NCBI GenBank assembly: GCA_011816565.1
Contig: GCA_011816565.1_3614.1
DNA length: 64,000 nt
Source of the DNA: a phage
Reading direction: 5' to 3' (one strand)
Shown: positions 1-64,000 of the stretch, piece after piece
Layout: every line of letters starts with the position of its first letter
Numbering within the stretch: position 1 is the stretch's first letter
Notes under the pieces: model-generated
Told to the model about the DNA's origin: nothing
The model's input: the letters and a program-made list of their open reading frames with translations, nothing else
Databases searched by the model: none
Translations under genes and position numbers: made by a program

Positions 1-1755
1 CAACTTGGAGACAGAATAGGTGCGGTAGTTACAGAGACAACTCAGAAGTTTGAGGATGTCAATGGCAATATCACAGCGCTGGATAGGAAACTTGTTGCTG
101 CACAGAACAAGTTCACCAACGATCTGAACACTGAAAGTGGAAGATTGGCATCCCTGATTGAGACAACCAATAAAGCAACTACTGATCTTCTGAACAAAAA
201 GACAGAGGCTTTAGATGAGAAATTGGTTGCCGCCAAAGGTGAGCTGGTAGAGCAGATAGAGGGAGTTGAGAGCGGGTATTTAGCCGGAGATAAAACTCTG
301 GATGGTAAGATCAATACTCAGAGAACAGAACTTGACGCAAGCATCTTGAGCACTAACCAAGCCACTGTAGATCTTTTGAACAGGACATCTGAAACTCTGG
401 ATCAAAAGATTAGTCAGACAAACGCGACGGTATCTAAAAACTATACCACCCTTGACGGCAAGATAACTACCGCAAAAACTGACCTCAACACCTTGATTGC
501 CAATACCAACAAGGCCACCACTGACTTGCTGAATCAGAAAACATCTGCACTGTCAGAGCAGATAACTTCTGCACGTGGGGAGATTTCTACCAACAAGCAA
601 GCGATTGATGCTTTGGATGGAAAACTGACCTCCACAAAAACAGCGCTGGATGCTACAATTTCCGATACCAACAAAGCCACTGTGGACCTTATCAACGGCA
701 CAGCGTCAGCTATTCGTCAAGAACTTGCTGTTGCTAAGCAGGAGATCATTGATGATGTTGGGGATGTGTCTGAGATCAGGGCTGCAGTAGCTACAACATC
801 TAAGGCTGTAACCGACTTAGAGGGTAAAGTAAATGCTCAATGGGGCACAAAAATACAGGTAGACTCCGCAGGGAATAAATATGTTGCAGGTATTCAGTTG
901 GGGATGGAAGGGTCTGGAGGCCAAGTTCAATCCTACTTCATGGTTAGCGCAAACAATTTTGCGGTATACAACCCTGGCAATGGAACAGCAACCCTTGCTT
1001 TCGCAATCAAGAACAACCAAGCGTTCTTGAAAGACGCTTTTATAGAGAATGGCACGATCTCCTCTGCCAAGATCGCACAAGAAATTTCGTCAAACAACTA
1101 CGATGGCAACGGGTACCATAAATACGGTTGGTATATTAACAAGAACGGGCACGCCCAATTTATGGATGTGTGGGTGAAAGGCAACATCAACGCCAGTTCT
1201 GGTAACTTCACAGGGGCAGTTAACGCCACTAGTGGTACCTTCCGTGGGGATGTTTATGCCAATAATGGTAGCTTTAGAGGCACCATAGATGCAACCGGAG
1301 GTACCTTCCGTGGTCGTGTAGAAGCTTCTGTTATCCGCGCTAACCAGTTCGAAGGTGCAATTGTTGCACACAGGACTTACGGAGATTGTGCTCCAGTATA
1401 TAACTCCCAGCAAAGGGTTTGCCGTTGGAGGTGGAGATACGTAGATAACGTTTCAGGTCAGGGTAAGAACGTAACATTCTTCTTTAAACTGAATGGTACT
1501 CTTGCCAGCTCCCAACTGAATGCATGGATAGCTGGTCATCAGATCCTTGCTGGCAAGAAGTATTTTAACGACAACAACGGTATGTGTGCGGTAGGGATAA
1601 CAGGTCTGGGTGAACAAACTATAGATATTGTTATCGAGATCTACACACCGTGGTCAACGTCGAGCGTGACAGGTGTCACAATCTCCTGTCCCACTGTGAT
1701 CGTTAGTCGTTCTAACTCAAGCTTCCAGGGACCTTGGAACGAGTCTCACGACTAA
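1..1755 (+). CDS. tail fibre protein, 5' end outside window
   Basis: Frame 1 is open from nt 1 (no stop before the ATG at 145). Repetitive shaft-like units (TNKATTDLLN...LDGKI) and C-terminal G-x-F-x-G repeats (GNFTGAVNATSGTFRGDVYANNGSFRGT). Followed by an intrinsic terminator. Confidence 0.65.
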   Translation, partial: QLGDRIGAVVTETTQKFEDVNGNITALDRKLVAAQNKFTNDLNTESGRLASLIETTNKATTDLLNKKTEALDEKLVAAKGELVEQIEGVESGYLAGDKTLDGKINTQRTELDASILSTNQATVDLLNRTSETLDQKISQTNATVSKNYTTLDGKITTAKTDLNTLIANTNKATTDLLNQKTSALSEQITSARGEISTNKQAIDALDGKLTSTKTALDATISDTNKATVDLINGTASAIRQELAVAKQEIIDDVGDVSEIRAAVATTSKAVTDLEGKVNAQWGTKIQVDSAGNKYVAGIQLGMEGSGGQVQSYFMVSANNFAVYNPGNGTATLAFAIKNNQAFLKDAFIENGTISSAKIAQEISSNNYDGNGYHKYGWYINKNGHAQFMDVWVKGNINASSGNFTGAVNATSGTFRGDVYANNGSFRGTIDATGGTFRGRVEASVIRANQFEGAIVAHRTYGDCAPVYNSQQRVCRWRWRYVDNVSGQGKNVTFFFKLNGTLASSQLNAWIAGHQILAGKKYFNDNNGMCAVGITGLGEQTIDIVIEIYTPWSTSSVTGVTISCPTVIVSRSNSSFQGPWNESHD

Positions 1756-1764
1756 CCTTTAAAG

Positions 1765-1790
1765 CCCCGCTTCGGCGGGGTTTATTTTTA
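1765..1790 (+). terminator. rho-independent terminator
   Basis: Hairpin CCCCGC-TTCG-GCGGGG followed by TTTATTTTT directly after the stop at 1755. Confidence 0.6.
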
Positions 1791-1818
1791 TGCTCAGATT
1801 GACTATTGTTACAAAATT

Positions 1819-1827
1819 TGGTAAAAT
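1819..1827 (+). promoter_or_regulatory. extended -10 promoter-like motif TGGTAAAAT
   Basis: TGnTAAAAT about 35 nt upstream of the 1861 start; the same motif class recurs at 8150 and 45397. Confidence 0.3.
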
Positions 1828-1860
1828 ACCTTGTAGAGATTTTCATACCGGAGGAGTGAC

Positions 1861-3351
1861 GTGGCTAAGTATGGATTGACAGAGGCTGGTTTCGTTATAC
1901 CAACCCTAAATGACCTAATCGTTGAAACTAAGCAAAGCCTGATCCGTGCTTTTGGCGAAAACTTCAACGTACAGAGTAACTCCGTTGCAGATAAGCTGAC
2001 CACTATCTTCAACGAGCGAGAGTATCAACTTATTCTTATGGCAGCATCTGTATACGCATCACAGACGCTGTATGGGGCAGAAGGTATTTACCTGGATGAG
2101 CTTCTTGGAAGACAGGGTATTTACCGAAGAGGCCGTTCTAAATCATCAGGTACCTGCCAGTTGACAATCAACACAACTGTGCCGTACAATATGATTTATG
2201 ATTCCAAAACTTACACATTAGACAGTGGGAACTTTGTTCTTAGCAATGACGTGCAGGTAGCAGGGAATCTTATTGCTCACAGGATAAACGCTCCAGATCT
2301 AAGAATTGGGAAATACAACTTTCAAATTACCAACCAGACAGATGGAAGTATCAAAACAAAAAGTCTGGTTTTAACAGATAAGGCTCTGGACTCTTCTGAT
2401 CTGCCAAGCTTTTACGGAGAGATTAAGCAATTCATTGTCGATAATACAACTCTATTGAACGACGATCTGATTCAGATCGATATGTTGACAGGAACGTTGT
2501 GGATAGGGTACAATTCTAATCTTGATCAAGTTGGACTTAATAGCAGGGTAGATTTCAGAGTATCCCCGATTGTAGGGGAAAGAACTATCACCCTAGATGT
2601 TATAGCTAACGAGGCTGGTGAGCTGTCAAGAGAGGCAGAAACCGTGACAACAATGTCGCCTACCCCCAGTGGATTTATTAAGCTTACCAACCGAGAAAGA
2701 TTCAATGAGGGAAGGGATGTTGAAAAAGACTCAGAGTATCGCTTAAGAGCTTCCAGCACAAAACAGTTAACATCGAAGGCTACCCGTCCTGCAATCCTTA
2801 GCGCTGTAAGCGAGGTAAAAGGTGTTGAGAAAGTGAGAGTGTTCTCCAACAACACCGATAAAACTGATGCTAAAGGTATACCTCCTTACAAGTTCCAAGT
2901 GGTTGTGTTTGGTGGTGCAACGGAGGACATTTGCCAAGCACTTTACCAAACTATAGCCTGTACGAACAGGACTTATGGTAATATTTTCTACGATATCACT
3001 ACATCTGACGGTCAAACTGAAAGAATTTATTACTCCAGGGCAAATACCTACCGCCTAGATGTAAGAATTACCTATTCCGGTGCTGCGCTTTCCACAACCG
3101 AAAAAGATGCCATTGTAGAGGCTCTTTTACAGGTTGTTAACGGACTGGATGTTGCAGATACGTTGTACAATATCCAATTGGTCGGTGCTGCATCTGCTGC
3201 TGTGTCAATAGGCAGATTTAATAGACTGGTAATTCAAGTTAAACCAGTAGGAGCTTCTGATGAAGCTTACACTACAAACGATATTGTTGCGAACATGACC
3301 GAGGTGTTTGACCTCGACGAAAGTAATATAACTTTCCAACAAACTATTTAA
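1861..3351 (+). CDS. baseplate J-like (wedge) protein
   Basis: GTG start 5 nt after GGAGGAG. N-terminal pattern (LTEAGF..PTL.DL....K..L...FG.N.N...NSV; LYG.EG.YLD.L) resembles baseplate J/gp6-like proteins; position in tail module. Assignment by motif memory only. Confidence 0.45.
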   Translation: MAKYGLTEAGFVIPTLNDLIVETKQSLIRAFGENFNVQSNSVADKLTTIFNEREYQLILMAASVYASQTLYGAEGIYLDELLGRQGIYRRGRSKSSGTCQLTINTTVPYNMIYDSKTYTLDSGNFVLSNDVQVAGNLIAHRINAPDLRIGKYNFQITNQTDGSIKTKSLVLTDKALDSSDLPSFYGEIKQFIVDNTTLLNDDLIQIDMLTGTLWIGYNSNLDQVGLNSRVDFRVSPIVGERTITLDVIANEAGELSREAETVTTMSPTPSGFIKLTNRERFNEGRDVEKDSEYRLRASSTKQLTSKATRPAILSAVSEVKGVEKVRVFSNNTDKTDAKGIPPYKFQVVVFGGATEDICQALYQTIACTNRTYGNIFYDITTSDGQTERIYYSRANTYRLDVRITYSGAALSTTEKDAIVEALLQVVNGLDVADTLYNIQLVGAASAAVSIGRFNRLVIQVKPVGASDEAYTTNDIVANMTEVFDLDESNITFQQTI

Positions 3352-3362
3352 GGCGGCGAGAT

Positions 3363-4049
3363 ATGGCAGAGATTAAGTCGGATGTTAACCACATCCACAC
3401 TCTGCCAGATTTTGTTCAGGGAGGTCTTGACTACCTGCCTGGAGATTTTCTGGCTGAGAAGGTTAATTTAGTCACATTCTTAACCGTGTACCTTAAAAGG
3501 TTGGAGGATGTTGATAAGATGCTGGTAGGTTTGGCTGAAGGAAGATTGCTTAACAATGCCAGCGGAAGATACCTTGACGAAGTTGGTAATCAGCTTGGTA
3601 TTCTTAGGAATGGACTTTCAGATGCTGATTTTCGTGCCACACTAATTATTCAGCAGGCTGCAGCATCAAGGGGCGGGACTCGCGAAGATGTCATCTCCAC
3701 CTTGCGACAATTGTTCGGAAGAGACAATTTCGATACGTGGAAAGGAGACAACTTCAGGTTTGACATAAATATTAGAAAAACTTGCTTTGACATATTGCAG
3801 TCTATCGATCAGATCTTAGATATGCTACCATTACCTTGTCATTTGCGTCTTACAGAATCGCAAGGGCAAGCTTTTGGTTTTGAAGGGGACTCTACAGCTC
3901 TTGGCTTCGGATCAGTGTGGGAAGAAAGCCAATTCGGAGTTGGTGGGCTGGCTACTTTGCTATATGTTCCTGACGTAAGACCTGATTGGGACACCACAAC
4001 CATTTATTGTGAAAGTATTACAGTAAACGCAACTAGACAGGAGGGTTAA
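3363..4049 (+). CDS. putative baseplate/tail structural protein
   Basis: 228-aa ORF immediately after the J-like gene with RBS; no specific motif recognised. Confidence 0.4.
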   Translation: MAEIKSDVNHIHTLPDFVQGGLDYLPGDFLAEKVNLVTFLTVYLKRLEDVDKMLVGLAEGRLLNNASGRYLDEVGNQLGILRNGLSDADFRATLIIQQAAASRGGTREDVISTLRQLFGRDNFDTWKGDNFRFDINIRKTCFDILQSIDQILDMLPLPCHLRLTESQGQAFGFEGDSTALGFGSVWEESQFGVGGLATLLYVPDVRPDWDTTTIYCESITVNATRQEG

Positions 4050-6121
4050 TGGCAACAGCTGTTTTTAAACCTTACCGTGATTACTCTACAATGGCTGCAC
4101 AGTTTCATTACCGAACAGTTCAGGATACTGCCGTTCCTGGTAGGGATTATAATCATGTTGAGGGCGATATAACTATCCCAGTTGGGGCAACAAGTATTGA
4201 GATCCCCGTGGAAATTGTTGACAAATTACCCAACAGGTTGCCAAGAAGCTTCTTTATGGAGTTTTCATCAAAATCCCAAGGGGTAATGATTGGAACACAA
4301 AGGGCGAAATGTACAATAGTTTCAGATGAGAATCTTGACAGGATATCTTGGGATACTGTTGAGGAGAGAATGTTTCACCCAAGGTATTGGGTTACAACTA
4401 CTCAGCAGACTGAAAGTACCTGTATTGTTGCAGATAACAACTGTTGTATTAACCGTTTAGTGTCAAGAACATATGGAGGTATGGCTGGGTGTATTTGGGA
4501 AACAGTTGACAAGTATGACCATTTCGGCATTGGGTTTGATGATCACTATGAGATGAGAAACACCAAGCTCTGGTTCAGAATGTCAATAACCAACGCCAGC
4601 AACTTCTCCACTCCTGAAAAGATGATTATGACTGTAGACCTTGTTGATGGCACAATCATCTATGTTCCTTTAGCTCAATATGCTGTCAGCATCTCAGAGG
4701 ATAAGAATGTTGCAGAAATTCATATTGATTTTGAGGACTGCGTCGGGATGGACCAGAACAACAACATGATGGGTGTTGATCCTCGGCAGGTGAGAAGGAT
4801 TTTAATACCACTCATGCCTAAAGACTGGGTAAGTAACAGCACAGACCCGAGAACGGAAAATGTAGAGTGTGAGTTGCGCCTAGATCTGCTTCAGCCAGAC
4901 ACAGGCTGGAAAATGATGCAACTTAACAATATTCAGGTTAAAGAGCACGACGTTGGGATCTGCACCGCATATGACGATATGTGGAACGTATCTCCTTTAA
5001 GGGTGTTGAACAATATCAAGCGTCTGGGCTATACCGGAACCATAAACCATTATGTTGGTATGAGTCATTATTATGACTACACATGGTCAGGAACCCAATG
5101 GTCTATAAACAGAACAGGGGCGCTAAACGCTGCAGCTTATAAATGGCATGATGATTTTATGCACAATGCCAAACGACATAACTTCGACGTTATGCAATCT
5201 GTAAGTTTTGAGCTTTTCAGCGATGCCTGCCCGTTGGAATGGACCCAAAGAGACTGGAACGATAACTACGCTAAAACAGGGTATACACCCTGTAGCTACC
5301 TCCTGTCTCCAACCATTGAAGAGGGTATGAATTTCCTTACTGCAGTATTTAAGAATTTTGCATCAGCCGCTATGAGAAACAACCTGCCAGTGATTATGCA
5401 GGTTGGTGAACCGTGGTGGTGGTACAATACCGATACTCGTAGACCTTGTATTTATGATTACCCTACAAAGCAGGCGTTTTATGATGAGACAGGTGAGTAT
5501 GCATTAGATATTGGGACTATTGACGATCCTAAAACTGGCGGTGTTTACGACAAGTATGTAGCATTTTGTCGTGGTAAGCTTGGCGCTCGTATTGCGGCTA
5601 TTTCAAAGGCAATAAAGGCACACGCTGCATCAGCTCAGATGACAGCTTTGCTGTTTTTCCCAACCATTATGGAAACCGAGCTTACGCAAAAGCTGAACCT
5701 TGCTGACCAATATAAAAAGGAAGCAGGTGCTCTTGATTTCTTCTGCACCGAGTGCTACGATTGGGTGATGCAGGGAGGTATTGAAAAGGCAAAAGAGTCT
5801 GTAAACATACCTATCGTTAAGTTAGGTTGGCAACCGTCTGAAATACAATACCTTGCAGGGTTCGTTCCTAGTAAAGAGCTTGCTCCGGTATATGGATACG
5901 ACCCAACTAGGAATTACCAAGAATTTTTATGGAGATGTATTTGCGGAAACATGGCAACTATAGAGTATAGATACCCTGAGGTAAAACAGTATGTGTGGGC
6001 ATACCCGCAAGTAATGTCTGACAGCATCACTGTTACCGCTAGAGATTCTACCGTGCTTCATATGGGGCAGGTTGCTCTGAAAGGGTATGTAGAGGATGTT
6101 GTCCCGCCAGACTTCTCATAA
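4049..6121 (+). CDS. tail-associated protein, possible glycanase-like domain
   Basis: 690-aa ORF, start overlaps upstream stop (TAATG). Central region has TIM-barrel-hydrolase-like motifs (VIMQVGEPWWWYN). Enzymatic assignment is speculative. Confidence 0.45.
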   Translation: MATAVFKPYRDYSTMAAQFHYRTVQDTAVPGRDYNHVEGDITIPVGATSIEIPVEIVDKLPNRLPRSFFMEFSSKSQGVMIGTQRAKCTIVSDENLDRISWDTVEERMFHPRYWVTTTQQTESTCIVADNNCCINRLVSRTYGGMAGCIWETVDKYDHFGIGFDDHYEMRNTKLWFRMSITNASNFSTPEKMIMTVDLVDGTIIYVPLAQYAVSISEDKNVAEIHIDFEDCVGMDQNNNMMGVDPRQVRRILIPLMPKDWVSNSTDPRTENVECELRLDLLQPDTGWKMMQLNNIQVKEHDVGICTAYDDMWNVSPLRVLNNIKRLGYTGTINHYVGMSHYYDYTWSGTQWSINRTGALNAAAYKWHDDFMHNAKRHNFDVMQSVSFELFSDACPLEWTQRDWNDNYAKTGYTPCSYLLSPTIEEGMNFLTAVFKNFASAAMRNNLPVIMQVGEPWWWYNTDTRRPCIYDYPTKQAFYDETGEYALDIGTIDDPKTGGVYDKYVAFCRGKLGARIAAISKAIKAHAASAQMTALLFFPTIMETELTQKLNLADQYKKEAGALDFFCTECYDWVMQGGIEKAKESVNIPIVKLGWQPSEIQYLAGFVPSKELAPVYGYDPTRNYQEFLWRCICGNMATIEYRYPEVKQYVWAYPQVMSDSITVTARDSTVLHMGQVALKGYVEDVVPPDFS

Positions 6122-6133
6122 TCAGGAGATAAA

Positions 6134-7174
6134 ATGTCAAAACCTAGTTTTCCATTAGAGATTTGGGCAGAGGAGGATCAGGTTCTGCCTAACACCCACA
6201 GACAGAACAGGCTACGCCCGATTGATGATTTGTGGAGAAAAGGTTGGGATCTTGGTCAAAAGCCCTCATGTGAAGAACTTAACTATATTTTCAATATGCT
6301 CGGAACTTGGGCAAAATACATTGCTGACGAGCAGATCCCCGCTCAAGAAGGCCGTTATCTGGTACGTGATAATAACTTGAGTGATCTTTTGAACATTCCT
6401 GTTGCCCGTAGAAACCTTGGGATTATTACTAAGGAAGAGGCAGACGCCAGGTATGTAAAAGTTACAGGTGATACAATGACAGGCCCATTGGGTTTGCAAC
6501 GTATCAACTTTAAAGCTGCCGAGACAGATAAGGCTTGGATAGAGACAACTATTGGCCCGGATAAGACAACTCTCGACTTTGGGTTAAGTGATAATGCTGG
6601 GTCGTTTGATGATGGTGGTACATCTACGGTAGATGCGTTTCGTTGGAGATTCCAGCCAACTCAGCCGGATATTAATCCAGAGTTCACTTTGATGTACCTT
6701 AACGCGATCACGGCTAATCGTGCGCTGTTGAAAGTGGTAGGCAATGTTGAAGTTGTCGATAACATGAGGTGCAATAACCTTACTATCAGCAATACAGCAA
6801 CATTCACCAACTGTAATGTGGCCAGTCAGTTGACGGCTGGGTCAGTATATGTTAATGGTGGTGCAAGTTGTGACAGTATGGTTGTAAGAAGCCAGCACTG
6901 TGTTGTAGGTAACAGAAATGTGGTGCGCTCCGTGAATGGAGTGACGGCTAACGGTAACGGTGATGTAACGATCACTATCCCGCAGACAGGTGTGCAAGAC
7001 ATCAGAATCGGTGCAAGACTTGTGGACGGCGTTTCTGAATCTCCAATCCGCAACGGCTACGTTGTCACAGGCTGGCATTTCGGTGACAAAAAAGAGATGC
7101 GTGGTTCAACCTACTGGGCAGGACCTTTACAAAAACTTGTAAATGGTCAATGGATCACTGTTAATTATGCATAG
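6134..7174 (+). CDS. tail fibre protein (paralogue A)
   Basis: N-terminus (PSFPLEIWAEEDQVLPNT...KGWDLGQKPSCEELNYIFNMLGTWAKYI) and C-terminus (YWAGPLQKLVNGQWITVNYA) are conserved with ORF 8189-9232; centre divergent. Confidence 0.6.
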   Translation: MSKPSFPLEIWAEEDQVLPNTHRQNRLRPIDDLWRKGWDLGQKPSCEELNYIFNMLGTWAKYIADEQIPAQEGRYLVRDNNLSDLLNIPVARRNLGIITKEEADARYVKVTGDTMTGPLGLQRINFKAAETDKAWIETTIGPDKTTLDFGLSDNAGSFDDGGTSTVDAFRWRFQPTQPDINPEFTLMYLNAITANRALLKVVGNVEVVDNMRCNNLTISNTATFTNCNVASQLTAGSVYVNGGASCDSMVVRSQHCVVGNRNVVRSVNGVTANGNGDVTITIPQTGVQDIRIGARLVDGVSESPIRNGYVVTGWHFGDKKEMRGSTYWAGPLQKLVNGQWITVNYA

Positions 7175-7188
7175 ATCGGAGGACTAGC

Positions 7189-7773
7189 ATGAAAATACTT
7201 CAAGAGTTTAAACTTTACCAACCGGGATCTGGCGAATACCACTCCAACAAGGAAACCAAGGAGCTGACCCCTCAAGAGGTTGAGGATTACACCGCATACA
7301 CTGGGTATTTTTTACGTAATGATGATGGCGATTGGTATGTGCAGTCACGAACATTACGACAAGAAAATCCGGGTTGTATCTTCCTACTTGTTGACGAGAA
7401 GGGAATTCTTAAGACATCTACAGAAGAACCTGATGCCTTATGGCCTGCTCCAGGTCTTCGTGTGGTTATCGCCAAAAAAGAAGAGGTACCAGAAAACATT
7501 ATGCTTCACCACGACGCTTTGCGTTTAGTTGGTGATGAATTTGTCACAGATAATGAATTCTTTGTTCAACAGGCAGAGGGTGTCATAGAGACAGAACTTG
7601 CTTGGGCTACTGCTAGAATTGGTGCCTATCAAGACATGATTGACCTTGAATATGATCTTACTGATGACCAGAAACGTAACATCAGAGATTTGAAAATGTA
7701 CAGGGTAAAACTTCTTGAAATAGATACATCTAAAGCCCCTGACATTTTCTTCCCGGAGCGACCTACCCTCTAA
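7189..7773 (+). CDS. tail fibre assembly chaperone-like protein
   Basis: 194 aa directly downstream of fibre gene; C-terminal region (KMYRVKLLEIDTSKAPDIFFPERP) resembles tail fibre assembly proteins. Confidence 0.45.
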   Translation: MKILQEFKLYQPGSGEYHSNKETKELTPQEVEDYTAYTGYFLRNDDGDWYVQSRTLRQENPGCIFLLVDEKGILKTSTEEPDALWPAPGLRVVIAKKEEVPENIMLHHDALRLVGDEFVTDNEFFVQQAEGVIETELAWATARIGAYQDMIDLEYDLTDDQKRNIRDLKMYRVKLLEIDTSKAPDIFFPERPTL

Positions 7774-7784
7774 GAGGAGGTGTT

Positions 7785-8099
7785 GTGGAGTTGGATTTGG
7801 CGGCATTGTACGGTATCTGCATGGGTACCGTTGTCCCGATCTGTGTATGGGCTTTCAACCAGTGGCACACCAAATGGAAAGGCATTTCCAAGAGGTTGGA
7901 TGAACTGGAGAAAGACCTCATCTTAGTGAAAAACAGCATGGTTACAAAAGATAAACTTGATTCCGTTATCGAGACCCGGTTAAGCAAGCTAGAGGCCGAT
8001 ATTAACGACCTTAAGCAGGATGTCAGGACAGATGTCTCCGGTATCCGAGCTGATGTACAAAAGATTTTGCACATGCTCGTAGAGCATAGTAAAAGGTAA
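7785..8099 (+). CDS. small membrane/coiled-coil protein
   Basis: GTG start after GAGGAGG; N-terminal hydrophobic segment then heptad-like region; followed by terminator. Confidence 0.4.
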   Translation: MELDLAALYGICMGTVVPICVWAFNQWHTKWKGISKRLDELEKDLILVKNSMVTKDKLDSVIETRLSKLEADINDLKQDVRTDVSGIRADVQKILHMLVEHSKR

Positions 8100-8109
8100 A
8101 CAAAGGTCA

Positions 8110-8142
8110 GAACGGAAAGGACTCCGTTCTTGCATTTTGTTC
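8110..8142 (+). terminator. rho-independent terminator
   Basis: GAACGGA-AAGGAC-TCCGTTC hairpin followed by TTGCATTTTGTT. Confidence 0.5.
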
Positions 8143-8149
8143 TCTAAAG

Positions 8150-8158
8150 TGTTAAAAT
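8150..8158 (+). promoter_or_regulatory. extended -10 promoter-like motif TGTTAAAAT
   Basis: TGnTAAAAT about 30 nt upstream of the fibre gene at 8189, directly after a terminator. Confidence 0.3.
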
Positions 8159-8188
8159 AGTCCTAAGGAATTTTCTCAGGAGAACGCG

Positions 8189-9232
8189 ATGACTAAACCA
8201 GTTATCCCTCTTGATATTTGGGCCAATCAGGATGTTGTGCTTGAAAATACGGGAGAGTTGAATAAGTCTCAACCAAAAAAAGAAGAGAGATTGAAAGGTT
8301 GGGATATGACACAAAGAGTGGCATGTGAAGTTGTTAACTTTGAACTTCACATGCTTTCTGCGTGGTTAAAGCATCTAACAGAAGATGTTGTCCCAGGATG
8401 GGATAATAGATTCTTAAGGGTCACTAATAATCTAGCAGACGTTCCAGACAAAGCTGCTGCACGTCAAGTTCTCAATGTATACTCGCCTGAAGAAATGGAC
8501 GATCTGTATGTTGACAAGTCTGGAGACATAATGACCCAGACTCAAACTTTAGGCCTTCAAAGAATCGAGTTTGCATCCGCGTCAACAGACAATGCGGCAA
8601 TATATACCACCATAACCTCAGACAAGACGATGATGGATTTCTGGATTATGGACAACATCGGTGGTGCTGACGGCACAGATCTTGATGATCCTTCTCACCA
8701 AATAGACGGGTTCCGTTGGAGATTTCAGCCTTCTGGTGGGCAGCCTGTGTTTTCGGCTATGAAGCTCAATGCTATAACTGCCAACCGTGCAAGACTGGCT
8801 ATCCAAGGAAATCTTGAATGCAACGATGCAAAAAGTTCCTCTGCAAATGCCAATGCAGTTACTATACCAAGAGCCACTGTTAATGGACAACAATCCTGTG
8901 GAAGCGCTCAAATAGGTGGAAGAGTTGATTGTAACGATGAAACCGTCAGGGGCCAATATGCAACAGTTGGTGGAAGAAACGTGGTCCGCAGGGTAAATGG
9001 TAACGGCGCAGACAGTAGTGGTAACCTTACTATTCCTATGCCTAGCAGAGGGGTTGATGATGTAAGGATAGCAAACCGTTTCAAAACCACCTACAGAGAG
9101 TCAAGAGTCTACCCTGGACATGTGATGTGCTCTGGTAACTACGCTTATAAACACCCTTATCAAGGTGACTACTGGACAGGTGCTATCCAAAAACTTGTAA
9201 ATGGTCAATGGATCACTATATCTTATGCTTAA
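8189..9232 (+). CDS. tail fibre protein (paralogue B)
   Basis: Shares N- and C-terminal domains with 6134-7174 (PVIPLDIWANQDVVLENT...; GDYWTGAIQKLVNGQWITISYA); different central region. Confidence 0.6.
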   Translation: MTKPVIPLDIWANQDVVLENTGELNKSQPKKEERLKGWDMTQRVACEVVNFELHMLSAWLKHLTEDVVPGWDNRFLRVTNNLADVPDKAAARQVLNVYSPEEMDDLYVDKSGDIMTQTQTLGLQRIEFASASTDNAAIYTTITSDKTMMDFWIMDNIGGADGTDLDDPSHQIDGFRWRFQPSGGQPVFSAMKLNAITANRARLAIQGNLECNDAKSSSANANAVTIPRATVNGQQSCGSAQIGGRVDCNDETVRGQYATVGGRNVVRRVNGNGADSSGNLTIPMPSRGVDDVRIANRFKTTYRESRVYPGHVMCSGNYAYKHPYQGDYWTGAIQKLVNGQWITISYA

Positions 9233-9243
9233 AAAGAGGGTAA

Positions 9244-9510
9244 ATGAAACTAACTCAGTTTTTATGGGGACTGGTTGCGGCATCTGATGACCCTACGAAA
9301 GTGTCCCAATCTAAGCTATGGTCGAACATAGGCATGGCGGTGATGACTGGGGTGTTTATTCACATGGGGTATAATGATACGCTTCCTGAATGGTATGCGT
9401 GGATATACGCTCCTTCAGTAGCTTGCCCCCAGCTTATTAGCAAATTCATCTCGCTCCGGTGGGGTTGCCAGCACCCTGACCACGTTAAAAACGAAGAGCA
9501 AAAAGCTTAA
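9244..9510 (+). CDS. hypothetical small protein with hydrophobic segment
   Basis: 88-aa ORF with RBS (GAGGGTAAATG) directly after fibre B. Confidence 0.4.
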   Translation: MKLTQFLWGLVAASDDPTKVSQSKLWSNIGMAVMTGVFIHMGYNDTLPEWYAWIYAPSVACPQLISKFISLRWGCQHPDHVKNEEQKA

Positions 9511-9519
9511 GGAGAAATC

Positions 9520-11265
9520 ATGGCGCAAGACATGACAAGCTTTGAGCAGGCGGTAGATCAAGTAATTGTTGATTCTGAACGTTTGCACCTGATTGTCAAC
9601 GGTAACGCTGTGGATGAAGTTGTCGTAGAGGATGGGACCACCATCCCTACGGTACGAAAAGCCATGCTTGACACCCTTTATTTTAAAACGCCACCGATCC
9701 CTTGGGCGTATGGTGCATCCACAACAGTTTTTAACCAGCTGTATGAGTTTAAGGGGGACACAGGCCCTCAATGGTGGTACGCTCCCGCAGCATCAAAATC
9801 TAACCCGGTTAGAATGCCAGCAGACCCTTCACAATCTCCAAACTGGAGATTATATACCGACTCTGCAGTAATGGCAAAATACTACGCAAAACTTAACAGC
9901 CCTAGGTTCGAAGGTGACCCGCGAGTACCTACACCTCCAATGGACGATAAGTCAGAGTCCATAGCAAACACAGAGTTTGTTGTTGACTATGTTGATAGCA
10001 TATTTAAAGCCATGGAGGGGATGAAAGTTACTGTAGGGTCTTTGGTGGTAAAAGGTCTTACAGAACTTGCTAACACCATAGTTGGGGGCACACTTACCTT
10101 ACATGGGCCTGTTAATGGAGCAGACTCCACTGCACGCTTCAGGAACCTAATCCTCACGGCAAATACTTCTACACTTACTTTTGCGTGGAGCGATCCTAAG
10201 CATGCAGACTGGAGAAGCACAGAGCTGCAACCTCATGAAGTGTCCACCCGCAGGGTTATAGCTGACACTATAACTTCTGGGAAACCAGTGGCTAATAATA
10301 ACGATGTGCATTTTGATGGTCTAGGTAATAACTTTTTTGACTACGTGTACATTCGTGGTAATGCCATGAAGGCAGCAACCGAGCCAACATTGCAGGTCGA
10401 TGGGACTGCCAGGGTTAAGAACCTTGAGGTGACAGGCACCGTTACAGGGATAACCTACTCTGTCGATGGCACCATGATCTACCCTAGCTATATTGAAAGC
10501 ACGGGGGACGCATTAATAAATGGTGATTTAGAAGTTGGCGGATCTGTAGTTATTCGAGGTACAGCCTCTATCCAAAACATAGCTCTGAATACCCTAAGAG
10601 TCAATGAGCGTGCAACTTTTGAAGGGGAAGGGCTTACAGCCAACAAAGGTGTAATTACCGAGCTGACAACCACTACTTTAACTGCAACAACTGCAAACTC
10701 TGAAAACTGCAACGTTACCAGAAACTTGCAGGTAAATGGAGATGTTAGTTTAAACGCAGCAGGGACGGGCACCACCTACCTTCACAACCTTGAAATATCC
10801 GGCACAGTGACTGGGTGGCTGCCAGACTTCTCTAATGTCAACTTTGTTTGTAATGGCATTAACTCCAGTGGCAAGATAACCACCTCTCAAGAAATTGAGG
10901 CGGGTAAAACCATTACTGCCCCTACTTTCCACGCAGGAAAGGTAGATTTTGATTTAGAGGAGGTTGACGCGTCCAGTGGGACATGGACACCTAACGGGCA
11001 GGCCAGTATGTATGTTGTCCACGCGAAAGGGGATTTTACAATAGGACAATGGCCTGGTACATCAGCGGAAGATAAACCTTATCCATTCACTGCGGTTATC
11101 TATGTCATTCAGGATGCTGTAGGTCACAACGTGACTTTGCACGATAAGTATGCTATCCTGTCGGCAACGCCTGTTATTAATAACAAGGCTAATAGTGTTA
11201 CCTTGCTGCAATTAACATATTGTGGTGTTGGTGATATCGTAGACGTAGTAATTGCACAACGTTAA
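9520..11265 (+). CDS. tail fibre protein
   Basis: N-terminal region contains the widespread fibre anchor motif (SPRFEGDPRVPTPPMDDKSESIANTEFV) seen in T7 gp17-like fibres; beta-rich repetitive remainder. Confidence 0.6.
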   Translation: MAQDMTSFEQAVDQVIVDSERLHLIVNGNAVDEVVVEDGTTIPTVRKAMLDTLYFKTPPIPWAYGASTTVFNQLYEFKGDTGPQWWYAPAASKSNPVRMPADPSQSPNWRLYTDSAVMAKYYAKLNSPRFEGDPRVPTPPMDDKSESIANTEFVVDYVDSIFKAMEGMKVTVGSLVVKGLTELANTIVGGTLTLHGPVNGADSTARFRNLILTANTSTLTFAWSDPKHADWRSTELQPHEVSTRRVIADTITSGKPVANNNDVHFDGLGNNFFDYVYIRGNAMKAATEPTLQVDGTARVKNLEVTGTVTGITYSVDGTMIYPSYIESTGDALINGDLEVGGSVVIRGTASIQNIALNTLRVNERATFEGEGLTANKGVITELTTTTLTATTANSENCNVTRNLQVNGDVSLNAAGTGTTYLHNLEISGTVTGWLPDFSNVNFVCNGINSSGKITTSQEIEAGKTITAPTFHAGKVDFDLEEVDASSGTWTPNGQASMYVVHAKGDFTIGQWPGTSAEDKPYPFTAVIYVIQDAVGHNVTLHDKYAILSATPVINNKANSVTLLQLTYCGVGDIVDVVIAQR

Positions 11266-11278
11266 TATATATATATCT

Positions 11279-11310
11279 AACCGCTCCTGACGGGGCGGTT
11301 TTCTTATCTG
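11279..11310 (+). terminator. rho-independent terminator
   Basis: AACCGC...GCGGTT hairpin followed by TTCTTATCT after the stop at 11265. Confidence 0.45.
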
Positions 11311-11319
11311 GAGAACACA

Positions 11320-14300
11320 ATGCTTCCAATCCCTTTGCTAAAACTTGGTCGTCATTTCCTCGATAAGAGGGGTGGAATTAAGGAACTTGCTGTTCTGTCA
11401 TACCCAATAGACAACAGTGATGGTACAAGCAACACAGTATCCTATGTAAATAGCTTAGCTATACTTTTTGATGATGGTCAGCTTAATATTACTGGCTATA
11501 ATAGGTTCGGAGAGTGTCGGACTGGAGATCTTGATACAATAAACTATCCTAATGAGGCAGCTTGGAACGTAGACCATGTTTGGAGAGCTGACCGTGCATT
11601 TGTAATCCGCACATTCGATAATAAATTTTTCTATATTGGTTGCACAGCTGGTCTTATCGGATCGGAGGCAGCAGGTGGAAACGATGTTTGTGTCAGAGAG
11701 TGGACACCTTTGCCGGAACAGATCGTAACAGGGTTGCATTTGGACACCCATCCTGAGAGACTTGTTGAAGTAATGGGTGGCGTAAACAATACAGTGTGGG
11801 TAATTGCTGCACCAGAGGCTGATGGTATGCTTCACCTGTACGGCTCTGGCAATAATACTTACGGCTCTCTTCATGTTGACAAAAATCAGCATGCAACCCC
11901 TGTAAAGATTGGTGAGACATCGGAAAATCCTGAAACAGGTCCTTGGAAAAACCCAAGCATCAACTGCGAGGTGCATGACAACTCTGTTATTTTCGGTGGT
12001 CCTAGAGGTTTCTGGATTGCTGGATACGACTTTCTGAGAAATAACAGTAGAAACGACCTTGTTTGGCCTCCTGTGCAGATTACTCGTAACGATTTGAGGG
12101 GCATTCCTGCAGATGAGGAGTGGAAAGGGTTTATGTGCGGTCCTAACGGGGCAATAATTGCCACACAGAGGATGCACAAACCTGATGACCAACAGCTTGT
12201 TAATGTGTTTTATGGTCAGGATGTTTGGGGTGACGACACGTGGAGAAGCCTTAACATCACCTATACCCATGAAGTAATTATGGCTCGCGGGTACGGGACT
12301 AGTGGAATTTTCTTCAATAATGGTACAAAACAGTACCGTGGTTTCTCCAGAAACCTGTGTAACGATATTGGTGCTCAATCTGCTAATAATAGTCCTAGGG
12401 CCAATTTTATTCATTACAGAGCGCTGGCAACAGCTAAGTTTGTTGAACAGACAGAGCCAGTAAGCTGGACAGAAAGCGTTTATTTTCAAGGGATCCACAG
12501 GGAAGGTTTCTTAGGCACATTCTGTGTGGTAAATGGAAAGCTTTGGTGGTCAGGAATACCACGTGGTAGTTTTTCAGGATCTAATAACCTCTTTGGCGGC
12601 AGACTTAACAGCCAAGGGTTCACAGAGATTCCGGAGAATTGGTATAAAAATGTCCCGGTAGATAGCTGGGGTATCGAAGACATCTTTGATGTCAATGGTG
12701 TGAGCAATGTTAGCAACATTTACATCGGAGATACTGTCAAGATGAAATTGAAACCTCAGCCGGAGGGTGCTACGTTCATTATTGACAAGATTGAGTTGGT
12801 AAATGCTGCAGGCACTGTTGTTACAGATGCAAACTATCAGTTCTCCACTAACTGGAACCATGGTGGTGCTAACGAAGTTGTGGTCACCCAGTATAACCGT
12901 AACATCAACAGACGTGGTTTGTATTCTATCAAGATCACCTACCATGACAAGCATGGCACTGGAAGAACCTATACGACAAGGACTTTGAACTGGAACACTA
13001 TAGTTCCTGCGTATCCGTCCAACGGCAAGTGGCATACCGTTGGTAGAAACAAGCAGTTCCATGTTAACGATACTGTATACTTTGGGCTGAATGGGACCCA
13101 GCCTGCAGTAGAAGGGGATACATCGTATATGGTCAGACTCCACAGAATGGATGCTGGATCAGTCACTTATGATGTGACCCAAGAGATCTACGATCAAAGA
13201 CGCGCCACGTATGACAATATTGTAAAAACACAAGCCTTGTGGGAGTTCAATCCTAATGGCAAGGGTGGTAAAATGTTGCAGGTTAATGAGCAGAACGGAA
13301 CGTCGTTGACTGTTCACGAACACCCAGACCCTTGGCCTGATCCTGGAAAACCTCACCCGGGAGCTCGTACACTGAAAATTGTCAGCCATGATGCAGGATA
13401 TTTCGGAATACGCTGGGAAGCTACAGTAAGATATGTCGACGGGACAACAAACAACATAGGGATTACACTTGGCGGCACTAGTGAAGATAACTCGCTGAAA
13501 ATTGCCTACACGCCCAGAGGTATCTCTATTGATAATATGGATGTTGTTCGCAATGGCTACGGCGATGTGAATGTCAAAGTTACTCTTGGCGAACATCTTG
13601 GTGGGGAAAGGATCATCATGTATGCCTTTGATCATGATCCACGCACCAATGGAACTTATGCAAATCAGGCATGGAGTTACCTGATAAATGCACCTGAGCC
13701 GAATACTAAAGAGTTCTACTACGGTATGAAGCGAGATGTGTGCAAGAAAACAGGAACACATGACTGGATTGCTATCTGCGTTAAAGATGAGCGCACAGCT
13801 TGGGATGAGCCTGTTAACAGATGGTTCATAGGTATTCCTACCAGAAGTGATAAGTATGTCGCAGAATATATTGTATGCATGGGTGGTACCAACCTAAACA
13901 TGTGTTGGAACGAAGATGTAAACAAATACTCTGATTATGACTATATGAGGGATTACTCTTGTAATTTGTGGTTTAACCAAACTACAGGTTACCCTCCAAG
14001 ACAGGCAAGGGTAAATCCTGCAATCTTTACAGATACTCAGGTTTTCTTGACAAAACAGGCAAACGAGGTTCAGACCTTCAAGAATAACTATGACCCTAAC
14101 AAGTGGTTCTATAATTGTTACGGGGCATACTTTTGGGGGCCTGCTGAACTGCCTGACAGCGGTTCTTGCTTCGAGGCTGCAACCTACGGCAGCGACTATA
14201 TCATGGGACAGGTCAAGAAGTACAAGATGATCCCAGGGCCTGAAACTTTAGGTAACGCTGTTGACCCATACATAAATTTCGCAGCTTTGCATGCGAATAT

Positions 14301-16947
14301 GGATGGTGCAAGGTATCCGTTCGACGTTCCAGTTGCCAATGGGTACAAACGTGTTGTGATGATCATTAAGTGCGACCTGATAGGTAAACAAGTTCTTGCA
14401 GAAAACGGGACATCCACACATCCTTTTGAGATCGCTCTGCACTATCAGTTTGCTGACTCACCTTTTGCAGGGGATAAGAGAATATCTGATACAGACGCAC
14501 AGCGTTGTAAGAAAGTATTGTTGGGTGCAGGTTGGTGGTGGTACGAGTTTGATTTGACAGATAAGTTCACAGATGATACCAAAACTCTCACAGGTATCCG
14601 TCTGGACCTTGGTGAAAACATGCACAAAGCTGTTTGTGATGGCACCTACGGTGATCCTACAGTATACTTGAAGTATGTCTCTCTTGAGCATCCAGAGGAT
14701 GCTGTAATCGGTCCTAAACTGAAATTGTTCGGCTCATGGATTGCCAAGGATAGGATAGGAATGGGTAAGAAAGTGAGAGGATTCCTGATAGACGCAGGGA
14801 CAGAGGACATGCTGGTTAATGCAGTGTGGCCTACGCTAGAAGGCACCGCCTACAACAATGCAGCCAGGTCTATAAATTGGTTCAACATTCACAGAGCTAT
14901 GTGGACCACTAACTGCTACTTGTGGAGAGAGCTTAACGATCAGGCCTTTGGCTTTAGTGACGGCAGAAGGATGGCGATCATTTGCTGGACAACATTGCAA
15001 AGATGTTATGACCATGACTACGAGATTGGCGGTAGAGCATGGAAAGATATCAGAGATAGGGTTATATACAATTTTGCAGACGACAACGGTGGTGGAGCAT
15101 ATAACTTTGGCACAAGCCGACTCATCCATTTGAACGGATCCTCAGCCTACAAGAAAGAAGGTTACTCCGGGTCCATGATCGAGTGGGGTCTGGTGAAAGA
15201 TGCTCGTGTATTGATGGGCCAGCAACTTGCTGCTGCAATAGGGCCTAGTGCAGTGCAGTCTGCTAAACCAGCGTGGTTCGATATCCCATTATGGTCCTCT
15301 GGAACACCAGGAGCTGCTGCAATCAACCCTACCACTGGGGATCTGGAAATCTCCTGGGAAGACCTGAAGCAGGTCGGTGGCTGGGATAAGACCGGGTACC
15401 AGGTGCAGTGGTGGAGGGCTGACGGATCTTTAGCCGCTGATGAGTTTGTTAAGGACAATTTCTACACTATGTCTTCTGCAAAAGCACAGGAATTGTTCGG
15501 TCAGGCAACTCCGTCAACGATCACCATGTCTATGTGCTGTAAAGACAACAGGACTGGAGCTTTGGGGCCAAGGGTTGCTAAAGTTTTCTCAGGTATTAAA
15601 TGGAATCTACCTGTCCAAAGTATTTCATGGAAGCAAATAGGTGATAACAAGCTGCTGGTTACCCCTGCCTGTCAGTTCAACGCAACTCTTAACGTTGATC
15701 CTGCTGTTGCGGCAAACTCAGCTAAAGCTTCTGACTTCTCTGTGTCTAACACTGCTATGGCAGATGTGAGGAAGATTGACACGCTGAACGCCAGAATTAC
15801 CTGTAAAAACACTTATGGCACATTCCAAATCATCAACAACTTCACAGATGCTGATTCTAAGGTAGTGAGGACAGCAAGCCAGACTCTGAGTTTAGGAACT
15901 CTGGCCTATGCGGCCCTGATCACCGAGCAGTCGGCAACACTCCAAGGAGGTGGTGTAGGCAAGTCCATCGCAACACCTGTGTGGAAGCCAAATGAGTGGG
16001 TTGTGTTTGATTTGACTGTTGACTTCTCTAGCGATAATAACTGGACGTGGGTAAGGAATTGCTTACCTCAGTTGATGGGTGGTCCAAGCTCTGTCAGCGA
16101 TAGCCACGATTCTACTGACCCCAGCGTGTTCCAGGTTGGTAAAACTCACCCAGAGACTGGAGAAACGTTGCCTGACAGGAAGTATGCGTTGGTTTGCATC
16201 TCTTACGGGAAGGCAGATGTCACATTCTCAGGGACACACACTTATAACGGAACTTACAACTTCTCAAGGAAGTATAGTCTCAAAGCAGGGAACATTATAG
16301 ACGAGGTCGGTGTGCTGTATAATCCTGGCAACGGCATAGGGATTGTGGGCGGTAAACTGCAGATGCAGGAACCTTCTATCACCCCTTCCAACGTATCCGG
16401 GATTAGAAAGACTTGGGAAAGTAGTAATACCAACATTGCAACAGTGGATGCCACCACAGGGCTGGTAACATTTAAAGCTACTGGGAATGTCACCATAAAG
16501 TTTGTAGTTAGAGATGATGCAGGCCGCAAAACGTCTTCAACATCGTTTACTGTCAGACAGATGGCACCTCAGTGGTTTATTTGGGAAGGAAATCCTCTTG
16601 ACGGGGCTTACCCTAGACCTGCAGGAACGTCCAATATGAGGGTCTTTACCGGTCCGGTCATGAACAATCCGACCACAACCACCAACCCTACATTTTTTGG
16701 TGCTTACATACCTGAAATTATTGGCCTACCAAGGAACCAGATACAACTGCTTTTCGGAGCAGGTGTTGATGGTCTAGCCACTTTTGGGTACAGTGACAAC
16801 ATTGATGCAGCCAGAAGCTCGGGTTGGATTGGATTTAAGTTTCAGTGGAACCCTGGTGGTAGAACATTAGGTCTTGCAAGTATAGGTATTATGCTACCTG
16901 GTAACCAGCAATACCATCTCGAAGCTTATACAAACTTCCCTAGTTAA
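11320..16947 (+). CDS. large tail fibre/adhesin with RCC1-like repeats and C-terminal Ig-like domain
   Basis: 1875-aa ORF. N-terminal repeats resemble RCC1/beta-propeller blades (LHLYGSGNNTYGSLHV); C-terminal Big_2-like segment (ATVDATTGLVTFKATGNVTIKFVVRDDAGRKTSSTSFTV). Confidence 0.6.
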   Translation: MLPIPLLKLGRHFLDKRGGIKELAVLSYPIDNSDGTSNTVSYVNSLAILFDDGQLNITGYNRFGECRTGDLDTINYPNEAAWNVDHVWRADRAFVIRTFDNKFFYIGCTAGLIGSEAAGGNDVCVREWTPLPEQIVTGLHLDTHPERLVEVMGGVNNTVWVIAAPEADGMLHLYGSGNNTYGSLHVDKNQHATPVKIGETSENPETGPWKNPSINCEVHDNSVIFGGPRGFWIAGYDFLRNNSRNDLVWPPVQITRNDLRGIPADEEWKGFMCGPNGAIIATQRMHKPDDQQLVNVFYGQDVWGDDTWRSLNITYTHEVIMARGYGTSGIFFNNGTKQYRGFSRNLCNDIGAQSANNSPRANFIHYRALATAKFVEQTEPVSWTESVYFQGIHREGFLGTFCVVNGKLWWSGIPRGSFSGSNNLFGGRLNSQGFTEIPENWYKNVPVDSWGIEDIFDVNGVSNVSNIYIGDTVKMKLKPQPEGATFIIDKIELVNAAGTVVTDANYQFSTNWNHGGANEVVVTQYNRNINRRGLYSIKITYHDKHGTGRTYTTRTLNWNTIVPAYPSNGKWHTVGRNKQFHVNDTVYFGLNGTQPAVEGDTSYMVRLHRMDAGSVTYDVTQEIYDQRRATYDNIVKTQALWEFNPNGKGGKMLQVNEQNGTSLTVHEHPDPWPDPGKPHPGARTLKIVSHDAGYFGIRWEATVRYVDGTTNNIGITLGGTSEDNSLKIAYTPRGISIDNMDVVRNGYGDVNVKVTLGEHLGGERIIMYAFDHDPRTNGTYANQAWSYLINAPEPNTKEFYYGMKRDVCKKTGTHDWIAICVKDERTAWDEPVNRWFIGIPTRSDKYVAEYIVCMGGTNLNMCWNEDVNKYSDYDYMRDYSCNLWFNQTTGYPPRQARVNPAIFTDTQVFLTKQANEVQTFKNNYDPNKWFYNCYGAYFWGPAELPDSGSCFEAATYGSDYIMGQVKKYKMIPGPETLGNAVDPYINFAALHANMDGARYPFDVPVANGYKRVVMIIKCDLIGKQVLAENGTSTHPFEIALHYQFADSPFAGDKRISDTDAQRCKKVLLGAGWWWYEFDLTDKFTDDTKTLTGIRLDLGENMHKAVCDGTYGDPTVYLKYVSLEHPEDAVIGPKLKLFGSWIAKDRIGMGKKVRGFLIDAGTEDMLVNAVWPTLEGTAYNNAARSINWFNIHRAMWTTNCYLWRELNDQAFGFSDGRRMAIICWTTLQRCYDHDYEIGGRAWKDIRDRVIYNFADDNGGGAYNFGTSRLIHLNGSSAYKKEGYSGSMIEWGLVKDARVLMGQQLAAAIGPSAVQSAKPAWFDIPLWSSGTPGAAAINPTTGDLEISWEDLKQVGGWDKTGYQVQWWRADGSLAADEFVKDNFYTMSSAKAQELFGQATPSTITMSMCCKDNRTGALGPRVAKVFSGIKWNLPVQSISWKQIGDNKLLVTPACQFNATLNVDPAVAANSAKASDFSVSNTAMADVRKIDTLNARITCKNTYGTFQIINNFTDADSKVVRTASQTLSLGTLAYAALITEQSATLQGGGVGKSIATPVWKPNEWVVFDLTVDFSSDNNWTWVRNCLPQLMGGPSSVSDSHDSTDPSVFQVGKTHPETGETLPDRKYALVCISYGKADVTFSGTHTYNGTYNFSRKYSLKAGNIIDEVGVLYNPGNGIGIVGGKLQMQEPSITPSNVSGIRKTWESSNTNIATVDATTGLVTFKATGNVTIKFVVRDDAGRKTSSTSFTVRQMAPQWFIWEGNPLDGAYPRPAGTSNMRVFTGPVMNNPTTTTNPTFFGAYIPEIIGLPRNQIQLLFGAGVDGLATFGYSDNIDAARSSGWIGFKFQWNPGGRTLGLASIGIMLPGNQQYHLEAYTNFPS

Positions 16948-16964
16948 CAGGAGGCAAATAAAAA

Positions 16965-16990
16965 GGGGGCCAAACGGCCCCTTTCTTTTT
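16965..16990. terminator. bidirectional rho-independent terminator
   Basis: GGGGGCC-AAAC-GGCCCC hairpin flanked by A-run upstream and T-run downstream, between convergent gene blocks. Confidence 0.6.
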
Positions 16991-16994
16991 ATAA

Positions 16995-17195
16995 TTAGTA
17001 ATATTCCCAACACGACCCATCTTCAGACGGCTGGACACGCTTACCTTCATGATCGACATAGGTGTAACCACAGCCTTCACAAATAACAGGTGCTGCATAG
17101 CCTTCCTTCCACTGATCCTTAGTGATCAATCCTTTCAGATCTCCGCAGTCACGACCAAACAACTCTTCAGAACAGTCTTTACAAAAATCAGCCAT
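16995..17195 (-). CDS. small Cys-rich (zinc-ribbon-like) protein
   Basis: 66 aa with CxxC...CxxC pairs (CKDC...CEGCG); first gene of minus-strand block after the terminator. Confidence 0.45.
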   Translation of the reverse strand: MADFCKDCSEELFGRDCGDLKGLITKDQWKEGYAAPVICEGCGYTYVDHEGKRVQPSEDGSCWEYY

Positions 17196-17264
17196 CTCTA
17201 TCAGTCTCCATATTTAACCAATCTATATTACATATTGCCGAAGAAACAGTATTTCATTTCATCA

Positions 17265-17483
17265 TCACAGATCTCCAACAACTTCCCAAATACCCCAGTG
17301 AGCATCTATATCCTTGATAAAGTATCTTTCTCCACGGTTTGTCCACACACCTATCCCAACTTTACCATCTATCCCATTGTATACATCTGCCTCATACTCT
17401 TTGCCCGGTGTAAAGTGTACACCCATCATAAGGGCTATTATTCCATTAGGATTTTTAAATTTAACAAATTTTACTTTGCTCAT
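17265..17483 (-). CDS. hypothetical protein
   Basis: 72-aa ORF in minus-strand array, start abuts the next gene. Confidence 0.4.
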   Translation of the reverse strand: MSKVKFVKFKNPNGIIALMMGVHFTPGKEYEADVYNGIDGKVGIGVWTNRGERYFIKDIDAHWGIWEVVGDL

Positions 17484-17484
17484 A

Positions 17485-17814
17485 TTACTTAATCCTTGCA
17501 GTTACAGTAGCGCTATACCCCATGTAGTTATGAGACATAAAGAATGTAAGCCCTTTAAGTTCAGGATTCTTTCTAAGAAATCGTTTCAATTTTCGAATGC
17601 AATTAACACCATGATCATAGTTTGAGAAATTAAATTTAATACCCTGCTCCATCATAGTGCACACTTCTTCATGGGTATGCCATTGTCTATCGTGGTCACA
17701 AAACCAGTAACCAATACCTTCTTTTTCTTGGATATGCAATCCCCAAAATACTTTATGCATTGGATATTTTGGTTTTCTACCATGATAATGTAGTTTAATA
17801 TTCACATGTGCCAT
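17485..17814 (-). CDS. hypothetical protein
   Basis: 109-aa ORF; TTGACA-N17-TATTCT promoter-like sequence on the minus strand upstream. Confidence 0.45.
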   Translation of the reverse strand: MAHVNIKLHYHGRKPKYPMHKVFWGLHIQEKEGIGYWFCDHDRQWHTHEEVCTMMEQGIKFNFSNYDHGVNCIRKLKRFLRKNPELKGLTFFMSHNYMGYSATVTARIK

Positions 17815-17981
17815 TTTTTGTTACTCCGTTCTGTATCTGTGATAATGAGAATAGCAAACTGGGGTGTGTGCTGTCAACAACATTTTTAAGCGTTTTGGGG
17901 AAGTTTTTGAAAGGTGGGTGTAATCACAAGAGAGGGTGGAGTTATTGAAGGCACAGGCCTCTTTTGAGGCCTTAAAATCGA

Positions 17982-18362
17982 TTATGACACTTTGACGTAG
18001 CGCTCTGACAGAGCTGGAAAGCCAAAAGCAGTACCTATACTACCGTATGCTACCCACCATTGAAGTTCATCGTGACACCATTTTCCGATCAGGAAGGTGC
18101 TGGGGTAGCGGGTCAGTATTTTGGCATAAGCTTTAGGGTCTGCATCTTCTGGGATAATGATACTTGGAACATCTTTGTTATGGCCACAGCAGCAGTTTAG
18201 AGTTTTCAATCCTGCCGCCCATAGACTCATGATAGGCTTAGCCATGCACTTATCAAGGCACACACGTTTTTTGCCGTCACGGAGCTTTTTAGGCACATCA
18301 ACGATAACATTTTGATGCTTGGCACCTTTCACTTTCCAATTATAGGATTTACACTTGCACAT
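17982..18362 (-). CDS. hypothetical Cys-rich protein
   Basis: 126-aa ORF with clustered cysteines (CLDKC...CCCGHNK). Confidence 0.45.
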   Translation of the reverse strand: MCKCKSYNWKVKGAKHQNVIVDVPKKLRDGKKRVCLDKCMAKPIMSLWAAGLKTLNCCCGHNKDVPSIIIPEDADPKAYAKILTRYPSTFLIGKWCHDELQWWVAYGSIGTAFGFPALSERYVKVS

Positions 18363-18392
18363 TTAATCAGTCTCCATCTAGAAAGCAATACT

Positions 18393-18563
18393 TTACTTAA
18401 AATCTTTGTCACCTATTACGATTGCACGAATCCACTCATTGTGATGTTCAATGGCGGTAAGGTGTAACATAATGCAGTGATTGTCATTACCAAACACGGT
18501 GCGGTAAGCTTTAGCAGCACCATGATATAACTTCCACATCAGGTAATGATATCTTCTCCTCAT
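18393..18563 (-). CDS. hypothetical small protein (56 aa, not in ORF track)
   Basis: ATG overlaps the upstream stop (ATGA) suggesting translational coupling; below 60-aa cutoff. Confidence 0.3.
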   Translation of the reverse strand: MRRRYHYLMWKLYHGAAKAYRTVFGNDNHCIMLHLTAIEHHNEWIRAIVIGDKDFK

Positions 18564-19039
18564 GGCTCTTTCTCCGGTTCAGGATCTGGGTAATCTTCAA
18601 TAATAAAGGGCCATCCGTTCCGCTTAGCCTCAGACTTGTACTCAATCTCCTTCATTGCAAACTCTAACTGATTTTTAGCCGGAATACATGCCGGAGAATC
18701 ATCAACCCAGATATCTGGGTAGATATCAAACTGCGCCAGGTAGGCTGCCTTCTGAACACCGCCAGTATAAAACACACCAACATCGAGCTCCTTGCGCCAA
18801 TACTCAATGTCCACATTGTCTTGAGTAATGAATCGGAAAGTCACAAGGTATACTGTCCACCCCTCCTTCTTCAGGTCCCTGATCAGGCGGGAGAAGATGA
18901 AAGGGCTCGCATTAAACGTTCCATCAAAGTCAATGGCAATGATGTGTGTGCCGTGGCGAGTCTCGTATGGATTGCTTGTGGTAAGATTACTGTAGTTAAA
19001 AGGAACTTCTTCCCCGCAGTAGCTGTAGTCCATATTCAC
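18560..19039 (-). CDS. HAD-superfamily phosphatase-like protein
   Basis: HAD motif I (IIAIDFDGT) and aspartate-rich motif (IWVDDSP). Confidence 0.5.
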   Translation of the reverse strand: MNMDYSYCGEEVPFNYSNLTTSNPYETRHGTHIIAIDFDGTFNASPFIFSRLIRDLKKEGWTVYLVTFRFITQDNVDIEYWRKELDVGVFYTGGVQKAAYLAQFDIYPDIWVDDSPACIPAKNQLEFAMKEIEYKSEAKRNGWPFIIEDYPDPEPEKEP

Positions 19040-19311
19040 ACCTTCTCGTTGATAAATTTACGGGCGGTTTGGTGGGTTGTTTCTGCTGTCTTCAGAATGA
19101 TATTAATTTTATTGTCAAGATCATTCATCTCTGCAGTTAGTTCAGGAATCTCTCCGGCATGCATAGTGAAATCATACATAGACATGCCCAGAATCTCATT
19201 GATGCGACGGTTGCATTCTGCAGCACGCTGGTTCATTTTCCAAGCTAACACCAAAGCCTCCTGCGTAGCCTCTAGTGCAAAATCTAATACGTCTGCCTCT
19301 TCTTTCGTCAT
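19036..19311 (-). CDS. hypothetical protein
   Basis: 91-aa ORF overlapping downstream start by 4 nt. Confidence 0.45.
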   Translation of the reverse strand: MTKEEADVLDFALEATQEALVLAWKMNQRAAECNRRINEILGMSMYDFTMHAGEIPELTAEMNDLDNKINIILKTAETTHQTARKFINEKV

Positions 19312-19369
19312 CTCAGTCTCTCCTGTTGTATTGTTGGTAGGTGTATGAATACCTTATAACTCACCTTTT

Positions 19370-19936
19370 TTATTCAAACTGCAATAGTAAGTCCACCACC
19401 GCGCTAGGTCTGTCAACAAATTCTCCAGGTCCACATGCCCACAGAGGGTATCCGTCCACATACCGCCAAATCCAACCTGCAGTGTGGAGTTCGAGCAGGG
19501 CAGTACCGTCCTTACTGTCAACCACTCTTTCCCACAGTGTTGGGCAGCGAAGCTTGAGAATCGGATCACCTCCCTTATACCCGTCCATGTAGATACCCAT
19601 TGCAAAGTTCAGCATCATCTTTTTGTGCACTGATCTCTTACTGAGGGTGCTCATCACTTCCTCTTTGTGAATGTTTGTAAGCTTCTCTTTGGCTACCCGC
19701 AGATCATTGCAACCATTGTTCAGCAGATCTTCCAGACACTTGATCCGAAGGTCGTGAATGTCTTTGTCGTGTACAGTTGGCACGGGGTCGTAGCGGTATA
19801 GCACCGTTGATACAAGGTTGCTCGGGTGTGGGTCTGACAGCAACCCATAGCCCCAATACTCTTCTGTATCTGAAAGGACAAGACACCCAATGTCTCTGTC
19901 AAGCTTTCCTGTGTTGTAAGCCACATTGACCGCCAT
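19370..19936 (-). CDS. hypothetical protein
   Basis: 188-aa ORF in minus-strand array. Confidence 0.5.
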   Translation of the reverse strand: MAVNVAYNTGKLDRDIGCLVLSDTEEYWGYGLLSDPHPSNLVSTVLYRYDPVPTVHDKDIHDLRIKCLEDLLNNGCNDLRVAKEKLTNIHKEEVMSTLSKRSVHKKMMLNFAMGIYMDGYKGGDPILKLRCPTLWERVVDSKDGTALLELHTAGWIWRYVDGYPLWACGPGEFVDRPSAVVDLLLQFE

Positions 19937-19938
19937 GA

Positions 19939-20184
19939 CTATAGCTCCACTAGCAAAGTGCTTTCAAAGTGCCGTTCATGCAAACCGTTGTAAGGGACCA
20001 CTTCTACAACGCCATCACGGACATATGGGGCCATCATGGTGGTATAATCTCCAAACGGGTTGGTATTGTCACTAACCACAACCACCTTCTGCCCTTCCTT
20101 GGCAGAGTGCCAAATAGATCTGCACTTCATCAGGTGTTCGAGAGCTCCAGGTAAAATTTTGTTACGTTCTTTACGGGTCTTCAT
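19939..20184 (-). CDS. hypothetical protein
   Basis: 81-aa ORF tightly packed with neighbours. Confidence 0.4.
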   Translation of the reverse strand: MKTRKERNKILPGALEHLMKCRSIWHSAKEGQKVVVVSDNTNPFGDYTTMMAPYVRDGVVEVVPYNGLHERHFESTLLVEL

Positions 20185-20630
20185 AACAGATATAGCTCCT
20201 TATGAAAGTGGTCTTTTAATTTCTCACTGAGAAACTTCTTGATACCTTCCTCTAAAGTGTTTTCGATGTAGTCCAGCTTAACTGCTTCGATGGACATATC
20301 ATAGATCGCCAGCTCTAAGCTGTCAAGTCCCATCATAGCATGAACCATAAGATTTTCATCTTCAGATACATTCAGGGGACTTCCTATAACATCTGTAGGT
20401 AGGATAGTTTCCCAATTATTCTGGGGGGTAGTTCTCCCACCATCCACTTTACGGCGCAGTTCGAAGGTGTTCTTAGTGTAGAACACTTCATAAGAAACGA
20501 TACGACTATCGCTCTCATAATAAACGAAGTTCAGGTAGGAGCCTAGCCGCAGTCGGCAAACTTCTACCCCAAACCATTGTTTCTTATAAGAATTCAGGCT
20601 AATGCTGTCGCATTCACGCTTGCTCAACAC
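20181..20630 (-). CDS. hypothetical protein
   Basis: 149-aa ORF, 4-nt overlap with downstream gene. Confidence 0.5.
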   Translation of the reverse strand: MLSKRECDSISLNSYKKQWFGVEVCRLRLGSYLNFVYYESDSRIVSYEVFYTKNTFELRRKVDGGRTTPQNNWETILPTDVIGSPLNVSEDENLMVHAMMGLDSLELAIYDMSIEAVKLDYIENTLEEGIKKFLSEKLKDHFHKELYLL

Positions 20631-20646
20631 GGCTATCTCCTTTTTG

Positions 20647-20880
20647 TTAATCTTCGTAAATCAGGATTTCTGCTTTAGGTTTTCGTGCTTTCAAGTCCAG
20701 CTCTATCCAGTGCACCATAGCTGTTTCAAGAAAAACAGCTTGGATGCATCCGTCCTCAGCGTGCCCCACCAACATAACAAGATCTTCACCTTCGTCATCT
20801 GCATCACGAACATACAGAATCTCTCCAGATTCAAAGTCTTTCACAACCTGATTGCTGGATAATTTACGAATTTTTGCCAT
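20647..20880 (-). CDS. hypothetical small protein (paralogue set)
   Basis: 77 aa; loose pattern (F..GE[IV][VL]) shared with the two adjacent small ORFs. Confidence 0.4.
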   Translation of the reverse strand: MAKIRKLSSNQVVKDFESGEILYVRDADDEGEDLVMLVGHAEDGCIQAVFLETAMVHWIELDLKARKPKAEILIYED

Positions 20881-20881
20881 A

Positions 20882-21145
20882 TCAGAAACCCTCTAAAAAG
20901 CTCTTGTAGAAAATAATTTCAGTATCAACACCAGTCACGATCTTGTCGTTCCTGATTTCATCGGTAAGATAGGTGTCAAAACGCAGAACCTGTGTGGTAT
21001 TGTCGCACATCCACTCAGCTGTGACCATGGCGAAAATCTTAGCATCTTCATTATCTGGTGTAAATGTTACCACCTCACCACATTTAAATTTTTCGATAGG
21101 TTGCGTGTTAGCTTTCGGTTCTGCAATAGTGATTTTCGTGGTCAT
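20882..21145 (-). CDS. hypothetical small protein (paralogue set)
   Basis: 87 aa; similar size and pattern to neighbours. Confidence 0.4.
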   Translation of the reverse strand: MTTKITIAEPKANTQPIEKFKCGEVVTFTPDNEDAKIFAMVTAEWMCDNTTQVLRFDTYLTDEIRNDKIVTGVDTEIIFYKSFLEGF

Positions 21146-21411
21146 TACTCTTCCTCCATAGTTTCACCAAATACTTCGATACGAGCATCGAGCTCGGTTG
21201 CTTTCAGCTCCCCAACAAAATATTTTAGTTCTTTCTTGTCCAGATCGTAAGCCCACACACAAGAAGAACATGCAGATTTCACAATCAGCAGCGTAGATAC
21301 ACGACCTGACTCTGTGATCATGCTCACAATGGTTCCCACAGGGAACGTGTTGATAGCTTTTTTAACTGGGCGTTCAGCTTTAATTACTACCTCTGTTGCC
21401 ATAAATAACAT
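21145..21411 (-). CDS. hypothetical small protein (paralogue set)
   Basis: 88 aa; similar size and pattern to neighbours. Confidence 0.4.
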   Translation of the reverse strand: MLFMATEVVIKAERPVKKAINTFPVGTIVSMITESGRVSTLLIVKSACSSCVWAYDLDKKELKYFVGELKATELDARIEVFGETMEEE

Positions 21412-21417
21412 CCTCTC

Positions 21418-22899
21418 TTACTTAGCGTACTCGATTAATTCCACAGTTTTCCCAAAGCTAGGGATATAATTTTTATTATACCCTTCGGTGAGAACCCATA
21501 AAGTATCGTACTTTTTCCACTTGTTGTCAACAGCCTTTTGTTCAAAGTTATGCTCAAAGTATAGGTCGGTCAGGACGATGACATCTTTTGCATTCGGTAT
21601 GTTGGCATCCAGATACTCGAACACGCAAGCAGCTGTTGTGCCCCATGTTGAGTGTACCTCATAGTTGATCATCTCGTCTATGTTGCCGCGAGTGTATACT
21701 TTAACCTCTCCGACTTCAGTTGACCAACAGAACATTGTAACCTTAAACTCTTTATACAGATTGCACAATCCGGTGATTTCATTGAACATTTTCTTTAAAG
21801 TTCTTTGAGAGATCGAGCCAGAAACGTCTAAAGCTACCACAATATCTATGGTGTTTTCCGGATTACGACCAGGAACAATAACGTGCTGGTTCTTGTTTAT
21901 AGCCCCAACTTTTCGCATTGTGCTGGTCAAAGACCCAGATCGGCGACCAGGTTTTCTGTAGGTCAGTTCAGCCTTTCGTTTAGACAACATGCGTTGCTTG
22001 ATGATGTCTATATAATTAATTACAGGCTTACCTCTATTCTTGACAAACTCACGAACCGCCTCAGGGCAACGGCCTCCGGAAGCTTGCATTGCTGCCTCCA
22101 GCATGTCACCAGAGTCCTGCATGGCCTGATCTTTATCAGATTGACTGATTACAGGTTGTGGCTGATCATACCCCATAGCCTTTCCAAGATCATCACTGGT
22201 GCCACCGTTACCACTCATGTGATCATCGGTTTGTCGCTTATCTTCTTGAGAGTTCTCACCTTTACCGCTCTTACTTTTACCGTTATTCTGATCTCTTTGC
22301 TTATCAAGAACTGCATAAACGTTCTCAGCAATCCATCCATGAAACTTCATGTCGCAGTAGCAGCTGGCTAAGAAGCCAAAAGGCTTACCTTTCACGAACG
22401 TAGTGCTTTTCCCCTTCGAGAAGAAAACACAAGGAGGTTTGCTAAAGTCAACCACAAGGCCTGTGTTGATAACGTGATCACAAGCAATATTGAACAGTTC
22501 CGGCTCAAAGCTTTTACCACGGACCAGGTGATCACAGATAATATGCCCCACCTCATGCGACAGAAGAAAGGCCACCTCTTTCACAGATTTGGGGGAATAG
22601 AAAACCTCAGCCATCTCAAACTGCTTGTCAGTTAGAGAGGCCTTAAGAATAGCCTTGCGTTCATCAGCCAATCCCATAATGAACTCAGGGCTGTAATAGA
22701 TGCGTTTATGGTCGGTTGCCATGGTGGAGCACCATGTGTGGTTTTCTACGAACTGCAACCCTGACAGCAGTGTGCCATAAAACGGCAGCTTTTCAAGGAG
22801 ATACATACGTGCAGCCTGCAACATTCTCAGGGCATCATCTTTCTGTGAGGCAACGATTTCTGAACTTCTGCTATCCATTAAAACTCCAGAAGGGGCCAT
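21418..22899 (-). CDS. putative metallopeptidase (HExxH) / VWA domain protein
   Basis: N-terminal HEVGH motif; C-terminal MIDAS-like motif (VVALDVSGS); acidic/Gly-rich linker. Architecture typical of partners of MoxR AAA+ ATPases. Confidence 0.55.
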   Translation of the reverse strand: MAPSGVLMDSRSSEIVASQKDDALRMLQAARMYLLEKLPFYGTLLSGLQFVENHTWCSTMATDHKRIYYSPEFIMGLADERKAILKASLTDKQFEMAEVFYSPKSVKEVAFLLSHEVGHIICDHLVRGKSFEPELFNIACDHVINTGLVVDFSKPPCVFFSKGKSTTFVKGKPFGFLASCYCDMKFHGWIAENVYAVLDKQRDQNNGKSKSGKGENSQEDKRQTDDHMSGNGGTSDDLGKAMGYDQPQPVISQSDKDQAMQDSGDMLEAAMQASGGRCPEAVREFVKNRGKPVINYIDIIKQRMLSKRKAELTYRKPGRRSGSLTSTMRKVGAINKNQHVIVPGRNPENTIDIVVALDVSGSISQRTLKKMFNEITGLCNLYKEFKVTMFCWSTEVGEVKVYTRGNIDEMINYEVHSTWGTTAACVFEYLDANIPNAKDVIVLTDLYFEHNFEQKAVDNKWKKYDTLWVLTEGYNKNYIPSFGKTVELIEYAK

Positions 22900-22911
22900 T
22901 GGCCCCTGTCA

Positions 22912-23955
22912 TTATTTAACGTGTTTGAAAATACCTGCCAACTCAGTCATTGTCATGCGAGTGGTCTTCATAAGATCTGTCATGGCTTTTTCCATAATTG
23001 GAGATACTACCATAAAGTTTCCTTTAGTGAAACCTTTATTCCAGTCGGTCACCAACAGCGGTTTAAGTCCAGCTCCGAGACGTTCACCAGTTAAAGCACA
23101 GCATTTGCGAATATATGAACTCTTAAATTGGCTGAACGACAGATCAACTTTCATACCTGCATCGTAGAACGTTTGACAATAGAAAGTGTAAGCCTTAGCA
23201 ACCTCAACATCATCAGGCAGTGCAGGAACCTCTTCTGCAATCTCCTCTTCGACCTCCTGAGGCTCTTTTTCCTCTTCAGAGTTCTGTTCTTCAATTTCTT
23301 CTGTCACAGTTTCGTTTACGATATCTGAAATGTGTTTGTTGGCTGCACGATCAGCCATGAAATTTTTAAAGTCCTGCATTGGTGACATATCTTCTTCCTC
23401 TTCGTCAAAAAGTGCTAGTTTATCTTCTTCTGTCCCGTATTGCAAGATGAAATCTTCGAAAGTATAATCACCTTTCAATTTCTCCATACGCTCTTCGCTC
23501 AGGTGGAGCATCATCTGCTGGACAATTTTTCGATCAGTTTTGTCTTTTATCAATATTGCAGTCTTTTTATCTACCAGACAGTCCTTCAGAGCGTTGCACC
23601 TCAACCCTACCACACAACAATTATCAATTGCGTAAGGACCTTCATCATCTATCCGCTCCAGAGATGGATAGAAAGGATTTCCCAGTCCGTTTTCATCTGT
23701 GTGCATGTCGAAAGGTATAAGGGTGTAGTCGCATACCCCTTCCCCTAAAAGTTTTTTACCAAATAGTAGGTATTCTTCCCACGACAGGTCGAACTCTATA
23801 TCTCGTTTCCGTGCATTATTCTGTTTGCGTCTATATTTTTTGAGCAGGCGCTCTAACTCTTCTGGTGTATAATATTTTTCAAGATTCATGAGTTGTCTCT
23901 CGTGCTCTGTAAGTGAAGAAATCTTATCAATTGTCTCAACAGATGTCAACATCAA
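22912..23955 (-). CDS. tandem HNH-like nuclease-domain protein
   Basis: Two repeats of a C..YT/TG ... S-L-E-R-I-D-D ... DN motif separated by a highly acidic linker; motif resembles zinc-ribbon/HNH homing-endonuclease cores. Confidence 0.4.
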   Translation of the reverse strand: MMLTSVETIDKISSLTEHERQLMNLEKYYTPEELERLLKKYRRKQNNARKRDIEFDLSWEEYLLFGKKLLGEGVCDYTLIPFDMHTDENGLGNPFYPSLERIDDEGPYAIDNCCVVGLRCNALKDCLVDKKTAILIKDKTDRKIVQQMMLHLSEERMEKLKGDYTFEDFILQYGTEEDKLALFDEEEEDMSPMQDFKNFMADRAANKHISDIVNETVTEEIEEQNSEEEKEPQEVEEEIAEEVPALPDDVEVAKAYTFYCQTFYDAGMKVDLSFSQFKSSYIRKCCALTGERLGAGLKPLLVTDWNKGFTKGNFMVVSPIMEKAMTDLMKTTRMTMTELAGIFKHVK

Positions 23956-23962
23956 AAACGTG

Positions 23963-23991
23963 TTGACTTTACTCTAAATCTCCGATATAGT
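23963..23991 (+). promoter_or_regulatory. sigma70-like promoter (TTGACT-N17-TATAGT)
   Basis: Near-consensus -35/-10 with 17-nt spacer in the divergent intergenic region upstream of 24032. Confidence 0.5.
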
Positions 23992-24031
23992 GCACCCATT
24001 CGAAAGAAAACTAACATAGGAGCACTCACTC

Positions 24032-24931
24032 ATGGCAAATCTTAACAGTTTTAGTACGCGGTGGCAACAGGATATAACAACCAATCTTTCAGCTGGAGAC
24101 ATCCTTTCTGCAATTTACGAGGCTTTAGATGATAAAGCTACTTCAAAAGCGGTTTGTACCAACCCATTAATTCCTATAGTGATGAAGGTTATTGAGCGTA
24201 GATTGGTATCTGGGTCTGATAAGTGGACATATTTAGATAATGAAGGACACACCTATTCCAATGGGTACGTCGATATAAAAGTAGAATACGCGGTATCATA
24301 CCGCCGGAGCGGTTCTGTAACTTTCAACTTCTCTGGAGGTTTTCGATCTCTGGCTACCTCACCTTTTGTTTCCGCAGAGGAGAAGTATGAGCTGCCATTT
24401 CTTTGGATGATGGCTAACGCGACAGGAAAAACCCCCGTTAGCATCCGAGTAAAATACAACTACAACGGATCTAGTAAGATCTATGCCGAAAGTGTCTCAG
24501 CAAGTTTTTATTTTGTGATGGGGGATGGAATCCTCAAACATATAAAGATGTGCGATATGCATGATGTTATAAATGAAGTGACTGATAAGAATGTTCTAGT
24601 GAAAGACCTCAACAATTTTTATACACCCGGAGACTATTACGTCAGCCGTCCACTGTGCATCTTTAATGCCGCACACCCTTTAGGTGAGTATTTGATCGCC
24701 AATAGTGATATTGCCAATAACCGCTTCGAGGTAGCAAGAGTACAGAATGAGGTATTGACATCTTGCAAGAGCGGTGATAAGTTCACCGAAGAAGAGATGG
24801 GCGTTTTAGAAATGATGGGATATAAGTGTAGCCTTTGGGTAGATGAGGTGTTTAATGACGGCATCTATGGACAGGATATTTACCCGTTAAAGAAGTATAC
24901 TGATTCCAGTTTAATTTGCGCGGAGATTTGA
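24032..24931 (+). CDS. hypothetical protein
   Basis: 299-aa ORF with RBS (AGGAGCAC) downstream of promoter. Confidence 0.55.
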   Translation: MANLNSFSTRWQQDITTNLSAGDILSAIYEALDDKATSKAVCTNPLIPIVMKVIERRLVSGSDKWTYLDNEGHTYSNGYVDIKVEYAVSYRRSGSVTFNFSGGFRSLATSPFVSAEEKYELPFLWMMANATGKTPVSIRVKYNYNGSSKIYAESVSASFYFVMGDGILKHIKMCDMHDVINEVTDKNVLVKDLNNFYTPGDYYVSRPLCIFNAAHPLGEYLIANSDIANNRFEVARVQNEVLTSCKSGDKFTEEEMGVLEMMGYKCSLWVDEVFNDGIYGQDIYPLKKYTDSSLICAEI

Positions 24932-24933
24932 CT

Positions 24934-25206
24934 ATGATGAAGGCATGTGGTAGTGTATACTATGTGGGTGAAAATGTTCAGGCAGACAATGTGTGGAAAT
25001 CCATTAAGTCCACCACCGATGATGCCTTCTTGAGCGGGTTATGTTTCCCCAATCCAGGGGACATCCTTCCTCACCCTGGAGATTTTGTTGTTAACAAGAT
25101 GGACGGTTATACCGTGTGCCTGATGGTTGAAAAAATCTTTTTAGACACTAGACACAATCACCGTCTTGTGTTAAAATTTCAAGAATGTAAAATGACAATT
25201 GCCTAA
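24934..25206 (+). CDS. hypothetical protein
   Basis: Start moved to the in-frame ATG after the upstream stop (track ORF began at 24916). Confidence 0.4.
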   Translation: MMKACGSVYYVGENVQADNVWKSIKSTTDDAFLSGLCFPNPGDILPHPGDFVVNKMDGYTVCLMVEKIFLDTRHNHRLVLKFQECKMTIA

Positions 25207-25219
25207 GGAGGCCTTACCG

Positions 25220-25576
25220 ATGTCTAAAGCTACTTATCGTGCAGCTATTTACTGCAATGAACACCCCATCAATAATGATGGTCACTGCCTTTTTAAAGAA
25301 AATCAGTTGGGCTGTATTGTCCTACCTGATGAAGGGAAAGGTTATCTGATTGCATTGACAGGGTTCGAGCCTGAAGCTTTGGAAGCCAATCTGGACTATC
25401 TGGTAGAAGAGGGTGCTGCAGACCTGGTTTCCAATGGCCTCGCCATAAGCCTTGACGAGGTGGAGCGCTTCATGGGCAATTACCGTGTAGTGCGTGAGTT
25501 TACTATCGAGGTGGAAACTCCAGAGTGGGGTAGCACTGAAACTAACGCCGAAGAAAAAGAAGAGGAGGCAGAATAA
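25220..25576 (+). CDS. hypothetical protein with acidic C-terminus
   Basis: Start at internal ATG preceded by AAGGAGG (track ORF from 25199). Confidence 0.45.
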   Translation: MSKATYRAAIYCNEHPINNDGHCLFKENQLGCIVLPDEGKGYLIALTGFEPEALEANLDYLVEEGAADLVSNGLAISLDEVERFMGNYRVVREFTIEVETPEWGSTETNAEEKEEEAE

Positions 25577-25833
25577 TGAAAGTGCAGATCTTGACTAATG
25601 CCGAGAAGATGTTTATTGAAGATACACCTTTTGAAGCTGGTGAGCTACAGTTCGTTTATTTTGTTGACTTAGATAAGGTGTTCCCTGCACTGAATCTGGG
25701 TCTGGATGAAGTTCCTCATAAAGTTTTGTGCCAAGTTGTTCGTGCCTTAGCGGCAGATGGGGATTTCCACACCCTTGAAGATATCCAGACCTACGGGTAT
25801 CTTGAACTGCAACGAGAAGAAGAGGTGGACTGA
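25576..25833 (+). CDS. hypothetical acidic protein
   Basis: 85 aa; start overlaps upstream stop (TAATG). Confidence 0.45.
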   Translation: MKVQILTNAEKMFIEDTPFEAGELQFVYFVDLDKVFPALNLGLDEVPHKVLCQVVRALAADGDFHTLEDIQTYGYLELQREEEVD

Positions 25834-25835
25834 TA

Positions 25836-26216
25836 ATGGCCCGGTGGAAGACAACAGTTGACCTTCATGATCAGTGGTTAGGACGCATCGCTGAAGACGG
25901 GAAACTAGTAGAGTGGGACAATAAGCATGTTAGCGAGTTGGCAAGCATTGTGGCTGGCAAGTTACGCTCCAAGTTCCCTGAACAACTGGATCCTGATAGT
26001 TCAAAGTTCGATCCTGAGTTGGAGGATGTTGTATACTACTTCGATACCGTGGATGACTACGATGCGTGGTTTGCAGCACGGGAGCTTTACCCACAAGGCT
26101 CTGCTATGCGCCAGATGGAAGAAGATTATCCTCCGTGTGAGCAATTCAATAGTGCAATGACTTGCCTCTATGATTGGGCAGATAAGAACCTTGTCTGGAT
26201 TCGGACTGCATTTTAG
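25836..26216 (+). CDS. hypothetical acidic protein
   Basis: 126-aa ORF in operon-like array. Confidence 0.45.
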   Translation: MARWKTTVDLHDQWLGRIAEDGKLVEWDNKHVSELASIVAGKLRSKFPEQLDPDSSKFDPELEDVVYYFDTVDDYDAWFAARELYPQGSAMRQMEEDYPPCEQFNSAMTCLYDWADKNLVWIRTAF

Positions 26217-26260
26217 TGGGCAGGAATGGCGGCAAGGATGCTGCTTAAGGAGTAGTAGAG

Positions 26261-26530
26261 ATGTTATACCAGCAATATGAACTTCGTGCAGAAAAAGAGT
26301 TAAATTTTGACAAAGATATTCACAGATATTATTATGGGAAAGTTAGAGGGCAAGCAAGAAAGTGTACTCCAACACTCTTTTATGCCAGCAGACGACTAGC
26401 GCCAGAAGAGGCAACAGCAGAAAGGGTTGCGTACAACTGGAGAGTCACGTATGATATTGACAGATTCGATGTGATATCTGTTTTGGAAAACTTTGAAAAC
26501 ACTTACACACAAGTAGAGGACTTTTACTAA
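26261..26530 (+). CDS. hypothetical protein
   Basis: 89 aa; stop overlaps start of the AAA+ gene (TAATG). Confidence 0.45.
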   Translation: MLYQQYELRAEKELNFDKDIHRYYYGKVRGQARKCTPTLFYASRRLAPEEATAERVAYNWRVTYDIDRFDVISVLENFENTYTQVEDFY

Positions 26531-27714
26531 TGTCAAGAAACGTATTCGAAAGTGGTCAAATCACTGTCCGTGAGTTGCCAGCTATTATTCAGTTTGCCCA
26601 ACGTCATAGCCGATCTGTCCTAATTTTGGGACCAATGGGTGTGGGTAAAAGCCAGGTGATGAAGCAGATCGCTGATAATATGTTCGGTGAGCGAGATGAC
26701 AACCTTGTTGACGTGCGACTGTCAGATAAAGATCCTGCCGACTTATCTGGGCTACCTATCCCTGTAGAAGCGGATGGAACTACACGTACAGTGTTTGCAA
26801 TTCCAGAATTTTGGCCTGCGGATCCTGACTGGAGCGGAATTATCTTTCTGGATGAGCTCACTCATGCAGATAACTACCTGCAAAAGGTTGCAATGCAAAT
26901 TATGCTTGACCACAAGTGCGGCACCTATGCATTCCCTAAGGGTTCTGTTTTTGTGGCTGCGGGTAACCGTTCTACAGATGGTGCGGTTCTTTCGGCGCTC
27001 GAAGCCCCTCTGGCTAACCGTTTTATCATTGTAGAGGTTACAAGCAATGCAGAGGTGTTTATTGAGGACTACGCATTCCTTAATGGGGTGCACTCCTCTG
27101 TAATTGGATATCTGAAAAGAGTTCCATCAGCTATCGATAATTATGAGGCCATGGCTGAGATTAATTGTCCATCTTTTGCCACACCGCGATCTTGGGTTGC
27201 TGCATCTGATATCTTGCACGATTTTGACAGCGGTATTATTTCTGACGCTATGGCCCGTGTTCTTCTGCAAGGTGCTATTGGTCACACTGCAGCGGTAGAG
27301 ATCTGGACATACCACACCAAGAAACGCAATTTACCGGAAATCGGTCGGATTATGGCAGGTGGCTGCAAAGAATACGTAGGCCCTAAGCAGCCAGACATTT
27401 TGTGGATTCTTGGATCTGAAGGTTGTATCGCTATTCGTAATATGATGGAAAATGCAAGTATCTCCGACGAAGATCTTGTTAGCTGTGTGGCAAACTTCCT
27501 CGATTTCCTTTGGGAAAACTTCAAGGACGAGAACCGAGATTTTGTATTCTCAGTCTTTATGGCGATGATGAAACCTAATGCCTTAGGAAATGCCTTGCTT
27601 ATCGGTAAAGGTCGTGACAAGATTGTTGCTCAGCTGATCAAAGCATACCCAAACCTGATGAAGATTGTAAAAGAGTTTGGTGAAGAGTTTAGCGCCATTT
27701 TGGCTAAAGCTTAA
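26530..27714 (+). CDS. MoxR-like AAA+ ATPase
   Basis: Walker A (GPMGVGKS), Walker B (IIFLDELTHA), length and layout of the MoxR/AAA_5 class. Confidence 0.6.
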   Translation: MSRNVFESGQITVRELPAIIQFAQRHSRSVLILGPMGVGKSQVMKQIADNMFGERDDNLVDVRLSDKDPADLSGLPIPVEADGTTRTVFAIPEFWPADPDWSGIIFLDELTHADNYLQKVAMQIMLDHKCGTYAFPKGSVFVAAGNRSTDGAVLSALEAPLANRFIIVEVTSNAEVFIEDYAFLNGVHSSVIGYLKRVPSAIDNYEAMAEINCPSFATPRSWVAASDILHDFDSGIISDAMARVLLQGAIGHTAAVEIWTYHTKKRNLPEIGRIMAGGCKEYVGPKQPDILWILGSEGCIAIRNMMENASISDEDLVSCVANFLDFLWENFKDENRDFVFSVFMAMMKPNALGNALLIGKGRDKIVAQLIKAYPNLMKIVKEFGEEFSAILAKA

Positions 27715-27723
27715 GGAGGTTGT

Positions 27724-28104
27724 ATGGCTAAAGTAGGTAAGCGGGGAAACTACCTGGTGGTATTGACCGAGGAGCCGGAGAAGGAGTACGAATGCAGCTC
27801 CACTTGCGTGATCGATATCCGAGAAAAAGATGTAGATGAAATCTGGTTTAAAATATTGGACGCTTGCGATAGCAGTGATTATTTCTTCATCTATGTCAAC
27901 GATAAGGCTGGGTTCTTCCATGACGACGGAGAGTTGCCGTATGAAATCTATGAACTTGTAGAGGCTTGCCATCGTGGAGATGCGGAGTTGTTTGGCTTAC
28001 GGCTGAAAAGCGGTAAATTCTTCTATCAAGATGAGTGCATGAATCTTCATAACTTTGTAGAGGGAACTTGCAACGATGGAGAGATTTTGGCACACTACGA
28101 TTAA
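27724..28104 (+). CDS. hypothetical protein
   Basis: 126 aa with RBS (AAGGAGG); followed by terminator. Confidence 0.45.
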   Translation: MAKVGKRGNYLVVLTEEPEKEYECSSTCVIDIREKDVDEIWFKILDACDSSDYFFIYVNDKAGFFHDDGELPYEIYELVEACHRGDAELFGLRLKSGKFFYQDECMNLHNFVEGTCNDGEILAHYD

Positions 28105-28116
28105 TTTCTAATACCA

Positions 28117-28143
28117 CCCCGCTTCGGCGGGGATTTTCTATTT
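28117..28143 (+). terminator. rho-independent terminator
   Basis: CCCCGC-TTCG-GCGGGG hairpin (identical stem-loop to 1765-1780) followed by ATTTTCTATTT. Confidence 0.6.
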
Positions 28144-28152
28144 GGAGTTATT

Positions 28153-28653
28153 GTGAAAATTAAGATCTTTGCTATTATTTTGAGCGCATTTTTATCGCTG
28201 CCTGTTGTTGCAGCACCAAAACAAAAAGTATATCATACTTGCAAGCCCTCAGATACTAAGGAAAACATTTTGGCATGTAATATCTACAGGGAAGCTAGAG
28301 GGGATGGCACGATGGGTATGCTGGCATCTGGGTTTGCCACATTAAACAGGAAATCTCACCCTAAATACCCAGACACTATAAGAAAGATTGTCTACCAACC
28401 TAACCAGTTTTCGTGGACAAACCACGGCAAAACTTTTAAGGTGACAGAAAAAGATTCATGGGATCACGCTAAAAGTCTTGCAAAGATGCTTCTAAAGGTC
28501 TATAATAACAACCATGTTGCATACATGGCTATGGATATAACAGGTGGAGCAACACACTACCATACAACCAAAGTACGACCGAAATGGGCAAAAAAGATGC
28601 AGAGGACAGCTCAATTCGGGAGCCATATCTACTACAAGGAGCGCAATAAATGA
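28153..28653 (+). CDS. secreted SleB/CwlJ-like cell wall hydrolase
   Basis: GTG start; N-terminal signal peptide (MKIKIFAIILSAFLSLPVVAA); Hydrolase_2 family signature (NIYREARGDG...GM...NR...IVYQPNQF). Confidence 0.55.
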   Translation: MKIKIFAIILSAFLSLPVVAAPKQKVYHTCKPSDTKENILACNIYREARGDGTMGMLASGFATLNRKSHPKYPDTIRKIVYQPNQFSWTNHGKTFKVTEKDSWDHAKSLAKMLLKVYNNNHVAYMAMDITGGATHYHTTKVRPKWAKKMQRTAQFGSHIYYKERNK

Positions 28654-30632
28654 TTGTAAACAGTAATGAAACTAAAGCAGTGCTAACCGGAAATATGGAG
28701 GTCACCAGGGGCTCAATTTCTCTGAACAAAGAGACTTTTGGGCTAATCATTAAAGGGATTTACGAAGATAAGGTGCTGGCAAGCTGCCGTGAACCAATCT
28801 TCAACGCTGTAGACTCCCATGTTGAGTCTGGACGGGGTGATGTACCGATCATCATTCACTCTCCTACAGACCTTGAACCATACTTCTTTGTGCAGGACGT
28901 TGGATTGGGCATGTCAGAAGAGATGGTCCGCAACACGTTCATGAACCTTGGAGAGTCAACCAAGCGCAACAGTAACGCTCTGGTAGGTAATAAAGGTGTT
29001 GGTTCAAAGGCTCCGTTCAGCATGGTGGACACTTTCGATGTTATCAGTGTGCACAATGGTGTTGAAAGCACATATCTATTGTTCTTGGATCAGGGTATCC
29101 CAAACGTTACCAAGATCCGCGAGCGGAAGACTGAAGAGCACAACGGGGTAAAAGTTCAGTTTCATGTTAAGAAAGAGCATGTCCTGAAATATCGCACTGC
29201 TATTGCATCGTGCTTACGCTATGCGAAGTTTCCGTTCACCGTCACCGATCCCATGACCAGTAAGATGTTAGAAGGTGACAAGGTTGAGGCACAGTATCAT
29301 TACGAGAAGGATGGCTGGAAAATGACCATCCTGAAAGGTTATACCAGTTCTGATGAGAGCCGTGTTGTGATGGGTCACCAACCTTACCGCTCTAAGTTCC
29401 TGGAGACATTGACCGATTACCCTGCAATCTGCGTGGAAATTCCTATCGGGGATTGCAATATTAACCCTGGGCGTGAATGGACCATTGAGGGCCATGACGA
29501 CGGTGGATTCCAGGATCGCCTGGAGGCCTTTGTTAAAGAAGGTATACGTCTTCGCGGGGCAGAAGTTGTTGCAGAACTGGAGACGGCAAAAACCTCAGCA
29601 GAAGCACGTGAAATGATGAAGAATAGTGGGGTGTTCGGACACATCTTCGGCAAAAACTTTATGTGGAACCGTTGGGAAGAAACAGGGCTTGGCGACTTAG
29701 GCGATTGTGAAATTTTCGCTGGCGGCTTAAATAAAGGCCGCATAGGCTATGCTCGTTACGGAAAGTCGGAGTTCTTACGAGGTGTATACCTTGTATTTAA
29801 CGACGGAGACGGCAAATATAACCGAAATAAGTGTAACTACTTAAGCGAGATCACCGGACGCAACGTTTTCTATTGCCGTAACACGGATCTGGTGGAAGAG
29901 TTTAAAGAAGCGGCACACCACCCGTTCTTTGCAGATACGGTCAAATTGTTATCAGAGCTCCCTCGCCGACCTGCGAAGAAAGGTGAAACAAAAACTCATT
30001 ACGAGCCAGGTTATTGGGTTAAAAAGCTTGAGAAGGATGGTTACTTCCGTCGTGAACGTATTACTAAGGCAGAGTTCAAGAAGATTAAGCACTGCATTCC
30101 TTATGAGGGTGATATCCAACGTGGAAGTTGTTGGCTGGGACAGCTGAGTAACATCTACCAGCAAAATTATGACCGTGTGCGTGCGGCACTCCAGATTCCT
30201 GAAGGGGAAGACCTGTACCTGGTATCAGAATCCCGTCTGCTTTGGACTAATCCTGATTGCCAGTATGTTACAGAGAAAAATGTGGAACATTTGTTGAAAG
30301 AGGACGCCTGGAAATTCTTACTGACTCGCGCAGCAAATGAAACTTCATATGACAGCCTGTATAGACAATTAGGGAAAATTATCCCCATGCAGGATTTTGG
30401 AAATTATCGGCCACATTTCCACAAGTGGGAAGGTAACACCGCGTGGAAGCACAGTGAGCTAAATCATCGTGCCAAAATCTTAATCGCCAACCGGGTTAAG
30501 TGCGGGAAGGCCTATATTGCAAGATTGGAAAAGAAATATCCACTTTTGAAGCATGTGGGCTTGAAATATTGGGACACTCCTGCTATGATTGAATACCGTG
30601 AACTGATCGATACAAAGAATAACATCAAATAA
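28650..30632 (+). CDS. rIIA: rIIA-like protein (GHKL/Bergerat-fold ATPase domain)
   Basis: N-box (EPIFNAVDSH), D-x-G-x-G (DVGLGM) and G2 box (GNKGVGSKAPFSMVDTF) match the ATPase domain of T4 rIIA as recalled; followed by an rIIB-like gene. No TOPRIM, so not a topoisomerase subunit. Confidence 0.55.
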   Translation: MIVNSNETKAVLTGNMEVTRGSISLNKETFGLIIKGIYEDKVLASCREPIFNAVDSHVESGRGDVPIIIHSPTDLEPYFFVQDVGLGMSEEMVRNTFMNLGESTKRNSNALVGNKGVGSKAPFSMVDTFDVISVHNGVESTYLLFLDQGIPNVTKIRERKTEEHNGVKVQFHVKKEHVLKYRTAIASCLRYAKFPFTVTDPMTSKMLEGDKVEAQYHYEKDGWKMTILKGYTSSDESRVVMGHQPYRSKFLETLTDYPAICVEIPIGDCNINPGREWTIEGHDDGGFQDRLEAFVKEGIRLRGAEVVAELETAKTSAEAREMMKNSGVFGHIFGKNFMWNRWEETGLGDLGDCEIFAGGLNKGRIGYARYGKSEFLRGVYLVFNDGDGKYNRNKCNYLSEITGRNVFYCRNTDLVEEFKEAAHHPFFADTVKLLSELPRRPAKKGETKTHYEPGYWVKKLEKDGYFRRERITKAEFKKIKHCIPYEGDIQRGSCWLGQLSNIYQQNYDRVRAALQIPEGEDLYLVSESRLLWTNPDCQYVTEKNVEHLLKEDAWKFLLTRAANETSYDSLYRQLGKIIPMQDFGNYRPHFHKWEGNTAWKHSELNHRAKILIANRVKCGKAYIARLEKKYPLLKHVGLKYWDTPAMIEYRELIDTKNNIK

Positions 30633-30642
30633 GGAGACCAAG

Positions 30643-31848
30643 ATGATTTTCATCTACGAACATTTCAAAACTCGTAAAGAAGCACGTGACCGCCGTGCAG
30701 AACTTGAGAAGAAGGGTTTCACATGTGCCATTGAGAAAGGCGACACAACCTGGACACTGGCAGTTGGTGCCCCAGAGTTGTTCGATCCTGACCGTGACAG
30801 CGTCTGCTACACCCGTGAGGATTTTGAAACCCGTGAAGAGGCCCGTTTATTTAGATATGGGCTGGAAGATAACGGTAAGTACGCCATGATCTTAGACTTA
30901 GGCGAAGGTTCCGTTAAACGTTGGGGCGTGGTATACCCACTGTGTGTTGTTCACGGTGTGGGGTTTACTGGGGTAGCAATCAAGTCAGAAGAACCTTTAG
31001 TAGAAGTCAAAGATCCGGTGCTGGAAGTGGTGAGCAGTGTGTCTCAGCAACAGACTCGAAGCATCGAGCCTTTGGTAGTTATTTGCGGGGAACTCCTCCA
31101 GATCACCTGCAACGAAGGAATTTTTGAAATTCGCCGCAGCGAAAGTGAGGAAGTTTACCAGAAAGTCTTCGACCATATCTCTGTTCAGGAATATGATGAG
31201 GCAATTGGTGAAATCCTTGTCTGGCTGGAACGCAAGAGTGAGTTCACCACACTTGCAGACAACCTGATCATGAAAGATGGTAAGCTCTACTACTACGGTG
31301 TAGAGATGCGATCCACCATTGCAAAGAAAATTGAGAAAGATTATGCAGACGGAACGCTGGATGACCGCTATGTGAAATTCCTCGTTCGCCTGCTACGCAA
31401 TCCTTCTGCAAAATCTGTAAACATGCTCTACGATTTTATGCAGGCCAATGATATTCAGATTGCAGAAGATGGTCGAATCATTTGCTACAAAGGGGTTCAG
31501 TTTAACGGCAGCAAGTGGGTGGATTGGCACAGTGGTAAAGTCCCACAATACCAAGGTGCTTTTGTATCCATGCCTCGTAACTTTGTAGAGGATGATCCTG
31601 AAGCTGCGTGCTCCTATGGCTTACACTGCGCCAGCAAAGAGTATGCAAAGAGCTACGGCACTGTAATGACTGTCATGGTTGACCCTGCAGATGTAGTTAG
31701 TGTGCCATATCAACACAATAGCGCTAAGTGCCGTGCATGCCGCTATGAGATTGTGGTAGCTCCGGAAGCACGCAAAGATGGAGACCCTATTGAATATGTA
31801 GTTGATCGTGACGGTAACACTATCGACATTCTTTACGAGGAGGCGTAA
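30643..31848 (+). CDS. rIIB: rIIB-like protein
   Basis: 401 aa directly downstream of rIIA-like gene; segment FLVRLLRNPSAKSVNMLYDFMQANDIQIAEDG resembles the conserved rIIB core (from memory). Confidence 0.5.
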   Translation: MIFIYEHFKTRKEARDRRAELEKKGFTCAIEKGDTTWTLAVGAPELFDPDRDSVCYTREDFETREEARLFRYGLEDNGKYAMILDLGEGSVKRWGVVYPLCVVHGVGFTGVAIKSEEPLVEVKDPVLEVVSSVSQQQTRSIEPLVVICGELLQITCNEGIFEIRRSESEEVYQKVFDHISVQEYDEAIGEILVWLERKSEFTTLADNLIMKDGKLYYYGVEMRSTIAKKIEKDYADGTLDDRYVKFLVRLLRNPSAKSVNMLYDFMQANDIQIAEDGRIICYKGVQFNGSKWVDWHSGKVPQYQGAFVSMPRNFVEDDPEAACSYGLHCASKEYAKSYGTVMTVMVDPADVVSVPYQHNSAKCRACRYEIVVAPEARKDGDPIEYVVDRDGNTIDILYEEA

Positions 31849-33218
31849 TGGAAAAAGGGCAGTATGATGTAGGCACAGATGCTGCCCTCGTTGCAATCAT
31901 GAGCGGTGAGAATGTCTTCGTTTCAGGACCTGCAGGTTGTGGGAAGACGTATCTCATCAACATGATCCAGTCAATGTATGGAGACTCTTGCATAACGGTT
32001 GCCCCGACAGGGGTAGCCGCTTTAAACGTTAATGGAGCAACAGCACACCGAACCTTCGATCTTGCAGCAGGTGTGAGCATGGAGTCAGACTGGACCGCAA
32101 TAAGGGCAAAAACAGCAAAGCCTTTGAAAAGCAAGGCATTTACCATCCTAATTATCGATGAAATCTCTATGATCCGTGCTGATAAGTTTATAGAGATGGA
32201 TAGGAAACTTCGCTTCCTTCGAAAAAATGACAAACCTTTCGGAGGCATACAGGTCATATTGTTTGGCGATTTTTACCAGGCACCTCCTGTTGTCTCTTCT
32301 ATGGAGAAGGAGGCCTACTTCAACTTCTACCACACAGACCTATGTTGCTATACCGAATCTTGGAAAGAGCTGGACCTTCACAACATAGCCCTAATAGACC
32401 AGTTCCGACAGGAGTCTATTCGATTTGCCACAATGCTCAACTGTGTTCGTGAGGGTCGTCGCATAAAAGAGGTTGTAGCAGAACTTAATGCTCGCTGTTA
32501 CAAAGGCGGTGTACCAACAGACGCTCTCACAATTTGCGCCACCAACAAACAAGCAGAGGAAGTGAACAGAAGGTTCTATGATGCCATCAACGCCCCAGAG
32601 AAGGTATACACTGGTGAAATGAAGGGTAAGTTTCCCTCCACCCTGCCAGTTGAGCAGGAGATGAAGTTGAAAATTGGCATGAAAGTTATGATAACCGCCA
32701 ACGATGTTGACCCGACGCACAAAGTACCTTATTATGTTAACGGAACACGTGCCACAATTGTTAAATTTAAGAACAAGGCGGTGGTGGTAGAGCTTGAAGA
32801 TGGAACACAGGTTGACATAGAGCAGAGGTTGTGGGAAAATAACGAGTATAAGCCATCTCAGAGATACAACATTGCAGAAAGGAAGATGGAGAAGTTTATA
32901 GAGAGGGTAGTGATTGGGTCATACAGGCAACTCCCTCTGAAATCTGGGTATGCCGTAACATCTCATAAAAGTCAAGGACTTACGCTAGATTGTTACAACC
33001 TGGACCTTGGAAAGAACGGAGCTTTCTCTCCTGGGATGACGTATGTTGCTTTGAGTCGGGTTAAGACAATACAAGGAATAAACTTGTTGCGTCCACTAAG
33101 AGAAGTTGACATTATTGTTGACCCGCGAGTCGTAGAGTTTTACAATACAACATTCCCTGACTTAGACAAAATTGTCAGGAAAGATTTTGAAACCAGAGCC
33201 GAAGAGGGGGACGTATGA
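31848..33218 (+). CDS. dda: Dda-like SF1B DNA helicase
   Basis: Walker A (GPAGCGKT), motif Ia (APTGVAA), Walker B (ILIIDEISM), GDFYQAPPV, motif V/VI (YAVTSHKSQGLT; YVALSRVK). Confidence 0.65.
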   Translation: MEKGQYDVGTDAALVAIMSGENVFVSGPAGCGKTYLINMIQSMYGDSCITVAPTGVAALNVNGATAHRTFDLAAGVSMESDWTAIRAKTAKPLKSKAFTILIIDEISMIRADKFIEMDRKLRFLRKNDKPFGGIQVILFGDFYQAPPVVSSMEKEAYFNFYHTDLCCYTESWKELDLHNIALIDQFRQESIRFATMLNCVREGRRIKEVVAELNARCYKGGVPTDALTICATNKQAEEVNRRFYDAINAPEKVYTGEMKGKFPSTLPVEQEMKLKIGMKVMITANDVDPTHKVPYYVNGTRATIVKFKNKAVVVELEDGTQVDIEQRLWENNEYKPSQRYNIAERKMEKFIERVVIGSYRQLPLKSGYAVTSHKSQGLTLDCYNLDLGKNGAFSPGMTYVALSRVKTIQGINLLRPLREVDIIVDPRVVEFYNTTFPDLDKIVRKDFETRAEEGDV

Positions 33219-33556
33219 GTTTGTGGAGAAATATAGTTAACTACGTGTGTGGCAATCCAACTCCTGAAGAGAAGGATGTTGTGATTCACGATTTTACTAA
33301 AAGATCCCGTGAAAAAGATCTACTGTTAACAAAGGTGACTGATAAAGACCCTGCAGTAGGGGACTGGGCAGGTTTTGCGTTTACATCGGACAAATACACC
33401 TTTAACAAAGGTGACTACCTTGTTGTGGATTTTAACGAAGACATTGAGGGTGCTGAACCTTACTATCAGACCCTTATTGTTGCAGGGTGTGTTAATCTAT
33501 CTGCAGGCATGCACAGTTTGATTCTTTTTGAGCTTGACTCTGAAGACCTTGAGTAG
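33215..33556 (+). CDS. hypothetical protein
   Basis: 113-aa ORF overlapping the helicase stop by 4 nt. Confidence 0.45.
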   Translation: MSLWRNIVNYVCGNPTPEEKDVVIHDFTKRSREKDLLLTKVTDKDPAVGDWAGFAFTSDKYTFNKGDYLVVDFNEDIEGAEPYYQTLIVAGCVNLSAGMHSLILFELDSEDLE

Positions 33557-33617
33557 TAAGATGTGAGTATAAAGGGGAGGCCTCCTCCCCACAAAAAACT
33601 AAGGAGAGCACCAAACG

Positions 33618-34943
33618 ATGAGCAAAACCAAATTAGAACTTACCTGGATAGGTAAAAACGAGCGCAAAAAGTTAGAGCCACACATTTTGTTAGAAGATTC
33701 TAGCAAATCTTACCACAGCCAGAAAGTGACCGAAAACGATATTTTTGATAATAAACTGATTTTTGGAGATAACTTATTAGCATTGAAGGCGCTAGAGCAA
33801 GAGTATGCAGGCAAAGTGAAGTGTGTTTACATAGACCCACCATTCAATACCGGGAGGGCTTTTGAGCATTACGATGATAGCCTGGAGCATTCCATTTGGC
33901 TGGGCTTAATGAGGGATAGGTTAGAAATAATTCGTAATCTTCTAAGTGATGATGGGGTAATATTCGTTCACTTAGATGATTGCGAAATGGCGTATTTAAA
34001 AGTTTTGATGGACGAGATTTTTGGTCGTGCAAATCAGTTAAATACCATATCGATGACCACAAATTCCCCTTCGGGATTTAAGGCAACAGGAGCCACAGTT
34101 TTCTCCACAGCAAACTTTTTGCTTGTATATGCAAAAGATCGCACCCAGAAACCGCTTAACAAAATCTATATACCTAAAGGGTATGATACAGGATATAACA
34201 AATACCTATTAAACCCGGATGACCATTATAAAAATTGGACGTGGTGCGGTATTGCCGATGCGTTTGCAAAGGCCAATGGCTATAAAGATGCAAAAGAAGC
34301 CAAGAAAAAACTGCCTGATACATTCGATGATGAATTAGCACAATTCGCAATTGATAATGCAGAACGTGTATTTCAATCTGTTGCAATTGGTGGTGGTGCT
34401 AAAATAAAGAGAAAAGAAACTATCGAGAAGTCAAAGAAAGATAGGGATAAGGTTTATGTACATCCAAATGAGGATGTTGAAGGATTTTATATCGCAAATG
34501 GTAGGCAAATGGTCTTTTACTCCAATAGGCTTTTGGAAATTGACGGTGAGATGCAACCTGCGGAACTAATAACTGATGTTTGGACAGACATTAGTTGGAA
34601 TGGAATAGCAAATGAAGGCGGCGTTAGTTTCAAAAATGGGAAAAAACCAGAAGCGCTTTTGAAGCGGATTTTCGAAATGTGCACGCGAGAAGGCGATTTG
34701 GTATTGGATTCATTCGGTGGTTCGGGAACTACTGCTGCTGTAGCTCACAAGATGAAAAGACGTTGGATCTCAATCGAGCTAGGTGATCATTGTCATACCC
34801 ATATTATTCCGCGCTTGGAAAAAGTGATCGATGGTGAAGATCAAGGGGGTATTTCTAAGTCTGTAAACTGGCAAGGTGGTGGTGGCTTCCGCTATTACAA
34901 ACTTACTCCGACCTTAATTACGAAAGATAAGTCTGATCAATAA
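33618..34943 (+). CDS. DNA methyltransferase (N6-adenine/N4-cytosine class, type III Mod-like)
   Basis: Catalytic motif IV (VYIDPPFNTG) precedes SAM-binding motif I (DSFGGSGTT); strong RBS (AAGGAGAG). Confidence 0.65.
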   Translation: MSKTKLELTWIGKNERKKLEPHILLEDSSKSYHSQKVTENDIFDNKLIFGDNLLALKALEQEYAGKVKCVYIDPPFNTGRAFEHYDDSLEHSIWLGLMRDRLEIIRNLLSDDGVIFVHLDDCEMAYLKVLMDEIFGRANQLNTISMTTNSPSGFKATGATVFSTANFLLVYAKDRTQKPLNKIYIPKGYDTGYNKYLLNPDDHYKNWTWCGIADAFAKANGYKDAKEAKKKLPDTFDDELAQFAIDNAERVFQSVAIGGGAKIKRKETIEKSKKDRDKVYVHPNEDVEGFYIANGRQMVFYSNRLLEIDGEMQPAELITDVWTDISWNGIANEGGVSFKNGKKPEALLKRIFEMCTREGDLVLDSFGGSGTTAAVAHKMKRRWISIELGDHCHTHIIPRLEKVIDGEDQGGISKSVNWQGGGGFRYYKLTPTLITKDKSDQ

Positions 34944-34956
34944 AGAGTACAATCAA

Positions 34957-35262
34957 ATGATGAAACGTTATAAACCATACACTTTTGAAATCGATTTCGA
35001 ACTAGACGATATGTTCACTGTGGAAGCTCAGGCAGTTGTCCAGTTGCCAGACCCAGAGTGCCGTGATTCTGATGTTGACTATTATGGATTTAGACAGATC
35101 ACTGATGTGCATGTTTACCACAACGGTGAAGAGGTGGACTTCCACAAACTGCCAAACGATATGCGCCACTCAATTTACAAACGTGCAGCCCGTGAACTAG
35201 AGTCCTATCTTGATGCAGCGACGACAGCAGCTGCATTTGCCGAAGAAGTGGGAGGTTTCTGA
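34957..35262 (+). CDS. hypothetical protein
   Basis: 101-aa ORF after the methyltransferase. Confidence 0.45.
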   Translation: MMKRYKPYTFEIDFELDDMFTVEAQAVVQLPDPECRDSDVDYYGFRQITDVHVYHNGEEVDFHKLPNDMRHSIYKRAARELESYLDAATTAAAFAEEVGGF

Positions 35263-35657
35263 TGATTACAGATGTGAAGATTGTCCAATACCACTTAACC
35301 AAGTTGGAAGATGCTGAGAAAGAGCTTGCAGAAGTTCTGAATAGTGGATATACTTTGCTATCATGCGCCTGCTCAGACACCTACGCTGTGTGGACACTTA
35401 TCAGGAAGGAAGAGCCTGCAGGGATCTTGGTGCCAAACCCTAAGATTATTAGTGAGGTGGATGACTACCCCCAGGACGGCCTGCCAGAAGGCTGGGAAGT
35501 ATGGGAAGGTGGTGAAAACCCTGCACCAGGTAAGTGGGTAAAATACAAACTACGTAGTGGTGCACAGTACGCTGACTACTCTGATGACCTAGACTGGAGT
35601 CATTCTTCACCAGGATCATCTGCAAGTTCATATGATATCGTTGCTTTTCAGGAATAA
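35262..35657 (+). CDS. hypothetical protein
   Basis: 131 aa; start overlaps upstream stop. Confidence 0.45.
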   Translation: MITDVKIVQYHLTKLEDAEKELAEVLNSGYTLLSCACSDTYAVWTLIRKEEPAGILVPNPKIISEVDDYPQDGLPEGWEVWEGGENPAPGKWVKYKLRSGAQYADYSDDLDWSHSSPGSSASSYDIVAFQE

Positions 35658-35669
35658 GGAGAGGGTATT

Positions 35670-36152
35670 ATGTCAGATTTTATGTGGAAAGTAGGTTACG
35701 CAGCTCCTGAAATGTGTGAGGCTTGCTTTGTGAAAATAGGCCGCGAGGATATCGACAAAGTGATCCTTAAGTTTCGTGATGTGGCTGTGATCGGCAACCG
35801 AGTGCTTAAGCACTTAAAGAATCTGAAGCTCACCAAAAAGAAATTCTTCGGACTTTTCGAAGAGAAAGTTGATGCTTGGACCCATTGCATTCAGGAAGCT
35901 AAATCTCACTACAGTGCTATCGTTACCCCAGAACGGGTAGCCAAGATGGAAGGACTCATCAACAGCACAGAGTTTGAGTGTCTGAAAGCTGCACTCGATA
36001 GTTATCCGAAATGCCTCAAGCACTTGGACAAGTATGTAGAAAAGGATGGGGAAATGTATCTCACCCTGGACGCATATTATGAGATGCAAGAAATTTTAAA
36101 TTTAGATTTGACATTGGTATCCACCGAGTATACAATAGGTATCCGGGTTTAA
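35670..36152 (+). CDS. hypothetical protein
   Basis: 160 aa with RBS (AAGGAGAGGG); followed by terminator. Confidence 0.5.
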   Translation: MSDFMWKVGYAAPEMCEACFVKIGREDIDKVILKFRDVAVIGNRVLKHLKNLKLTKKKFFGLFEEKVDAWTHCIQEAKSHYSAIVTPERVAKMEGLINSTEFECLKAALDSYPKCLKHLDKYVEKDGEMYLTLDAYYEMQEILNLDLTLVSTEYTIGIRV

Positions 36153-36158
36153 CACTAG

Positions 36159-36186
36159 GCCCTGCCCGAAAGGGTGGGGCTTTTTG
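36159..36186 (+). terminator. rho-independent terminator
   Basis: GCCCTGCCC-GAAA-GGGTGGGGC hairpin plus TTTTT; identical hairpin recurs at 47697. Confidence 0.55.
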
Positions 36187-36203
36187 CATTAGGAGACAGC
36201 AAA

Positions 36204-36968
36204 TTGAAATTTATCTACAAAGAACACTACCACAAAGGTGTTGTGTGGAGTCTATTTGACGGGTCTGGTGGTGCAGTCATTGACTGGGCAAAAGCTGGGT
36301 ACCTGTGCCTGTGCTTTAATGCAGAAGGCGCTGATCACGGCAGTTATGCAGAGGTGATCACCGATCATCCCAACATTCACTATGTGGACTATTGGATTGA
36401 CCCGTGGTTCCCTCAGGAAACTTTTTGCATGTATCCGGCTCCAGATTTTATTCTTGCATTTCCTCCGTGCACGCATTTAGCGGTATCAGGTGCTGCACAT
36501 TTTAAGAAAAAGCTGGCTAAGGATCCTTTGATCCAAATTAATGCTGTAAAGGATGCTCGGGTTGCGGAAGAGCTGGGAGAGATTTACGATTGCCCGTGGC
36601 ATGTAGAGAATCCTGTTGGTGTTATGTCCACACTGTGGCGCAAACCTGATTACCGTTTTCATCCTTCTGACTATGGCGGGTATTTACCGGAGGATGATGT
36701 AAACCCCTGGTTTCCTGAATTTATAGCTCCACGTGATGCCTATCCAAAAATAACTTGCGGCTGGATAGGTAATGGATTTATAATCCCGGCCACAAAACCT
36801 GTCCAGCAAATAGTTGACGCGGTTAGCGGGTATTCCATGCAACACGCCAAGCTGGGTGGAAAGAGTGCAAGAACGAAGATGATCCGAAGCCTCACACCAC
36901 GTGGCTGGGCAAAAGCCGTATTCTTAGCAAACGAGCCTGCAGTAAGGAGCAGAATTAATGGGAAGTAA
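36204..36968 (+). CDS. C5-cytosine methyltransferase-like protein (start uncertain)
   Basis: Motif I-like (LFDGSGG), Pro-Cys motif IV-like (FPPCTHLA, T in place of the usual Q) and ENV-like motif VI (HVENPVGV). Track start 36174 (GTG) lies inside the terminator hairpin; TTG at 36204 follows AGGAGA. No ATG available. Confidence 0.4.
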   Translation: MKFIYKEHYHKGVVWSLFDGSGGAVIDWAKAGYLCLCFNAEGADHGSYAEVITDHPNIHYVDYWIDPWFPQETFCMYPAPDFILAFPPCTHLAVSGAAHFKKKLAKDPLIQINAVKDARVAEELGEIYDCPWHVENPVGVMSTLWRKPDYRFHPSDYGGYLPEDDVNPWFPEFIAPRDAYPKITCGWIGNGFIIPATKPVQQIVDAVSGYSMQHAKLGGKSARTKMIRSLTPRGWAKAVFLANEPAVRSRINGK

Positions 36969-39036
36969 ATTTATGGCATCTGCATACAACCGTTTCGGTG
37001 AGCCAAACCCGAAAGCAACTAAGTATAAAAGTGGGGGAAGTGTGAAACGAGACTATCGTGATGAAAAAGAAGTTGAAACTGTAGAGACTGTTTTAGAAAA
37101 TACTAAAATTGTCCCTGTCCCACAACAAAATATCGGTCTGATGGCTGCACAATATTTTGGTGTGCGATCAGCATTGTCCCAAGAAGACGGTGTGACAGTC
37201 ACTGCAACATATTTCCCATATTACGACCGCTACGGAAATCTGTCTGGTTTCAAAAAGCGTGACTGGACTATTCCTAAAGAGCAAAGGGGCCATTTCTCCG
37301 TTGTTGGCATCGTAAAGGCCAACTCCCAGATGTTTGGTCAAAAGCTGTGTGCATCTTCCAACAACCGTAAGCAGATTAACGTTTGTGAGGGAGAAGGTGA
37401 TGTTATTGCAGCATGGCAGGCTGCATATCAGATACAAGTAAAAGGGATTCTCACCAACGCTAAAGCCCCGGCAAAGGTGAAGCAGTGGGCTAAAGAGGTC
37501 CAGGACGGGATCGACGCAGTTATCAACGGTGGTGATCTGGCAGGAAAACCCTGCCTGCCTTTTGTTGGAATTAACTGTGGATGTGCAAACGCAGTAGATA
37601 CTTTTGCAAACAATGAGAAGTTTATCCGTAGCTATGGAACAGTTGTGCTGGCAATGGATAACGATGCAGCTAACGAGGTAGAGAAGCAAAAACACGTCAT
37701 TAAAGGTGTTGAGGCCACGCACAATATCGCAGCATTTTTGATGGCTGATAACGTTTACCACGTAGAATACCCTGGTGAAGTAAATGACCCTGACGGTGTA
37801 AAAGATATCCGAGACATGCTGAAGGCTAAAAAGCTGGAAGATATTGTCAACATGTTCCGGCACCCTGTTAAATATGTGCCTGATGCTGTGTCGGATTTAG
37901 AAGACTTCTCTATCGAGTCTTTGCGGAAAAAGACTTCCAACGGGGTAGATATCAGTGCAGAGTTCCCAAAACTGCAAAAAATGCTAAAAGGCTTGCACAA
38001 AGGGACACTTGTAATGCTTACAGGTCCATCAGGCGGCGGTAAAACAACCGTGGCTAAAAAACTGGAACACTGTATTGCAAGATACCTAATGGACCCGACA
38101 TGCCCGAAGGCCGATGACTATGAAGAGGATGATCGTCTATGCATGATTCATCTTGAGGAGGACCCAGAGGAAGCAATTAACTCCTTGTATGCAAACCAGT
38201 TAGGGTTTGATGTTAAAGAGTTTGTTGAAGATCCTAGCCAGTTTTTAACTGATCAAGAACACGCAGAGATTCACCAATCATGGGCAAAAGCTGGAAAAAT
38301 CAAAGTGTTCAAACATTTCGGGTCTATTCCAGTGGACGAGTTGATTACCAAGCTTAAGCAAATGGTTTGCCTGTACCATTGTCGTTATATTGTGCTGGAT
38401 CACCTGTCCATGGTAATTTCAGGGCTTAATGTTAAGGATGAGCGAAAAGAACTGGACATGGCTATGACCCAACTGGCTGCGTTTTGTAAGCAGTTTAACG
38501 TGTTTATCTTGGTGATCGCTCACCTCAAACGTACAGAGATTGTGCCCCCTAAGGACAAGGATGGTAACCCATTACCTTTCTGGTATCCTGTGCGAAAAGA
38601 GAATTTGCGAGGATCGGCTGGGCTTGAACAGTTGAGTTGGGTAGTCATAGGTGTCGAGGCCGAAGAAATGGTGGATCGTTCTCGTGGGCGTGTCCGTCTG
38701 GTAGGTCTTAAAAACCGTCCAGCAAAAACTTTAGGTATTGCTGACACTTTAGTTATGGACCCACATACAGGTAAGTTCCATGATGCCAGTAATTGGTACT
38801 GGGACAAAGAAATGCAAATGTTTACAGATGGAGAAGGTGGGGAGGTTGTTTGGAGACCTCAGGCTATGTTTGAGGATCAGGAGCATGCAGTTGTAGAAAC
38901 ACCTATGGGCAAGGTTGTGGCTGATAAGGTTGTAACTCCTACTGTTAAGCCTGTTGACACGCAGGAAGACCTCCAGTACGATGATCCGTCCTCTGACCAG
39001 GTTCCTGGTTTTGAGGATGATGAAACGCCTTTTTAA
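36958..39036 (+). CDS. DNA primase-helicase (TOPRIM + DnaB-like)
   Basis: TOPRIM motifs (VCEGEGDVIAAW; VVLAMDNDAANE), Walker A (GPSGGGKTT) and DnaB-like helicase motifs (RYIVLDHLSMV). Confidence 0.65.
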   Translation: MGSKFMASAYNRFGEPNPKATKYKSGGSVKRDYRDEKEVETVETVLENTKIVPVPQQNIGLMAAQYFGVRSALSQEDGVTVTATYFPYYDRYGNLSGFKKRDWTIPKEQRGHFSVVGIVKANSQMFGQKLCASSNNRKQINVCEGEGDVIAAWQAAYQIQVKGILTNAKAPAKVKQWAKEVQDGIDAVINGGDLAGKPCLPFVGINCGCANAVDTFANNEKFIRSYGTVVLAMDNDAANEVEKQKHVIKGVEATHNIAAFLMADNVYHVEYPGEVNDPDGVKDIRDMLKAKKLEDIVNMFRHPVKYVPDAVSDLEDFSIESLRKKTSNGVDISAEFPKLQKMLKGLHKGTLVMLTGPSGGGKTTVAKKLEHCIARYLMDPTCPKADDYEEDDRLCMIHLEEDPEEAINSLYANQLGFDVKEFVEDPSQFLTDQEHAEIHQSWAKAGKIKVFKHFGSIPVDELITKLKQMVCLYHCRYIVLDHLSMVISGLNVKDERKELDMAMTQLAAFCKQFNVFILVIAHLKRTEIVPPKDKDGNPLPFWYPVRKENLRGSAGLEQLSWVVIGVEAEEMVDRSRGRVRLVGLKNRPAKTLGIADTLVMDPHTGKFHDASNWYWDKEMQMFTDGEGGEVVWRPQAMFEDQEHAVVETPMGKVVADKVVTPTVKPVDTQEDLQYDDPSSDQVPGFEDDETPF

Positions 39037-39094
39037 TGTTTAACAAAGAGTGGGAGGGGTAGTACAACCGCCTCCCCTTTAAGGAGAACACTTT

Positions 39095-39829
39095 ATGAAC
39101 GAGTTCAGAGATCACTGTGTAGCCAATCACTTGTGGTCAGAAATATTGGAGTATGACGGTCAAAATCTTTTTTGGAAGATAGACATTCTGGCAGGCAGCG
39201 GTGTAGGATATGTTAAAACTTCAGCAGGCTCCAGAGCTGACAAGGGGCAAGATGCTGATGGCAGGCCTGTGGTTAGTCTAGGAAAGCATTGCACTAAAGG
39301 TGCCCACGTTATAATCTGGGAAATGTTTAACGGTCCTGTACCAGAAGGGTATGAGGTTGACCACATCAAGGAGATAAGGGAAACAGGTGGTGTGGCTGAC
39401 AACAGTATTCAAAATTTGCAACTACTCGAACCTACAGATAACAAAAAGAAAAGTTGCAAGATACCTCGTAGCAACAACAAATCTGGCAGGGTCGGGGTGC
39501 ACTATTCTGAAGAAAGAGAGGCGTGGGTAGCTCAAGGCACAGACTCTGTAGGTGAAAGGGTCTGGCTAGGCCAGTACAGAACTTTTGAAGAGGCAGAGTG
39601 GGCAAGAAAGTTCTTCGAAGATAATGGTTTTTCGCACAAGAGTGGAAGAGCCGTGCAGTATAATAACACCAGCGGTTGCTCAGGGGTGAATTGGGATAAA
39701 ACCCATGAAAGATGGGTAGCCAGAATTTATGTAGATGGTAAAAGGAAATGCCTTGGGTATTTCAAGAACAGGGACGATGCAATAGCTGCAAGAAAGAATG
39801 CTGAGAAGACACAGGAGGAGACAGTATGA
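39095..39829 (+). CDS. HNH homing endonuclease with AP2-type DNA-binding domains
   Basis: HNH core (YEVDHIKEIRETGGVADNSIQNLQLL) and two AP2-like repeats (SGRVGVHYSEEREAWVAQ; SGVNWDKTHERWVARIYVDGKRKCLGYF); free-standing between primase-helicase and polymerase; stop overlaps polymerase start. Confidence 0.65.
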   Translation: MNEFRDHCVANHLWSEILEYDGQNLFWKIDILAGSGVGYVKTSAGSRADKGQDADGRPVVSLGKHCTKGAHVIIWEMFNGPVPEGYEVDHIKEIRETGGVADNSIQNLQLLEPTDNKKKSCKIPRSNNKSGRVGVHYSEEREAWVAQGTDSVGERVWLGQYRTFEEAEWARKFFEDNGFSHKSGRAVQYNNTSGCSGVNWDKTHERWVARIYVDGKRKCLGYFKNRDDAIAARKNAEKTQEETV

Positions 39830-42603
39830 GTAATTGGTGCTTCGATCTGGAGGCCTCCGGGCTCTTGGAAGACCCAGATCTTTATTATCACTGCGGTCTG
39901 TTTAAAGAGCTGAATAAGAACCGTTTTATGCTGTTCCTTCCTCTAAATGACCGCACACACTACTCCGAGGAGGATATAGAGAAGGCTAAGAACTTTATTC
40001 TGGCAAAGAAAACTCTTTATAAAGATTTTGAAGTTCGCATAGCAGATTTTTCGGAGTTGGAAGGTTGGCTTACAGGAAATTCCGACTGGTCACCAACAGC
40101 TTTGAACTGCCATAACTGCTACAGTTATGACTTTATGCTGATGGAGAGATTATCCGGTATTCATTTTGATATGTTCCGTGATCCTAAATGTATGGGGACT
40201 ATCAACGACCACCAGGTTAACCTGTTCGATACGTTGGCGATGAGCCGAATCTTGTGGCCTGATCGCCCTTTACCAAAAGGTTGTCCGGACTCTGTATTCA
40301 ACCCGGTTACTAAGAAAATGCAGCCTGTTGGTCCTCACGGCCTTATGGCATGGGGCTACGCCCTTGGTAACCAGAAAGTTCAAATTGATGACTGGCGCGA
40401 TCTTCCGTTGTGGAAGTATGTGGATCGTGTATTTGAGGACGTTATCATCCAGGAGCTGCTCTGGAAAGAACTGGTAGCGGAATCAAAAGGTGTATTCTAC
40501 GGCAAATCTGACATGCAGAACTTTATGTACGATCCTGCCAAAGAGAAGCCGAAAGGGTTCAAGAAGATCACCTGGAAGAACGCATTACGCCGAGGCATGC
40601 TGCAGCACTTCCTGATGGAGCTGCAGGCCCGTCAGGGTGTGTATTTCGACATAGACGGGGCTATTGCTTTACGTGACCGTTGCGATGCGTGGATGAAAGA
40701 AATAGCTGATCGTGTTGAACCACAACTACCTTTAAAAGAGCTGTCAATGTCTCAGCGGCCTAAGTTCCCTGAAAAGCCGTTTAACCAGGATGGGACAATC
40801 TCCAATAATGGTTGGAAATGGTTAAAAGACAAGCTTGGCTACCCTGTGGACATGAGTGCTTTAGAATTCAAAGCTCCTCCTAAGCGAGCATTTACCTCCA
40901 CAGGAGATGTCAGTAAGATGGGGATAAAATGGTGTGAAGAGATGGGCTGTAAAGACCCAGACAAGATGGCTGATTTCTTGAGAGGTTATATTAAGGGCAC
41001 CTCCACACCACAACCTTTACCTAAAGAGCTGATGGATCAGGCAATAAGCGATCTGCAGCAGAAGCGAATGCCTGACTGCAAGATACCTATGAAAATCAGC
41101 AATCAGGACGATATTAAGCGATACCTGATCAGTGCTGGTTGGCTTCCGACAATGTGGAGAACTAAGGATGTAACTAAAGACAGCAAGAAGAAAGCTCTAC
41201 CTGATGCAGATGTTGATGCACGAGTATATGCATATATGGACGAGCTTTTAGAGTCAGAGTATTGTGACCTGATTATCAACTTCTGGAACAAAACTGATGC
41301 TAAGTTCCAGACAACCGTGCACAAGTTCCGAAGCTTTCCTAACTCCGAAAGGATTAAAAAGGAAGTATTCGGGAAAATACGTAGAAAAGCTAGGGCACTT
41401 ATTACTTCTCCGCAACTGAAAGATACGTTTGGACACCTATGCCCGAATCTTGAAAAATTGAACGGAGAGATGGCTAAAGATATCGTCTTGTGGTTATCAT
41501 TGCGAAACCGCAGATCGGTCCTTGATCCAATCAAGGAGGATAAGGTTGATACTGGTCTTCTTAATCACCCACGTTTGAAGATTGACCATAAGCTTCCTGC
41601 TAAAAGTTCTGGATTAACAAACACTTCCCGACAGAAACACAGTATTTGTGCAAACATGCCTAAACCATCTCCTAAAGTGGTTATGGGTAAAGAGATGCGT
41701 AGTCTGTGGGGTGTTCCTCCAGGATACTTTGAGATCGGTATTGACGGGTCCAACTTAGAGCAGCTTATCGGGGCTTGGGGTGCCTTTGAGTTCGACAACG
41801 GCCTGTATTACGATGTTGTAAGTAACGGGGACGCACACCAAAACAATGCTGAGGCATATACAAAAGTAGCAGGTAGAGAGGTGTCTCGTAACGACGGTAA
41901 ACCTATCACGTATGGGGTTATGTATGGGGCACAAAAAGATAAAGTTGCAGATATGCTGGACATCTCTCCAGAGTTGGGACAAAGGGTAATCGATGCACTC
42001 TGGGATGCCAACCCTGGTCTTAAGGGGCGTAAAGAAGATCTGGAGAAATTCTGGGAAGCAACGGGTAAGAAGTTTATCTACTCTTTTGATGGTCATGCTA
42101 TCTGGACCCGATCTAAACACTCTTTACTTAATGCATACCAACAAAATGGCGGCGCATCGTTGTGTGACTTAGTTGGGATACTCATGCACCATCAAATGGT
42201 GAAGCGTGGGTGGTACGATGAAGGTGTTCGTCGTATTATCTATTACCATGACGAATATCAGCTTCAAGTCCCTGACACACCGAAGTATAAGACTGTGTAC
42301 ACCTTCGACACAATCGAAGAACTGGAAGCATTTAAGGCAGAGCAGGAGGCCAAACTTCATGTGTTCGACGGTCATAAGTACAAAAAGGCACGCAAGGATG
42401 AGGACGGAAACGAAGTGGTTGACAGAGACGGAAACACGGTGTACGATCCTATCCTGAACGATGACGGAAAGCTTGAACTTATCTGGAGCCCTGTGGGTGA
42501 AATGGTGGTGCATTGCTTCTGGCAAGCTTCTAAAATGATGGGCGTCCCGTTCCAGATCACAGGTGAATACTTGTGTGGTCGTAATTGGGGTGATTGTCAC
42601 TAA
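39826..42603 (+). CDS. family A DNA polymerase with 3'-5' exonuclease domain
   Basis: Exo I motif (CFDLEASG), motif A-like (IGIDGSNLEQ), motif B-like (KPITYGVMYGAQ), motif C (YYHDEYQL). Confidence 0.7.
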   Translation: MSNWCFDLEASGLLEDPDLYYHCGLFKELNKNRFMLFLPLNDRTHYSEEDIEKAKNFILAKKTLYKDFEVRIADFSELEGWLTGNSDWSPTALNCHNCYSYDFMLMERLSGIHFDMFRDPKCMGTINDHQVNLFDTLAMSRILWPDRPLPKGCPDSVFNPVTKKMQPVGPHGLMAWGYALGNQKVQIDDWRDLPLWKYVDRVFEDVIIQELLWKELVAESKGVFYGKSDMQNFMYDPAKEKPKGFKKITWKNALRRGMLQHFLMELQARQGVYFDIDGAIALRDRCDAWMKEIADRVEPQLPLKELSMSQRPKFPEKPFNQDGTISNNGWKWLKDKLGYPVDMSALEFKAPPKRAFTSTGDVSKMGIKWCEEMGCKDPDKMADFLRGYIKGTSTPQPLPKELMDQAISDLQQKRMPDCKIPMKISNQDDIKRYLISAGWLPTMWRTKDVTKDSKKKALPDADVDARVYAYMDELLESEYCDLIINFWNKTDAKFQTTVHKFRSFPNSERIKKEVFGKIRRKARALITSPQLKDTFGHLCPNLEKLNGEMAKDIVLWLSLRNRRSVLDPIKEDKVDTGLLNHPRLKIDHKLPAKSSGLTNTSRQKHSICANMPKPSPKVVMGKEMRSLWGVPPGYFEIGIDGSNLEQLIGAWGAFEFDNGLYYDVVSNGDAHQNNAEAYTKVAGREVSRNDGKPITYGVMYGAQKDKVADMLDISPELGQRVIDALWDANPGLKGRKEDLEKFWEATGKKFIYSFDGHAIWTRSKHSLLNAYQQNGGASLCDLVGILMHHQMVKRGWYDEGVRRIIYYHDEYQLQVPDTPKYKTVYTFDTIEELEAFKAEQEAKLHVFDGHKYKKARKDEDGNEVVDRDGNTVYDPILNDDGKLELIWSPVGEMVVHCFWQASKMMGVPFQITGEYLCGRNWGDCH

Positions 42604-42652
42604 TGTAAACTATCAACACATGGAAGTGTTGTTGAGCAAAGAGGAGACTTTT

Positions 42653-42970
42653 ATGGTAGTAGAACCAACAAAAACATTTACATCCATGACTATCCCTGTT
42701 ATTATGCAGGTGGAGTGTGTTCAGGTATCTCAAGTGTGGCCTGGCACTAAAATCCCGACAGGGCCTGATTTCTTTCAGGTTGGGAAAGTGTACAATGTCT
42801 GGAAGGCACCAGATTGTTACCCTTTCATTAAAGAGAAGGCACCAAATTGCTACCCCTTCATTAAAGATGACCGTGGGATGCTGTGGTATCTTGGAAATGA
42901 TTTGACACTGCACCTTGGGAATGCTATTATTGCAGTATTCAGACTTAACAAGAAGGAGACCGATCAATGA
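42653..42970 (+). CDS. hypothetical protein with internal 11-aa tandem repeat
   Basis: Start at ATG after GAGGAG (track ORF from 42563 overlaps polymerase); contains APDCYPFIKEK/APNCYPFIKDD encoded by a 33-bp tandem duplication. Confidence 0.45.
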   Translation: MVVEPTKTFTSMTIPVIMQVECVQVSQVWPGTKIPTGPDFFQVGKVYNVWKAPDCYPFIKEKAPNCYPFIKDDRGMLWYLGNDLTLHLGNAIIAVFRLNKKETDQ

Positions 42971-43194
42971 CAACTTTGGTTAAAGCTACTTTTGTAGAAG
43001 AAAAGATGACAGACCTGTCATTCTTTAAAGAAGGAAAGACCTACGAGGTTTATTACGATAAAGCTCGTGCAAACAAGATGATTAAAGACGAGGAAGGGAT
43101 TGCCTGGTTTATCTCCCATCTGGCAAACGGTGAGTATCATATCTACGGAACCACCCTGCTTGCCAAGTTTGTAGCTGTTGAAGAGGACCTATGA
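42967..43194 (+). CDS. hypothetical small protein
   Basis: 75 aa; overlaps upstream stop. Confidence 0.4.
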   Translation: MTTLVKATFVEEKMTDLSFFKEGKTYEVYYDKARANKMIKDEEGIAWFISHLANGEYHIYGTTLLAKFVAVEEDL

Positions 43195-43385
43195 AAGTAA
43201 AGTATCTGGCTGAGGGTATGAGTAGGTATTTCACCCTTGGTGAAGAATATTGGCCCTTTACAAGCAACGGTGATGTCTACGTGAAAGATAATTTCGGCAC
43301 TCCGTGGTTTCTGCACTCTAATGGGCTGGGATACTCCATTTACTGCGGTGCAGTGAACAACACAACCCTTGCAGAGTTCGTTTAG
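43191..43385 (+). CDS. hypothetical small protein
   Basis: 64 aa; overlaps upstream stop. Confidence 0.4.
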   Translation: MKVKYLAEGMSRYFTLGEEYWPFTSNGDVYVKDNFGTPWFLHSNGLGYSIYCGAVNNTTLAEFV

Positions 43386-43395
43386 AGGAGGTAGA

Positions 43396-43767
43396 ATGTT
43401 AGTAAAAGGTACCCACACAGTCAAGCAACGTATTGAAGTTGAGATTGATGATTGTGAGCTGAAGCATATTCTACGGTCATGTTCTAACGTTTTGCTCCTT
43501 AGTATTCTCCAGGAGCGAGCGGAGAACGAGTTCTTAAATGCACTGGCAGGCCGTCCTGGTGACTTCTGTGTGCGTAAGCGTGGTGACAACAAGTCATGGC
43601 TGTGGGAAATCGATGCCGACTGGGATTACCACAAAAATGAGGGTATAGATGAGCCTATTCGTGAATTGACAGACAAAGAGGTTCAGATGTACAATGAAGT
43701 TTGTCATTGGGCAACACGCCAACAAATTTACCTCGACCCTGTGTGGCTGATTGAAAACAGTCATTGA
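43396..43767 (+). CDS. hypothetical protein
   Basis: Start at ATG following GAGGAGG (track ORF from 43369). Confidence 0.45.
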   Translation: MLVKGTHTVKQRIEVEIDDCELKHILRSCSNVLLLSILQERAENEFLNALAGRPGDFCVRKRGDNKSWLWEIDADWDYHKNEGIDEPIRELTDKEVQMYNEVCHWATRQQIYLDPVWLIENSH

Positions 43768-43792
43768 CAAGAAGTAAGATTAGATATAAGAT
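43764..43792 (+). promoter_or_regulatory. sigma70-like promoter (TTGACA-N17-TAAGAT)
   Basis: Consensus -35 with 17-nt spacer upstream of 43844. Confidence 0.45.
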
Positions 43793-43843
43793 GCTTCACA
43801 AAAACAGAGCGTTGATTTTTAAATAACTAAGGAGACTGCTAAG

Positions 43844-44098
43844 ATGAAAATTACTTTGAAGTCAGAATGCGTTGCAAATGACCGAGCTTTTAAAGATTGC
43901 ACAGTCGGTGCAATTTATGAAGCAGAGTTTTGTGAGAACCCTCTGGTAAAAGCCCTCCTGGAAGAAGGGGCCCCTTTATCACAAGAAGAGATCGATGAGC
44001 TGGAAAACTCAGCACAGTGCCTTACCTTTAAAGATGATGAAGGAGACTCTGTCTGGTGCACTGTTAATGAGGTAGTTTTTGTAAAACCTGAACATTAA
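43844..44098 (+). CDS. hypothetical small protein (tandem paralogue 1)
   Basis: 84 aa; shares motifs with 44162-44422 (AF[KR]DCT...Y; D.V.CT..E). Confidence 0.5.
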   Translation: MKITLKSECVANDRAFKDCTVGAIYEAEFCENPLVKALLEEGAPLSQEEIDELENSAQCLTFKDDEGDSVWCTVNEVVFVKPEH

Positions 44099-44101
44099 TA
44101 C

Positions 44102-44130
44102 TTGACAACAGTGATGGGGCCTAATATAAT
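44102..44130 (+). promoter_or_regulatory. sigma70 consensus promoter (TTGACA-N17-TATAAT)
   Basis: Perfect -35 and -10 hexamers with 17-nt spacer upstream of 44162. Confidence 0.6.
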
Positions 44131-44161
44131 GGCCCTATCAAAACGAAAGGGGACCACAGCA

Positions 44162-44422
44162 ATGACCAAACAATATCAACGAATTAAAGCCAAGGTTAAG
44201 CCAGACTATCTGGAGAAAGACTCTGCTTTTCGGGACTGCACAGCCGACAAAGTTTACACAGGGGCTGTCCTGTTGAACGATAAACTTGAAGTAGATGTGC
44301 TGGGTAAAGAGGCCGTTATCGAGGATGACAACGGTGACTGTGTTTTCTGCACCACACGGGAGCTAGAAGTCTTAGAATACTTCGGTGAAATCTTCAACTC
44401 CTTAGACGACGAGGAAGCGTGA
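44162..44422 (+). CDS. hypothetical small protein (tandem paralogue 2)
   Basis: Start at ATG after AAAGGGGA, downstream of the consensus promoter (track ORF from 44102 begins inside the promoter). Confidence 0.5.
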   Translation: MTKQYQRIKAKVKPDYLEKDSAFRDCTADKVYTGAVLLNDKLEVDVLGKEAVIEDDNGDCVFCTTRELEVLEYFGEIFNSLDDEEA

Positions 44423-44811
44423 TGAAAAATATTTGGGATATTGATATCTTTGAAGCCTCTAAGCTTGACGGTGCTGATGGAGTTATTATGGTGTCTGATG
44501 GCAAGGCAACACTAACTTCCGGAGATATCATTTATGCCTTGGACGAGCTGGCGCTTCTGAAATCTACCGGTAACACTTTAGAGGAGCGTCTTCAAGGCTT
44601 CGCCTTCAAAGAAGGCACAAATACCGCCATGATGTGCACCACACGGACAGTCCAGGTTGGTAACGGTGTCTATATGATCATTGCTGTGTGTCCTAAATTC
44701 AGCAACGTCAACAAAGATGATGCTGACGCTGTCAACGATGTGGTTGTTCTCTTCGTGGGTGACGCTATGGCAGACCTGATGAATGCAGGAGAAGCGGCAA
44801 ATGAAGACTGA
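44419..44811 (+). CDS. hypothetical protein
   Basis: 130 aa; overlaps upstream stop. Confidence 0.45.
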   Translation: MMKNIWDIDIFEASKLDGADGVIMVSDGKATLTSGDIIYALDELALLKSTGNTLEERLQGFAFKEGTNTAMMCTTRTVQVGNGVYMIIAVCPKFSNVNKDDADAVNDVVVLFVGDAMADLMNAGEAANED

Positions 44812-45103
44812 AAACATTACCCCAGCAGGGTTCTTAAAAGTATACCGTGAACTGCTATATACTACAGAGGACAGTGTTCTAGAGTATCCAGAATATCTTT
44901 TGCTGTATAAGTATCTACAGGAAGCTGGTGAAAATCTGCCAGTTAGTGCAGAAGGTGGTCCGAACTGGATATACAGCGCATGGAGAAAGGTTGACATTCT
45001 CCCAGATCCAGGTAAAGATATGGTAGTTTGGCAGCTTATCAACAACGTCGGGATTCCAATCTTTGATGAAGCTGTTAAAATCTATTTTGAACTTGACGAT
45101 TAA
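44801..45103 (+). CDS. hypothetical protein
   Basis: Start at ATG after GGAGAAG (track ORF from 44783). Confidence 0.4.
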   Translation: MKTENITPAGFLKVYRELLYTTEDSVLEYPEYLLLYKYLQEAGENLPVSAEGGPNWIYSAWRKVDILPDPGKDMVVWQLINNVGIPIFDEAVKIYFELDD

Positions 45104-45120
45104 TATCAGGAGACCTTAAG

Positions 45121-45366
45121 ATGGCTGAAGTAGTTGCTCGCGCAGGACAGAAAGTACGTTGTGTGGAAGTAGGTTTTGGTGGCAAAGGGTGTCAAAACTT
45201 GACTCAAGGTAAGGAATACGCTGTTATTTCTGGTGGTGGCGACGAGAGTATTGTGTTCGAGGGCCACATCCTGGATGCTGAAAACTTTGAAATCTTTGAC
45301 GACGATGGAGATCCGATCACCTGCCTGCTGGACGGGAATTGGGGAACTTTCGAAGTGATTGGCTAA
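45121..45366 (+). CDS. hypothetical small protein
   Basis: 81 aa with RBS (AGGAGACC). Confidence 0.45.
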   Translation: MAEVVARAGQKVRCVEVGFGGKGCQNLTQGKEYAVISGGGDESIVFEGHILDAENFEIFDDDGDPITCLLDGNWGTFEVIG

Positions 45367-45396
45367 CAAATACCTATTGTAATTTACAGAAGGGGA

Positions 45397-45405
45397 TGCT
45401 AAAAT
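45397..45405 (+). promoter_or_regulatory. extended -10 promoter-like motif TGCTAAAAT
   Basis: Third copy of TGnTAAAATA, upstream of 45450. Confidence 0.3.
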
Positions 45406-45449
45406 AGTGTCTCCTTCTATGTTGTTCAAATAAAATCGGAGATTCCATA

Positions 45450-45815
45450 ATGGAACAAATGAACGATCAAGCGTCGGTTGCGATGAACGAGCAAGAACAA
45501 CCTCAAGAATTTTTCTTAGGGTTAAGTAAAGATCAAGTGTCTCTTCTGCTAGTGCTTTCTTCTTTCATGGGAAGACTTCAGGAGCTCACACAACAGCCAG
45601 AGGCTGAACAATTATTCCAAGCTTTGCGTGAAGAAGAAAAATATCGTCGTTTGGACTATGCCTTAGGTTGGGTAGCTCAACAACGAGATATGCTGATGGC
45701 CCTCTCTGGGACCACAAGTTTTGCAATGGGCCTGCTGGCTCAAGTTCAGGACAAATTAATTCAAGCAGGGTTTGCACACACGGCAAACACTAACGAAGAA
45801 CAAGGAGACAAATAA
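45450..45815 (+). CDS. hypothetical protein
   Basis: 121 aa with RBS (CGGAGA). Confidence 0.45.
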   Translation: MEQMNDQASVAMNEQEQPQEFFLGLSKDQVSLLLVLSSFMGRLQELTQQPEAEQLFQALREEEKYRRLDYALGWVAQQRDMLMALSGTTSFAMGLLAQVQDKLIQAGFAHTANTNEEQGDK

Positions 45816-47086
45816 TGAGCGTTATTCAACAATTTGCTAACCCGATGAATCCGCGTGAAACTGTTTTACTGGCTCACGGCATGATTAAACGTGTCAGCAT
45901 CAAACCTATCAAAGGTGCTGATCCTACAACAGGTATTAAAACCACTGTGTGGCAAGGTAAGAAAATTGAGTCCAGCCACACCATCTCTTTACTGATTTCT
46001 GAACTGGATTCCTCTGATAACCTGCTTCAAGGTGGTGAAGAAGTCTGGATCAGTATGGGTGATAAACTGCTTAAACCGGGTCATCAAGACTCTGTCTCTG
46101 TTAAAATTGATGACAAGTGGGAAACCGTAACGCCAGGATGGATCGTAAATATCCCTTTGAAGGCAAACGAGCATAACGGTAAGACCTATTACAAAGGCTC
46201 ACTGGCTAAGATGGTTAAGCTGGGTGCAGGAGAGGCTCCAGCAGCGACTCAGCAGCAAAAACAGCAACAAGGTGCACAATCACAAGGCCAGAAGCAGAAA
46301 CCTCAGCAGAATGCCAATCAGGACGTTTTACGCATCTATGGTGATGTGACTCAGATTGTTGGCAACGTGGTTACTGTTAATGACCACAAGATTGGCGAAG
46401 GTGCTATGGTTGTCACTGATGAGCAGCTTAAAGACCTGGTGGTAGGTGGTCGTGTTGCAGCCATTGTTGACAAAGACACCGGAAACATTATCAGTGGTTT
46501 CAAAGCCTACCCACCTAAGGCAGAGAACGGCACTCAAGGCTCTGGTGGCAAGCGTAAATCCTCTTACGACCCTATTGGTGTGGAGACGGGGCATAGCATC
46601 AATGCGTTGCAGATCATCCTGGATCGCGGGTTTAAGGTGGACGACCCACTAGGCGTGGCTAAAACACTGCACGTAGTCACCATTGAGCTTAAGAAAGAGT
46701 ATGCTCAAGCCACCAACCGAACTGAAGATGAGGTAGGTGCCAGTGTCGGTAATGCGGTGTTGAACGCTTGTCGCCGTATTGACAAGAAAACGAAAGTTGA
46801 TGATTTTGCAGTGGCAATTACTGCAGAAGCAAAAGATGTCTTGACTAATCTGGCTGAGCCGTTGTACGATTGGATCAAGAACGGTGCTGAGTCCACTGAC
46901 CATCAAGAACCTCAAGCTGCCAAACAGGAAGCCGCTCCACAGCAAAACACTGTAGACGCTCCTCCTGTAAATGATGCGGAAGATGACCCAATGGATCAGA
47001 ATCCAGCACAGTATGACTTCTGTGATGACATACCTTTCGCTCCGGTGGGTTTGCAATATGGCAAAAGTAGAATCCACGCATTGTAA
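45815..47086 (+). CDS. hypothetical protein with SSB-like acidic C-terminal DDIPF motif
   Basis: Two domains joined by a Gln-rich linker; C-terminal acidic tail ...[19 protein letters not shown] followed by 16 extra residues that overlap the start of the downstream nuclease gene. Confidence 0.45.
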
Positions 47087-47681
47087 GAGGTGCATCAAGT
47101 GCGGAGAGGTGAAAAACCTCTCCGAGTTCTACAAACACCCAAAGATGTCTGACGGTCATCTTAATAAGTGCAAAGAGTGTTGTAAGAAGGCCAGTAGGGA
47201 GGCTGACCAGTTTTCCCACGACTCTTCAGAAAAAGGTGTAATACGCGTGTTGTACAAGGCTCAAAAGTGCAACAGCAAGCAAAGAGGTCACCCTCCTCCG
47301 ACTTACACCAAAAAAGAGTTTAAGGAGTGGCTATACCTGAACGGTTACAAAGAGTTGTATGACCAGTGGGTAGCCAGCGGATACGACAAAAGGAAAAAGC
47401 CCTCTTGTGACAGGATAGATGATTTCAAAGGGTACTCTTTTGATAATATCCGTTTAACGACCTGGGGAGAAAATAAAGACAAGCAGACGGAGGATATTCT
47501 GTTGCATAGAAGCACCAGCGGTAGACGGTGTAAAAATGTAAGGAGGTTGGACATGAATGGCAACGTTCTTAAAGAATGGGTATCCCACAATTCTTGTAGA
47601 AGAGAAACCGGAATATGTGTTGATTACTACATTCATGAAAAAATTCCAGCTCCCGATGGATACCTCTATGAATACTTTTAG
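47058..47681 (+). CDS. zinc-ribbon / HNH-like endonuclease (possible homing endonuclease)
   Basis: Start at in-frame ATG (track ORF from 46971). N-terminal Cys pairs (CKRCIKCGE...KCKECC); HNH_3-like core with Arg in place of His ([24 protein letters not shown]). Confidence 0.4.
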
Positions 47682-47696
47682 CACCTAACTGACATA

Positions 47697-47726
47697 GCCC
47701 TGCCCGAAAGGGTGGGGCATTTTTGT
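47697..47726 (+). terminator. rho-independent terminator
   Basis: Same hairpin as 36159 (GCCCTGCCC-GAAA-GGGTGGGGC) followed by ATTTTTG. Confidence 0.55.
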
Positions 47727-47743
47727 ATAAGGAGATCTGAAAA

Positions 47744-48160
47744 ATGACATTAGAAGATATCATTGTTAAACCTGAGAACTATGACCAATACAACCTGTCA
47801 ACTCAATCTGTAGACCTTGGATGCGCCACGGTCAGTGCGTGGCTGGTTAACGGAAAAGAGCTGGACAAGTGCTTAGAAGCTCACATGTCTATTAACAAGT
47901 TTCTGGATGAAAATACTCACTGGCTTGAGGGTGCAGGAGTATATGCTTCATGGTTGGAGAGTATGGGATTCGACTACCAATCTGAAGAAGGGTGGTGGAG
48001 CTATTTAGCTATCTGTCCAGAGACGCTACAATGCTTCATGAAATACTCTGAAGATTTAGAGTACCGGGCGGTGGTTGATAGTGCTATTGCCCGTTATAGC
48101 CGTAAACCTTTTTCCCACGACATTAAAACTGTGGAAGAGTTTGTTGAAGTTTTCTGTTGA
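47744..48160 (+). CDS. hypothetical protein
   Basis: 138 aa with RBS (AAGGAGA). Confidence 0.5.
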   Translation: MTLEDIIVKPENYDQYNLSTQSVDLGCATVSAWLVNGKELDKCLEAHMSINKFLDENTHWLEGAGVYASWLESMGFDYQSEEGWWSYLAICPETLQCFMKYSEDLEYRAVVDSAIARYSRKPFSHDIKTVEEFVEVFC

Positions 48161-48256
48161 CACAGGTTGAAAGGTGTGCAATTATAACTTCATATGACTG
48201 GAGGACGTGATGAACGAAGAAAACTGGGATGTATAACTAACAGGAGGCCACTGCCC

Positions 48257-48454
48257 ATGATTTATCGAATCCGTGTAAGAGAAGATGCACCAGGCTGTTA
48301 CTTTGACTGGCGTGGGTGGTGGTTTCTCCACCCAATGGATGGACTCACAGATAGAATGCTGGATGCTGCCCTTTATACAGATACCGACATAGAGTATAAT
48401 CTCTATCTGAAGGACGGTATAGATAACGGCCTGTTTGAAGCAATTCCTGTGTAA
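48257..48454 (+). CDS. hypothetical small protein
   Basis: Start at ATG after AGGAGG (track ORF from 48194). Confidence 0.4.
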   Translation: MIYRIRVREDAPGCYFDWRGWWFLHPMDGLTDRMLDAALYTDTDIEYNLYLKDGIDNGLFEAIPV

Positions 48455-48522
48455 GAGACTGTGATAGCCATGTTTTATGATCTTCCTGTAGCACCACCAC
48501 CTGTTGAACCCGGAGAACTAAG

Positions 48523-48948
48523 ATGATCTATGAAATGCCAAAACTGATTCGTGACGATGCCCAAAACGCTCACACCATTATTATGGGCAAACGCATGGAT
48601 ATTATTTGTCATAAAGATTTCTGGGAAGGAAGTTACTTCACAGAGTATTTTGGTAAACTGGACAATGGTCTGCTGATCCAGTTCTACACCGATGCGGAAA
48701 ACAACATTCACTGGGAGTTCGAAACTGAAGATATCCATAAACTTTTCACCTTCCTCGGTATTAAGGTTGAGGCCAAGTTTGAAGAAGGTGAGTGCGACGA
48801 TTGTGGATTCTATGAGGTAACAGATTTCTATCTTCCAAGTGGTGAGAACCTTTACTATGAAAGCCACTTCGGCAACTCCAATATGCCACAGTGCTGGACT
48901 GAGTTTTTTGAAATTGCGGAAGAGGAGCTGGCATACCGTGATTATTGA
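48523..48948 (+). CDS. hypothetical protein (upstream partner of macro-domain gene)
   Basis: 141 aa; stop overlaps the GTG start of the macro-domain ORF. Confidence 0.5.
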   Translation: MIYEMPKLIRDDAQNAHTIIMGKRMDIICHKDFWEGSYFTEYFGKLDNGLLIQFYTDAENNIHWEFETEDIHKLFTFLGIKVEAKFEEGECDDCGFYEVTDFYLPSGENLYYESHFGNSNMPQCWTEFFEIAEEELAYRDY

Positions 48949-49396
48949 TACTGTAGGTGGAGATCTAATCTCCATTTTCAAGAAAGGGTCGGGCCACATG
49001 ATCCACGGTTGTAACTGCTTTCACACAATGGGTGCAGGCATAGCGAAAGACATTGCCCGTGAGTTCCCTCAAGCACTGGCAGCCGACAAAGAGACTGCTT
49101 ATGGTAATCTAGACAAGCTGGGTATGTTTTCTTGTTGGGAGCATTTTGCCAAGAACAGGGTCGTATATGGAATCAACCTGTATACCCAGTTCTACCCAGG
49201 GCCAAATGCTGAATACTTCTCAATCATGAAAGGTTTTGAGCGAGTCAACGAGGTATTCAAAGGTGTGTCATTGCCGTTCTACATTCCTAAAATCGGATGC
49301 GGTATTGGCGGTCTAAAGTGGGAACATGTAGAAGATGTAATTAATCTTGCAACCACAGATATTGATGTGGTTGTAGTAGAGTACAAAAAGTGTTGA
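48938..49396 (+). CDS. TARG1/OARD1-like macro-domain protein
   Basis: GTG start overlapping upstream stop. Signature segments (GDLISIF...HGCNCFHTMGAGIAKDI and PKIGCGIGGLKWEHV) match the TARG1-type macro domain pattern (...C..MGAGIA... and P.IGCGL..L.WE.V). Confidence 0.55.
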   Translation: MIIDTVGGDLISIFKKGSGHMIHGCNCFHTMGAGIAKDIAREFPQALAADKETAYGNLDKLGMFSCWEHFAKNRVVYGINLYTQFYPGPNAEYFSIMKGFERVNEVFKGVSLPFYIPKIGCGIGGLKWEHVEDVINLATTDIDVVVVEYKKC

Positions 49397-49421
49397 CGAC
49401 CATCTTCTGAGGGGATATAGT
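49393..49421 (+). promoter_or_regulatory. sigma70-like promoter (TTGACG-N17-TATAGT)
   Basis: Located after the macro-domain gene, upstream of small ORFs. Confidence 0.4.
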
Positions 49422-49450
49422 CTCCACAACAACTAAGAGAGGAGAGCACT

Positions 49451-49621
49451 GTGGAGACTAAAATCTTAATTCTTGCTGTGGTAGATACAACCGAAGGAGC
49501 TATATTCGAATCTGCAGGAGGGTATTTCTACCTACCATACGGAAAAAGAACTTCCGAGCCAAGTAAAGATTCAATCCTCAAAGTGTTCCCGTGTGTTTTC
49601 TGGCTGGAGATTTTGGTATAA
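49451..49621 (+). CDS. hypothetical small protein (56 aa, GTG start; not in ORF track)
   Basis: RBS GAGAGGAGAG then GTG; below the ORF-track cutoff. Confidence 0.25.
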   Translation: METKILILAVVDTTEGAIFESAGGYFYLPYGKRTSEPSKDSILKVFPCVFWLEILV

Positions 49622-49647
49622 GATTGCAGAGGATTTGTGAGAGAATT

Positions 49648-49842
49648 ATGAGAAACAAGAAAGAGCTTTACTCTGGTGAGTGGATCAACGATCAACAGGT
49701 GGGAGAGGTAACCTGCTTCCGATGTTTTACCAGGTACAATCTTAAAACTGCACCAAAAAGTGTTCCAAAGACTGATGGTTATTACATAAAAGAGCCTTAT
49801 TGCCCAAAATGTAAATGCCGATTATACTGGAGTAACCTGTAA
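49648..49842 (+). CDS. small zinc-ribbon protein
   Basis: Start at ATG (track ORF from 49591); CxxC...CxxC (CFRC...CPKCKC). Confidence 0.4.
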   Translation: MRNKKELYSGEWINDQQVGEVTCFRCFTRYNLKTAPKSVPKTDGYYIKEPYCPKCKCRLYWSNL

Positions 49843-49846
49843 AAGA

Positions 49847-49874
49847 TTGACATCTGAAAACTTCAGTGTATAAT
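49847..49874 (+). promoter_or_regulatory. sigma70-like promoter (TTGACA-N16-TATAAT)
   Basis: Consensus hexamers upstream of 49906. Confidence 0.5.
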
Positions 49875-49905
49875 ATATGCATAAACTAACAGAGAGTGAT
49901 GTATT

Positions 49906-50097
49906 ATGGTAATTTTTAACCGGGATGGTATCATAGTTAGACAGCACCCGTTCCTTGAATACTATCAAATTGAGCAATGGTGCTACGGGGATTGCAGTCA
50001 CTCCTATGGGCAAAGTTGGGGATATCGCACAGTTTTTGAATCAACAGACCTTGACAAAGTAAGACAGAAAGTTTTAGAACTTATTAACAACAAGTGA
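49906..50097 (+). CDS. hypothetical small protein
   Basis: 63-aa ORF downstream of promoter. Confidence 0.4.
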   Translation: MVIFNRDGIIVRQHPFLEYYQIEQWCYGDCSHSYGQSWGYRTVFESTDLDKVRQKVLELINNK

Positions 50098-50106
50098 GTA
50101 TGATAT

Positions 50107-50439
50107 ATGGTAACATTAGAAAGACGTAAAGCTATCGCCGCCACACTGGCAGACATCTTTTGGGATTGCAACTTAAAAGATACTCGAAATTGTGGCGCAT
50201 CTGTAGATGTATTATTCCCACGGCCCACCATTGTTGCAATGGGAAACCTGTTAAACGTAGTGTACGGAGCATGGGACAAAGAAGGTGGATTCTATATCTG
50301 GCAACCTGACTACGGAGCCTGGAAAGAGGTAAGGGGTGCGGATTACTTTGGGCCTACAGTTGCTAAGATGGATGGCTGGGAAATTTATGTTGGAAACGAC
50401 ATGAAGCTGAAAGGCGAGATTGTTTACTGGTTACCTTAA
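50107..50439 (+). CDS. hypothetical protein
   Basis: 110-aa ORF. Confidence 0.45.
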   Translation: MVTLERRKAIAATLADIFWDCNLKDTRNCGASVDVLFPRPTIVAMGNLLNVVYGAWDKEGGFYIWQPDYGAWKEVRGADYFGPTVAKMDGWEIYVGNDMKLKGEIVYWLP

Positions 50440-50459
50440 GAAAGCGCAGGAGATAAAGT

Positions 50460-50705
50460 ATGAGCAAAGGGTGGACATTTGTAGACGGCGTTAAAAACAT
50501 GCCTCTTGGAAAGTATATCGTAGCCATGGCTGATGAGGATGGCAATGTAGATTTCGGAGCTTGCGAGGTTGTTCTTGCAGGATCTGGTAACTATGTGGAC
50601 AAAACCGGGATAATTAACGGTCAGTTCTACTTTGATCACAACCCTGTTGTAGCGTATATGGCTATGCCAGAGTTCAAGTTCCCAAAGGAGGGTGCAGATG
50701 TTTAA
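50460..50705 (+). CDS. hypothetical small protein
   Basis: 81 aa with RBS (GGAGA). Confidence 0.45.
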   Translation: MSKGWTFVDGVKNMPLGKYIVAMADEDGNVDFGACEVVLAGSGNYVDKTGIINGQFYFDHNPVVAYMAMPEFKFPKEGADV

Positions 50706-50895
50706 GCTTAAATCTGCATGGAACATCGCTGTGGGGGACGAGATCCGTATCCCAGGTGGAAAGACCATTATGAAGATATCTCGTATTGAGTACGAAGGTG
50801 ACCGTGTATTCCACATCTTCGCAGAAGGTGGTCGAGAAATTTATATACAGGCAGGTTCTCACATCTATATCCGTAAGAAAGGGGACGACAAATGA
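50692..50895 (+). CDS. hypothetical small protein
   Basis: 67 aa; overlaps neighbours. Confidence 0.4.
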   Translation: MQMFKLKSAWNIAVGDEIRIPGGKTIMKISRIEYEGDRVFHIFAEGGREIYIQAGSHIYIRKKGDDK

Positions 50896-51224
50896 CAGAG
50901 ATCATCGTTTCAACTGCAGGGTATGTATTCCTGACAATCATTGCGCTGGCTATTCTGGTGGCGGTGTATGGATTTGTTATCCTGCCTATTCTTGAGACAT
51001 TTAGTTTGTGTCGGTGTTGGAGAAAAGCTTACGGACCACAACCGTGGAAAGACTGGTTCCATTTGGTGCGTATAGCGTTCTCTTATGCCTATGACCACTC
51101 TAGCAGTGCATGCGTAACCGGGTACCATGCCTACAACTGGAACTGGGAAGGGCTGGGGAGATGGACTGTTACAAAAACTATACCCTTACGGTTGTACAAA
51201 GGAAAGAACACACTGGGAGCCTGA
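50892..51224 (+). CDS. predicted membrane protein
   Basis: 110 aa with N-terminal hydrophobic segments (YVFLTIIALAILVAVYGFVILPIL). Confidence 0.45.
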   Translation: MTEIIVSTAGYVFLTIIALAILVAVYGFVILPILETFSLCRCWRKAYGPQPWKDWFHLVRIAFSYAYDHSSSACVTGYHAYNWNWEGLGRWTVTKTIPLRLYKGKNTLGA

Positions 51225-51253
51225 TATTTTAAGTTATCAGGTTGCCAGAGATC

Positions 51254-51712
51254 AGGAGGATTTCTAAAATGGATTTCCTCCTTTTGATATTTTACCTGCC
51301 AGGATATTTTAAAATCCTTAGAAAATCAGAAAATGGATCGAAAACTAAAATGGATTTTTCAGAGTAGGCGCGACAAGCTGAATCACTCATCCTACCGTTT
51401 GCACCATATTCCAGACCACCATTATAGATTTCCCGCACATGCTTACATCTCGCTACTAGAACTTCCTCCACTTACCCTTGACCTTTTATAGCAATAATCC
51501 AACCACTATCTTGAAGTTGCGGTGCAGCTTTCCAGGTACTCGATCTGTTTTTCGTTTCAAAGATTGAATTTTCTGAAAATTTTTCTCGATAAATTTCTCA
51601 GTACTCGATCTGTTTTTCGTTTTCTGAATCGGATTTTCTGGAAATCGCTCCGGCTCTTGGCCTAAAATTTTTGGGGACGAAATCGATTTTTCGTTTTCAG
51701 AAATGGATTTTT
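51254..51712. repeat. AT-rich iteron-like direct repeat region
   Basis: Three copies of (GTAC)TCGAT(CTG)TTTTTCGTTTTC at about 51536, 51601 and 51681, each with TTTTCTG(A/G)AAAT; at least four copies of (C/A)AAAATGGAT; hairpin AGGAGGA...TCCTCCT at 51254-51282. Confidence 0.55.
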
Positions 51713-51830
51713 AAAATTTCTATACGGGAATATTTTATGGGATACTGTTTTATAGGAAATTGTTACGGAGGGTAATTAGCGTGCTAATTAAATTTATTAA
51801 ATGCGAGGAGTTCTCATTTAGAATTTTGAA

Positions 51831-52034
51831 TGATAATCATTCTCGTTTGCAGAATAACGGGCAGGCCCGGTGATTGTCTCCCGGCCCCTACTGCCCCGGC
51901 TTGTTATTATAGTAACACACAGGACAAAGAAAGCAAGAAGTTTTTGCATAAATTTTTAGACGATAATGATAATCGTTCTCATTTCATGCAGCGCCCATCC
52001 CCGGTGGTTGTCTCCCCCGTCACCGGTGCCTGCC
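51831..52034. repeat. GC-rich structured repeat (two tandem units)
   Basis: Units at about 51831-51890 and 51967-52020 share TGATAATC(A/G)TTCTC...CCGGTG(A/G)TTGTCTCCC; 5' GGCAGGCCCGGTG and 3' CACCGGTGCCTGCC are complementary. A shorter inverted copy lies at 60983-61025. Confidence 0.5.
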
Positions 52035-52058
52035 GTCCTTTCGATAGGTATATTTTGC

Positions 52059-52198
52059 CACCTGGCGGGGCCGCTGTCAACACTTTTCAAAAAAAAATTC
52101 TAACCTGATGCGCTGACCGCTGCAACCTGGCGGGGCCAGCCTGGCAGGGCCTAACTGACCAGGTAGGAGAGAATGAAGGCTTGCAAACCTGGTGGGCC
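52059..52198. repeat. direct repeats of ACCTGGCGGGGCC
   Basis: CACCTGGCGGGGCC (52059), CAACCTGGCGGGGCC (52123), AACCTGGTGGGCC (52186); a fourth variant lies inside the next small ORF. Confidence 0.45.
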
Positions 52199-52239
52199 TA
52201 TGCTATAGGATAGGTAACAATTGAAGAGGAGGTACAAAA

Positions 52240-52416
52240 ATGGAAGGTAATATGATCCCCCTGGAAAATGTAGCTATTAATGACGCTGAGGCTATCGCCC
52301 TGGTTGAAAAGGCTATGGCGGGAGCGTTGGAACATAAAGAAGAGTACGAAAAAATGATGGTTAACCTGGCAGGGGCGGCGGCTGGAGAATTCCGCCCAAA
52401 AAATAATTTTAACTAA
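52240..52416 (+). CDS. hypothetical small protein (58 aa; not in ORF track)
   Basis: ATG 7 nt after GAAGAGGAGG; stop overlaps the next track ORF start. Confidence 0.35.
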   Translation: MEGNMIPLENVAINDAEAIALVEKAMAGALEHKEEYEKMMVNLAGAAAGEFRPKNNFN

Positions 52417-52502
52417 TGGTTGACAGCTCGGACAGTTCTTGTTATTCTTATCCTCGCAAGGTGAACAACACCACACTAATTAACAGAGAGGATAAAAAAA
52501 TC

Positions 52503-52700
52503 ATGAACGCCTACGGAATCAAAGTACGTCGCAACGCTCGCCAGGTGGTCACCGATCAAATGGTTTGCCAGGTGGACGTAACCATCAACAACGGGCAAGG
52601 CCTTTATAAATTCCGTCGCGGTCAGAGCTATACCCGGCACCAACTTAATCGTTGCGCCCTGACAAAAGGTCAGATCAATCACTGGTTTAATAAAAAATAA
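52503..52700 (+). CDS. hypothetical small basic protein
   Basis: Start at ATG after GAGAGGATAAAAAAATC; the track ORF start at 52416 lies in a TTGACA-N17-TATTCT promoter-like sequence. Confidence 0.4.
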   Translation: MNAYGIKVRRNARQVVTDQMVCQVDVTINNGQGLYKFRRGQSYTRHQLNRCALTKGQINHWFNKK

Positions 52701-52703
52701 GTA

Positions 52704-52732
52704 TTGACATATAGTCCGACACCAAATACACT
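52704..52732 (+). promoter_or_regulatory. sigma70-like promoter (TTGACA-N17-TACACT)
   Basis: Upstream of 52765. Confidence 0.45.
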
Positions 52733-52764
52733 AAAAGCACAAAAGACACTAAGAGGATAAAATC

Positions 52765-53163
52765 ATGAAAACCACTACCTTTAATTTTGATAATGCAGAC
52801 TTTTCTTTTTCTGATGTCAAGAACTGCCGCCGTGATCGTGGATTTTACAAGGCTTATAATCTGGTGGGCCTGGACGATGACAATAATTTGCACGAAGTAG
52901 CTGAGATCCGGTATTATGCCGCCGCCAGCGGGAACACTTACTACTGCGTTTTTTGGATACACGACAACAAGAACAATAAGTACGGCTATACTGGCGGCAA
53001 GGCGAGCGGTCACGGTTATGATAAAGCTAACGCAGCACTTGAGAGCGCATTAAATGCTATGGGGATCACTGCCAACGGCTGGATCTACGAAGAAGAGTTT
53101 TTGTCAGCACTTGCTGACCACCTAGGCTATAAAAAGCACATTGTAACATGTGCCCACGAATAA
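52765..53163 (+). CDS. hypothetical protein
   Basis: 132 aa with RBS (AAGAGGATAAAATC). Confidence 0.5.
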   Translation: MKTTTFNFDNADFSFSDVKNCRRDRGFYKAYNLVGLDDDNNLHEVAEIRYYAAASGNTYYCVFWIHDNKNNKYGYTGGKASGHGYDKANAALESALNAMGITANGWIYEEEFLSALADHLGYKKHIVTCAHE

Positions 53164-53212
53164 AAAAAAAATTATTGACACGCTGCAAAATTCAAGTAAA
53201 CTAGACACAAAA

Positions 53213-53231
53213 GGCGGGAATGTTTCCCGCC
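53213..53231 (+). other. 5' leader hairpin GGCGGGAA-TGTT-TCCCGCC
   Basis: GC-rich inverted repeat between promoter and RBS of 53251; near-identical hairpin at 55764 and related ones at 53897 and 56479. Confidence 0.5.
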
Positions 53232-53250
53232 AGCACAAAGGAAAAAGATC

Positions 53251-53655
53251 ATGAATAAGAACGTACGCCGCATCATGAACGAGTTGGCAAACGATGAAAA
53301 AATTATTGACATGCATTTGATCAACATTTGCCGCCGTTGTGTAACATATAACAACCGCGCCGCAAAAGCGCGTGAGATGAACGCAAAAGGCACCTTAAAG
53401 CCATTCCAGGTGGTGGTAAAGGCCATTAAAGATGTAACTAATACGGCAAACCAGGTACAGGGGAACACCAACGAGAGTACCAATATTGATCCGGCTTACA
53501 TCATGAAACGGATCCGGACCTGCAAGAACAAAGAGCAAGTGTATAATATCATAGACTGGTTGGATTCTATGGGCGATGTGGTTTACAATAGGTTTTCTGC
53601 AGCTATCGAGATCCAGCTTGACAGGTTGGACGGTAAAGTACTGAAAACTTACTAA
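53251..53655 (+). CDS. hypothetical protein
   Basis: 134 aa with leader hairpin and RBS. Confidence 0.5.
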   Translation: MNKNVRRIMNELANDEKIIDMHLINICRRCVTYNNRAAKAREMNAKGTLKPFQVVVKAIKDVTNTANQVQGNTNESTNIDPAYIMKRIRTCKNKEQVYNIIDWLDSMGDVVYNRFSAAIEIQLDRLDGKVLKTY

Positions 53656-53703
53656 GTTTATTTTTAGATGGCCTTGACTTCAGGGCCATCAATAAAGTAA
53701 ACT
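53656..53703. repeat. 48-bp intergenic hairpin repeat, copy 1
   Basis: GTTTATTTTTAGATGGCCTTGACTTCAGGGCCATCAATAAAGTAAACT; stem GATGGCC/GGCCATC with TTGAC in the loop. Confidence 0.55.
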
Positions 53704-53856
53704 AATCTCAACTAAGCGAAAAAATGGGGCTTTAAGATGAGCACTACACGCCAATACACAAAGGTAACTATTATCGTTTGCGTTGTCGGTTACATCCTGG
53801 CGCAAATGTTAATGAGTAGCGCTAACAGTTTTGCAAAATTTTTCTTAAATTTTTAA

Positions 53857-53884
53857 TTGACAAACTAACTTAGATCGATATACT
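53857..53884 (+). promoter_or_regulatory. sigma70-like promoter (TTGACA-N16-TATACT)
   Basis: Upstream of 53936, followed by leader hairpin GGGAA-AAC-TTCCC. Confidence 0.45.
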
Positions 53885-53935
53885 TAAACACGTAAACGGG
53901 AAAACTTCCCAGAGCACACAAAAGGAGAAAACACC

Positions 53936-54277
53936 ATGACTACTATGACCGCCGCAGAAAAAGCTATGCAGATCGCCGCGCTGAAAAAACAGATCGCAGA
54001 CCTTGAGAACAAGATCGATAACTTTGAAATCGACGAGGACAAGTACGACGAAAACTATGATGAATGGTTAGACGAGATCTACGGCGAAATTATGATCGGA
54101 AACATTTCTTTTCTTCCGTCGCGTATCCTCAAGGAGCTAGATCCTATCGCTTACCGCTGCGGATTTAGCGACTACATCGACAGCCTGGATATTGAGGAAG
54201 ATGAAGAATACCAGGAACTACAGACAGAGTTAGAAGAAGCAAAAGAAGAGCTTGCGGAGCTGGAAGAAAACGAGTAA
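53936..54277 (+). CDS. highly acidic small protein
   Basis: 113 aa, very rich in D/E (DNFEIDEDKYDENYDEWLDEIYGE...LDIEEDEEYQELQTELEEAKEELAELEENE), coiled-coil-like N-terminus. Confidence 0.5.
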   Translation: MTTMTAAEKAMQIAALKKQIADLENKIDNFEIDEDKYDENYDEWLDEIYGEIMIGNISFLPSRILKELDPIAYRCGFSDYIDSLDIEEDEEYQELQTELEEAKEELAELEENE

Positions 54278-54278
54278 G

Positions 54279-54325
54279 ATTATTTTTAGATGGCCTTGAC
54301 TCCAGGGCCATCAATAAAGTAAACT
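54279..54325. repeat. 48-bp intergenic hairpin repeat, copy 2
   Basis: TTATTTTTAGATGGCCTTGACTCCAGGGCCATCAATAAAGTAAACT directly after the stop at 54277. Confidence 0.55.
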
Positions 54326-54366
54326 TTATACTGTTAACACTGAACTAATTCAGAGGAGTTAAAACC

Positions 54367-54612
54367 ATGGCAGCACTAATCACCAAATATTATGCCCCTA
54401 CCAACACCAAAAGCGCCCGTATCATGGTAAAAGGTTTCGGACGTAAAAAGGTTTACACCTGGGATTATGCCTTAGACACGGAAGACAACTACACCAACGC
54501 AATGACCGATTTTATTAATGATCTGAACACGCGGATCTTGACAAATTATAAAATTACCGATATTGCCTATATAGGGGAAGGCGGGATCTGTTTTGTCGGT
54601 ATCGTCAAATAA
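54367..54612 (+). CDS. hypothetical small protein
   Basis: 81 aa with RBS (GGAG); followed by a degenerate copy of the hairpin repeat (54613-54660). Confidence 0.45.
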   Translation: MAALITKYYAPTNTKSARIMVKGFGRKKVYTWDYALDTEDNYTNAMTDFINDLNTRILTNYKITDIAYIGEGGICFVGIVK

Positions 54613-54687
54613 GCTGTTTTTTCGGTGGTCCTGGTAGCAGGGCCATCTATAAAGATAGTTTATCAACACAATGAAAGGAGAAAGTAC

Positions 54688-55041
54688 ATGATCAGCGGGG
54701 CAAGTTTTATTATTGGCGCTATTGCTACGGCTTTAATTGTAAACAAGATCCAATCTAAAAACGAAAAAGAGAGCAACGCGCTCACAGAATACCCATTTTG
54801 GGTATTCAACGACAATGAAGACTACATTATCAAGTACAAGAATGAGAAGGGCGACCAGGTAACACCGCGACCGATCCCAGCTTACAAGATGCAAGAAACA
54901 CTATACCGCCTAAAGGCTGGAGGCGCAAAAATCGTAGACTTTTGGGGATATGATTGCAAGGATCAGGAGGTTATAAAGCGCCGTATCCGGGCTATTCAGG
55001 CCAATATTGAAGTTAGCAAGGGGGGAATATATGAAGATTAA
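54688..55041 (+). CDS. predicted membrane-anchored protein
   Basis: Start at ATG after AAAGGAGAAAG (track ORF from 54625); N-terminal TM segment (ISGASFIIGAIATALIV). Confidence 0.45.
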   Translation: MISGASFIIGAIATALIVNKIQSKNEKESNALTEYPFWVFNDNEDYIIKYKNEKGDQVTPRPIPAYKMQETLYRLKAGGAKIVDFWGYDCKDQEVIKRRIRAIQANIEVSKGGIYED

Positions 55042-55228
55042 TTTTGAGAAGATTGTAAAGCGATCTCATGATTCCAAAGAGCTGCCGGAACGACGCCAGC
55101 GCAACAATAAACTGAATAAGCCAAAAAGATTTGGGAAGATCTGGCGGAATCATTATGATCGTAAATTGCCGGGCCTACTTTTGGAACGTGAACGACAGGC
55201 GGAACGATACCGCCACAAAGGCAAATAA
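55031..55228 (+). CDS. hypothetical small basic protein
   Basis: Start at ATG after AAGGGGGG (track ORF from 55007); Lys/Arg-rich. Confidence 0.4.
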   Translation: MKINFEKIVKRSHDSKELPERRQRNNKLNKPKRFGKIWRNHYDRKLPGLLLERERQAERYRHKGK

Positions 55229-55236
55229 CAACCAAC

Positions 55237-55264
55237 GCCCCGCCATTGTGCGGGGCTTTTTTAT
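55237..55264 (+). terminator. rho-independent terminator
   Basis: GCCCCGC-CATTGT-GCGGGGC hairpin followed by TTTTTTAT. Confidence 0.6.
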
Positions 55265-55410
55265 TTCTATCCTACGAATATCGCCCCTGGTTGGCCCTGT
55301 AAACGCCATAAAAGCCCCTACCTATGCAATCCCCTTTCTTAACCTGAAAACAGCGTCTAGGGCCGTTTTATGGCGTTAAAAATGTTATTGACAGTGATTT
55401 TATTTAAAGC

Positions 55411-55439
55411 TTGACACCTTGGAATAGTCCGGATATACT
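55411..55439 (+). promoter_or_regulatory. sigma70-like promoter (TTGACA-N17-TATACT)
   Basis: Second of two TTGACA hexamers upstream of 55475. Confidence 0.45.
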
Positions 55440-55474
55440 GACCACATCAAAGCAAGAAGGAAGGAGTAAACGCC

Positions 55475-55735
55475 ATGCGTAAATTGAAAAATTTTGATAA
55501 GGTAGATGTAGTACTGAATAATTTTTACTACTGCAATAATAAAGCCGTTTGGTGGCGTGATAGTTCCACCGATAAAGTTAAGGCGCGCTTTCTCCAAGGG
55601 CACTGGCAAAGCCGTCCAGTGATTAAAATCTTGGGGCAATTGGTAGCGTTTAAAAATTGCCGCCGTGTTGACGACGTTGAAGAGATCTTGAACATTTTGC
55701 GCCACAATAATTTAAAAAATAGTGTTGACAAGTAA
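55475..55735 (+). CDS. hypothetical small protein
   Basis: 86 aa with RBS (GGAAGGAG). Confidence 0.45.
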   Translation: MRKLKNFDKVDVVLNNFYYCNNKAVWWRDSSTDKVKARFLQGHWQSRPVIKILGQLVAFKNCRRVDDVEEILNILRHNNLKNSVDK

Positions 55736-55752
55736 ATCTCAATAAGTATAAT
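55725..55752 (+). promoter_or_regulatory. sigma70 consensus promoter (TTGACA-N16-TATAAT)
   Basis: Followed by leader hairpin GGCGGGAAAACTTCCCGCC (55764-55781) and RBS of 55810. Confidence 0.55.
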
Positions 55753-55809
55753 TAAAAACACAGGCGGGAAAACTTCCCGCCACTAACAAAGAAAACAGGA
55801 GAAAATATC

Positions 55810-56433
55810 ATGACCACCGTTAACATTACCACAGGTTGCAATTTATCTTTCGACGTGCTGACCGACGAACAAAAAGAAAAAGCTATTGAAATGGTCCGCG
55901 AAAGAGAAGAACACAGCGGAGAGGATTTTTTCGCAGAAAGTGTAATTGAATATTATAAAGAGCAAGTTTTTCCAGAGTACGGCCTTGAAGATACCGATGT
56001 ACATTGGTCCGGCTTTTGGTGCCAGGGTGACGGCGCGTCAATCAGTGCTGAAAACGTGGATTTAGAAAAATTCTTGCGTAAAGTAAAGGCCCTGACCAAG
56101 TTCCGATCAATTCGTCACTTGTTTGGCACAATGCATGATGGCGAGTTATCAGCCAGTATTGAACGCGACAAGTACAGCCATTACAGCCATGAAAACACTG
56201 TAAGCGGATACATTGATACCACCTGGCTAGATCTGACCGCCAAACAAGAAAACAAAGTGGAAGACCTGGAAGAGCTGATCACCGAGACGGTACGGGAGCT
56301 ATCCCGCAAGGTTTACGTAGACCTGGAGGAGGCCTATCTAGAACAGTTCACTACCGAAAACCTGATCGGCCTTATTGAGGCCAATGATTGGCGGTTTGAT
56401 GTGGATGAATATGGAGAGATGAGTTTTTCATAA
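55810..56433 (+). CDS. hypothetical acidic protein
   Basis: 207 aa; promoter, leader hairpin and RBS (AGGAGAAAA) upstream. Confidence 0.55.
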   Translation: MTTVNITTGCNLSFDVLTDEQKEKAIEMVREREEHSGEDFFAESVIEYYKEQVFPEYGLEDTDVHWSGFWCQGDGASISAENVDLEKFLRKVKALTKFRSIRHLFGTMHDGELSASIERDKYSHYSHENTVSGYIDTTWLDLTAKQENKVEDLEELITETVRELSRKVYVDLEEAYLEQFTTENLIGLIEANDWRFDVDEYGEMSFS

Positions 56434-56522
56434 ATAAAGTGTTGCAATAATCTAAAAACTTGCTATATTAAAACTCAAGGGGGCAAGACGTTTGCCCCAC
56501 ACAAAACAAAGAGGAAAACATT

Positions 56523-56903
56523 ATGAAAAACACTACTAAAGCTATTGACACCGTTATGTTTAACCTGGTTACCTTTCGCGAGGATATGAAAGATCTTCCA
56601 CGTGAAACAGTGTGCGATCACATTGAAAACTATCGCAAACTAATCAAAGAGTTGCCTTTAAAACGTGACCAGTATGCGGCTAACGCTATGCTCAACGCCA
56701 TGATCAAAAAGATGATTCAGTGTGATTTAACCCTGGCCTATGATTATGCAGGTGGTCGTTTTGCAGTATACAATCAGCCCGTGCCTGGTATGGGCACCAC
56801 CAAAGAATTGCACGCGCTCAATCTAAAACAAGACGTGTGGGATAGTATGCCCCGCGTGGTGGTGTGGGCAGAAAGCGGAAAGATTTACGGCGATAATTTT
56901 TAA
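56523..56903 (+). CDS. hypothetical protein
   Basis: 126 aa; TTGCAA-N17-TATATT promoter-like sequence and leader hairpin GGGGCAA-GACG-TTGCCCC upstream. Confidence 0.5.
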   Translation: MKNTTKAIDTVMFNLVTFREDMKDLPRETVCDHIENYRKLIKELPLKRDQYAANAMLNAMIKKMIQCDLTLAYDYAGGRFAVYNQPVPGMGTTKELHALNLKQDVWDSMPRVVVWAESGKIYGDNF

Positions 56904-56967
56904 TCAGGTAACAGGCGGCATATTTGCCGCCTTATTGTTAAACAGAACTGCAAAAGAGGTACATAGA

Positions 56968-57339
56968 ATGGAATTTATTATTTTGGCCGTATTAGTTTCC
57001 TTGTTTAACGCCTGGATCGCTGGCAAGATGGGTAGATCCGCCTTTTTATGGTTTATTATATCTATTTTCCTGGGGGTGGTTGCAACTATTGTACTTGTTA
57101 TCCTTGCAATTGTTGACAAAGGCGATAATAGAAAGGGTAAAGTATTTTCCGACCTGTATGACGCGCAAACATTTGTCAACGCCTATTATAGTGATCTTCC
57201 AGTCTCCCTACGCTGCAGCCTTGCACAACAGGTTTTCGATGAAGCTAAAACCAGAGATCACGCCCATGAGATTTGTTTAACTGAGGCGGATCGCCTATTT
57301 GAGAGGAATAGAAAATATGTGGGCCAGCCGTTTAAATAA
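56968..57339 (+). CDS. predicted membrane protein
   Basis: Start at ATG after AAAGAGG (track ORF from 56935); two hydrophobic helices (FIILAVLVSLFNAWIAG; LWFIISIFLGVVATIVLVILAIV). Confidence 0.45.
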   Translation: MEFIILAVLVSLFNAWIAGKMGRSAFLWFIISIFLGVVATIVLVILAIVDKGDNRKGKVFSDLYDAQTFVNAYYSDLPVSLRCSLAQQVFDEAKTRDHAHEICLTEADRLFERNRKYVGQPFK

Positions 57340-57562
57340 TACCACGTTAATTAATCCCTTTGATGAAGATTTGAAGCCAGCCGCCTGGCGTGATGGATTC
57401 AATAACGAACGCTTTATTTTCAGGCCTGATCTTAAGGAATTTTATAACAATGGATCGAACAACGACAGAGATAATTTTTCTTGTGATGTGCGTGGTGATG
57501 GTACTCCTGGGGGCCATTGTAAACCACGTCACTACTACCAGGATGAAAGGGGGAGACGATGA
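57317..57562 (+). CDS. hypothetical small protein
   Basis: Start at internal ATG after GAGAGGAATAG (track ORF from 57299). Confidence 0.35.
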   Translation: MWASRLNNTTLINPFDEDLKPAAWRDGFNNERFIFRPDLKEFYNNGSNNDRDNFSCDVRGDGTPGGHCKPRHYYQDERGRR

Positions 57563-57678
57563 CAACCAAGGATAAGCCCCGCACCGATAAGGTGCGCCGG
57601 GTTATGGTATGGCTTGAGATCATCGCCTTTGAAATATTGTTAGGCGTAGGGATGTATTTTATCGCTGTAAGTAACTGA
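57559..57678 (+). CDS. hypothetical small membrane peptide (39 aa; not in ORF track)
   Basis: ATG overlaps upstream stop (ATGA); hydrophobic C-terminal half; followed by terminator. Confidence 0.25.
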   Translation: MTTKDKPRTDKVRRVMVWLEIIAFEILLGVGMYFIAVSN

Positions 57679-57682
57679 TAAC

Positions 57683-57713
57683 GGCCCCCGATCCCTGGGG
57701 GCCTAACTTTTTC
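57683..57713 (+). terminator. rho-independent terminator
   Basis: GGCCCCC-GATCCCT-GGGGGCC hairpin followed by TAACTTTTT. Confidence 0.55.
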
Positions 57714-57818
57714 AAAAAATTTTTCTTCCGGGGTGTTGCAATCCGGTCCGAAATATGGATAATAATAATCAACGGGGAGCTAATCCCCACCAACACAAAA
57801 ACAGAAAGGAGAAACAAA

Positions 57819-58019
57819 ATGAGCAACAATATCCGCGTTATTAACTTCAAAAAAGAAGAAAAAATTGCCGTGCTGATTGACGGTCAAGAAATCTTCAAGG
57901 GCTATTATGAAGATCATCAAACTGCGATTAGTATCACTCGCGTGATCGGTTACCATAATTTCTACCCCCAAGGCGCTGAGGCAGCAGTTAAACGAATCAA
58001 AGAGATTGTAGGCCTGTAA
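57819..58019 (+). CDS. hypothetical small protein
   Basis: 66 aa; TTGCAA...ATATGGATAATAA promoter-like sequence and RBS (AAAGGAGAAAC) upstream. Confidence 0.45.
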   Translation: MSNNIRVINFKKEEKIAVLIDGQEIFKGYYEDHQTAISITRVIGYHNFYPQGAEAAVKRIKEIVGL

Positions 58020-58068
58020 ATTTATTTTTAGATGGCCTTGACGCCAGGGCCATCAGTAAAGTAAATTT
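58019..58068. repeat. 48-bp intergenic hairpin repeat, copy 3
   Basis: TTTATTTTTAGATGGCCTTGACGCCAGGGCCATCAGTAAAGTAAATT directly after the stop at 58019. Confidence 0.55.
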
Positions 58069-58111
58069 TAATCGTGGTAAAATAACACGCAGTTAACAAG
58101 GAGTGATAAAC

Positions 58112-58411
58112 ATGTTTATCCTGGCTAATAATCTTTATTTCTTTGATGGTCAGATCGTAGACGGTGTGGAAGTGGAGATCACTGGGTGCCCTGGTGGTCA
58201 GGCTATGACTTTTCGGAATAATGCCTTTGATGATTCTCATATCGTTATGAGAATGGAAGTTACAAAGCTGGACGACAAGAAAACGCTCATTGACTATTCC
58301 GTGAAAGATCATCCAGACTACCACATGATCTATGGTGATTTGTGCATTGTTGACCGTGACAAGGTGGGCGGCATTGTGATCGCTATTGTGAACGATGTTT
58401 TCTCTGTATAG
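58112..58411 (+). CDS. hypothetical protein
   Basis: Start at ATG (track ORF begins at an upstream GTG, 58103) after AAGGAG. Confidence 0.45.
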   Translation: MFILANNLYFFDGQIVDGVEVEITGCPGGQAMTFRNNAFDDSHIVMRMEVTKLDDKKTLIDYSVKDHPDYHMIYGDLCIVDRDKVGGIVIAIVNDVFSV

Positions 58412-58471
58412 TTCCGGCAAATGATGCAAAATAAGGCCCCTAGCAGGGCCTGCAGCGATATAATCACATAA

Positions 58472-58503
58472 AGGCTATGCGGTTGCATGGCCTTTATTAT
58501 TTT
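58472..58503 (+). terminator. rho-independent terminator
   Basis: AAGGCTATGC-GGTT-GCATGGCCTT hairpin followed by TATTATTTT. Confidence 0.5.
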
Positions 58504-58636
58504 GGCGTTACAGCGGCCTCCAAGGCACTTAAAAATTTTTTAAAGAAGTACTTGCATCAAGCCCTACAATATGGATAATAAGAGTTGTCGAGGGGGGTTA
58601 TGCCTCCAATCATTAACAGAAACAGGAGTTAAAACC

Positions 58637-58921
58637 ATGGCTATTGTTACCGCTGGCGATGTAGTAAAAATGGAAGCGAAGTATTTAAAAGCTGGTATGC
58701 ATATCATCCGCAATGATCTTGAACTGGTCCTCACTATGGTTGATTATAACCCTGGTCAAGATTATCCAAGCATCGACTACTTTTTTGAGTATGTTGATGA
58801 AGAGTTGAAAGAGGATGAGGCCTATTGCGGTGAGTTCTGCAACTTCTTTTGTCCTGATGAGGTTGTAAAGGTTATCTATCAACCTGGCGTACCTTTCCCG
58901 CTACACGCTATCAATAAATAA
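58637..58921 (+). CDS. hypothetical protein
   Basis: Start at ATG after ACAGGAGTTAAAACC (track ORF from 58571); conserved leader as in neighbouring genes. Confidence 0.45.
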   Translation: MAIVTAGDVVKMEAKYLKAGMHIIRNDLELVLTMVDYNPGQDYPSIDYFFEYVDEELKEDEAYCGEFCNFFCPDEVVKVIYQPGVPFPLHAINK

Positions 58922-58976
58922 ACCGGGCGGGGCCGAAAAGGCCCCCAATTATGAAAATAAAGAGAGGCAAATCATC

Positions 58977-59210
58977 ATGATGGAACAAATTAAACGCGCC
59001 GAGGCTATTAATGGCAACGTGATCTATTTTGTCAGCAAAAACGAAAAAGGCGTACCATATGCGGCAGTAATAGTACAACCTGACGGCGATTATTGGTTTA
59101 CTGTGTACGGCGCTTATTCTTTTGGGCGTCCAGTGCATGATAAAATTTTGAAAGTAGCGAACCCTACCGGGAAGAATATCACAGCAGAAAAATTTTTTGA
59201 AAATAGTTGA
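58977..59210 (+). CDS. hypothetical small protein
   Basis: 77 aa with RBS (AAGAGAGG). Confidence 0.45.
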   Translation: MMEQIKRAEAINGNVIYFVSKNEKGVPYAAVIVQPDGDYWFTVYGAYSFGRPVHDKILKVANPTGKNITAEKFFENS

Positions 59211-59234
59211 CATGACCATATAAGACTGTAATAT
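59207..59234 (+). promoter_or_regulatory. sigma70-like promoter (TTGACA-N16-TAATAT)
   Basis: Overlaps the 3' end of 58977-59210; upstream of the 59286 small ORF. Confidence 0.45.
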
Positions 59235-59285
59235 ATAAATCAAAGGGGGCAACGAACCCCACCAACTACAAAGAGGATAAAAATC

Positions 59286-59465
59286 ATGGCTATTATTGCA
59301 AAGACTGAGATCGTAGGCTTAGATTCTATTCTCCTCGCATATGAGGAAGCTATAGAAATGTATGTGGTTTCCTATGGTGAGTATATCCGTGAATATAAAT
59401 CTATTGATCTGGCTTTTGAATGTTATATCCGCCAGGTTAATAAAGCGTACGATGATTATCGTTAA
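59286..59465 (+). CDS. hypothetical small protein (59 aa; not in ORF track)
   Basis: ATG after AAAGAGGATAAAAATC, same leader style as neighbours. Confidence 0.35.
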   Translation: MAIIAKTEIVGLDSILLAYEEAIEMYVVSYGEYIREYKSIDLAFECYIRQVNKAYDDYR

Positions 59466-59552
59466 AATAGTTTGACAACAGCCATCTTACAAAGCATAAT
59501 ACATAAGGCGGTGGAATGGTCCGCCACCTGGAACAAAGAAGAGGTAAACACC

Positions 59553-59798
59553 ATGAAAAGCAATAAAGGTTATAACGGTTACAAAAACAAAACTCATTGG
59601 AATGTAAGCCTTTGGATTAATAACGATGAGTCATTGTACCGGTTGGCCCAAGACTTTATTAACGCCAATGCTAATCGTAATGATGCGGCGCGGGATATGA
59701 TGCTTTTTCTGGAGCTAACCGGACAAGATAAGACCCCGGACGGCTTCAAGTACAGCACTACGGCGATCCGTGCCGCGATGGTTGGAATGAAACACTAA
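59553..59798 (+). CDS. hypothetical small protein
   Basis: Start at ATG after AAGAAGAGG (track ORF from 59472 begins at the TTG of a TTGACA promoter hexamer). Confidence 0.45.
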   Translation: MKSNKGYNGYKNKTHWNVSLWINNDESLYRLAQDFINANANRNDAARDMMLFLELTGQDKTPDGFKYSTTAIRAAMVGMKH

Positions 59799-59875
59799 AA
59801 GCACATAGCCGCCTTACCCTGGGGCTGTGGTAGCGGCCCCATGAATAAGGTTACTAACAGAAGAGAATAAACACC

Positions 59876-59980
59876 ATGAAACAGAAATTAATCGATGCAG
59901 TGATCTTGGTTATTGTCCTGGGTATCGGCCTGATTGCAACCATGGCTAATGTGATCTTGTCTTCCAACGGTATCGGGTGA
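59876..59980 (+). CDS. hypothetical hydrophobic peptide (34 aa; not in ORF track)
   Basis: ATG after AGAAGAGAATAAACACC; mostly hydrophobic (AVILVIVLGIGLIATMANVILS). Confidence 0.25.
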   Translation: MKQKLIDAVILVIVLGIGLIATMANVILSSNGIG

Positions 59981-59989
59981 GGTTGGCAA

Positions 59990-60205
59990 ATGATCACTAA
60001 CAAAACAGGCAAAACAGAATTTTTACGCAACTTACAGATCGGCAAGCCTGAGATCTGGCATTGCACTAAAACACCACGGGACGAAATGAAAGACTTCACC
60101 GCCACGCTACAACGGGTAAAGATATCTATCACGCAGAAAAAGGCCTTACTAGTGGTGGAAGGGGAGATCCCCCAAACCGTTGTTATAGTTGAGCGTACAG
60201 CATAG
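59990..60205 (+). CDS. hypothetical small protein
   Basis: 71 aa with RBS (GAGG); preferred over the antisense ORF 59854-60246. Confidence 0.4.
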   Translation: MITNKTGKTEFLRNLQIGKPEIWHCTKTPRDEMKDFTATLQRVKISITQKKALLVVEGEIPQTVVIVERTA

Positions 60206-60296
60206 TTTAATTTATACCGATACCCGAAAATTAACCGACAAAGCATAAACAGGCGGTTACCGCCGCCTTAAACGTAGCAGAAAGAGGATGGACACA

Positions 60297-60581
60297 ATGA
60301 AAAAGATGATCGCAGTGGTTGCCCTGGTTGTTGGACTTAATGCGCCTGTAATGGCTAAAGAGCTGGCAAAAGAGGTTAATCTAACGGATATTCATGCCGT
60401 CAATCAAATCGGGGTTACTTATCGCTTATGCCTTGCCGCTAAAACTTTTAAGGACGGCACAACAGAGTACTACGGATTCGAGGGTATCCGGTGCGGTGAG
60501 CTTGCTCGCGACCTTAAGGAAGATCCAGACCTGGAGGATCTGCCCATAACCGTGAACGGGAAAACTTACGTGAACCGTTAA
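60297..60581 (+). CDS. small secreted protein (signal peptide)
   Basis: Start at ATG after GAAAGAGG (track ORF from 60288); N-terminal signal peptide (MKKMIAVVALVVGLNAPVMA). Confidence 0.45.
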   Translation: MKKMIAVVALVVGLNAPVMAKELAKEVNLTDIHAVNQIGVTYRLCLAAKTFKDGTTEYYGFEGIRCGELARDLKEDPDLEDLPITVNGKTYVNR

Positions 60582-60583
60582 CC

Positions 60584-60718
60584 ATGAGAAAGATAATTAT
60601 CACCTTGGGGATTGTGGTGGCAATATTGGCGCTCTTTCCCCTTATGGTTAGATATGTACTGATCGGTATTGTCCTGGCAGTCAGTGATCTATTGGAAACG
60701 GTTGGCACCTTGTTTTAA
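60584..60718 (+). CDS. hypothetical membrane peptide (44 aa; not in ORF track)
   Basis: ATG 3 nt after upstream stop; predicted single/double TM (IIITLGIVVAILALFPL...LIGIVLAV). Confidence 0.25.
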   Translation: MRKIIITLGIVVAILALFPLMVRYVLIGIVLAVSDLLETVGTLF

Positions 60719-60730
60719 AGAGCGGTAAAA

Positions 60731-60922
60731 ATGAATATCGAACAAGTCAGAAAGGTATTGGCGGTACTGCGTTATCATAATCATAGAAAGGTCATAGACG
60801 ATCCTGATTATGTCGATTCAAGCCTGGAAGGGGATACACTACAAGCCATAAGCAACATGCAAGAATTGCTAAAGCGCATGACAGAGAAAAACCGACCGGA
60901 CTACATAGGCGAAAAAATATAA
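60731..60922 (+). CDS. hypothetical small protein
   Basis: 63 aa; followed by terminator. Confidence 0.4.
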   Translation: MNIEQVRKVLAVLRYHNHRKVIDDPDYVDSSLEGDTLQAISNMQELLKRMTEKNRPDYIGEKI

Positions 60923-60936
60923 TATTTATAAACTAC

Positions 60937-60968
60937 AAAACAGGGCTTGCAATGGTCCTGTTTTTTGT
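60937..60968 (+). terminator. rho-independent terminator
   Basis: AAAACAGGGC-TTGCAATG-GTCCTGTTTT hairpin followed by a T-run. Confidence 0.5.
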
Positions 60969-60982
60969 TATACTTGTTTCAC

Positions 60983-61025
60983 GGCAGGCACCTGGCGACG
61001 GGGGGAGACAATCACCGGGCCTGCC
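60983..61025. repeat. GC-rich element, inverted copy
   Basis: GGCAGGCACCTGGCGACGGGGGGAGACAATCACCGGGCCTGCC; its reverse complement joins the 5' part of the 51860 unit and the 3' part of the 52001 unit. Confidence 0.5.
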
Positions 61026-61050
61026 TGTCATATAAGAACTATAAAAACCG

Positions 61051-61079
61051 TTGACATCTGCCATGGGGTGGGGTAACAT
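61051..61079 (+). promoter_or_regulatory. sigma70-like promoter (TTGACA-N17-TAACAT)
   Basis: Upstream of 61134. Confidence 0.4.
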
Positions 61080-61133
61080 TTATCTTGAAGGGGCAAAAGT
61101 ACCCACACAACAACCAGAAGAGAGGAAAACACT

Positions 61134-61406
61134 GTGTCAAGCTGGATTAATCAAGAAGTAGAATCACGTTTTAATGCTATCTGGGATCTCATCGAAAAAG
61201 AGGACGGAACATCAAGCCCCTACCTCAACAATTTGGAATTCCATTTTGTGGAAGCGATGAACGCAGAACATGATCACGAAGGTGGCGCGGATGATTTCGC
61301 TAAAGGTTATGGCTTTAACAATGCCAACGAAATGATCGAGGCGGTCGTACTCCAGGCTGAGGAAGATTATCAATTAAAAACGCTTGAATTCTGCCGCCAT
61401 AAGTAA
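61134..61406 (+). CDS. hypothetical acidic protein
   Basis: GTG start after AGAGAGGAAAACAC; 90 aa. Confidence 0.45.
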   Translation: MSSWINQEVESRFNAIWDLIEKEDGTSSPYLNNLEFHFVEAMNAEHDHEGGADDFAKGYGFNNANEMIEAVVLQAEEDYQLKTLEFCRHK

Positions 61407-61466
61407 TAAGATAATGACACGGGCCAAAAGGCCCACTAATCAGAACCGCATAAAGAGGTAAACATC

Positions 61467-61730
61467 ATGAAACGTCTTGATCAGCTCAAACTAGTTCAGT
61501 ACATGGCCTACAAAGTTCTTGAAGTCCAAAAAGGTAGCAAAAAAGAGGTTTGCGAGAAAGCATATAAGATCTTTACCCGTAAAAAAGATGATTGGATGTT
61601 ACGCCAGACCAAAAAAGCCGATATCCTGGGGTACCTGGAAGAAGAGATCCGACTTGAAGAGCAAGAAGAGATCCGCCGCAGTGAAGCAGATTATCAGGCA
61701 GCTTGGGAAAACTGGATGAATAACAAATAA
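61467..61730 (+). CDS. hypothetical protein
   Basis: 87 aa with RBS (AAAGAGG); preferred over the overlapping frame 61519-61719. Confidence 0.45.
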   Translation: MKRLDQLKLVQYMAYKVLEVQKGSKKEVCEKAYKIFTRKKDDWMLRQTKKADILGYLEEEIRLEEQEEIRRSEADYQAAWENWMNNK

Positions 61731-61797
61731 TACAACAAGTTACATGGTCAGGGGGTAATAAAGCCCCTTGATCACATAAAAATTATGCTATCCCTGG

Positions 61798-61826
61798 TTG
61801 ACAGGGATCGGCAGTTTTGCTATATT
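61798..61826 (+). promoter_or_regulatory. sigma70-like promoter (TTGACA-N17-TATATT) with palindrome over -35
   Basis: CCCTG-GTTGAC-AGGG palindrome spans the -35 hexamer. Confidence 0.5.
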
Positions 61827-61875
61827 CTTTTTTGAAGGGAAGTTGTAAGAAAATTAACTAAGAGGTAAAAACACC

Positions 61876-62295
61876 ATGAACATCAAATCTAATAATCCGG
61901 CATATAGCTTTGATAACGCTTTTTGTCACGGTCCGGCGGCGAAAGGATTCGAAATCGATGGTAAACTAATTATTGTCAATGTTGACGGGGAAGAGGTTGC
62001 AGTATATCCGGTGGCAGACGTAAAAAGCCGTTTACAATGCCGCATTGATGTTACCGCCTATCAGCTTGATCCGGTCCGCATAGTTGCCCTGGTCCTGGAA
62101 GAAGAAATTAAAGCCATGCACCATAGCAACAGGTTTATTGGTGACGCTCAGGACAATATGAAGGTGTGCCGCCATAAAGTTAATGAAGTGCTTAAAGAAT
62201 ACGGCTTTAAAGATCTGATGATCAAACGTGAGGAAAAATTCCGCTACCGTAACGACCTGGCAAATCGGATTTTTGAAATATACGAATCATTATAA
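61876..62295 (+). CDS. hypothetical protein
   Basis: 139 aa with RBS (AAGAGG); last gene of the small-gene array; followed by terminator. Confidence 0.5.
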   Translation: MNIKSNNPAYSFDNAFCHGPAAKGFEIDGKLIIVNVDGEEVAVYPVADVKSRLQCRIDVTAYQLDPVRIVALVLEEEIKAMHHSNRFIGDAQDNMKVCRHKVNEVLKEYGFKDLMIKREEKFRYRNDLANRIFEIYESL

Positions 62296-62313
62296 TTTTT
62301 AACTGAATTATCA

Positions 62314-62338
62314 AGGGGCCTTAGCCCCTTTCTTTTTG
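62314..62338 (+). terminator. rho-independent terminator
   Basis: AGGGGC-CTTA-GCCCCT hairpin followed by TTCTTTTTG. Confidence 0.6.
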
Positions 62339-62947
62339 TCTGCTCTTCCCCCTACCATAAACGGCCCTACCTGACAAGTGGAATAATTGACGAGCCATCA
62401 ATCCCGCACACTGTACAAATATACATGTAAAATAGTTATTGCATAACCTTTCATTGTGTGGTAGCAGGGCTATTTTTACCCGTTTTCCCTTCCAAAATTG
62501 CACGTAATGCCGCTATTGCACAAATTTTAACCTGATGCAGATCTTCAATATCTTGTCAACAAGTAAAAATTCTTATAAGTCATACACTTACACAAACTAA
62601 AAAGCGTGTTCTACGCGAAAAATCGAGTATAACTATAGCCGCCAGATCTCAGAATTCACGTACGCACGCCATTCTATAGCCTGCAAAGTATTTATTCCAA
62701 CCACAGAATAACGGAATAGCCAATACCTGCATAAAATAATTATTCGTGTAAACTGCATAACATAAATCAGCTCAGGTGTCAACATTTTTCGTAAACAGTC
62801 CGAAATTATCACGATGAGTTATCATAAACAGAGAAATCTTTAGTCGTCTAATGTTTACTGTACATTACTATACTGACTGGAATCATTAGATGACTAAGAG
62901 AAAGATAAGAAATAATTAATAATGTGATTATTTTACCTGTAACAATA

Positions 62948-63172
62948 AGGCAACTATGCAAACGAATGGCATGGCGCGACGGAGTCGCGACATAATATAA
63001 AAGCAGTAACCATCACCCCCGTGATAGTTTGTCTGCAAACTATTAATCAGATCATAGTTGCCTTGTATTTAGTTAATCATGACATAACAAGCAAGGCAAC
63101 TATAGATCTGCTAATAGTTGCCCTGCTTTTATATTATGTCATAGGAACGCCCGAAGGGGTGACCTAGTCACC
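62948..63172. repeat. palindrome/inverted-repeat cluster in AT-rich non-coding region
   Basis: ATAGTTTG-TCTG-CAAACTAT palindrome (63024-63043); AAGGCAACTAT/ATAGTTGCC in both orientations (62948, 63054, 63093, 63112); inverted pair CGCGACATAATATAAAAGCAG (62986) / CTGCTTTTATATTATGTC (63123); GGTGACCTAGTCACC palindrome (63158); ATGCAAACGAATGGCATGGC direct repeat (62956, 63230). Confidence 0.55.
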
Positions 63173-64000
63173 TGGCATAGCCAGCGAAAGATTATTAACT
63201 TGTCGATTGTTATCTTGTTAATTGTTTTCATGCAAACGAATGGCATGGCTTATCATCTATGCGTGAACAGTGAGGCATGCAATAGTAACAATTGTTATTG
63301 TATCCAGTGTGTTGAGTATGCCCAGTGTGTCACTATTATGTCATATTATGTCACAGTATGTCAGACAAGTTTTTCTCCTCTTTGTCAAGTGCTGCATGAA
63401 AAATTTACAAGCTTGTATGGTAGCATTTTTGCGGCCCTGTTTACATTCAGTAGTGTATGTATAATCCTTGTTGTGTGGGCGTTTAGACGTCTAGACGGTT
63501 GGAAGTCCACAGGTCAATATCTAATCTATCGGCTGCTAACTATATCCCACACAAATAGTAAGAAATATGATTGTTATATGCGTAAACTGTAACTCATGTT
63601 ATCAATCCCTGTATGGATCGCCAGTGGTGCGCATAATGGGTATTATGTTAAATTGCCAGTAATGATAACTATTCTCACAATGATAGGTATTCTCATTCAC
63701 TCCCACAAGATAGGTTGCAAATGTTGTGCCACTGTGTGAACGGCCTCACCTATTAATTTGCCTCACTGCCTCGATATTTGAGAATTGTTATAAGAATGAG
63801 AAGTATTCCCATTTCGTCCGCCTGGCAGCACTCCAGTCGCTACCGGCTCCTGACAGGGAGGCACTCCTGTTGGTCAGGTCAAAATCGGGGTAGAACTGGG
63901 CCTGTTCAGATATTTCTGGCTGACGCTTCAGGTCTGTGTGGGAAAAGACAACCTCCCCGACGGGGCAGGGGGGTGTCTGCTGGAAAATTGCAGGTCAATT

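Follow-up and report, generated by a model that had tools for sequence, protein, structure and literature searches.

A tandem array of three repeat units, located in a gene-free region of an rV5-like phage genome, is very likely an essential noncoding DNA element that acts in cis. Conservation of the array in five genera and its intolerance of insertion in a close relative make an essential DNA control site its most likely role. Among the functions considered, we tentatively favor the replication origin of the rV5-like phages, or its key recognition part, as the one most likely to be served. The phage is an rV5-like Vequintavirus that infects E. coli, and the window refers throughout to the whole 64,000-nucleotide stretch of its DNA that was analyzed. 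Of the coliphages with a broad host range, those of this type count among the most frequently isolated, and they serve in therapy and biocontrol. Their origin and early control circuits have hitherto been undefined (PMC3606486), and the literature that we searched contained nothing relevant on the origin or transcriptomes of rV5 or PVP-SE1, nor on boxes for the host iron regulator Fur in lytic phages. No match was found when E. coli genomes were searched with the sequence, and among plasmids the sole match is an rV5-like genome that was deposited as one; a host or plasmid source was rejected on these grounds.

Organization of the repeat array

A reading of the sequence alone had described three copies of a repeat spaced roughly 65 bp apart. 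Three copies are indeed present in register, at 51529, 51594, and 51668, with spacings of 65 and 74 bp, and copies 2 and 3 share 79% and 62% identity, respectively, with copy 1. Units 1 and 2 have in common an exact 22-nt core, GTACTCGATCTGTTTTTCGTTT (at 51536 and 51601), compared with a longest exact repeat of 15 nt among 300 Markov-shuffled versions of the region; the repeats are real and greatly exceed chance expectation. Unit 1 (51536-51600, plus strand) consists of a GTACTCGATC box, the T-rich TTTTTCG, the 7-1-7 palindrome AATTTTCTGAAAATT, and then TCGATAAATT. Unit 2 (51601-51674, plus strand) carries the same GTACTCGATC box followed by TTTTTCGTTTTC and the imperfect palindrome GATTTTCTGGAAATC, and ends with AAAATTTTTGGGG, and the degenerate unit 3 (51675-51720, plus strand) is composed of the near-palindrome ACGAAATCGATTTTTCGT and then TTTTCAGAAATGGATTTTTAAAA. 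As the bracketed motif of the sequence-only reading had implied, unit 3 contains TCGATTTTTCGTTTTC (51683-51698) without the GTAC and CTG, and the palindrome-like boxes that it had reported are found as ATTTTCTGAAAAT at 51568, ATTTTCTGGAAAT at 51633, and TTTTCAGAAAT at 51694. Over 65-75 bp, each unit combines a GGKWCTCGATC box with a T-rich tract, a small palindrome, and a junction between an A-tract and a T-tract.

The pattern TTTTC[AT]G[AG]AAA has three matches on both strands of the 64-kb window, all of them within the array, and the unit motifs have no further occurrence in the genome of the relative Bas55. Confinement to one locus in 135.6 kb makes a promoter or operator motif of the dispersed kind less likely. 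The A/T tracts of the array are phased at ~10.8-11 bp (98.7th percentile), and in most genera GATC sites are located within the repeats. Iterons are 17-22 bp in length and spaced ~22 bp apart; units of 63-78 bp are unlike these classical elements.

Elements flanking the array

Upstream of the array is a predicted intrinsic terminator of the upstream (replication/accessory) operon (51250-51286, plus strand), with a stem of AGGAGGA/TCCTCCT followed by TTTT. Alignment indicates that the stem is maintained in relatives via G-U pairs and compensatory changes, and the loop contains the first AAAATGGATTT. Two AT-rich hairpins had been claimed for the region, and both hairpins exist: the one at 51250-51286 is of the terminator type with a T-run, and that at 51667-51704, with 16 pairs, is AT-rich. 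Two further sets of elements, both on the plus strand, are found here: three GATATTT(T) boxes at 51223, 51286, and 51303 (51223-51309; repeat families D11/D12), and three (A)AAATGGAT(T/C) boxes at 51266, 51330, and 51347 (51266-51356), the latter among A-tracts spaced 7-10 bp apart. A fourth AAATGGAT box is located at 51700, within unit 3. The four or more copies of the sequence-only reading are present, but not the preceding C or A, as the preceding base is T, G, or T, or the motif is GAAATGGAT. Four of the five occurrences of AAATGGAT in the window fall within 51225-51720, where 0.04 would be expected, and the block at 51266-51356 is 91% identical among six Vequintaviruses. A fast-evolving spacer of ~173 bp and roughly constant length (51363-51535) separates the two conserved clusters. 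In the same six phages its mean pairwise identity is 71%, its indels have lengths not divisible by three, and its ORFs are broken on both strands in relatives.

On the other side, the array runs into an AT-rich segment (51700-51825) of 70% A+T and low duplex stability that is a candidate DNA-unwinding element; the 100-bp stretch from 51702 is the second least stable duplex in the 64 kb (99.9th percentile). Next to it is a predicted sigma-70 promoter, TTGAAT-18 nt-CAGAAT (51826-51855, plus strand), overlapped by the Fur-box-like TTGAATGATAATCATTCTC at 51826, which matches the consensus GATAATGATAATCATTATC at 15 of 19 positions and occupies the -35 element and the spacer. A degenerate Fur-like box (51798-51816) lies ~30 bp upstream of it. 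The predicted promoter and its box are identical in the six Vequintaviruses, form the sole part of the gap detected by blastn in distant genera, and are conserved in arrangement across the Vequintavirinae genera examined; the -35 element is poor in Phapecoctavirus anhysbys, and the promoter is absent from the list of a generic promoter scan. Just 3' of the promoter is the conserved element GGCAGGCCCGGTGATTGTCTCC (51861-51882, plus strand), with a second copy at ~51997-52016 and a third on the minus strand at ~61003-61031. A second Fur-box-like site, GATAATGATAATCGTTCTC (51962-51980, plus strand), matches GATAATGATAATCATTATC at 17 of 19 positions and opens a ~136-bp tandem copy of the unit at 51829-51882 (families D6 and D7). 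Fur-box matches as close to consensus as those at 51826 and 51962 were seen in 0 of 10 Markov simulations of the window. These near-consensus boxes had been overlooked when the sequence was first read.

Farther downstream are TGC(C/A)ACCTGGCGGGGCC repeats at 52056, 52121, and 52135 (52056-52151, plus strand; 93% identity among relatives), with a related copy at 52186 inside a promoter. The direct repeats of ACCTGGCGGGGCC noted previously are present, exact at 52060 and 52125 and as variants at 52139 and 52187. The promoter in question is a predicted sigma-70 promoter with an extended -10 (TTGCAA-17 nt-TGcTATAGG; 52181-52209, plus strand) for the first small gene, whose ATG is at 52240, and it is partly deleted in Mangalyan and EPFV3.

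Conservation among related phages

Among the six Vequintaviruses, identity is 94.6% for the array and 97% for the Fur units, compared with the 71% of the spacer and 76% for the end of the upstream CDS. To judge from these alignments, purifying selection acts on the noncoding DNA. Absence of the repeats from relatives, or their lack of conservation there, had been named in advance as evidence against a function; instead, the three-unit array is kept in five genera, namely Vequintavirus, Seunavirus, Mydovirus, Certrevirus, and Henunavirus. PVP-SE1, GAP31, Mydo, Hena1, and CB7 carry the same array at the same position in the gene order, with spacings of 74-78 and then 63-69 bp, and likewise have three GATATTT boxes upstream of it. 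One Seunavirus record (PQ002170.1) contains two units only, at a contig end. In the four genera other than Vequintavirus the array is preceded by a GATATTT / AAATGG(A/T)TTT cluster, in which AAATGGTTTT is the counterpart of the (A)AAATGGAT(T/C) boxes, and 1-3 Fur-box-like palindromes invariably come after the array. In comparisons that span Klebsiella, Proteus, Raoultella, and Avunavirus phages the array is 74-78% identical and the sequence upstream of it is unalignable.

The best matches to unit 1 are unit 1 of PVP-SE1 (0.82), GAP31 (0.78), and Mydo (0.78). Given that units at the same position in different genera (0.84) are more alike than units within one genome (0.77), the triplication is old. 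Phapecoctavirus has kept the Fur boxes and has a different AT-rich repeat array at the same place, a pattern that fits a lineage-specific phage protein on the array and a shared host factor on the boxes. A scan of IMG/VR with the palindrome returned mostly unrelated Fur boxes, and 3 of the screened loci were relevant.

Insertion intolerance and coding potential

Gene-level transposon data for Bas54, a 97%-identical relative, were taken from a preprint (10.1101/2025.11.20.689424, Extended Data Tables 2 and 8) and mapped to the window by alignment, with TA-site counts that match exactly; window 51.5-51.9 kb corresponds to 81.5-81.8 kb in Bas54, whose interval 81,181-82,200 contains 65 TA sites. 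In the interval corresponding to units 1 and 2 (51519-51665), one of three TA sites was hit, with a mean count of 5, and in that of unit 3 and the AT-rich linker (51671-51775) none of 11 was hit and the call is "Essential" (10.1101/2025.11.20.689424). The two Fur-box units (51830-52103) took insertions at 5 of 15 sites with a mean of 12.7, a "Strong fitness defect", and the flanking genes have mean counts, where seen, of ~150-790 (10.1101/2025.11.20.689424). Twelve upstream genes are non-essential with the exception of one scored "Reduced fitness", and downstream the first gene is "Intermediate" and the following six are non-essential (10.1101/2025.11.20.689424). A second noncoding gap, convergent and ~2 kb long (window ~62,300 onward), is also insertion-free in Bas54, and within it lies the window's least stable DNA. 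The gap has Fur-like palindromes, GATATTT, and GGCGGGGC in common with the array locus, GGCGGGGC and AATGAGAA being the only k-mers that the two noncoding regions share, and it could be the origin instead.

The insertion-free interval has been annotated as a gene. Unit 3 falls within bas54_0101, which also covers the AT-rich segment, and small proteins annotated over the region include bas54_0100, bas54_0101, and bas54_0102, rV5 ORF198 and ORF199, and PVP-SE1 gp202 and gp203. Many records carry annotations for these open frames, which run to 34-92 codons, and one such ORF was scored an essential gene by the transposon study. Nevertheless, it is extremely improbable that the region encodes these proteins. 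The start codon of the 0100-like ORF varies between GTG, GCG, GTA, and ATA among relatives, an internal stop interrupts the 0101-like ORF in ECP2303 and EPFV3, and the 0102-like ORF begins within a Fur box, lacks a ribosome-binding site, and is frameshifted at its 3' end. Furthermore, strand and coordinates differ between annotators, and in other genera, compared by eye, the DNA is conserved but the frames are not, and no ORF of similar length is present. All ORFs over the region were therefore rejected as genes on the basis of variable starts, internal stops, and the frameshifted end. The earlier claim that the region is ORF-free thus holds in the relevant sense, as short ORFs are present and annotated in relatives but 0 are conserved. 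Three "hypothetical genes" of the essentiality map, one of them scored essential and another as having a strong fitness defect, become a single conserved noncoding element of defined layout, which can be targeted precisely in origin mapping, protein pull-downs, and phage engineering. The array site must stay undisrupted in such engineering, and may be needed for minimal or rebooted genomes.

RNA and packaging functions

Insertion intolerance could also reflect an essential noncoding RNA, either a repeat RNA of the array or small RNAs of the Fur units that carry GGCAGGCCCGGTGATTGTCTCC. A promoter-like element together with the conserved segment occurs three times (51861, ~51997, and ~61003-61031 on the minus strand), partly redundant copies could account for the 5 of 15 sites tolerated in the Fur units, and the related phage phiTE uses a repeat RNA, pseudo-ToxI (PMC3475682). 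However, no Rfam family matches: Rfam 15 gave no match to the whole window at the gathering score, and an E-value scan of 49-54 kb gave nothing beyond a chance snoRNA match (E = 0.5). The array folds no better than shuffles on either strand (z-scores of -0.7 and -1.4), the Fur-unit transcript shows neither consensus structure nor covariation across genera, and GGCAGGCCCGGTGATTGTCTCC is conserved in sequence without a shared hairpin. Upstream of the array there is no conserved promoter, and the one predicted at 51639-51668 has lost its -10 in relatives. Pseudo-ToxI is encoded elsewhere by apparently unrelated sequence, the array locus corresponding to the phiTE_078-080 position in phiTE. A ToxI-like antitoxin repeat RNA was rejected, as the pseudo-ToxI locus and its unit length differ (PMC3475682), and an RNA product of any of these kinds appears improbable.

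A cis-essential site is also what would be expected if the array were a pac site, bound by the small terminase subunit to begin headful packaging. Relatives are terminally redundant and circularly permuted (PMC3475682), and a pac site is therefore needed. A few GenBank records start or end within the locus, but these record ends are inconsistent and can be accounted for by assembly overlap or chosen start points. Terminase recognition sites, such as lambda cosB and SPP1 pac, are typically repeated binding sites on bent DNA, a pattern that would fit the array, but pac sites usually lie in or beside terminase genes, and the large terminase gene is ~80 kb away from the locus. Nor do the Fur boxes and promoters have any link to packaging, and we regard a packaging site as quite improbable.

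Replication initiation or transcriptional control

Transcriptional control at the start of the early gene block is a serious, if less probable, alternative function for the region. The putatively bent units and the upstream box cluster would then form an activating or architectural array, or the operator array of a phage regulator, that serves the early promoter at 52181 as well as those at the Fur boxes, and would be essential via the timing or level of early transcripts. The locus does occupy exactly the interval that runs from the upstream operon's terminator (51250-51286) to where the small-gene array has its first promoters, and every genus has, within ~55-150 bp after the array, the promoter-like TTGAAT-18-CAGAAT overlapped by palindromes, with 2-3 palindromes spaced ~29-31 bp like an operator series. 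Activation by phased A/T tracts placed upstream of promoters is well established, and those of the array are so placed; the promoter-bearing part likewise shows a strong fitness defect. However, the genes immediately downstream are dispensable and tolerate insertions, and loss of read-through therefore cannot explain lethality. In addition, the strongest intolerance is in the array and AT linker, above the promoter units, the unit motifs are absent elsewhere in the genome, and rV5 early genes carry their own promoters.

For the replication origin, which we favor, the following arrangement can be proposed. The three units would bind a phage-specified protein to form a bent nucleoprotein complex, which would adjoin 51700-51825, where the DNA of the region is predicted to melt most readily. 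Beyond it, one or two host RNA polymerase promoters, overlapped by the Fur-box-like palindromes, would fire away from the AT-rich segment; those predicted at 51826-51855 and ~51956 are directed away from it, with G+C-rich DNA downstream. Such transcription would generate negative supercoiling behind the polymerase and could help the DNA to open. Through the palindromes, the site could be linked to the iron status of the host. The neighboring and the essential unknown proteins considered as initiator candidates gave no match in Pfam, PHROG functions, or the PDB; a candidate distant winged-helix protein (HTH_36/DnaD_N-like; bas54_0212 in Bas54) is encoded at a distance of 4.5 kb in PVP-SE1 and of ~51 kb in Bas55. 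Within 51200-52260 there is no exact DnaA box and no IHF core, and one DnaA-box site with a single mismatch represents background density.

The sequence-only reading had suggested a replication origin or regulatory hub. Conservation and the Bas54 data uphold that proposal as far as a functional noncoding, putatively protein-binding array beside an AT-rich stretch. On passing the locus GC skew falls and AT skew rises, opposite to a classical origin. In these phages, however, skew tracks transcription, and the rV5 replication origin was not located by skew analysis (PMC3606486).

The presence of near-consensus Fur boxes in insertion-intolerant noncoding DNA suggests that lytic phages may read host iron status, of which we found no description in the literature searched. 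The ligand of the Fur-like boxes could, alternatively, be a phage protein. It is doubtful, taken jointly, that virulent enterobacterial phages of the Vequintavirinae and Stephanstirmvirinae recruit Fur and that the array, with its unusual ~70-bp composite unit, is the long-missing rV5-like origin. If both were true, initiation of replication, or the early programme licensing it, would be coupled to host iron status, with Fur boxes beside a lineage-specific array and unwinding element that recur in the second insertion-free gap.

Comparison with known systems

The F-plasmid sopC-type centromere is composed of tandem 43-bp repeats, each with an inverted repeat, and the array is similar in having tandem, medium-length repeats with an internal palindrome that are unique to one locus. 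It differs in having only three units and in belonging to a lytic, circularly permuted phage with no known need for partition, in which no ParB/SopB-like gene was identified. Fur-repressed promoters are known in Enterobacteria, for example the aerobactin iucA promoter. Shared with these are a 19-bp palindrome over the -35 and spacer of a predicted sigma-70-like promoter and the presence of several adjacent boxes, whereas the boxes here occur in insertion-intolerant regions of strictly lytic phages, their right half-site is consistently TTCTCA rather than TTATCA, and they are spaced ~29 bp apart rather than overlapping.

In the Bacillus phage SPP1, the origin-binding protein G38P binds both oriL and oriR, which lie far apart. 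Similarly, two separate noncoding or cis sites that share short motifs are found here in one lytic genome, with AT-rich DNA at each and a small winged-helix protein as candidate binder, although sharing between the sites is limited to a few short motifs, and the replisome is T7-like (primase-helicase and PolA-type polymerase; PMC3606486). Having a T7-type primase-helicase and polymerase, the phage also invites comparison with the T7 primary origin (promoters 1.1A/1.1B) and T4 oriF and oriG, with which the locus has in common tandem promoters, here predicted ones, beside an AT-rich stretch at a border between gene classes. In those transcript-primed origins, however, the AT-rich segment is downstream of the promoters and there is no repeat array, whereas here it is upstream of the predicted promoters, an array is present, and the promoters would be of the host sigma-70 type, with a weak second one.

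Compared with iteron origins such as lambda ori, P1 oriR, and RK2 oriV, the array units are 63-78-bp composite modules and number only three, and no initiator gene adjoins or overlaps them, nor do DnaA or IHF sites. What the array shares with these origins is a set of putative binding repeats in the same orientation, unique to one locus and directly beside an AT-rich, easily melted segment, together with predicted intrinsic bending, GATC sites in the repeats, and an essential role in cis that the insertion data make very likely.

Layout of the repeat locus

The window was assigned to an rV5-like phage of the genus Vequintavirus, and 122 phage records in the database search match the 1.4 kb around the repeat array, with a top identity of 97.4%. 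The gene map, taken from the annotated relative Bas55 (JeffSchatz, 135.6 kb), places the array within a long plus strand gene block that runs from rIIA/B through helicase, primase-helicase and DNA polymerase to small uncharacterised genes up to 51224. A small-gene array starts at 52240 and extends to ~62,300, where a convergent gap of ~2.5 kb begins. The intervening ~1 kb (51225-52240), described as ORF-free in the sequence-only reading, does contain only short ORFs, on which annotators disagree or which they do not call. Within the co-oriented block (24,000-62,000), GC skew moves from ~+0.13 to ~+0.07 and AT skew from ~+0.07 to ~+0.14 exactly at the 51-52 kb gap, which thus divides two compositionally distinct modules. 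Further upstream, a plus strand ORF at 46971-47681 is endonuclease VII/HNH-like (PHROG 1035, E = 2e-41) and probably a homing endonuclease. It belongs to a ~640-bp stretch that is inserted here compared with Bas55, and it runs over the end of the gene for a 423-aa protein, the Bas54 ortholog of which has an essential score.

The gap opens with a terminator hairpin of the upstream operon read from the plus strand (51250-51286), the stem of which is maintained in an alignment of six Vequintaviruses through G-U pairs and compensatory changes. Three GATATTT boxes and three AAAATGGAT boxes lie among A-tracts at 51223-51356, followed by a 173-bp spacer (51363-51535), the three repeat units (from 51536, 51601 and ~51675) and an AT linker of 70% A+T (51700-51825). 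Next come two ~136-bp units in tandem, the first from 51829 and the second from 51965; in both, a palindrome very close to a Fur box leads into a conserved G+C-rich segment (Fur units). Beyond CCTGGCGGGGCC repeats at 52056-52151, a predicted sigma-70 promoter with an extended -10 (TTGCAA-17 nt-TGcTATAGG, 52181-52209, plus strand) serves the first small gene; this region is partly missing in Mangalyan and EPFV3. The ACCTGGCGGGGCC direct repeats noted previously were found at 52060 and 52125, and the TGC(C/A)ACCTGGCGGGGCC repeats resemble partial copies of the promoter's -35/spacer, lying upstream of it.

Three spaced direct repeats had been proposed from sequence, and a repeat search recovered copies in register at 51529, 51594 and 51668, spaced by 65 and 74 bp. 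An exact core of 22 nt, GTACTCGATCTGTTTTTCGTTT, is common to units 1 and 2; across 300 shuffles of the region, no exact repeat was longer than 15 nt. The palindrome-like box said to follow each unit is also present (ATTTTCTGAAAAT at 51568, ATTTTCTGGAAAT at 51633 and TTTTCAGAAAT at 51694), and the pattern TTTTC[AT]G[AG]AAA has three matches in 64 kb, all of them these boxes. Four of the five window copies of the short motif AAATGGAT (both strands) fall in the array region, as the clustering described earlier would have it. The unit motifs have no copy elsewhere in the 135.6-kb Bas55 genome, indicating a locus-specific array and not a dispersed promoter or operator motif. Within unit 1, TCGATAAATT (51586-51595) is a putative match to the high-affinity H-NS binding consensus.

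Conservation of the locus

Mean pairwise identity in the alignment of six Vequintaviruses is 94.6% for the array, 97% for the Fur units, 90% for the AT linker and 91% for the left box cluster, compared with 71% for the spacer, whose indels are not multiples of three, and 76% for the upstream coding end. As these non-coding blocks are conserved above the upstream coding end and the spacer, they are under selection; the downstream gene start, at 90%, is about equal to them.

Array identity is 74-78% among Klebsiella, Raoultella, Proteus and Avunavirus phages, in which the DNA immediately upstream is not alignable. In other genera, a distant blastn search detects only the first Fur unit (~51784-51937); reading the sequences at the equivalent gene-order position reveals much more. 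Three units are present in PVP-SE1 and GAP31 (Seunavirus), Mydo (Mydovirus), Hena1 (Henunavirus) and CB7 (Certrevirus), spaced by 74-78 and then 63-69 bp, with the consensus GGKWCTCGATC, TTTTTC, a local palindrome and ATTTTTTC-N7-9-GAAAAAATTTTT. On the 5' side of these arrays are GATATTT boxes, numbering three where a count was made, and clustered AAATGG(A/T)TTT boxes, with a variable spacer of ~170 bp in Seunavirus, where read; on the 3' side are, in all of these genera, one to three palindromes, AATGA(G/T)AATCATTCTCATT, over a promoter-like TTGAAT-18-CAGAAT. Units at the same position are somewhat more similar between genera (0.84) than are units within one genome (0.77), indicating that the triplication is old and that each unit has been retained. 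Phapecoctavirus, of another subfamily, has a different AT-rich repeat array at the equivalent place and retains three or four of the palindromes.

One Seunavirus record (PQ002170.1, 1500-1733) has two units only, lacking precisely 67 bp between the GAAAAAATTTTT tract of unit 2 and that of unit 3. It breaks off within a Fur box and carries an 80-bp assembly overlap labelled 'attL/attR'; a second record (PP681140.1, 1-200) begins within unit 1. These may represent real copy-number variation or assembly artefacts. The E. coli 'plasmid' CP057073.1 in PLSDB (137,565 bp, the length of an rV5-like genome) matches at 95% over 17418-18023; it probably represents a phage genome deposited under the plasmid label through a carrier state or contamination.

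Coding potential and RNA structure

That the locus consists of genuine small genes, as annotated in Bas54, is a less likely explanation. The ORF like bas54_0100 has a start codon that varies among relatives (GTG/GCG/GTA/ATA), that like bas54_0101 has an internal stop in two natural relatives, and that like bas54_0102 has its start within a palindrome, lacks a ribosome-binding site and is frameshifted at its end; in the spacer, the ORFs of either strand are disrupted in relatives. Compared by eye across genera, the DNA is kept and reading frames are not. A 31-codon plus strand ORF (51781-51873) that has a ribosome-binding-like GGAGGG overlaps the first Fur box and the predicted promoter. Its start codon, GTG here, is ATG in four relatives; the ORF is kept within Vequintavirus and loses its frame in other genera.

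An RNA product, like a packaging site, is also less likely. Rfam gave no family in 49-54 kb or the whole window, predicted folds of the two array strands are no more stable than those of shuffled sequences (z = -0.7 and -1.4), and the putative transcript of the Fur units shows no structure common across genera. A conserved element, GGCAGGCCCGGTGATTGTCTCC, has three copies: two on the plus strand (51861-51882 and ~51997-52016), after the predicted Fur-box promoters, and a third, intergenic, on the minus strand (~61003-61031). Ahead of the third stands GATGTCAA, a sequence that occupies this place before the boxes in Seunavirus too. The copies are possibly small transcription units, but a common RNA fold was not found.

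Transposon insertions in Bas54

The functional evidence is confined to a single preprint with gene-level data on a relative: the HIDEN-SEQ study, in which transposon sequencing was applied to phages including Bas54 (MaxBurger) (10.1101/2025.11.20.689424). Bas54 is 97% identical to the window, and its annotation was placed by alignment; our TA-site counts of 21, 3, 11, 15 and 14 equal those in the preprint table, so the mapping is exact. The gene bas54_0101 (51671-51775), covering unit 3 and the AT linker, has none of its 11 TA sites hit and is called Essential; bas54_0102 (51830-52103), covering both Fur units, has 5 of 15 hit (mean 12.7) and a Strong fitness defect; and bas54_0100 (51519-51665), over units 1-2, has 1 of 3 hit (mean count 5) and the call NA (10.1101/2025.11.20.689424). 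The authors handled all three as hypothetical genes (10.1101/2025.11.20.689424). Eleven of the 12 upstream genes are non-essential and one has 'Reduced fitness'; on the downstream side, bas54_0103 comes first and is 'Intermediate', and the six genes after it are non-essential, with flanking mean counts, where given, of ~150-790 (10.1101/2025.11.20.689424). Since the downstream genes tolerate insertions, polarity cannot explain the effect. An essential cis-acting nucleoprotein site, with protein binding predicted from the sequence, is the best-supported reading of the locus.

Fur-box-like palindromes

The palindrome at 51962-51980 matches 17 of 19 positions of the textbook Fur box GATAATGATAATCATTATC and that at 51826-51844 matches 15, with a degenerate copy at 51798-51816; simulated sequences gave zero matches of such quality. 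Across the whole Bas55 genome, the phage palindrome (at least 15 of 19) occurs only at the array region, in the 2.5-kb convergent gap and at one coding-region site, and the window has further palindromes at 63661-63677, 63679-63697 and 63795-63813. Similarly, in the 50-kb segment of PVP-SE1 examined it occurs only at the array locus (126915) and in that phage's own 2.2-kb convergent gap (118311 and 118704). Phages with the boxes infect E. coli, Salmonella, Klebsiella, Cronobacter, Proteus, Erwinia and Pectobacterium, and span two subfamilies. Because the boxes are constant across hosts and subfamilies whereas the array varies with phage lineage, we infer that the boxes are targets of a factor common to these hosts, for which Fur is the simplest candidate, and that the array is bound by a phage protein. 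The constant TTCTCA half-site and ~29-bp spacing leave room for a phage-encoded ligand. Such near-consensus Fur boxes occur here in a strictly lytic phage.

A candidate replication origin

The sequence-only reading had offered the iteron-like repeats as a replication origin or regulatory hub, and we favor an origin. Promoters, bending, melting and all protein binding are predictions here. The 100-bp window from 51702 is the second least stable duplex of the 64 kb, the least stable lying within the 2-kb convergent gap (~62,850-62,900). Within the array, A/T tracts recur with a phase of ~10.8-11 bp (98.7th percentile) and units of other genera contain A6T5-6 junctions, both of which fit intrinsically bent DNA. 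GATC lies inside a conserved box in most genera and is absent there in Hena1. Neither DnaA boxes nor IHF cores were found in 51200-52260. That rV5-like phages are without a known origin was counted toward this reading (PMC3606486).

The main rival is a transcriptional control site. Several points weigh against an origin: no initiator gene adjoins the array, the unit length is unlike that of iterons, the skew change has the wrong sign, and the AT-rich DNA lies upstream of the predicted promoters, not downstream. Furthermore, the convergent gap (~62,300-64,000 and past the window end) is an equally good or better origin candidate. It is non-coding and corresponds, from ~62,300 onward, to another ~2-kb intergenic region pointed out as insertion-free in Bas54 (10.1101/2025.11.20.689424). 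It carries a perfect 18-nt inverted repeat (62989-63006/63123-63140) and an exact 20-nt direct repeat (62956/63230); the Bas55 copy also has GATATTT boxes and two CCGGCGGGGCAGGGG repeats.

One lead to a ligand of the array, and only a lead, is a small winged-helix protein, weakly similar to DnaD_N, that is encoded outside the window. PVP-SE1 gp213 (131,798-132,076; minus strand, 35798-36076 of L138) is annotated 'replication initiation protein' and matches Pfam HTH_36 (E = 1e-10). Its relationship to Bas55_0214 (131,508-131,858; 31508-31858 of L009) and bas54_0212, both annotated as a transcriptional regulator, is weak (pairwise E = 0.002). Insertion counts in bas54_0212 are ~10-fold below those of neighboring genes (10.1101/2025.11.20.689424).

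In the favored reading as an origin, a unique and ancient set of putative binding units on probably bent DNA directly adjoins the region's most meltable DNA, and the predicted promoters, firing away from the AT-rich DNA, would unwind it further. Promoter-driven unwinding is known from gidA at oriC. The array also lies where two gene classes border, as in T7.

Follow-up and report, generated by a model that had tools for sequence, protein, structure and literature searches.

Candidate PeSL-like transcription-control cassettes facing putative Fur operators in an untranslated region of an rV5-like coliphage

What is the role of a GC-rich element that stands twice in tandem (51831-52034) in an AT-rich part of a phage genome and recurs in inverted orientation further downstream? 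A preliminary description of the window (i.e., the whole 64,000-nt stretch of DNA analyzed here) had put forward three possibilities: a family of structured non-coding RNAs, sites of recombination or boundaries, or what is left of a miniature inverted-repeat element (MITE). The data presented here are best explained if each unit is a composite transcription-control cassette rather than a free-standing structured RNA. Our preferred, still tentative reading (rough probability 0.42) is that these cassettes resemble the PeSLs of T4-type phages and face two Fur operators, and that untranslated transcription in the surrounding 1-kb region is gated by iron.

The window comes from an rV5-like virulent coliphage (Vequintavirus) with a genome of ~137 kb. 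Positions 51400-52300 show 97-99% identity to rV5-like phages (e.g., JeffSchatz, bov10K2 and the rV5_ev isolates); 122 records match this region, several of them labelled Campylobacter phage. The two tandem units sit in a gap of ~1 kb (51224-52240) that separates plus-strand genes. The replication module is on the upstream side, and downstream there is an extended array of small genes without known function; a T7-like DNA polymerase and a gp4-like primase/helicase are encoded ~8-13 kb upstream of the units. The neighboring genes provided no functional clue, as all of them belong to PHROGs of unknown function and none showed a notable Pfam match. ARAGORN found no tRNA or tmRNA in the window or in the loci of three relatives.

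Exact pattern counts placed the core CCGGTG(A/G)TTGTCTCCC (i.e., CCGGTGRTTGTCTCCC) at exactly three sites in the window, namely at 51867-51882 (unit 1, plus strand), 52001-52016 (unit 2, plus strand) and 61003-61018 (copy 3, minus strand), and a profile HMM built from 26 family members recovered just these three core sites. As TGATAATCRTTCTC occurs as an exact match at 51831 and 51967 only, the counts bear out the two tandem units, each consisting of TGATAATC(A/G)TTCTC followed by the core, that had first drawn attention to the locus. The inverted version reported at 60983-61025 was likewise recovered; the longest inverted repeat between 51 and 64 kb pairs 51854-51882 (unit 1) with 61003-61031 (copy 3) over 29 nt at 93% identity. 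Three of the four copies originally proposed are therefore real, but the fourth (63943-63973) shares only ~8 nt (GGTTGTCT) with the core and was missed by the profile HMM, and in phage rV5 the bases that resemble the core are replaced by AAAAGCCGACCCCTCCGGCGGCGGGGAGGGGG. Terminator scan, HMM and comparison with rV5 indicate a separate GC hairpin that resembles a minus-strand terminator and is not a member of the family.

All three copies are kept in 10-11 diverse rV5-like genomes. On the strand that carries GGGAGACAA, which is also its promoter strand, the left half of copy 3 resembles that of unit 2 (GGCAGGCACC.GG.GACGGGG) and its right half that of unit 1 (UCACCGGGCCUGCC), and in phage MiataMamis copy 3 carries the interior of unit 2, i.e., gene conversion. 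Both the conversion in MiataMamis and the hybrid make-up of copy 3 point to recombination between cassettes. The complementarity between the outer ends of the tandem pair (GGCAGGCCCGGTG and CACCGGTGCCTGCC), which had been noted correctly, can be attributed to this make-up of the copies, but the long stem that these ends were proposed to close is not used in the minimum free energy fold of 51820-52050. As only one unit is present in distant relatives (loci L064 and L149) and in all other genera, the tandem pair and the dispersed copy look like duplications within the rV5 lineage that still exchange sequence. Scans of viral and metagenome contigs with the exact 16-mer pattern gave mostly chance matches; filtering left loci L064, L077, L149, L201, L257, L179 and L226. 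By eye, the core was also likened to the 3' end of 16S rRNA, RfaH ops, boxA/nut, CsrA sites, the elemental pause consensus, T7 primase sites and ToxI repeats, each of which was judged too weak.

An open reading frame of 92 codons (51830-52108, plus strand; ORF198 of rV5, bas55_0100) spans both units, and it would be straightforward to regard the units as part of a real gene, as this frame is annotated in rV5, JeffSchatz and some other relatives and shows a full-length match to phrog_14993, a PHROG built from such annotations. Many records, on the other hand, annotate nothing at this position. The frame is interrupted by a 1-nt insertion in phage Alma and by premature stops in MiataMamis and metagenome contig L201, and the distant relative L064 no longer has it. 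By codon position, the 39 columns that vary are distributed 10/15/14 and thus show no third-position bias, and the start codon of the frame lies inside the AT-rich Fur-box motif (see below) without a Shine-Dalgarno sequence or other ribosome-binding site. An ORF198 peptide is not among the features discussed in the rV5 proteome text consulted. As the frame is not maintained, the region is non-coding, in agreement with the AT-rich non-coding setting first ascribed to the units; ORF198 is probably spurious, and the chance that it represents a genuine gene is close to negligible.

The possibility that each unit is a conserved functional hairpin, and the element thus a structured non-coding RNA family, would be supported by small GC stems and an outer stem that can be drawn by eye in most lineages. 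It would also be supported by the stability of copy 3 (-23.8 kcal/mol, z = -2.2, on the plus strand and -25.6 kcal/mol, z = -3.6, on the minus strand), for which a consensus hairpin (-21 kcal/mol) is kept in eight rV5-like sequences. This hairpin, however, shows no compensatory changes among the eight sequences, and RNAalifold found no consensus structure across 11 lineages (one strand gave no pairs and the other four weak ones). Units 1 and 2 folded no better than shuffled sequences (plus strand, z = -0.7 and -1.3, respectively), Rfam returned no matches for the window at the gathering score and only noise in scans at relaxed thresholds, and family members folded equally well when their downstream flanks were swapped (n = 14; -16.6 kcal/mol for native vs. 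-16.1 kcal/mol for swapped flanks; permutation P = 0.21). Moreover, two variable dinucleotides in unit 1 occur in all four combinations. We conclude that the core of 13-20 nt is conserved as sequence and that its GC-rich flanks pair promiscuously. An RNA family, for which Rfam and covariation checks had been proposed, is largely refuted by these results, and we consider it very improbable.

A search of 5,426 complete E. coli genomes, as had been recommended for the core, found no copy of the element. The sole match in a plasmid database was a record of 137.5 kb, the length of an rV5-like phage genome, which matched in three places. Because none of the host genomes carries a copy and the phage has only three, the idea of a host repeat or MITE remnant was dropped. 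Among the suggestions made initially, a regulatory or boundary element with recombination between copies fits best, as promoters adjoin the copies and conversion is seen in MiataMamis.

On the strand that reads GGGAGACAAUCACC, every core is located 10-30 nt downstream of a predicted sigma-70 extended -10 promoter; this leader strand, 5'-(A/C)GGGG(G)AGACAA(U/C)CACCGGG-3', corresponds to the minus strand in the two tandem units and to the plus strand in copy 3. For unit 2, a promoter scan predicted a leftward promoter at 52052-52080 (TTGACA, 17 nt, TGgCAAAAT; 10/12 with TG), with a -35 that is invariant in relatives and a -10 that differs at the third position only (CAAAAT, CACAAT, CATAAT). The candidate leftward promoter of unit 1 (51909-51936; TTGCTT, 16 nt, TGtTACTAT) was read by eye; it has a weak -35 and is absent from the consensus scan, and its TGn and hexamers are kept in 11 rV5-likes (TGtTACTAT or TGaTACTAT). 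The variation at both promoters is of a kind that a working -10 would tolerate. From the predicted starts (~51902 and ~52045), leftward transcripts would run through the leader of unit 1 (51860-51900, minus strand; predicted to read ...GCCGGGAGACAAUCACCGGGCCUGCCCG) and that of unit 2 (51998-52034, minus strand), which is 97% invariant in 11 rV5-likes. These predicted transcripts have no obvious product or terminator.

Copy 3 lies between a terminator and the next promoter. After the gene that ends at 60922, a terminator scan found an intrinsic terminator (60937-60964, plus strand), which looks bidirectional from its upstream A-run and downstream T-run, and embedded in it is a predicted rightward promoter (60947-60974, plus strand; TTGCAA, 16 nt, TGtTATACT; 9/12 with TG) that is retained in relatives. 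The leader hairpin GGCAGGCACCUGGCGACGGGGGGAGACAAUCACCGGGCCUGCC (60983-61025, plus strand) begins ~3 nt past the predicted start (~60981) and is followed by a further predicted promoter (61051-61079, plus strand; TTGACA, 17 nt, TAACAT), which would serve the gene starting at 61134 and is listed as P168 in supplementary Table S4 of the rV5 genome paper. Sigma-70 promoters and a non-coding box are given in that paper; the cassette and Fur elements described here are not. None of the three copies was called as an intrinsic terminator on either strand, and no U-run follows their hairpins. As every copy follows a predicted extended -10 promoter, the GC-rich core can be described as a conserved promoter-proximal leader motif. 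It is probably the primary sequence of this motif that is recognized, either by a protein or by the machinery of transcription or translation.

In both tandem units, the AT-rich half (TGATAATC(A/G)TTCTC) is, judged by its letters, a near-consensus Fur box. Compared to the 19-bp consensus GATAATGATAATCATTATC, box 1 (TTGAATGATAATCATTCTC; 51826-51845) matches 15/19 positions (51826-51844) and has a core (TGATAATCATTCTCG; 51831-51845) of the 7-1-7 form TGATAATnATTATCA, and box 2 (GATAATGATAATCGTTCTC; 51962-51981) matches 17/19 positions (51962-51980; 0.03 such matches expected by chance); the preliminary description had seen the repeat but missed this likeness. A degenerate Fur-like box 0 (TGCGAGGAGTTCTCA; 51802-51816), found by reading, has four mismatches to the 7-1-7 form and is weak on its own; it aligns positionally with a perfect palindrome (TGAGAAGAGTTCTCA) in phage anhysbys. 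Four more Fur-like boxes form a cluster of two pairs at 63663-63811 (starts at 63663, 63681, 63779 and 63797, i.e., 18 bp apart within pairs), which is conserved in rV5 and JeffSchatz. With up to two mismatches allowed, the 7-1-7 pattern matched four times as compared to 0.37 expected matches (0/100 shuffles reached four), and the TGAKAATNATTCTCA form matched 12 times as compared to 1.47 expected, with four of the 12 representing the cluster at 63663-63811. Among composition-matched palindromes (permutations of the half-site), the true Fur half-site ranked 1/140. Box 1 was 100% and box 2 95% invariant in 11 diverse rV5-likes. Two features of Fur operators, a match to the consensus and an occurrence in clusters or hexamer-phased arrays, were found, and anhysbys and Certrevirus carry three to four consecutive boxes. 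A tRNA-Met annotated over the Fur boxes in Klebsiella phage OY978796 is not confirmed by ARAGORN.

The location of the boxes relative to promoters is less conventional. Box 1 overlaps a weak candidate rightward promoter (TTGAAT, 18 nt, CAGAAT) with a -10 that is not conserved in all genera, and relative to the better-predicted leftward promoters the boxes lie at approx. +45 to +70 from the predicted starts. This is a non-classical position for repression and would argue against iron gating. Fur sites are known to form clusters, including sites between promoter and gene start, and in E. coli repression from sites located downstream of promoters was weak (PMC2189734). The boxes could instead bind another protein, or act as AU-rich RNA hairpins in the leftward transcript.

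A distant blastn search with 51826-51884 (box 1 and core) found matches with 80-88% identity in other genera. We read the loci of Salmonella phage PVP-SE1, phage 4MG, Klebsiella Mydovirus, Pectobacterium phage CB7, Enterobacter phage F1M1E, Cronobacter phage PBES02, Serratia phage Kashira, Erwinia phage Hena1 and TH18, as well as those of anhysbys and Tr1 (Stephanstirmvirinae). In all loci read, the elements follow the same order, i.e., AT-rich CTCGATC/CGAAAAAATTTTT repeats, between one and four Fur-like palindromes, TTTGCAGAAT, GCA with some variable bases behind it, CGGTG(A/T)TTGTCTC and an opposed promoter. One to four boxes occur at the same position in Seunavirus, Mydovirus, Certrevirus, Kashira, Hena1, TH18, anhysbys (four boxes), Tr1 and Aeromonas phage 2L372X, and the extended -10 elements in relatives and other genera include TGcTATTAT, TGtTATTCT and TATATT. 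The layout of predicted promoter, leader motif and Fur-like box is conserved across genera of the Vequintavirinae and in the Stephanstirmvirinae. In the window, the AT-rich part is represented by three direct repeats of ~52-65 nt (ACTCGATCTGTTTTTCGTTT...ATTTTCTG; 51529-51719), which a repeat search placed to the left of the Fur boxes and which look like iterons; the CTCGATC/CGAAAAAATTTTT repeats stand at the equivalent position in PVP-SE1, Klebsiella Mydovirus, Certrevirus, 4MG and TH18.

The leader motif also occurs in five freshwater contigs (L257, L179, L226, L185 and L165), which share no detectable protein with the window. Each carries three to six cassette copies, co-directional with the genes and composed of a bidirectional terminator, TGnTATAAT and the leader ...CCUGA(G/A)AACGGGGGAGACAA(A/U)CACCGGG...; in L257, L179, L226 and L185, there are several places per contig at which a terminator is directly followed by TGnTATAAT and this leader. 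Copy 3 shows the same layout, with terminator, promoter and leader followed by P168 and the gene at 61134. From this common layout, units 1 and 2 can therefore be read as two such cassettes in tandem that point leftward, against the flanking genes and towards the Fur boxes and AT-rich repeats.

In the mechanism that we favor, units 1 and 2 would be tandem cassettes firing leftward inside the conserved untranslated region of 1 kb, with a putative near-consensus Fur operator ~45-70 nt downstream of each predicted leftward start. Fe(II)-Fur bound to the boxes would gate this untranslated transcription, e.g., as a roadblock to the leftward promoters, and may also repress the weaker rightward promoter over box 1, which would create a face-to-face switch. 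By either route, Fur gating would make the activity of the control region dependent on the iron status of the host. The control region would comprise AT-rich iteron-like repeats on its left and the array of small early genes on its right. Copy 3 would represent the same cassette without Fur boxes, placed in gene direction between the terminator and P168, and its leader could form a 5'-terminal hairpin.

Among the alternatives, a Fur-repressed small RNA deserves the closest attention, although we regard it as unlikely. Here, the boxes would act on the rightward promoters that they overlap, and a short plus-strand RNA with GGUGAUUGUCUCCC would respond to iron, its C/U-rich, anti-Shine-Dalgarno-like core pairing in trans with the leader of copy 3 or in cis with the leftward transcripts. 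This explanation would account for the overlap of box 1 with the rightward promoter, where a TTG found in most genera deviates from the consensus of Fur in favor of that of the -35, for the complementarity between unit 1 and copy 3 described above, for a core in plus orientation that is followed by a terminator ~60 nt further on in contig L257, and for a C-to-U change in the unit-2 stem of phages Alma and nom that keeps a G-U pair on the plus strand only. However, the rightward -10 is not conserved; over box 1 it loses the key A at position 2 (CTGAAT in Klebsiella, CGGAAT in CB7) and also reads CTAAAT, and the candidate in unit 2 changes from GATAAT to GATAAC in most relatives. Furthermore, no plus-strand terminator follows unit 1 or unit 2, their plus-strand folds do not exceed those of shuffles, and the strongest promoter signals are on the opposite strand. 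Matching of the variable dinucleotides between unit 1 and copy 3, considered as covariation in support of pairing in trans, was seen in 6/10 genomes as compared to ~3.6 expected and was not convincing.

The T7 primary origin consists of two promoters and an AT-rich stretch, and the locus could represent a transcription-activated origin of this type, in which the tandem promoters would open or prime the AT-rich iteron region for the phage polymerase and primase-helicase and the boxes would couple initiation to iron supply. Tandem leftward promoters ahead of AT-rich direct repeats that contain GATC and A/T tracts, an architecture kept over ~1 kb of non-coding DNA in several genera, and the T7-like DNA polymerase and gp4-like primase/helicase of the phage are consistent with such a role. 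We nevertheless consider it rather improbable, as the same promoter-leader cassette precedes ordinary genes (copy 3 and the freshwater contigs) and GC skew tracks the direction of transcription only, with no origin signal at the locus; the rV5 genome paper likewise obtained no origin signal from GC skew. Poorer still are the prospects of a Fur sponge, in which high-copy boxes with no control over phage transcription would titrate host Fur and derepress iron uptake, e.g., to supply the phage ribonucleotide reductase. Multicopy Fur boxes do derepress the Fur regulon in titration assays, the window holds at least seven boxes in two clusters, and near-perfect tandem box arrays are found in many viral contigs and in T5-like phages. 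Yet the last box is tightly positioned relative to the promoter-leader cassette in every lineage, which suggests a role in cis, and the sites per genome are few compared to the abundance of Fur until late infection.

Fur-like arrays also occur elsewhere among phages. The palindrome AATGAKAATNATTCTCATTT was found in at least 120 viral contigs, often in tandem arrays. For one of these arrays, 512 T5-like records gave a match, located where the terminal repeat has its inner end. In T5 (NC_005859), Fur-like boxes are located at 9554-9713, inside the annotated injection-stop region, with a perfect TGAGAATCATTATCA at 9658; eight matches (both strands) were observed as compared to 0.04 in shuffles. 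This location raises the possibility that Fur is involved in two-step DNA entry. A detailed preprint on the T5 injection-stop region discusses DnaA boxes and never mentions Fur.

The individual kinds of element described here, Fur operators and PeSL-like cassettes, are known, and what had gone unrecognized is the pairing of the cassettes with the putative operators. Fur control is textbook knowledge for iron genes of bacteria and for some cargo genes of prophages, and to our knowledge it does not figure in current views of the programme of virulent phages. The link between Fur operators and promoter-leader cassettes spans two myovirus subfamilies, with similar arrays in T5-like phages, and hints, if true, that a lytic phage reads or manipulates the iron status of its host. 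It is conceivable, though on balance doubtful, that conserved Fur arrays in the major untranslated control regions are a common feature of many uncultured phages and of the large virulent phages that infect enterobacteria (rV5-like and phAPEC8-like myoviruses, T5-like siphoviruses), by which they sense iron or sequester Fur. In this view, the operators of rV5-likes would be wired to a cassette with a motif of 20 nt that also occurs in unrelated freshwater phages, so that a conserved host machine would probably read it. The link would allow iron-dependent control of lytic infection to be tested directly by simple means. It is also relevant to phage therapy where the host niche is poor in iron (e.g., in the gut), because rV5-likes, with their broad host range, are candidates for such therapy. 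In addition, the annotations of ORF198 and tRNA-Met at this locus are corrected as probably spurious, and a short leader motif common to unrelated phages is defined.

Compared to the Fur boxes of Enterobacteria, the elements described here share the 19-bp/7-1-7 consensus, the occurrence in clusters or arrays and the adjoining sigma-70 promoters. They differ in that they lie in a long untranslated region of a strictly virulent phage rather than before an iron-uptake or toxin gene, and in that they are coupled to a GC-rich leader and located mostly downstream of the best-predicted promoter. Fur-regulated loci borne by phages include stx1. The sole phage example that we retrieved from the literature is the Fur-regulated sit locus (sitABCD operon) in lambda-like prophages (PMC6969025), and the open-access literature searched contained no report of Fur boxes or of the cassette motif in rV5-like or T5-like phages. 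The injection-stop region of T5 is similar in being a large conserved untranslated region of a big virulent coliphage with direct repeats, palindromes and a Fur-box array. The T5 region, however, is part of the terminal repeat and is linked to DNA entry in two steps, for which we know of no counterpart in rV5-likes, and the stretch of T5 that we read lacks the GC-rich leader motif. In coliphage 186, the face-to-face promoters pR and pL start tens of bp apart and a repressor acts on one of them. The present locus would likewise combine two opposed promoters with a repressor on one if its rightward promoter works, but this promoter is weakly supported here, and regulation would be exerted by a metal sensor of the host instead of a repressor encoded by the phage.

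The closest described analogue is the PeSLs (promoter-early stem-loops) of T4-type phages (PMC2839356, PMC4122927), which combine a repeated intergenic terminator stem-loop with a sigma-70-like early promoter, stand among small early genes of unknown function and serve as substrates for recombination between copies. The cassettes described here differ from PeSLs in sequence and lineage (Vequintavirus rather than T4-type phages) and in their number, with only three copies in rV5-likes as compared to the many copies around variable small ORFs that characterize T4-type genomes. They also carry an extra conserved transcribed motif of 20 nt with which PeSLs have not been described. Units 1 and 2 depart further from this pattern in that they lack a terminator and face Fur boxes, whereas copy 3 and the freshwater copies share with PeSLs the exact layout of a terminator followed by a promoter.

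A second cluster of Fur-like boxes (predicted matches to the operator of the host iron regulator Fur) was found in the window at 63663-63811; its four boxes, TGATAACTATTCTCA, TGATAGGTATTCTCA, TGAGAATTGTTATAA and TGAGAAGTATTCCCA, form two pairs, with 18 bp between the starts within each pair. This cluster, which is kept in the relatives rV5 and JeffSchatz, sits in a large non-coding region that separates convergent gene blocks. From 62300 to 64000, and running on past the window end, approx. 2.5 kb were without convincing genes, and this region corresponds to the box given as 'non-coding' in the rV5 paper. Repeats are abundant between 62300 and 64000, i.e., a perfect inverted repeat of 18 nt (62989-63006 and 63123-63140), direct repeats (63038-63071 and 63098-63131), a run of TATGTCA repeats (63335-63365) and a palindrome (63474-63511). 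Position 63822, which immediately adjoins the Fur-like boxes, is the first base of the GenBank record for the relative bov10K2 (MT884008.2). Overall, the region 62300-64000 could represent a packaging, terminus or origin region.

Repeats also occur around the tandem units 1 and 2 (each a predicted sigma-70 promoter with a GC-rich leader core). At 51529-51719 lie three direct repeats, AT-rich and 52-65 nt long, with GATC and A/T tracts; these resemble iterons or a region of DNA unwinding or bending, and other Vequintavirinae genera keep counterparts of them in the corresponding position. To the right of unit 2 (52059-52200), we also observed (A)CCTGGCGGGGCC, a sequence that includes the Dcm site CCWGG, in several copies; this stretch shows indels in the relatives Alma and ECP26. 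One (A)CCTGGCGGGGCC copy is held in the unit-2 promoter spacer, and the promoters of relatives show similar GC-rich spacers containing CCWGG.

In other genera, a very strongly conserved non-coding stretch, CTACCGGCGATCCACCTTCC...GTTAGCCCCGCCTTTTCGCCGTGGGGTGGCG, is located immediately to the right of the cassette (L002 1655-1730; L003 1690-1760; L004 1690-1760; L381-L385 approx. 745-830) and is preceded by a duplicated TCTTTACA motif. The rV5-like window lacks this stretch, and no Rfam match to it was found in L002 or L385. In the Klebsiella Mydovirus OY978796.1 (L004 1511-1664), tRNA-Met and tRNA-Ile are annotated across the Fur boxes and the cassette; these are probably mis-annotations, as ARAGORN did not find either tRNA at this locus. 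Among the database matches, approx. 16 records named 'Campylobacter phage' (MG0656xx) showed 96-100% identity to the present E. coli rV5-like sequence, and their host label looks doubtful.

Across viral contigs from many different environments, near-perfect palindromes of the Fur type, AATGAGAATCATTCTCATT, are common (IMG/VR loci L262-L379; at least 120 rows in the scan). Among the matches listed, tandem arrays with 3-6 regularly spaced copies are frequent (e.g., L368 1810-1900, L276 4850-5050, L265 3358-3470 and L356 1976-2060).

A 55-nt repeat family, TTTTTAGATGGCCTTGAC..CAGGGCCATCAATAAAGTAAAC, occurs in the small-gene array (53652-53706, 54274-54328, 54609-54663 and 58016-58070). As each repeat forms a predicted hairpin with a TTGAC -35-like element in its loop, this family is a putative further type of terminator-plus-promoter cassette, like the promoter-early stem-loop (PeSL) cassettes of T4-type phages.

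Phage T5 (NC_005859.1, L401) carries a Fur-box-like array at record positions 9554-9713, within the annotated injection stop signal; a preprint devoted to this region makes no mention of Fur. The T5 array includes a perfect match to the 7-1-7 inverted-repeat form of the Fur consensus (TGAGAATCATTATCA at 9658), and 512 T5-like records carry the same array, close to the terminal repeat's inner end.

Follow-up and report, generated by a model that had tools for sequence, protein, structure and literature searches.

About half of the 29 genes of a 10-kb array in an rV5-like phage lie behind promoter/hairpin cassettes, and close relatives gain, lose and swap genes at these places. The architecture is real but largely expected; it is close to the promoter-early stem-loop (PeSL) cassettes of T4-like phages, and both nine of the promoter predictions (Kropinski et al., 2013) and the cassette concept, introduced with the PeSLs, were already known.

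Gene content of the array

The window, the whole stretch of 64,000 nucleotides that was analysed, belongs to a Vequintavirus, an rV5-like myophage of E. coli with 97% identity to JES2013 and 96.8% identity to navn. On its + strand, where all features reported below lie unless stated otherwise, the array (52240..62295) comprises 29 small co-oriented genes of 34-207 aa, called as ORFs with Shine-Dalgarno sites. This is more than the about 25 genes counted in an earlier note made from the sequence alone, and agrees with the 29 CDS annotated for the array in JES2013. In rV5, the corresponding region forms the distal end of transcription arm '10-1-238-164'. A start at 52503 is probable for gene 2, since the promoter at 52420..52448 sits within the long ORF call (52416-52700). 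In most array genes a CA-rich leader is followed by AGGAG or AGAGG, an A-rich spacer and ATG, the stereotyped ribosome-binding context that the earlier note had described. Its product classes were recovered as well: acidic proteins (g6, with pI 4.1 and 31% D+E, and g11, g18, g20 and g27, near pI 4.4), small hydrophobic peptides (g5, g13, g15, g22 and g25) and one signal-peptide-like N-terminus (g24).

Every array ORF has a PHROG match of unknown function (29/29 products). The products may have roles in host takeover; a tie to it, sought for all 29, was found for none, all of them falling in unknown-function families. Gene 9 is a member of the T7 gp1.1 family (Pfam PF08200, E = 3.8e-10). The - strand codes for an Srd-like domain at 22912-23955, as also reported by Kropinski et al. 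(2013); in T4, Srd stimulates the action of RNase E on host mRNA (PMC4980113).

Promoters

Between 52100 and 62300 we found 11 sigma70-like sites scoring at least 10/12 on the + strand and one on the - strand, while 300 dinucleotide-preserving shuffles gave a mean of 1.9 sites (sd 1.4, maximum 6). TTGACA occurs there 16 times on the + strand and four times on the - strand (expected 3.3). The seven promoters named in the earlier note (52704, 53857, 55411, 55725, 59207, 61051 and 61798) are all TTGACA-N16/17 sites scoring 10-12/12. Its wider statement, that almost every gene has a near-consensus promoter, holds for the enrichment of strong sites but overstates their reach, as about half of the 29 genes are served: for 10 of 29 a site scoring 10/12 or more lies immediately upstream, 9/12 sites (53674, 54296, 56442, 57736 and 58038) serve about five more, and about 14, which overlap, are closely packed or depend on read-through, have no promoter site. 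Nine of the 11 strong promoters had been predicted earlier for rV5 (Kropinski et al., 2013, Table S4).

No leader hairpin accompanies four of the strong promoters (52420, 52704, 55411 and 61798). The first two are promoters only, TTGACA-N17-TATTCT (52420..52448; rV5 P195A) and TTGACA-N17-TACACT (52704..52732; rV5 P195). The third, TTGACA-N17-TATACT (rV5 P186), follows an orphan TTGACA at 55389 (55389..55439), and the fourth, TTGACA-N17-TATATT (rV5 P164), follows hairpin AGGGGgtaataaagCCCCT (61750..61826) and has its -35 within hairpin ATCCCTGgttgaCAGGGAT (61790-61808). Before g27 lies TTGACA-N17-TAACAT (61051..61079; rV5 P168). A candidate leader hairpin of this gene, at 61090, found no support, as it folds no better than shuffled sequence (z = +0.3).

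Two families of promoter/hairpin cassettes

Seven genes (g4, g6, g11, g12, g16, g20 and g21) carry a leader hairpin 3′ of the -10, so that the GC hairpins ascribed to gene leaders in the earlier note stand for these genes, though not for g27. In these class A cassettes an A/T-rich tract is followed by TTGACA, N16, the -10 hexamer, about 10 nt, a GC hairpin, a CA-rich unstructured leader, the Shine-Dalgarno site and ATG. The spacer is N16 in six of the seven, and the -10 and the hairpin are 10-11 nt apart in five, 13 nt apart in that of g6 and 6 nt apart in that of g21. Before g4 (53175..53231), TTGACA-N16-TAAACT (rV5 P194) is followed after 10 nt by hairpin GGCGGGAAtgtTTCCCGCC (53213-53231; -14.6 kcal/mol, z -3.4), and before g6 (53857..53910), TTGACA-N16-TATACT (rV5 P192) is followed after 13 nt by the weak hairpin GGGAAaacTTCCC (53898-53910; z -1.0). 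The cassette of g11 (55725..55781) has the consensus promoter TTGACA-N16-TATAAT (rV5 P185), 10 nt and hairpin GGCGGGAAaacTTCCCGCC (55763-55781; z -5.4); that of g12 (56442..56498) has TTGCAA-N16-TATATT, 10 nt and GGGGCAAgacgtTTGCCCC (56480-56498; z -3.2); and that of g16 (57736..57788) has TTGCAA-N16-GATAAT, 10 nt and GGGGAgctaaTCCCC (57774-57788; z -3.0). TTGACA-N16-TAATAT (rV5 P174), 10-11 nt and GGGGcaacgaaCCCC (z -2.0) precede g20 (59207..59260), and TTGACA-N17-CATAAT, 6 nt and the weak hairpin GGCGGTGGaatggtCCGCCACC (z -1.6) precede g21 (59472..59528). The z-scores of the four best leader hairpins thus range from -3.0 to -5.4. Those that the earlier note had pointed out, at 53213, 55763 and 56480, exist (-12.5 to -14.6 kcal/mol, z -3.2 to -5.4), but with loops of 3-5 nt rather than 4. 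A C7-A8 step lies 5′ of the hairpin in most class A copies, in three genera.

A second family, class B, was missed in the earlier note. Its members are two-tier hairpins that span about 49 nt and begin at the upstream stop codon; the loop contains the -35 (TTGAC), and the lower stem contains the -10 (TAAACT). There are three copies and two degenerate ones, and all five fold with z-scores of -3.1 to -5.4. The former precede g5 (53655..53703; loop region with TTGACT, lower stem with TAAACT, -28.4 kcal/mol, z -5.4), g7 (54277..54325; z -3.8) and g17 (58019..58067; z -4.4). The degenerate copies, before g8 (54613..54659; z -3.9) and g22 (59806..59856; differing in sequence, -25.3 kcal/mol, z -3.1), retain the two-tier hairpin without TTGAC.

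Terminators and hairpin-only elements

Six intrinsic terminators (hairpin plus T-run), also absent from the earlier note, split the array into roughly six transcription units. They are found at 55237..55266 (GCCCCGCcattgtGCGGGGC, then TTTTTTATTT), 56913..56940 (weak; rV5 t184), 57683..57713 (rV5 t181), 58434..58507 (hairpin AGGCCCctagcaGGGCCT, then rV5 t177 at 58468-58497), 60937..60972 (AAAACAGGGCTTGCAATGGTCCTGTTTT, then TTGTT) and 62313..62340 (rV5 t164), the last of which closes the array. Genes 13-15, downstream of t184, need read-through because they have no promoter of their own. Other intergenic regions, likewise overlooked before, are hairpin-only: GGGGCCgaaaaGGCCCC before g19 (58929..58945), without promoter or T-run, AGGCGGttaccgCCGCCT before g24 (60251..60268), and hairpin GGGCCaaaaGGCCC with leader ACTAATCAGAACCGCATAAAGAGG before g28 (61421..61466; z -2.9).

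Conservation and genomic specificity

Conservation was examined in 12 close relatives (13 genomes in the pairwise comparison) that diverge by 3-15%. The mean pairwise difference was 0.006 in the -35, 0.044 in the -10 and 0.042 in the stems, and 0.100 in the spacer, 0.088 in the gap and 0.187 in the loops; stems varied less than loops (p = 4e-6) and less than spacer-type columns (p = 0.005). Almost all ortholog variants of the hairpins keep folding, while true compensatory changes are few at this divergence. Even among relatives so little diverged, the conservation is informative. Within the genome, a GC hairpin follows the -10 in 4 of the 11 strong promoters of the array versus 2/87 elsewhere in about 109 kb of genome sequence (Fisher p = 0.0012). 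Class B is confined to the array, and in public phage records it occurs in Vequintavirus only, typically in three copies per genome.

Gene gain, loss and replacement at the cassettes

Among the 12 close relatives, whole genes were gained, lost or replaced at 11 sites of the 10-kb array, and at least six of the junctions lie inside cassettes, with 9-46 nt of shared sequence. The class B copy at 54277..54325 is the left crossover partner of a deletion of gene 7 in 241Ecol014PP, and the crossover point of a gene 11 deletion in YP-6 falls within the class A cassette at 55725..55781. In one relative a 540-nt insert separates the TTGACA copies of 55389..55439. Replacement junctions in relatives coincide with the TTGACA of the g20 cassette (59207..59260) and of the g21 promoter (59472..59528), and the right junction of a g20-g26 replacement in 241Ecol014PP is the terminator at 60937..60972. 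O157 typing phage 14 has an extra gene flanked by duplicate copies of the g28 leader ACTAATCAGAACCGCATAAAGAGG. No homology to cassettes was seen at two recurrent indels (58404-58424 and 60923-60963), and junctions in cassettes are partly unavoidable, since cassette elements nearly fill the short intergenic space.

The same layout recurs in EmilieFrey (Justusliebigvirus) and Av-05 (Avunavirus), and an 86-nt cassette was found at 596 places in 154 records, with at most nine per genome. Phi92- and phAPEC8-like phages carry related cassettes, up to nine copies per genome, before different genes, and homologs of g12, g20 and g21 lie behind different cassettes in those other genera. These comparisons support the proposal of the earlier note that the cassettes may serve as reusable promoter-leader modules favouring gene shuffling.

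Possible roles of the hairpins

We propose that unmodified host sigma70 RNA polymerase would transcribe the array from about 10 strong and five weaker promoters, and that the intergenic regions were assembled from a few repeated composite cassettes that would work like PeSL elements. The conserved C7-A8 step 3′ of the -10 would be the point where transcription starts, and a class A hairpin, placed from the -10 position only, would begin at about +4 and form a 5′-terminal stem-loop. The stem-loop would protect the mRNAs against the 5′-end-dependent decay that RppH and RNase E bring about, and the CA-rich spacer would leave the ribosome site accessible. In E. coli, 5′ secondary structure stabilises mRNA, and RppH and RNase E require single-stranded 5′ ends (PMC3997798); the leader hairpin, too, probably stabilises the mRNA 5′ end. 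Class B and the hairpin-only elements (58929, 60251 and 61421) would be 5′-terminal only if the RNA were processed, and so no single mechanism would cover every hairpin; they may act on read-through RNA as attenuators, as 3′-end or processing signals, or as obstacles to RNase E scanning. Early expression of the array is plausible because the promoters match the host sigma70 consensus; our search of the literature for transcription starts, timing and half-lives in phages of the rV5-like group returned no report. We judge it rather probable that this reading holds as a whole, namely a hyperplastic rV5-like array under host sigma70 transcription, with PeSL-like composite cassettes and class A hairpins that shield mRNA 5′ ends.

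The hairpins might instead attenuate or terminate transcription arriving from upstream and prevent a build-up of expression along the array, their position relative to the transcription start being incidental. An attenuator role was the first proposal for PeSL stem-loops, which cut lacZ expression about as strongly as the rrnB T1 terminator (PMC2839356), and it suits class B and the hairpin-only elements, able to act on read-through RNA only. The Murica annotation has terminators at the equivalents of two class B copies (54613..54659 and 58019..58067), and GGCGGGAAnnnTTCCCGCC is used as a terminator in IMG/VR viruses, because a T-run follows it in most cases. On the + strand, however, class A hairpins are followed by A/C-rich sequence and not by a U-tract (AGCACAAAGG, ACTAACAAAG, ACACAAAACA), the array already has its six separate hairpin-plus-T-run terminators, and attenuation leaves the tight spacing from the -10 unexplained, which makes this account unlikely.

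It is also doubtful that the class B elements are primarily candidate RNase III sites, where polycistronic early RNA would be cut into single-gene mRNAs that keep a protective 3′ hairpin, the hexamers being secondary or fortuitous. Each has two stems, both about 10 bp long and with a small internal loop between them, which together give about 20 bp directly after the stop codon and presumably resemble the T7 R-sites, and the degenerate copies (54613 and 59806) retain the fold without TTGAC. Yet orthologs of the three strong copies hardly ever differ in TTGAC, whereas the two loop bases that follow it are free to vary, a pattern that fits constraint on a -35, and no Rfam match was found for class B.

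Could the palindromes act on DNA, as operators for a dimeric phage regulator that closes the early promoters, or by driving the exchange of cassettes as cruciform or recombinase targets? Inverted repeats of 7-10 bp bracket the -35 of class B, whose copies are highly identical, and loop inversions (TGT to ACA at 53221; TTACCG to CGGTAA at 60257, in the AGGCGGttaccgCCGCCT loop of two relatives) show that palindromes sometimes fold or switch template in DNA; a specific DNA-binding protein was also raised as a possibility by the PeSL authors. Nevertheless, degenerate class B and class A stems differ in sequence and keep their pairing, a pattern more in line with a structural role than with a sequence-specific site. 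No candidate for such a regulator was found, and crossovers fall at the A-rich -35 block and in leaders as often as at hairpins, so we hold action on DNA to be very unlikely. That the leader hairpins have no function of their own, as terminator leftovers from pasted promoter-gene modules or as reverse-strand terminators against antisense transcription, is hardly credible: three class A hairpins are terminator-like on the - strand, since an A-run precedes them on the + strand, and other viruses commonly have the same hairpin sequence as a terminator, but stems vary less than loops and spacers, the distance from the -10 to the hairpin is held at 6-14 nt (mode 10-12) in three genera, and the region has a single - strand promoter-like site.

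Relation to known systems

The composite cassettes of the reading that we prefer resemble the PeSLs of the T4-like phages RB49/phi1, T4/PST and KVP40/nt-1 (Arbiol et al., 2010, PMC2839356; Comeau et al., 2014, PMC4122927). Cassettes of either kind are composite modules of intergenic DNA that run from the upstream stop codon in an A/T-rich tract to the Shine-Dalgarno site and start codon, combine a sigma70-type promoter with a G-run/C-run stem-loop, cluster in variable regions where many genes lack known homologs, and contain indel or replacement junctions between close relatives. The PeSL subclass whose stem-loop overlaps the -35 is like class B and P164, that overlapping the -10 is like Av-05, and that downstream of the -10 is like class A. 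The likeness described is one of layout, and the lineages differ, the cassettes reported here belonging to Vequintavirinae and Stephanstirmvirinae and the PeSLs to T4-like phages. Class A hairpins stand at an almost constant distance from the -10, most likely in the transcript at about +4, whereas PeSL stem-loops most often overlap the -10 or lie between the two hexamers; class B, unlike PeSLs, is a long two-tier hairpin. Promoter and terminator activity and mini-circle formation have been demonstrated for PeSLs, while the promoters of the array cassettes are predicted from sequence.

For rV5, Table S4 of Kropinski et al. (2013, Virol J 10:76) lists P195A, P195, P194, P192, P186, P185, P174, P168 and P164, orthologous to array sites, and t184, t181, t177 and t164, orthologous to array terminators. 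In that table and the passages of text we consulted only the hexamers are given, and there is no mention of hairpins in leaders, class B repeats, families of cassettes or a connection with the gain and loss of genes.

Class A also recalls the 5′-terminal stabilising stem-loops of ompA and papA (PMC3997798), in which a stable hairpin a few nt from the 5′ end precedes an unstructured leader and the ribosome site. In the array this 5′ end is predicted rather than mapped, and the hairpins are short generic GC stems without homology to the ompA leader. The T7 early region, with three promoters at one end and gene-by-gene processing by RNase III, is like the array in that small genes are separated by structured RNA elements; unlike T7, the array, where a role of RNase III would be hypothetical, has many internal promoters and terminators.

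The array and its gene products

The array occupies window positions 52240-62295, a region that matched 292 phage records in all and is 97.1% identical to JES2013 and 96.8% identical to navn, both rV5-like myophages of the genus Vequintavirus. In its first 25 kb the window carries tail-fibre and baseplate genes of these phages. We counted 29 plus-strand genes with Shine-Dalgarno sites in the array (g1-g29), and the annotation of JES2013 reports 29 hypothetical proteins across it. According to Kropinski et al. (2013), the array is the far end of the rV5 transcription arm '10-1-238-164' and runs into the non-coding block of the converging arms; on the navn map, minus-strand genes are found beyond the gap that follows the array. 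More than 20 GenBank MG0656xx records labelled Campylobacter jejuni ('Campylobacter phage C2, C5, C9, A112b' and others) also match the array region, with 95-97% identity to E. coli Vequintaviruses or, for some, to Phapecoctaviruses; probably their host label is wrong or the samples were mixed.

All 29 products matched PHROG families of unknown function, and only two passed the Pfam threshold: g9 (55031-55228), a very basic member of the T7 gene 1.1 family with 65 aa, pI 11 and 34% K+R (PF08200, E = 3.8e-10), and g21 (DUF7249). The labels that relatives carry for g28 ('DNA translocase FtsK'), g29 ('Rel homology domain') and g11 ('LTXXQ motif') were unsupported by Pfam at E <= 0.01, and a PDB sequence search with four of the larger proteins, g3, g6, g11 and g29, found no relative. 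The product classes named in the earlier note, acidic proteins, small hydrophobic ones and one signal-peptide-like protein, were recovered, as was the stereotyped CA-rich leader with an AGGAG/AGAGG site and an A-rich spacer. The earlier note's label of 'host takeover' is a reasonable guess from position and promoter type.

Promoters and class A cassettes

Sites scoring at least 10 of 12 between 52100 and 62300 numbered 11 on the plus strand and one on the minus strand, where 300 shuffles gave 1.9 ± 1.4 and a maximum of 6. The promoter signal is therefore far above chance and strand-specific, and the array is a real, clearly non-random feature. All the promoters that the earlier note had listed (52704, 53857, 55411, 55725, 59207, 61051 and 61798) were TTGACA-N16/17 sites with scores of 10-12 of 12, but its statement that almost every gene has its own promoter went too far: a site of at least 10/12 lies directly upstream of ten genes and a 9/12 site upstream of about five more, which leaves about 14 with neither. 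Many of these sites are published predictions. Kropinski et al. (2013, Table S4) list for rV5 the promoters P195A, P195, P194, P192, P186, P185, P174, P168 and P164 and the terminators t184, t181, t177 and t164, and the nine promoters are orthologous to window 52420, 52704, 53175, 53857, 55411, 55725, 59207, 61051 and 61798, respectively. Leader hairpins or repeated cassettes are mentioned neither in Table S4 nor in the passages of the text examined. A long ORF call at 52416-52700 (94 aa, navn version) contains P195A; gene 2 more likely starts at the ATG at 52503, behind AGAGAGGATAAAAAAATC (65 aa), and several relatives annotate it as a 198-nt gene, which fits this start.

The intergenic regions are of five types: class A cassettes, class B repeats, terminators, promoter-only sites and hairpin-only spacers. 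Four plus-strand sites with an N17 spacer are promoters only (52420, 52704, 55411 and 61798), the -35 of the last lying inside a 7-bp hairpin. The class A cassettes combine promoter and leader hairpin in a fixed order: an A/T-rich tract, TTGACA or TTGCAA, N16, the -10 hexamer, about 10 nt, a GC hairpin, a CA-rich leader, the Shine-Dalgarno site and ATG. A hairpin follows the -10 in seven leaders overall, with a gap of 10-11 nt before g4, g11, g12, g16 and g20, of 13 nt before g6, and of 6 nt combined with N17 before g21. The hairpins that had been noticed at 53213, 55764 and 56479 exist and are stable (-14.6, -14.6 and -12.5 kcal/mol; z = -3.4, -5.4 and -3.2). The hairpin of the g27 leader (61090) was rejected, as it folds no better than shuffled sequence (z = +0.3). 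We scanned both strands of the window and of JES2013 60000-105300, the other arm, which is dense in sigma70-type promoters. Of the 11 strong promoters in the array, 4 have a GC hairpin that begins 5-14 nt downstream of the -10, versus 2 of 87 outside (Fisher p = 0.0012), and the cassettes are confined to the array, with one clear class A-like site elsewhere. This site, at JES2013 ~96813 (TTGACA-N17-TATCAT, 8 nt, then hairpin AAAGAGGGtttggttCCCTCTT), precedes a gene that is annotated 'sigma 54 modulation factor' and is homologous to a ribosome hibernation factor.

Class B repeats, terminators and hairpin-only spacers

The class B element is a repeat of about 49 nt that begins at the upstream stop codon (TTTATTTTTAGATGGCCTTGACnnCAGGGCCATCAATAAAGTAAACT). 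In its fold (-24 to -28 kcal/mol; z = -3.8 to -5.4, and -3.1 to -5.4 over all five copies), a small internal loop separates a lower A/U stem from an upper stem, each of 10 bp; TTGAC is positioned at the loop and TAAACT within the lower stem. Three near-identical copies precede g5, g7 and g17, and two diverged copies, before g8 and g22, keep the two-tier fold without the -35. RNAalifold on 21 class B sequences gave only eight weak pairs, because MAFFT had set degenerate copies out of register, and single-sequence folds with shuffles were used instead. The class B profile found no copy outside the array in the window and JES2013 60000-105300. The exact motif occurred only in Vequintavirus contigs in IMG/VR, and among GenBank phages in 121 records, all Vequintavirus, typically with three copies each.

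True terminators, a GC hairpin followed by a U-tract, are found on the plus strand at 55237, 56913, 57683, 58468, 60937 and 62313, and rV5 t184, t181, t177 and t164 are orthologous to 56913, 57683, 58468 and 62313. Genes 13-15 lie between two terminators and have no promoter, so some read-through must occur. Four plus-strand spacers hold a hairpin only (58434, 58929, 60251 and 61421). Termination was rejected as the role of the class A hairpins on the plus strand for lack of a U-tract; no U-tract directly follows the class A, class B or hairpin-only elements, the plus-strand tails of which are A/C-rich.

A role of the hairpin GGCGGGAAnnnTTCCCGCC as a specific motif for recognition was rejected, since 115 IMG/VR stretches contain it, in most cases as an ordinary terminator, and loops vary freely. 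Promoter-proximal copies without a T-run are mainly on contigs of this phage group, among them the Vequintavirus contig and two contigs of about 150 kb. As a sequence, the hairpin is nothing special.

Conservation of the cassettes among relatives

We aligned the seven class A cassettes of the window with those of 12 relatives (13 genomes, 3-15% diverged) and computed the mean pairwise difference per column. It was lowest in the -35 hexamer (0.006), followed by the stem (0.042) and the -10 hexamer (0.044), and rose to 0.088 in the gap between -10 and hairpin, 0.100 in the spacer and 0.187 in the loop. The stem is more conserved than the loop (p = 4e-6) and than spacer-type columns (p = 0.005), and the hexamers are more conserved than spacer-type columns (p = 7e-6). 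Nearly all ortholog variants of the class A hairpins still fold; they comprise loop replacements, length changes of the G-run and C-run, and a few stem changes with pairing kept. The variable loops argue against a protein that reads the loop. An antitermination RNA of the lambdoid nut (boxA/boxB) or HK022 put kind, for which a conserved loop or a fold of two hairpins read by N or RNA polymerase would be expected, was rejected: the loops are the most variable columns and are even inverted, the stems are single and short, and there is no Rfam match. Rfam gave no credible family either in a gathering-threshold scan of the whole window or in an E-value scan of 51000-64000.

Two loops are exactly inverted between relatives with the stem unchanged, that of the g4 leader at 53221-53223 (TGT vs ACA) and that before g24 at 60257-60262 (TTACCG vs CGGTAA). 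Such inversions are the mark of template switching or of cruciform-type inversion at palindromes.

Gene exchange at the cassettes

Blast comparison with the 12 relatives revealed 11 indel or replacement sites within the 10 kb of the array. Of the eight events examined in detail, six had junctions inside cassettes and two were recurrent indels without cassette homology, one of +364 nt at 58404-58424 and the other of +354 nt at 60923-60963. Gene 7 is absent from phage 241Ecol014PP, where a chimera of both flanking class B copies forms the g6-g8 spacer. In YP-6, which is missing gene 11, the crossover falls in A(A/T)AGTGTTG at the -35 of the class A promoters on either side. A relative from IMG/VR has 540 nt inserted precisely between the TTGACA at 55389 and that at 55411. 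Replacements in the g20-g26 zone start from the TTGACA of either the g20 or the g21 cassette (AAAATAGTTGACA), and one ends at the terminator at 60937. In O157 typing phage 14 an extra gene between g27 and g28 has duplicated leader sequence on its flanks, and 241Ecol014PP also lacks gene 29, having crossed over between the hairpin at 61750 and the terminator at 62313 (GGGG...CCCC hairpins). The proposal that reusable cassettes favour gene shuffling is supported by junctions inside cassettes, which serve as points of exchange. Junction position alone is weak evidence, because the intergenic DNA is short and nearly filled by cassette elements; the 9-46 nt shared at junctions and the chimeric cassettes make the stronger point.

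Repeats flanking the array

A 1-kb gene-poor stretch (51230-52240) lies directly upstream of the array. It holds a 52-nt unit in three copies (51529, 51594 and 51668, spacing 65-74 nt) and repeat pairs about 135 nt apart (51829/51965 and 51866/52000). A conserved core, CCCGGTG(A/G)TTGTCTCCC, is present on the plus strand at 51866-51882 and 52000-52016 and, inverted, at ~60997-61013 between the terminator at 60937 and the promoter at 61051, where it lies inside a long hairpin (CACGGCAGGC...GCCTGCCTGTC). YP-6 and 241Ecol014PP share a 751-nt insert at 51205-51303. On the other side, 62300-64000, running past the window end, is a non-coding block of converging gene arms with iteron-like repeats: ATAGTTGCC in both orientations (~62950-63130), a perfect 20-nt ATGCAAACGAATGGCATGGC at 62956 and 63230, three copies of ATTATGTCA, and an 18-nt perfect inverted repeat at 62989/63123. 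The GenBank records of several relatives begin in or near this block, which is a candidate origin, packaging site or genome terminus.

Occurrence in other phage genera

A search of IMG/VR with the gene 11 protein returned only eight loci, two of them Vequintavirus; as these were too few for covariation, GenBank phage records were used instead. In the small-gene array of the Justusliebigvirus EmilieFrey, 8 of 11 GC hairpins are promoter-proximal, mostly with N16, and the stems, including GGCGGGAAAtggTTTCCCGCC and GGCGGTGGaatagcCCACCGCC, resemble those of our array. The Avunavirus Av-05 has the same cassette layout and also carries a -10-like hexamer, TAGAAT, in the loop of a 9-10 bp hairpin (TATGCCGTGatagaatgCACGGCATA), in two copies (9341-9366 and ~13590).

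Genes and cassettes are found in different combinations. The EmilieFrey homologs of g12, g20 (95% amino-acid identity) and g21 sit behind different cassettes, and the gene that replaces g20 in YP-6 and 241Ecol014PP has a promoter-hairpin cassette closely matching those of EmilieFrey. This 86-nt cassette occurs at 596 places in 154 phage records, up to nine per genome, mainly in Phapecoctavirus and Justusliebigvirus and also in Vequintavirus, Klebsiella phage ZCKP1, Serratia phage KKP_3264 and Pectobacterium phage phiTE; no T4-like phage was among the organism groups and matches listed by blastn. Single genes are also common to unrelated phages, as seen for g20 (59286-59465), whose protein is the one 95% identical to that of Justusliebigvirus. 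Gene g12 (56523-56903) is 65-69% identical to Justusliebigvirus and Avunavirus genes, and g11 (55810-56433) has homologs in Av-05, matches of ~67% DNA identity in the jumbo phages PBECO4 and SHEFM2K, and distant relatives in IMG/VR.

A possible role of the leader hairpins

In five of the seven class A cassettes the distance from the -10 to the hairpin is 10-11 nt; over three genera it is 6-14 nt, and a C7-A8 step is conserved. Host sigma70 polymerase would start at this step, and if transcription begins at the usual distance of 7-8 nt from the -10, the hairpin would be preceded by about three unpaired nucleotides. Work from the Belasco laboratory is said to have found that protection by a 5′ stem is lost when several unpaired nucleotides precede it. 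The stabilising effect of 5′ structure has long been known, and arises because E. coli RppH and RNase E both need single-stranded 5′ ends (PMC3997798). In the predicted folds, a CA-rich spacer of 12-20 nt after the hairpin leaves the ribosome site unpaired. From these features we infer a putative, testable role of the leader hairpin in RNA stability. Class B and hairpin-only elements would act only on read-through RNA, where attenuation, RNase III processing, 3′-end protection or a block to RNase E scanning are possible roles.

A 347-aa protein encoded on the minus strand at 22912-23955, a homolog of rV5 gp11, adjoins a divergent promoter pair at ~23950. The PHROG family that it matches best carries the label HNH endonuclease; its matches to the 'decoy of host sigma70' and 'Srd anti-sigma factor' families are weaker. 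RNase E action on host mRNA is stimulated by T4 Srd (PMC4980113), and the Srd-like domain is a possible link to protection by the leader hairpins. A further reading, which we consider improbable, is that the hairpin at +4 is a self-mark on phage early mRNAs that spares them RNase E attack boosted by the Srd-like protein, and that the portable promoter-hairpin-leader unit, which also moves between the rV5-, phi92- and phAPEC8-like phage subfamilies, is a shared plug-in expression module. Should the Srd-like protein act like T4 Srd, early messages of the phage itself would be exempt through their base-paired 5′ ends, and a gene captured by the module would gain strong early transcription, immunity to nucleases and an open ribosome site.

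Relation to known systems

Few therapeutic coliphages are isolated more commonly than the rV5-, phi92- and phAPEC8-like phages, whose early genes almost all have unknown functions. Exchangeable cassettes explain the gene-by-gene mosaicism between near-identical isolates. They provide annotators with predicted transcription starts and corrected gene starts (e.g., gene 2), mark natural safe sites for gene insertion or deletion in phage engineering, and are compact natural expression modules for probing the effects of 5′ hairpins on mRNA stability. The promoters had been published before, and cassettes are an established concept for another group of phages; in the literature searched, which left out many subscription papers, we found no earlier description of such cassettes in rV5-, phi92- or phAPEC8-like phages and no transcriptomes of these phages.

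Class B resembles the RNase III sites of the T7 early type in structure only, with a helix of about 20 bp and an internal loop between cistrons in all five copies. The closer comparison is with the PeSLs (promoter-early stem-loops) of T4-like phages, which join an A/T-rich tract and a G/C stem-loop to an early promoter of the sigma70 type and fall into five positional subclasses, including stem-loops over the -35, over the -10 and downstream of the -10; they cluster in hyperplastic regions and mediate indels, replacements and mini-circles (Arbiol et al., 2010, PMC2839356; Comeau et al., 2014, PMC4122927). At the level of sequence, the array cassettes have all the defining features of PeSLs. 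Predicted sigma70-consensus promoters lie in intergenic cassettes, their hexamers among the most conserved columns in 13 genomes. Stable stem-loops take several positions: 3′ of the -10 in class A, enclosing the -35 in class B, and over the -35 at P164. As read from the intergenic sequences, an A/T-rich tract extends from the upstream stop codon, and the Shine-Dalgarno site and start codon stand at the 3′ end. The cassettes are preferentially placed in a variable region of genes of unknown function, and in six events the indel or replacement junctions between close relatives lie inside them. The TAGAAT-in-loop cassette of Av-05 corresponds to the PeSL subclass with the stem-loop overlapping the -10. 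The array differs from PeSLs in phage lineage, in the near-fixed offset of the main hairpin inside the predicted transcript, and in the two-tier class B. The PeSL idea is thereby extended past the T4-like phages, and the comparison suggests that composite promoter/stem-loop cassettes are a general route by which large lytic phages trade accessory genes.
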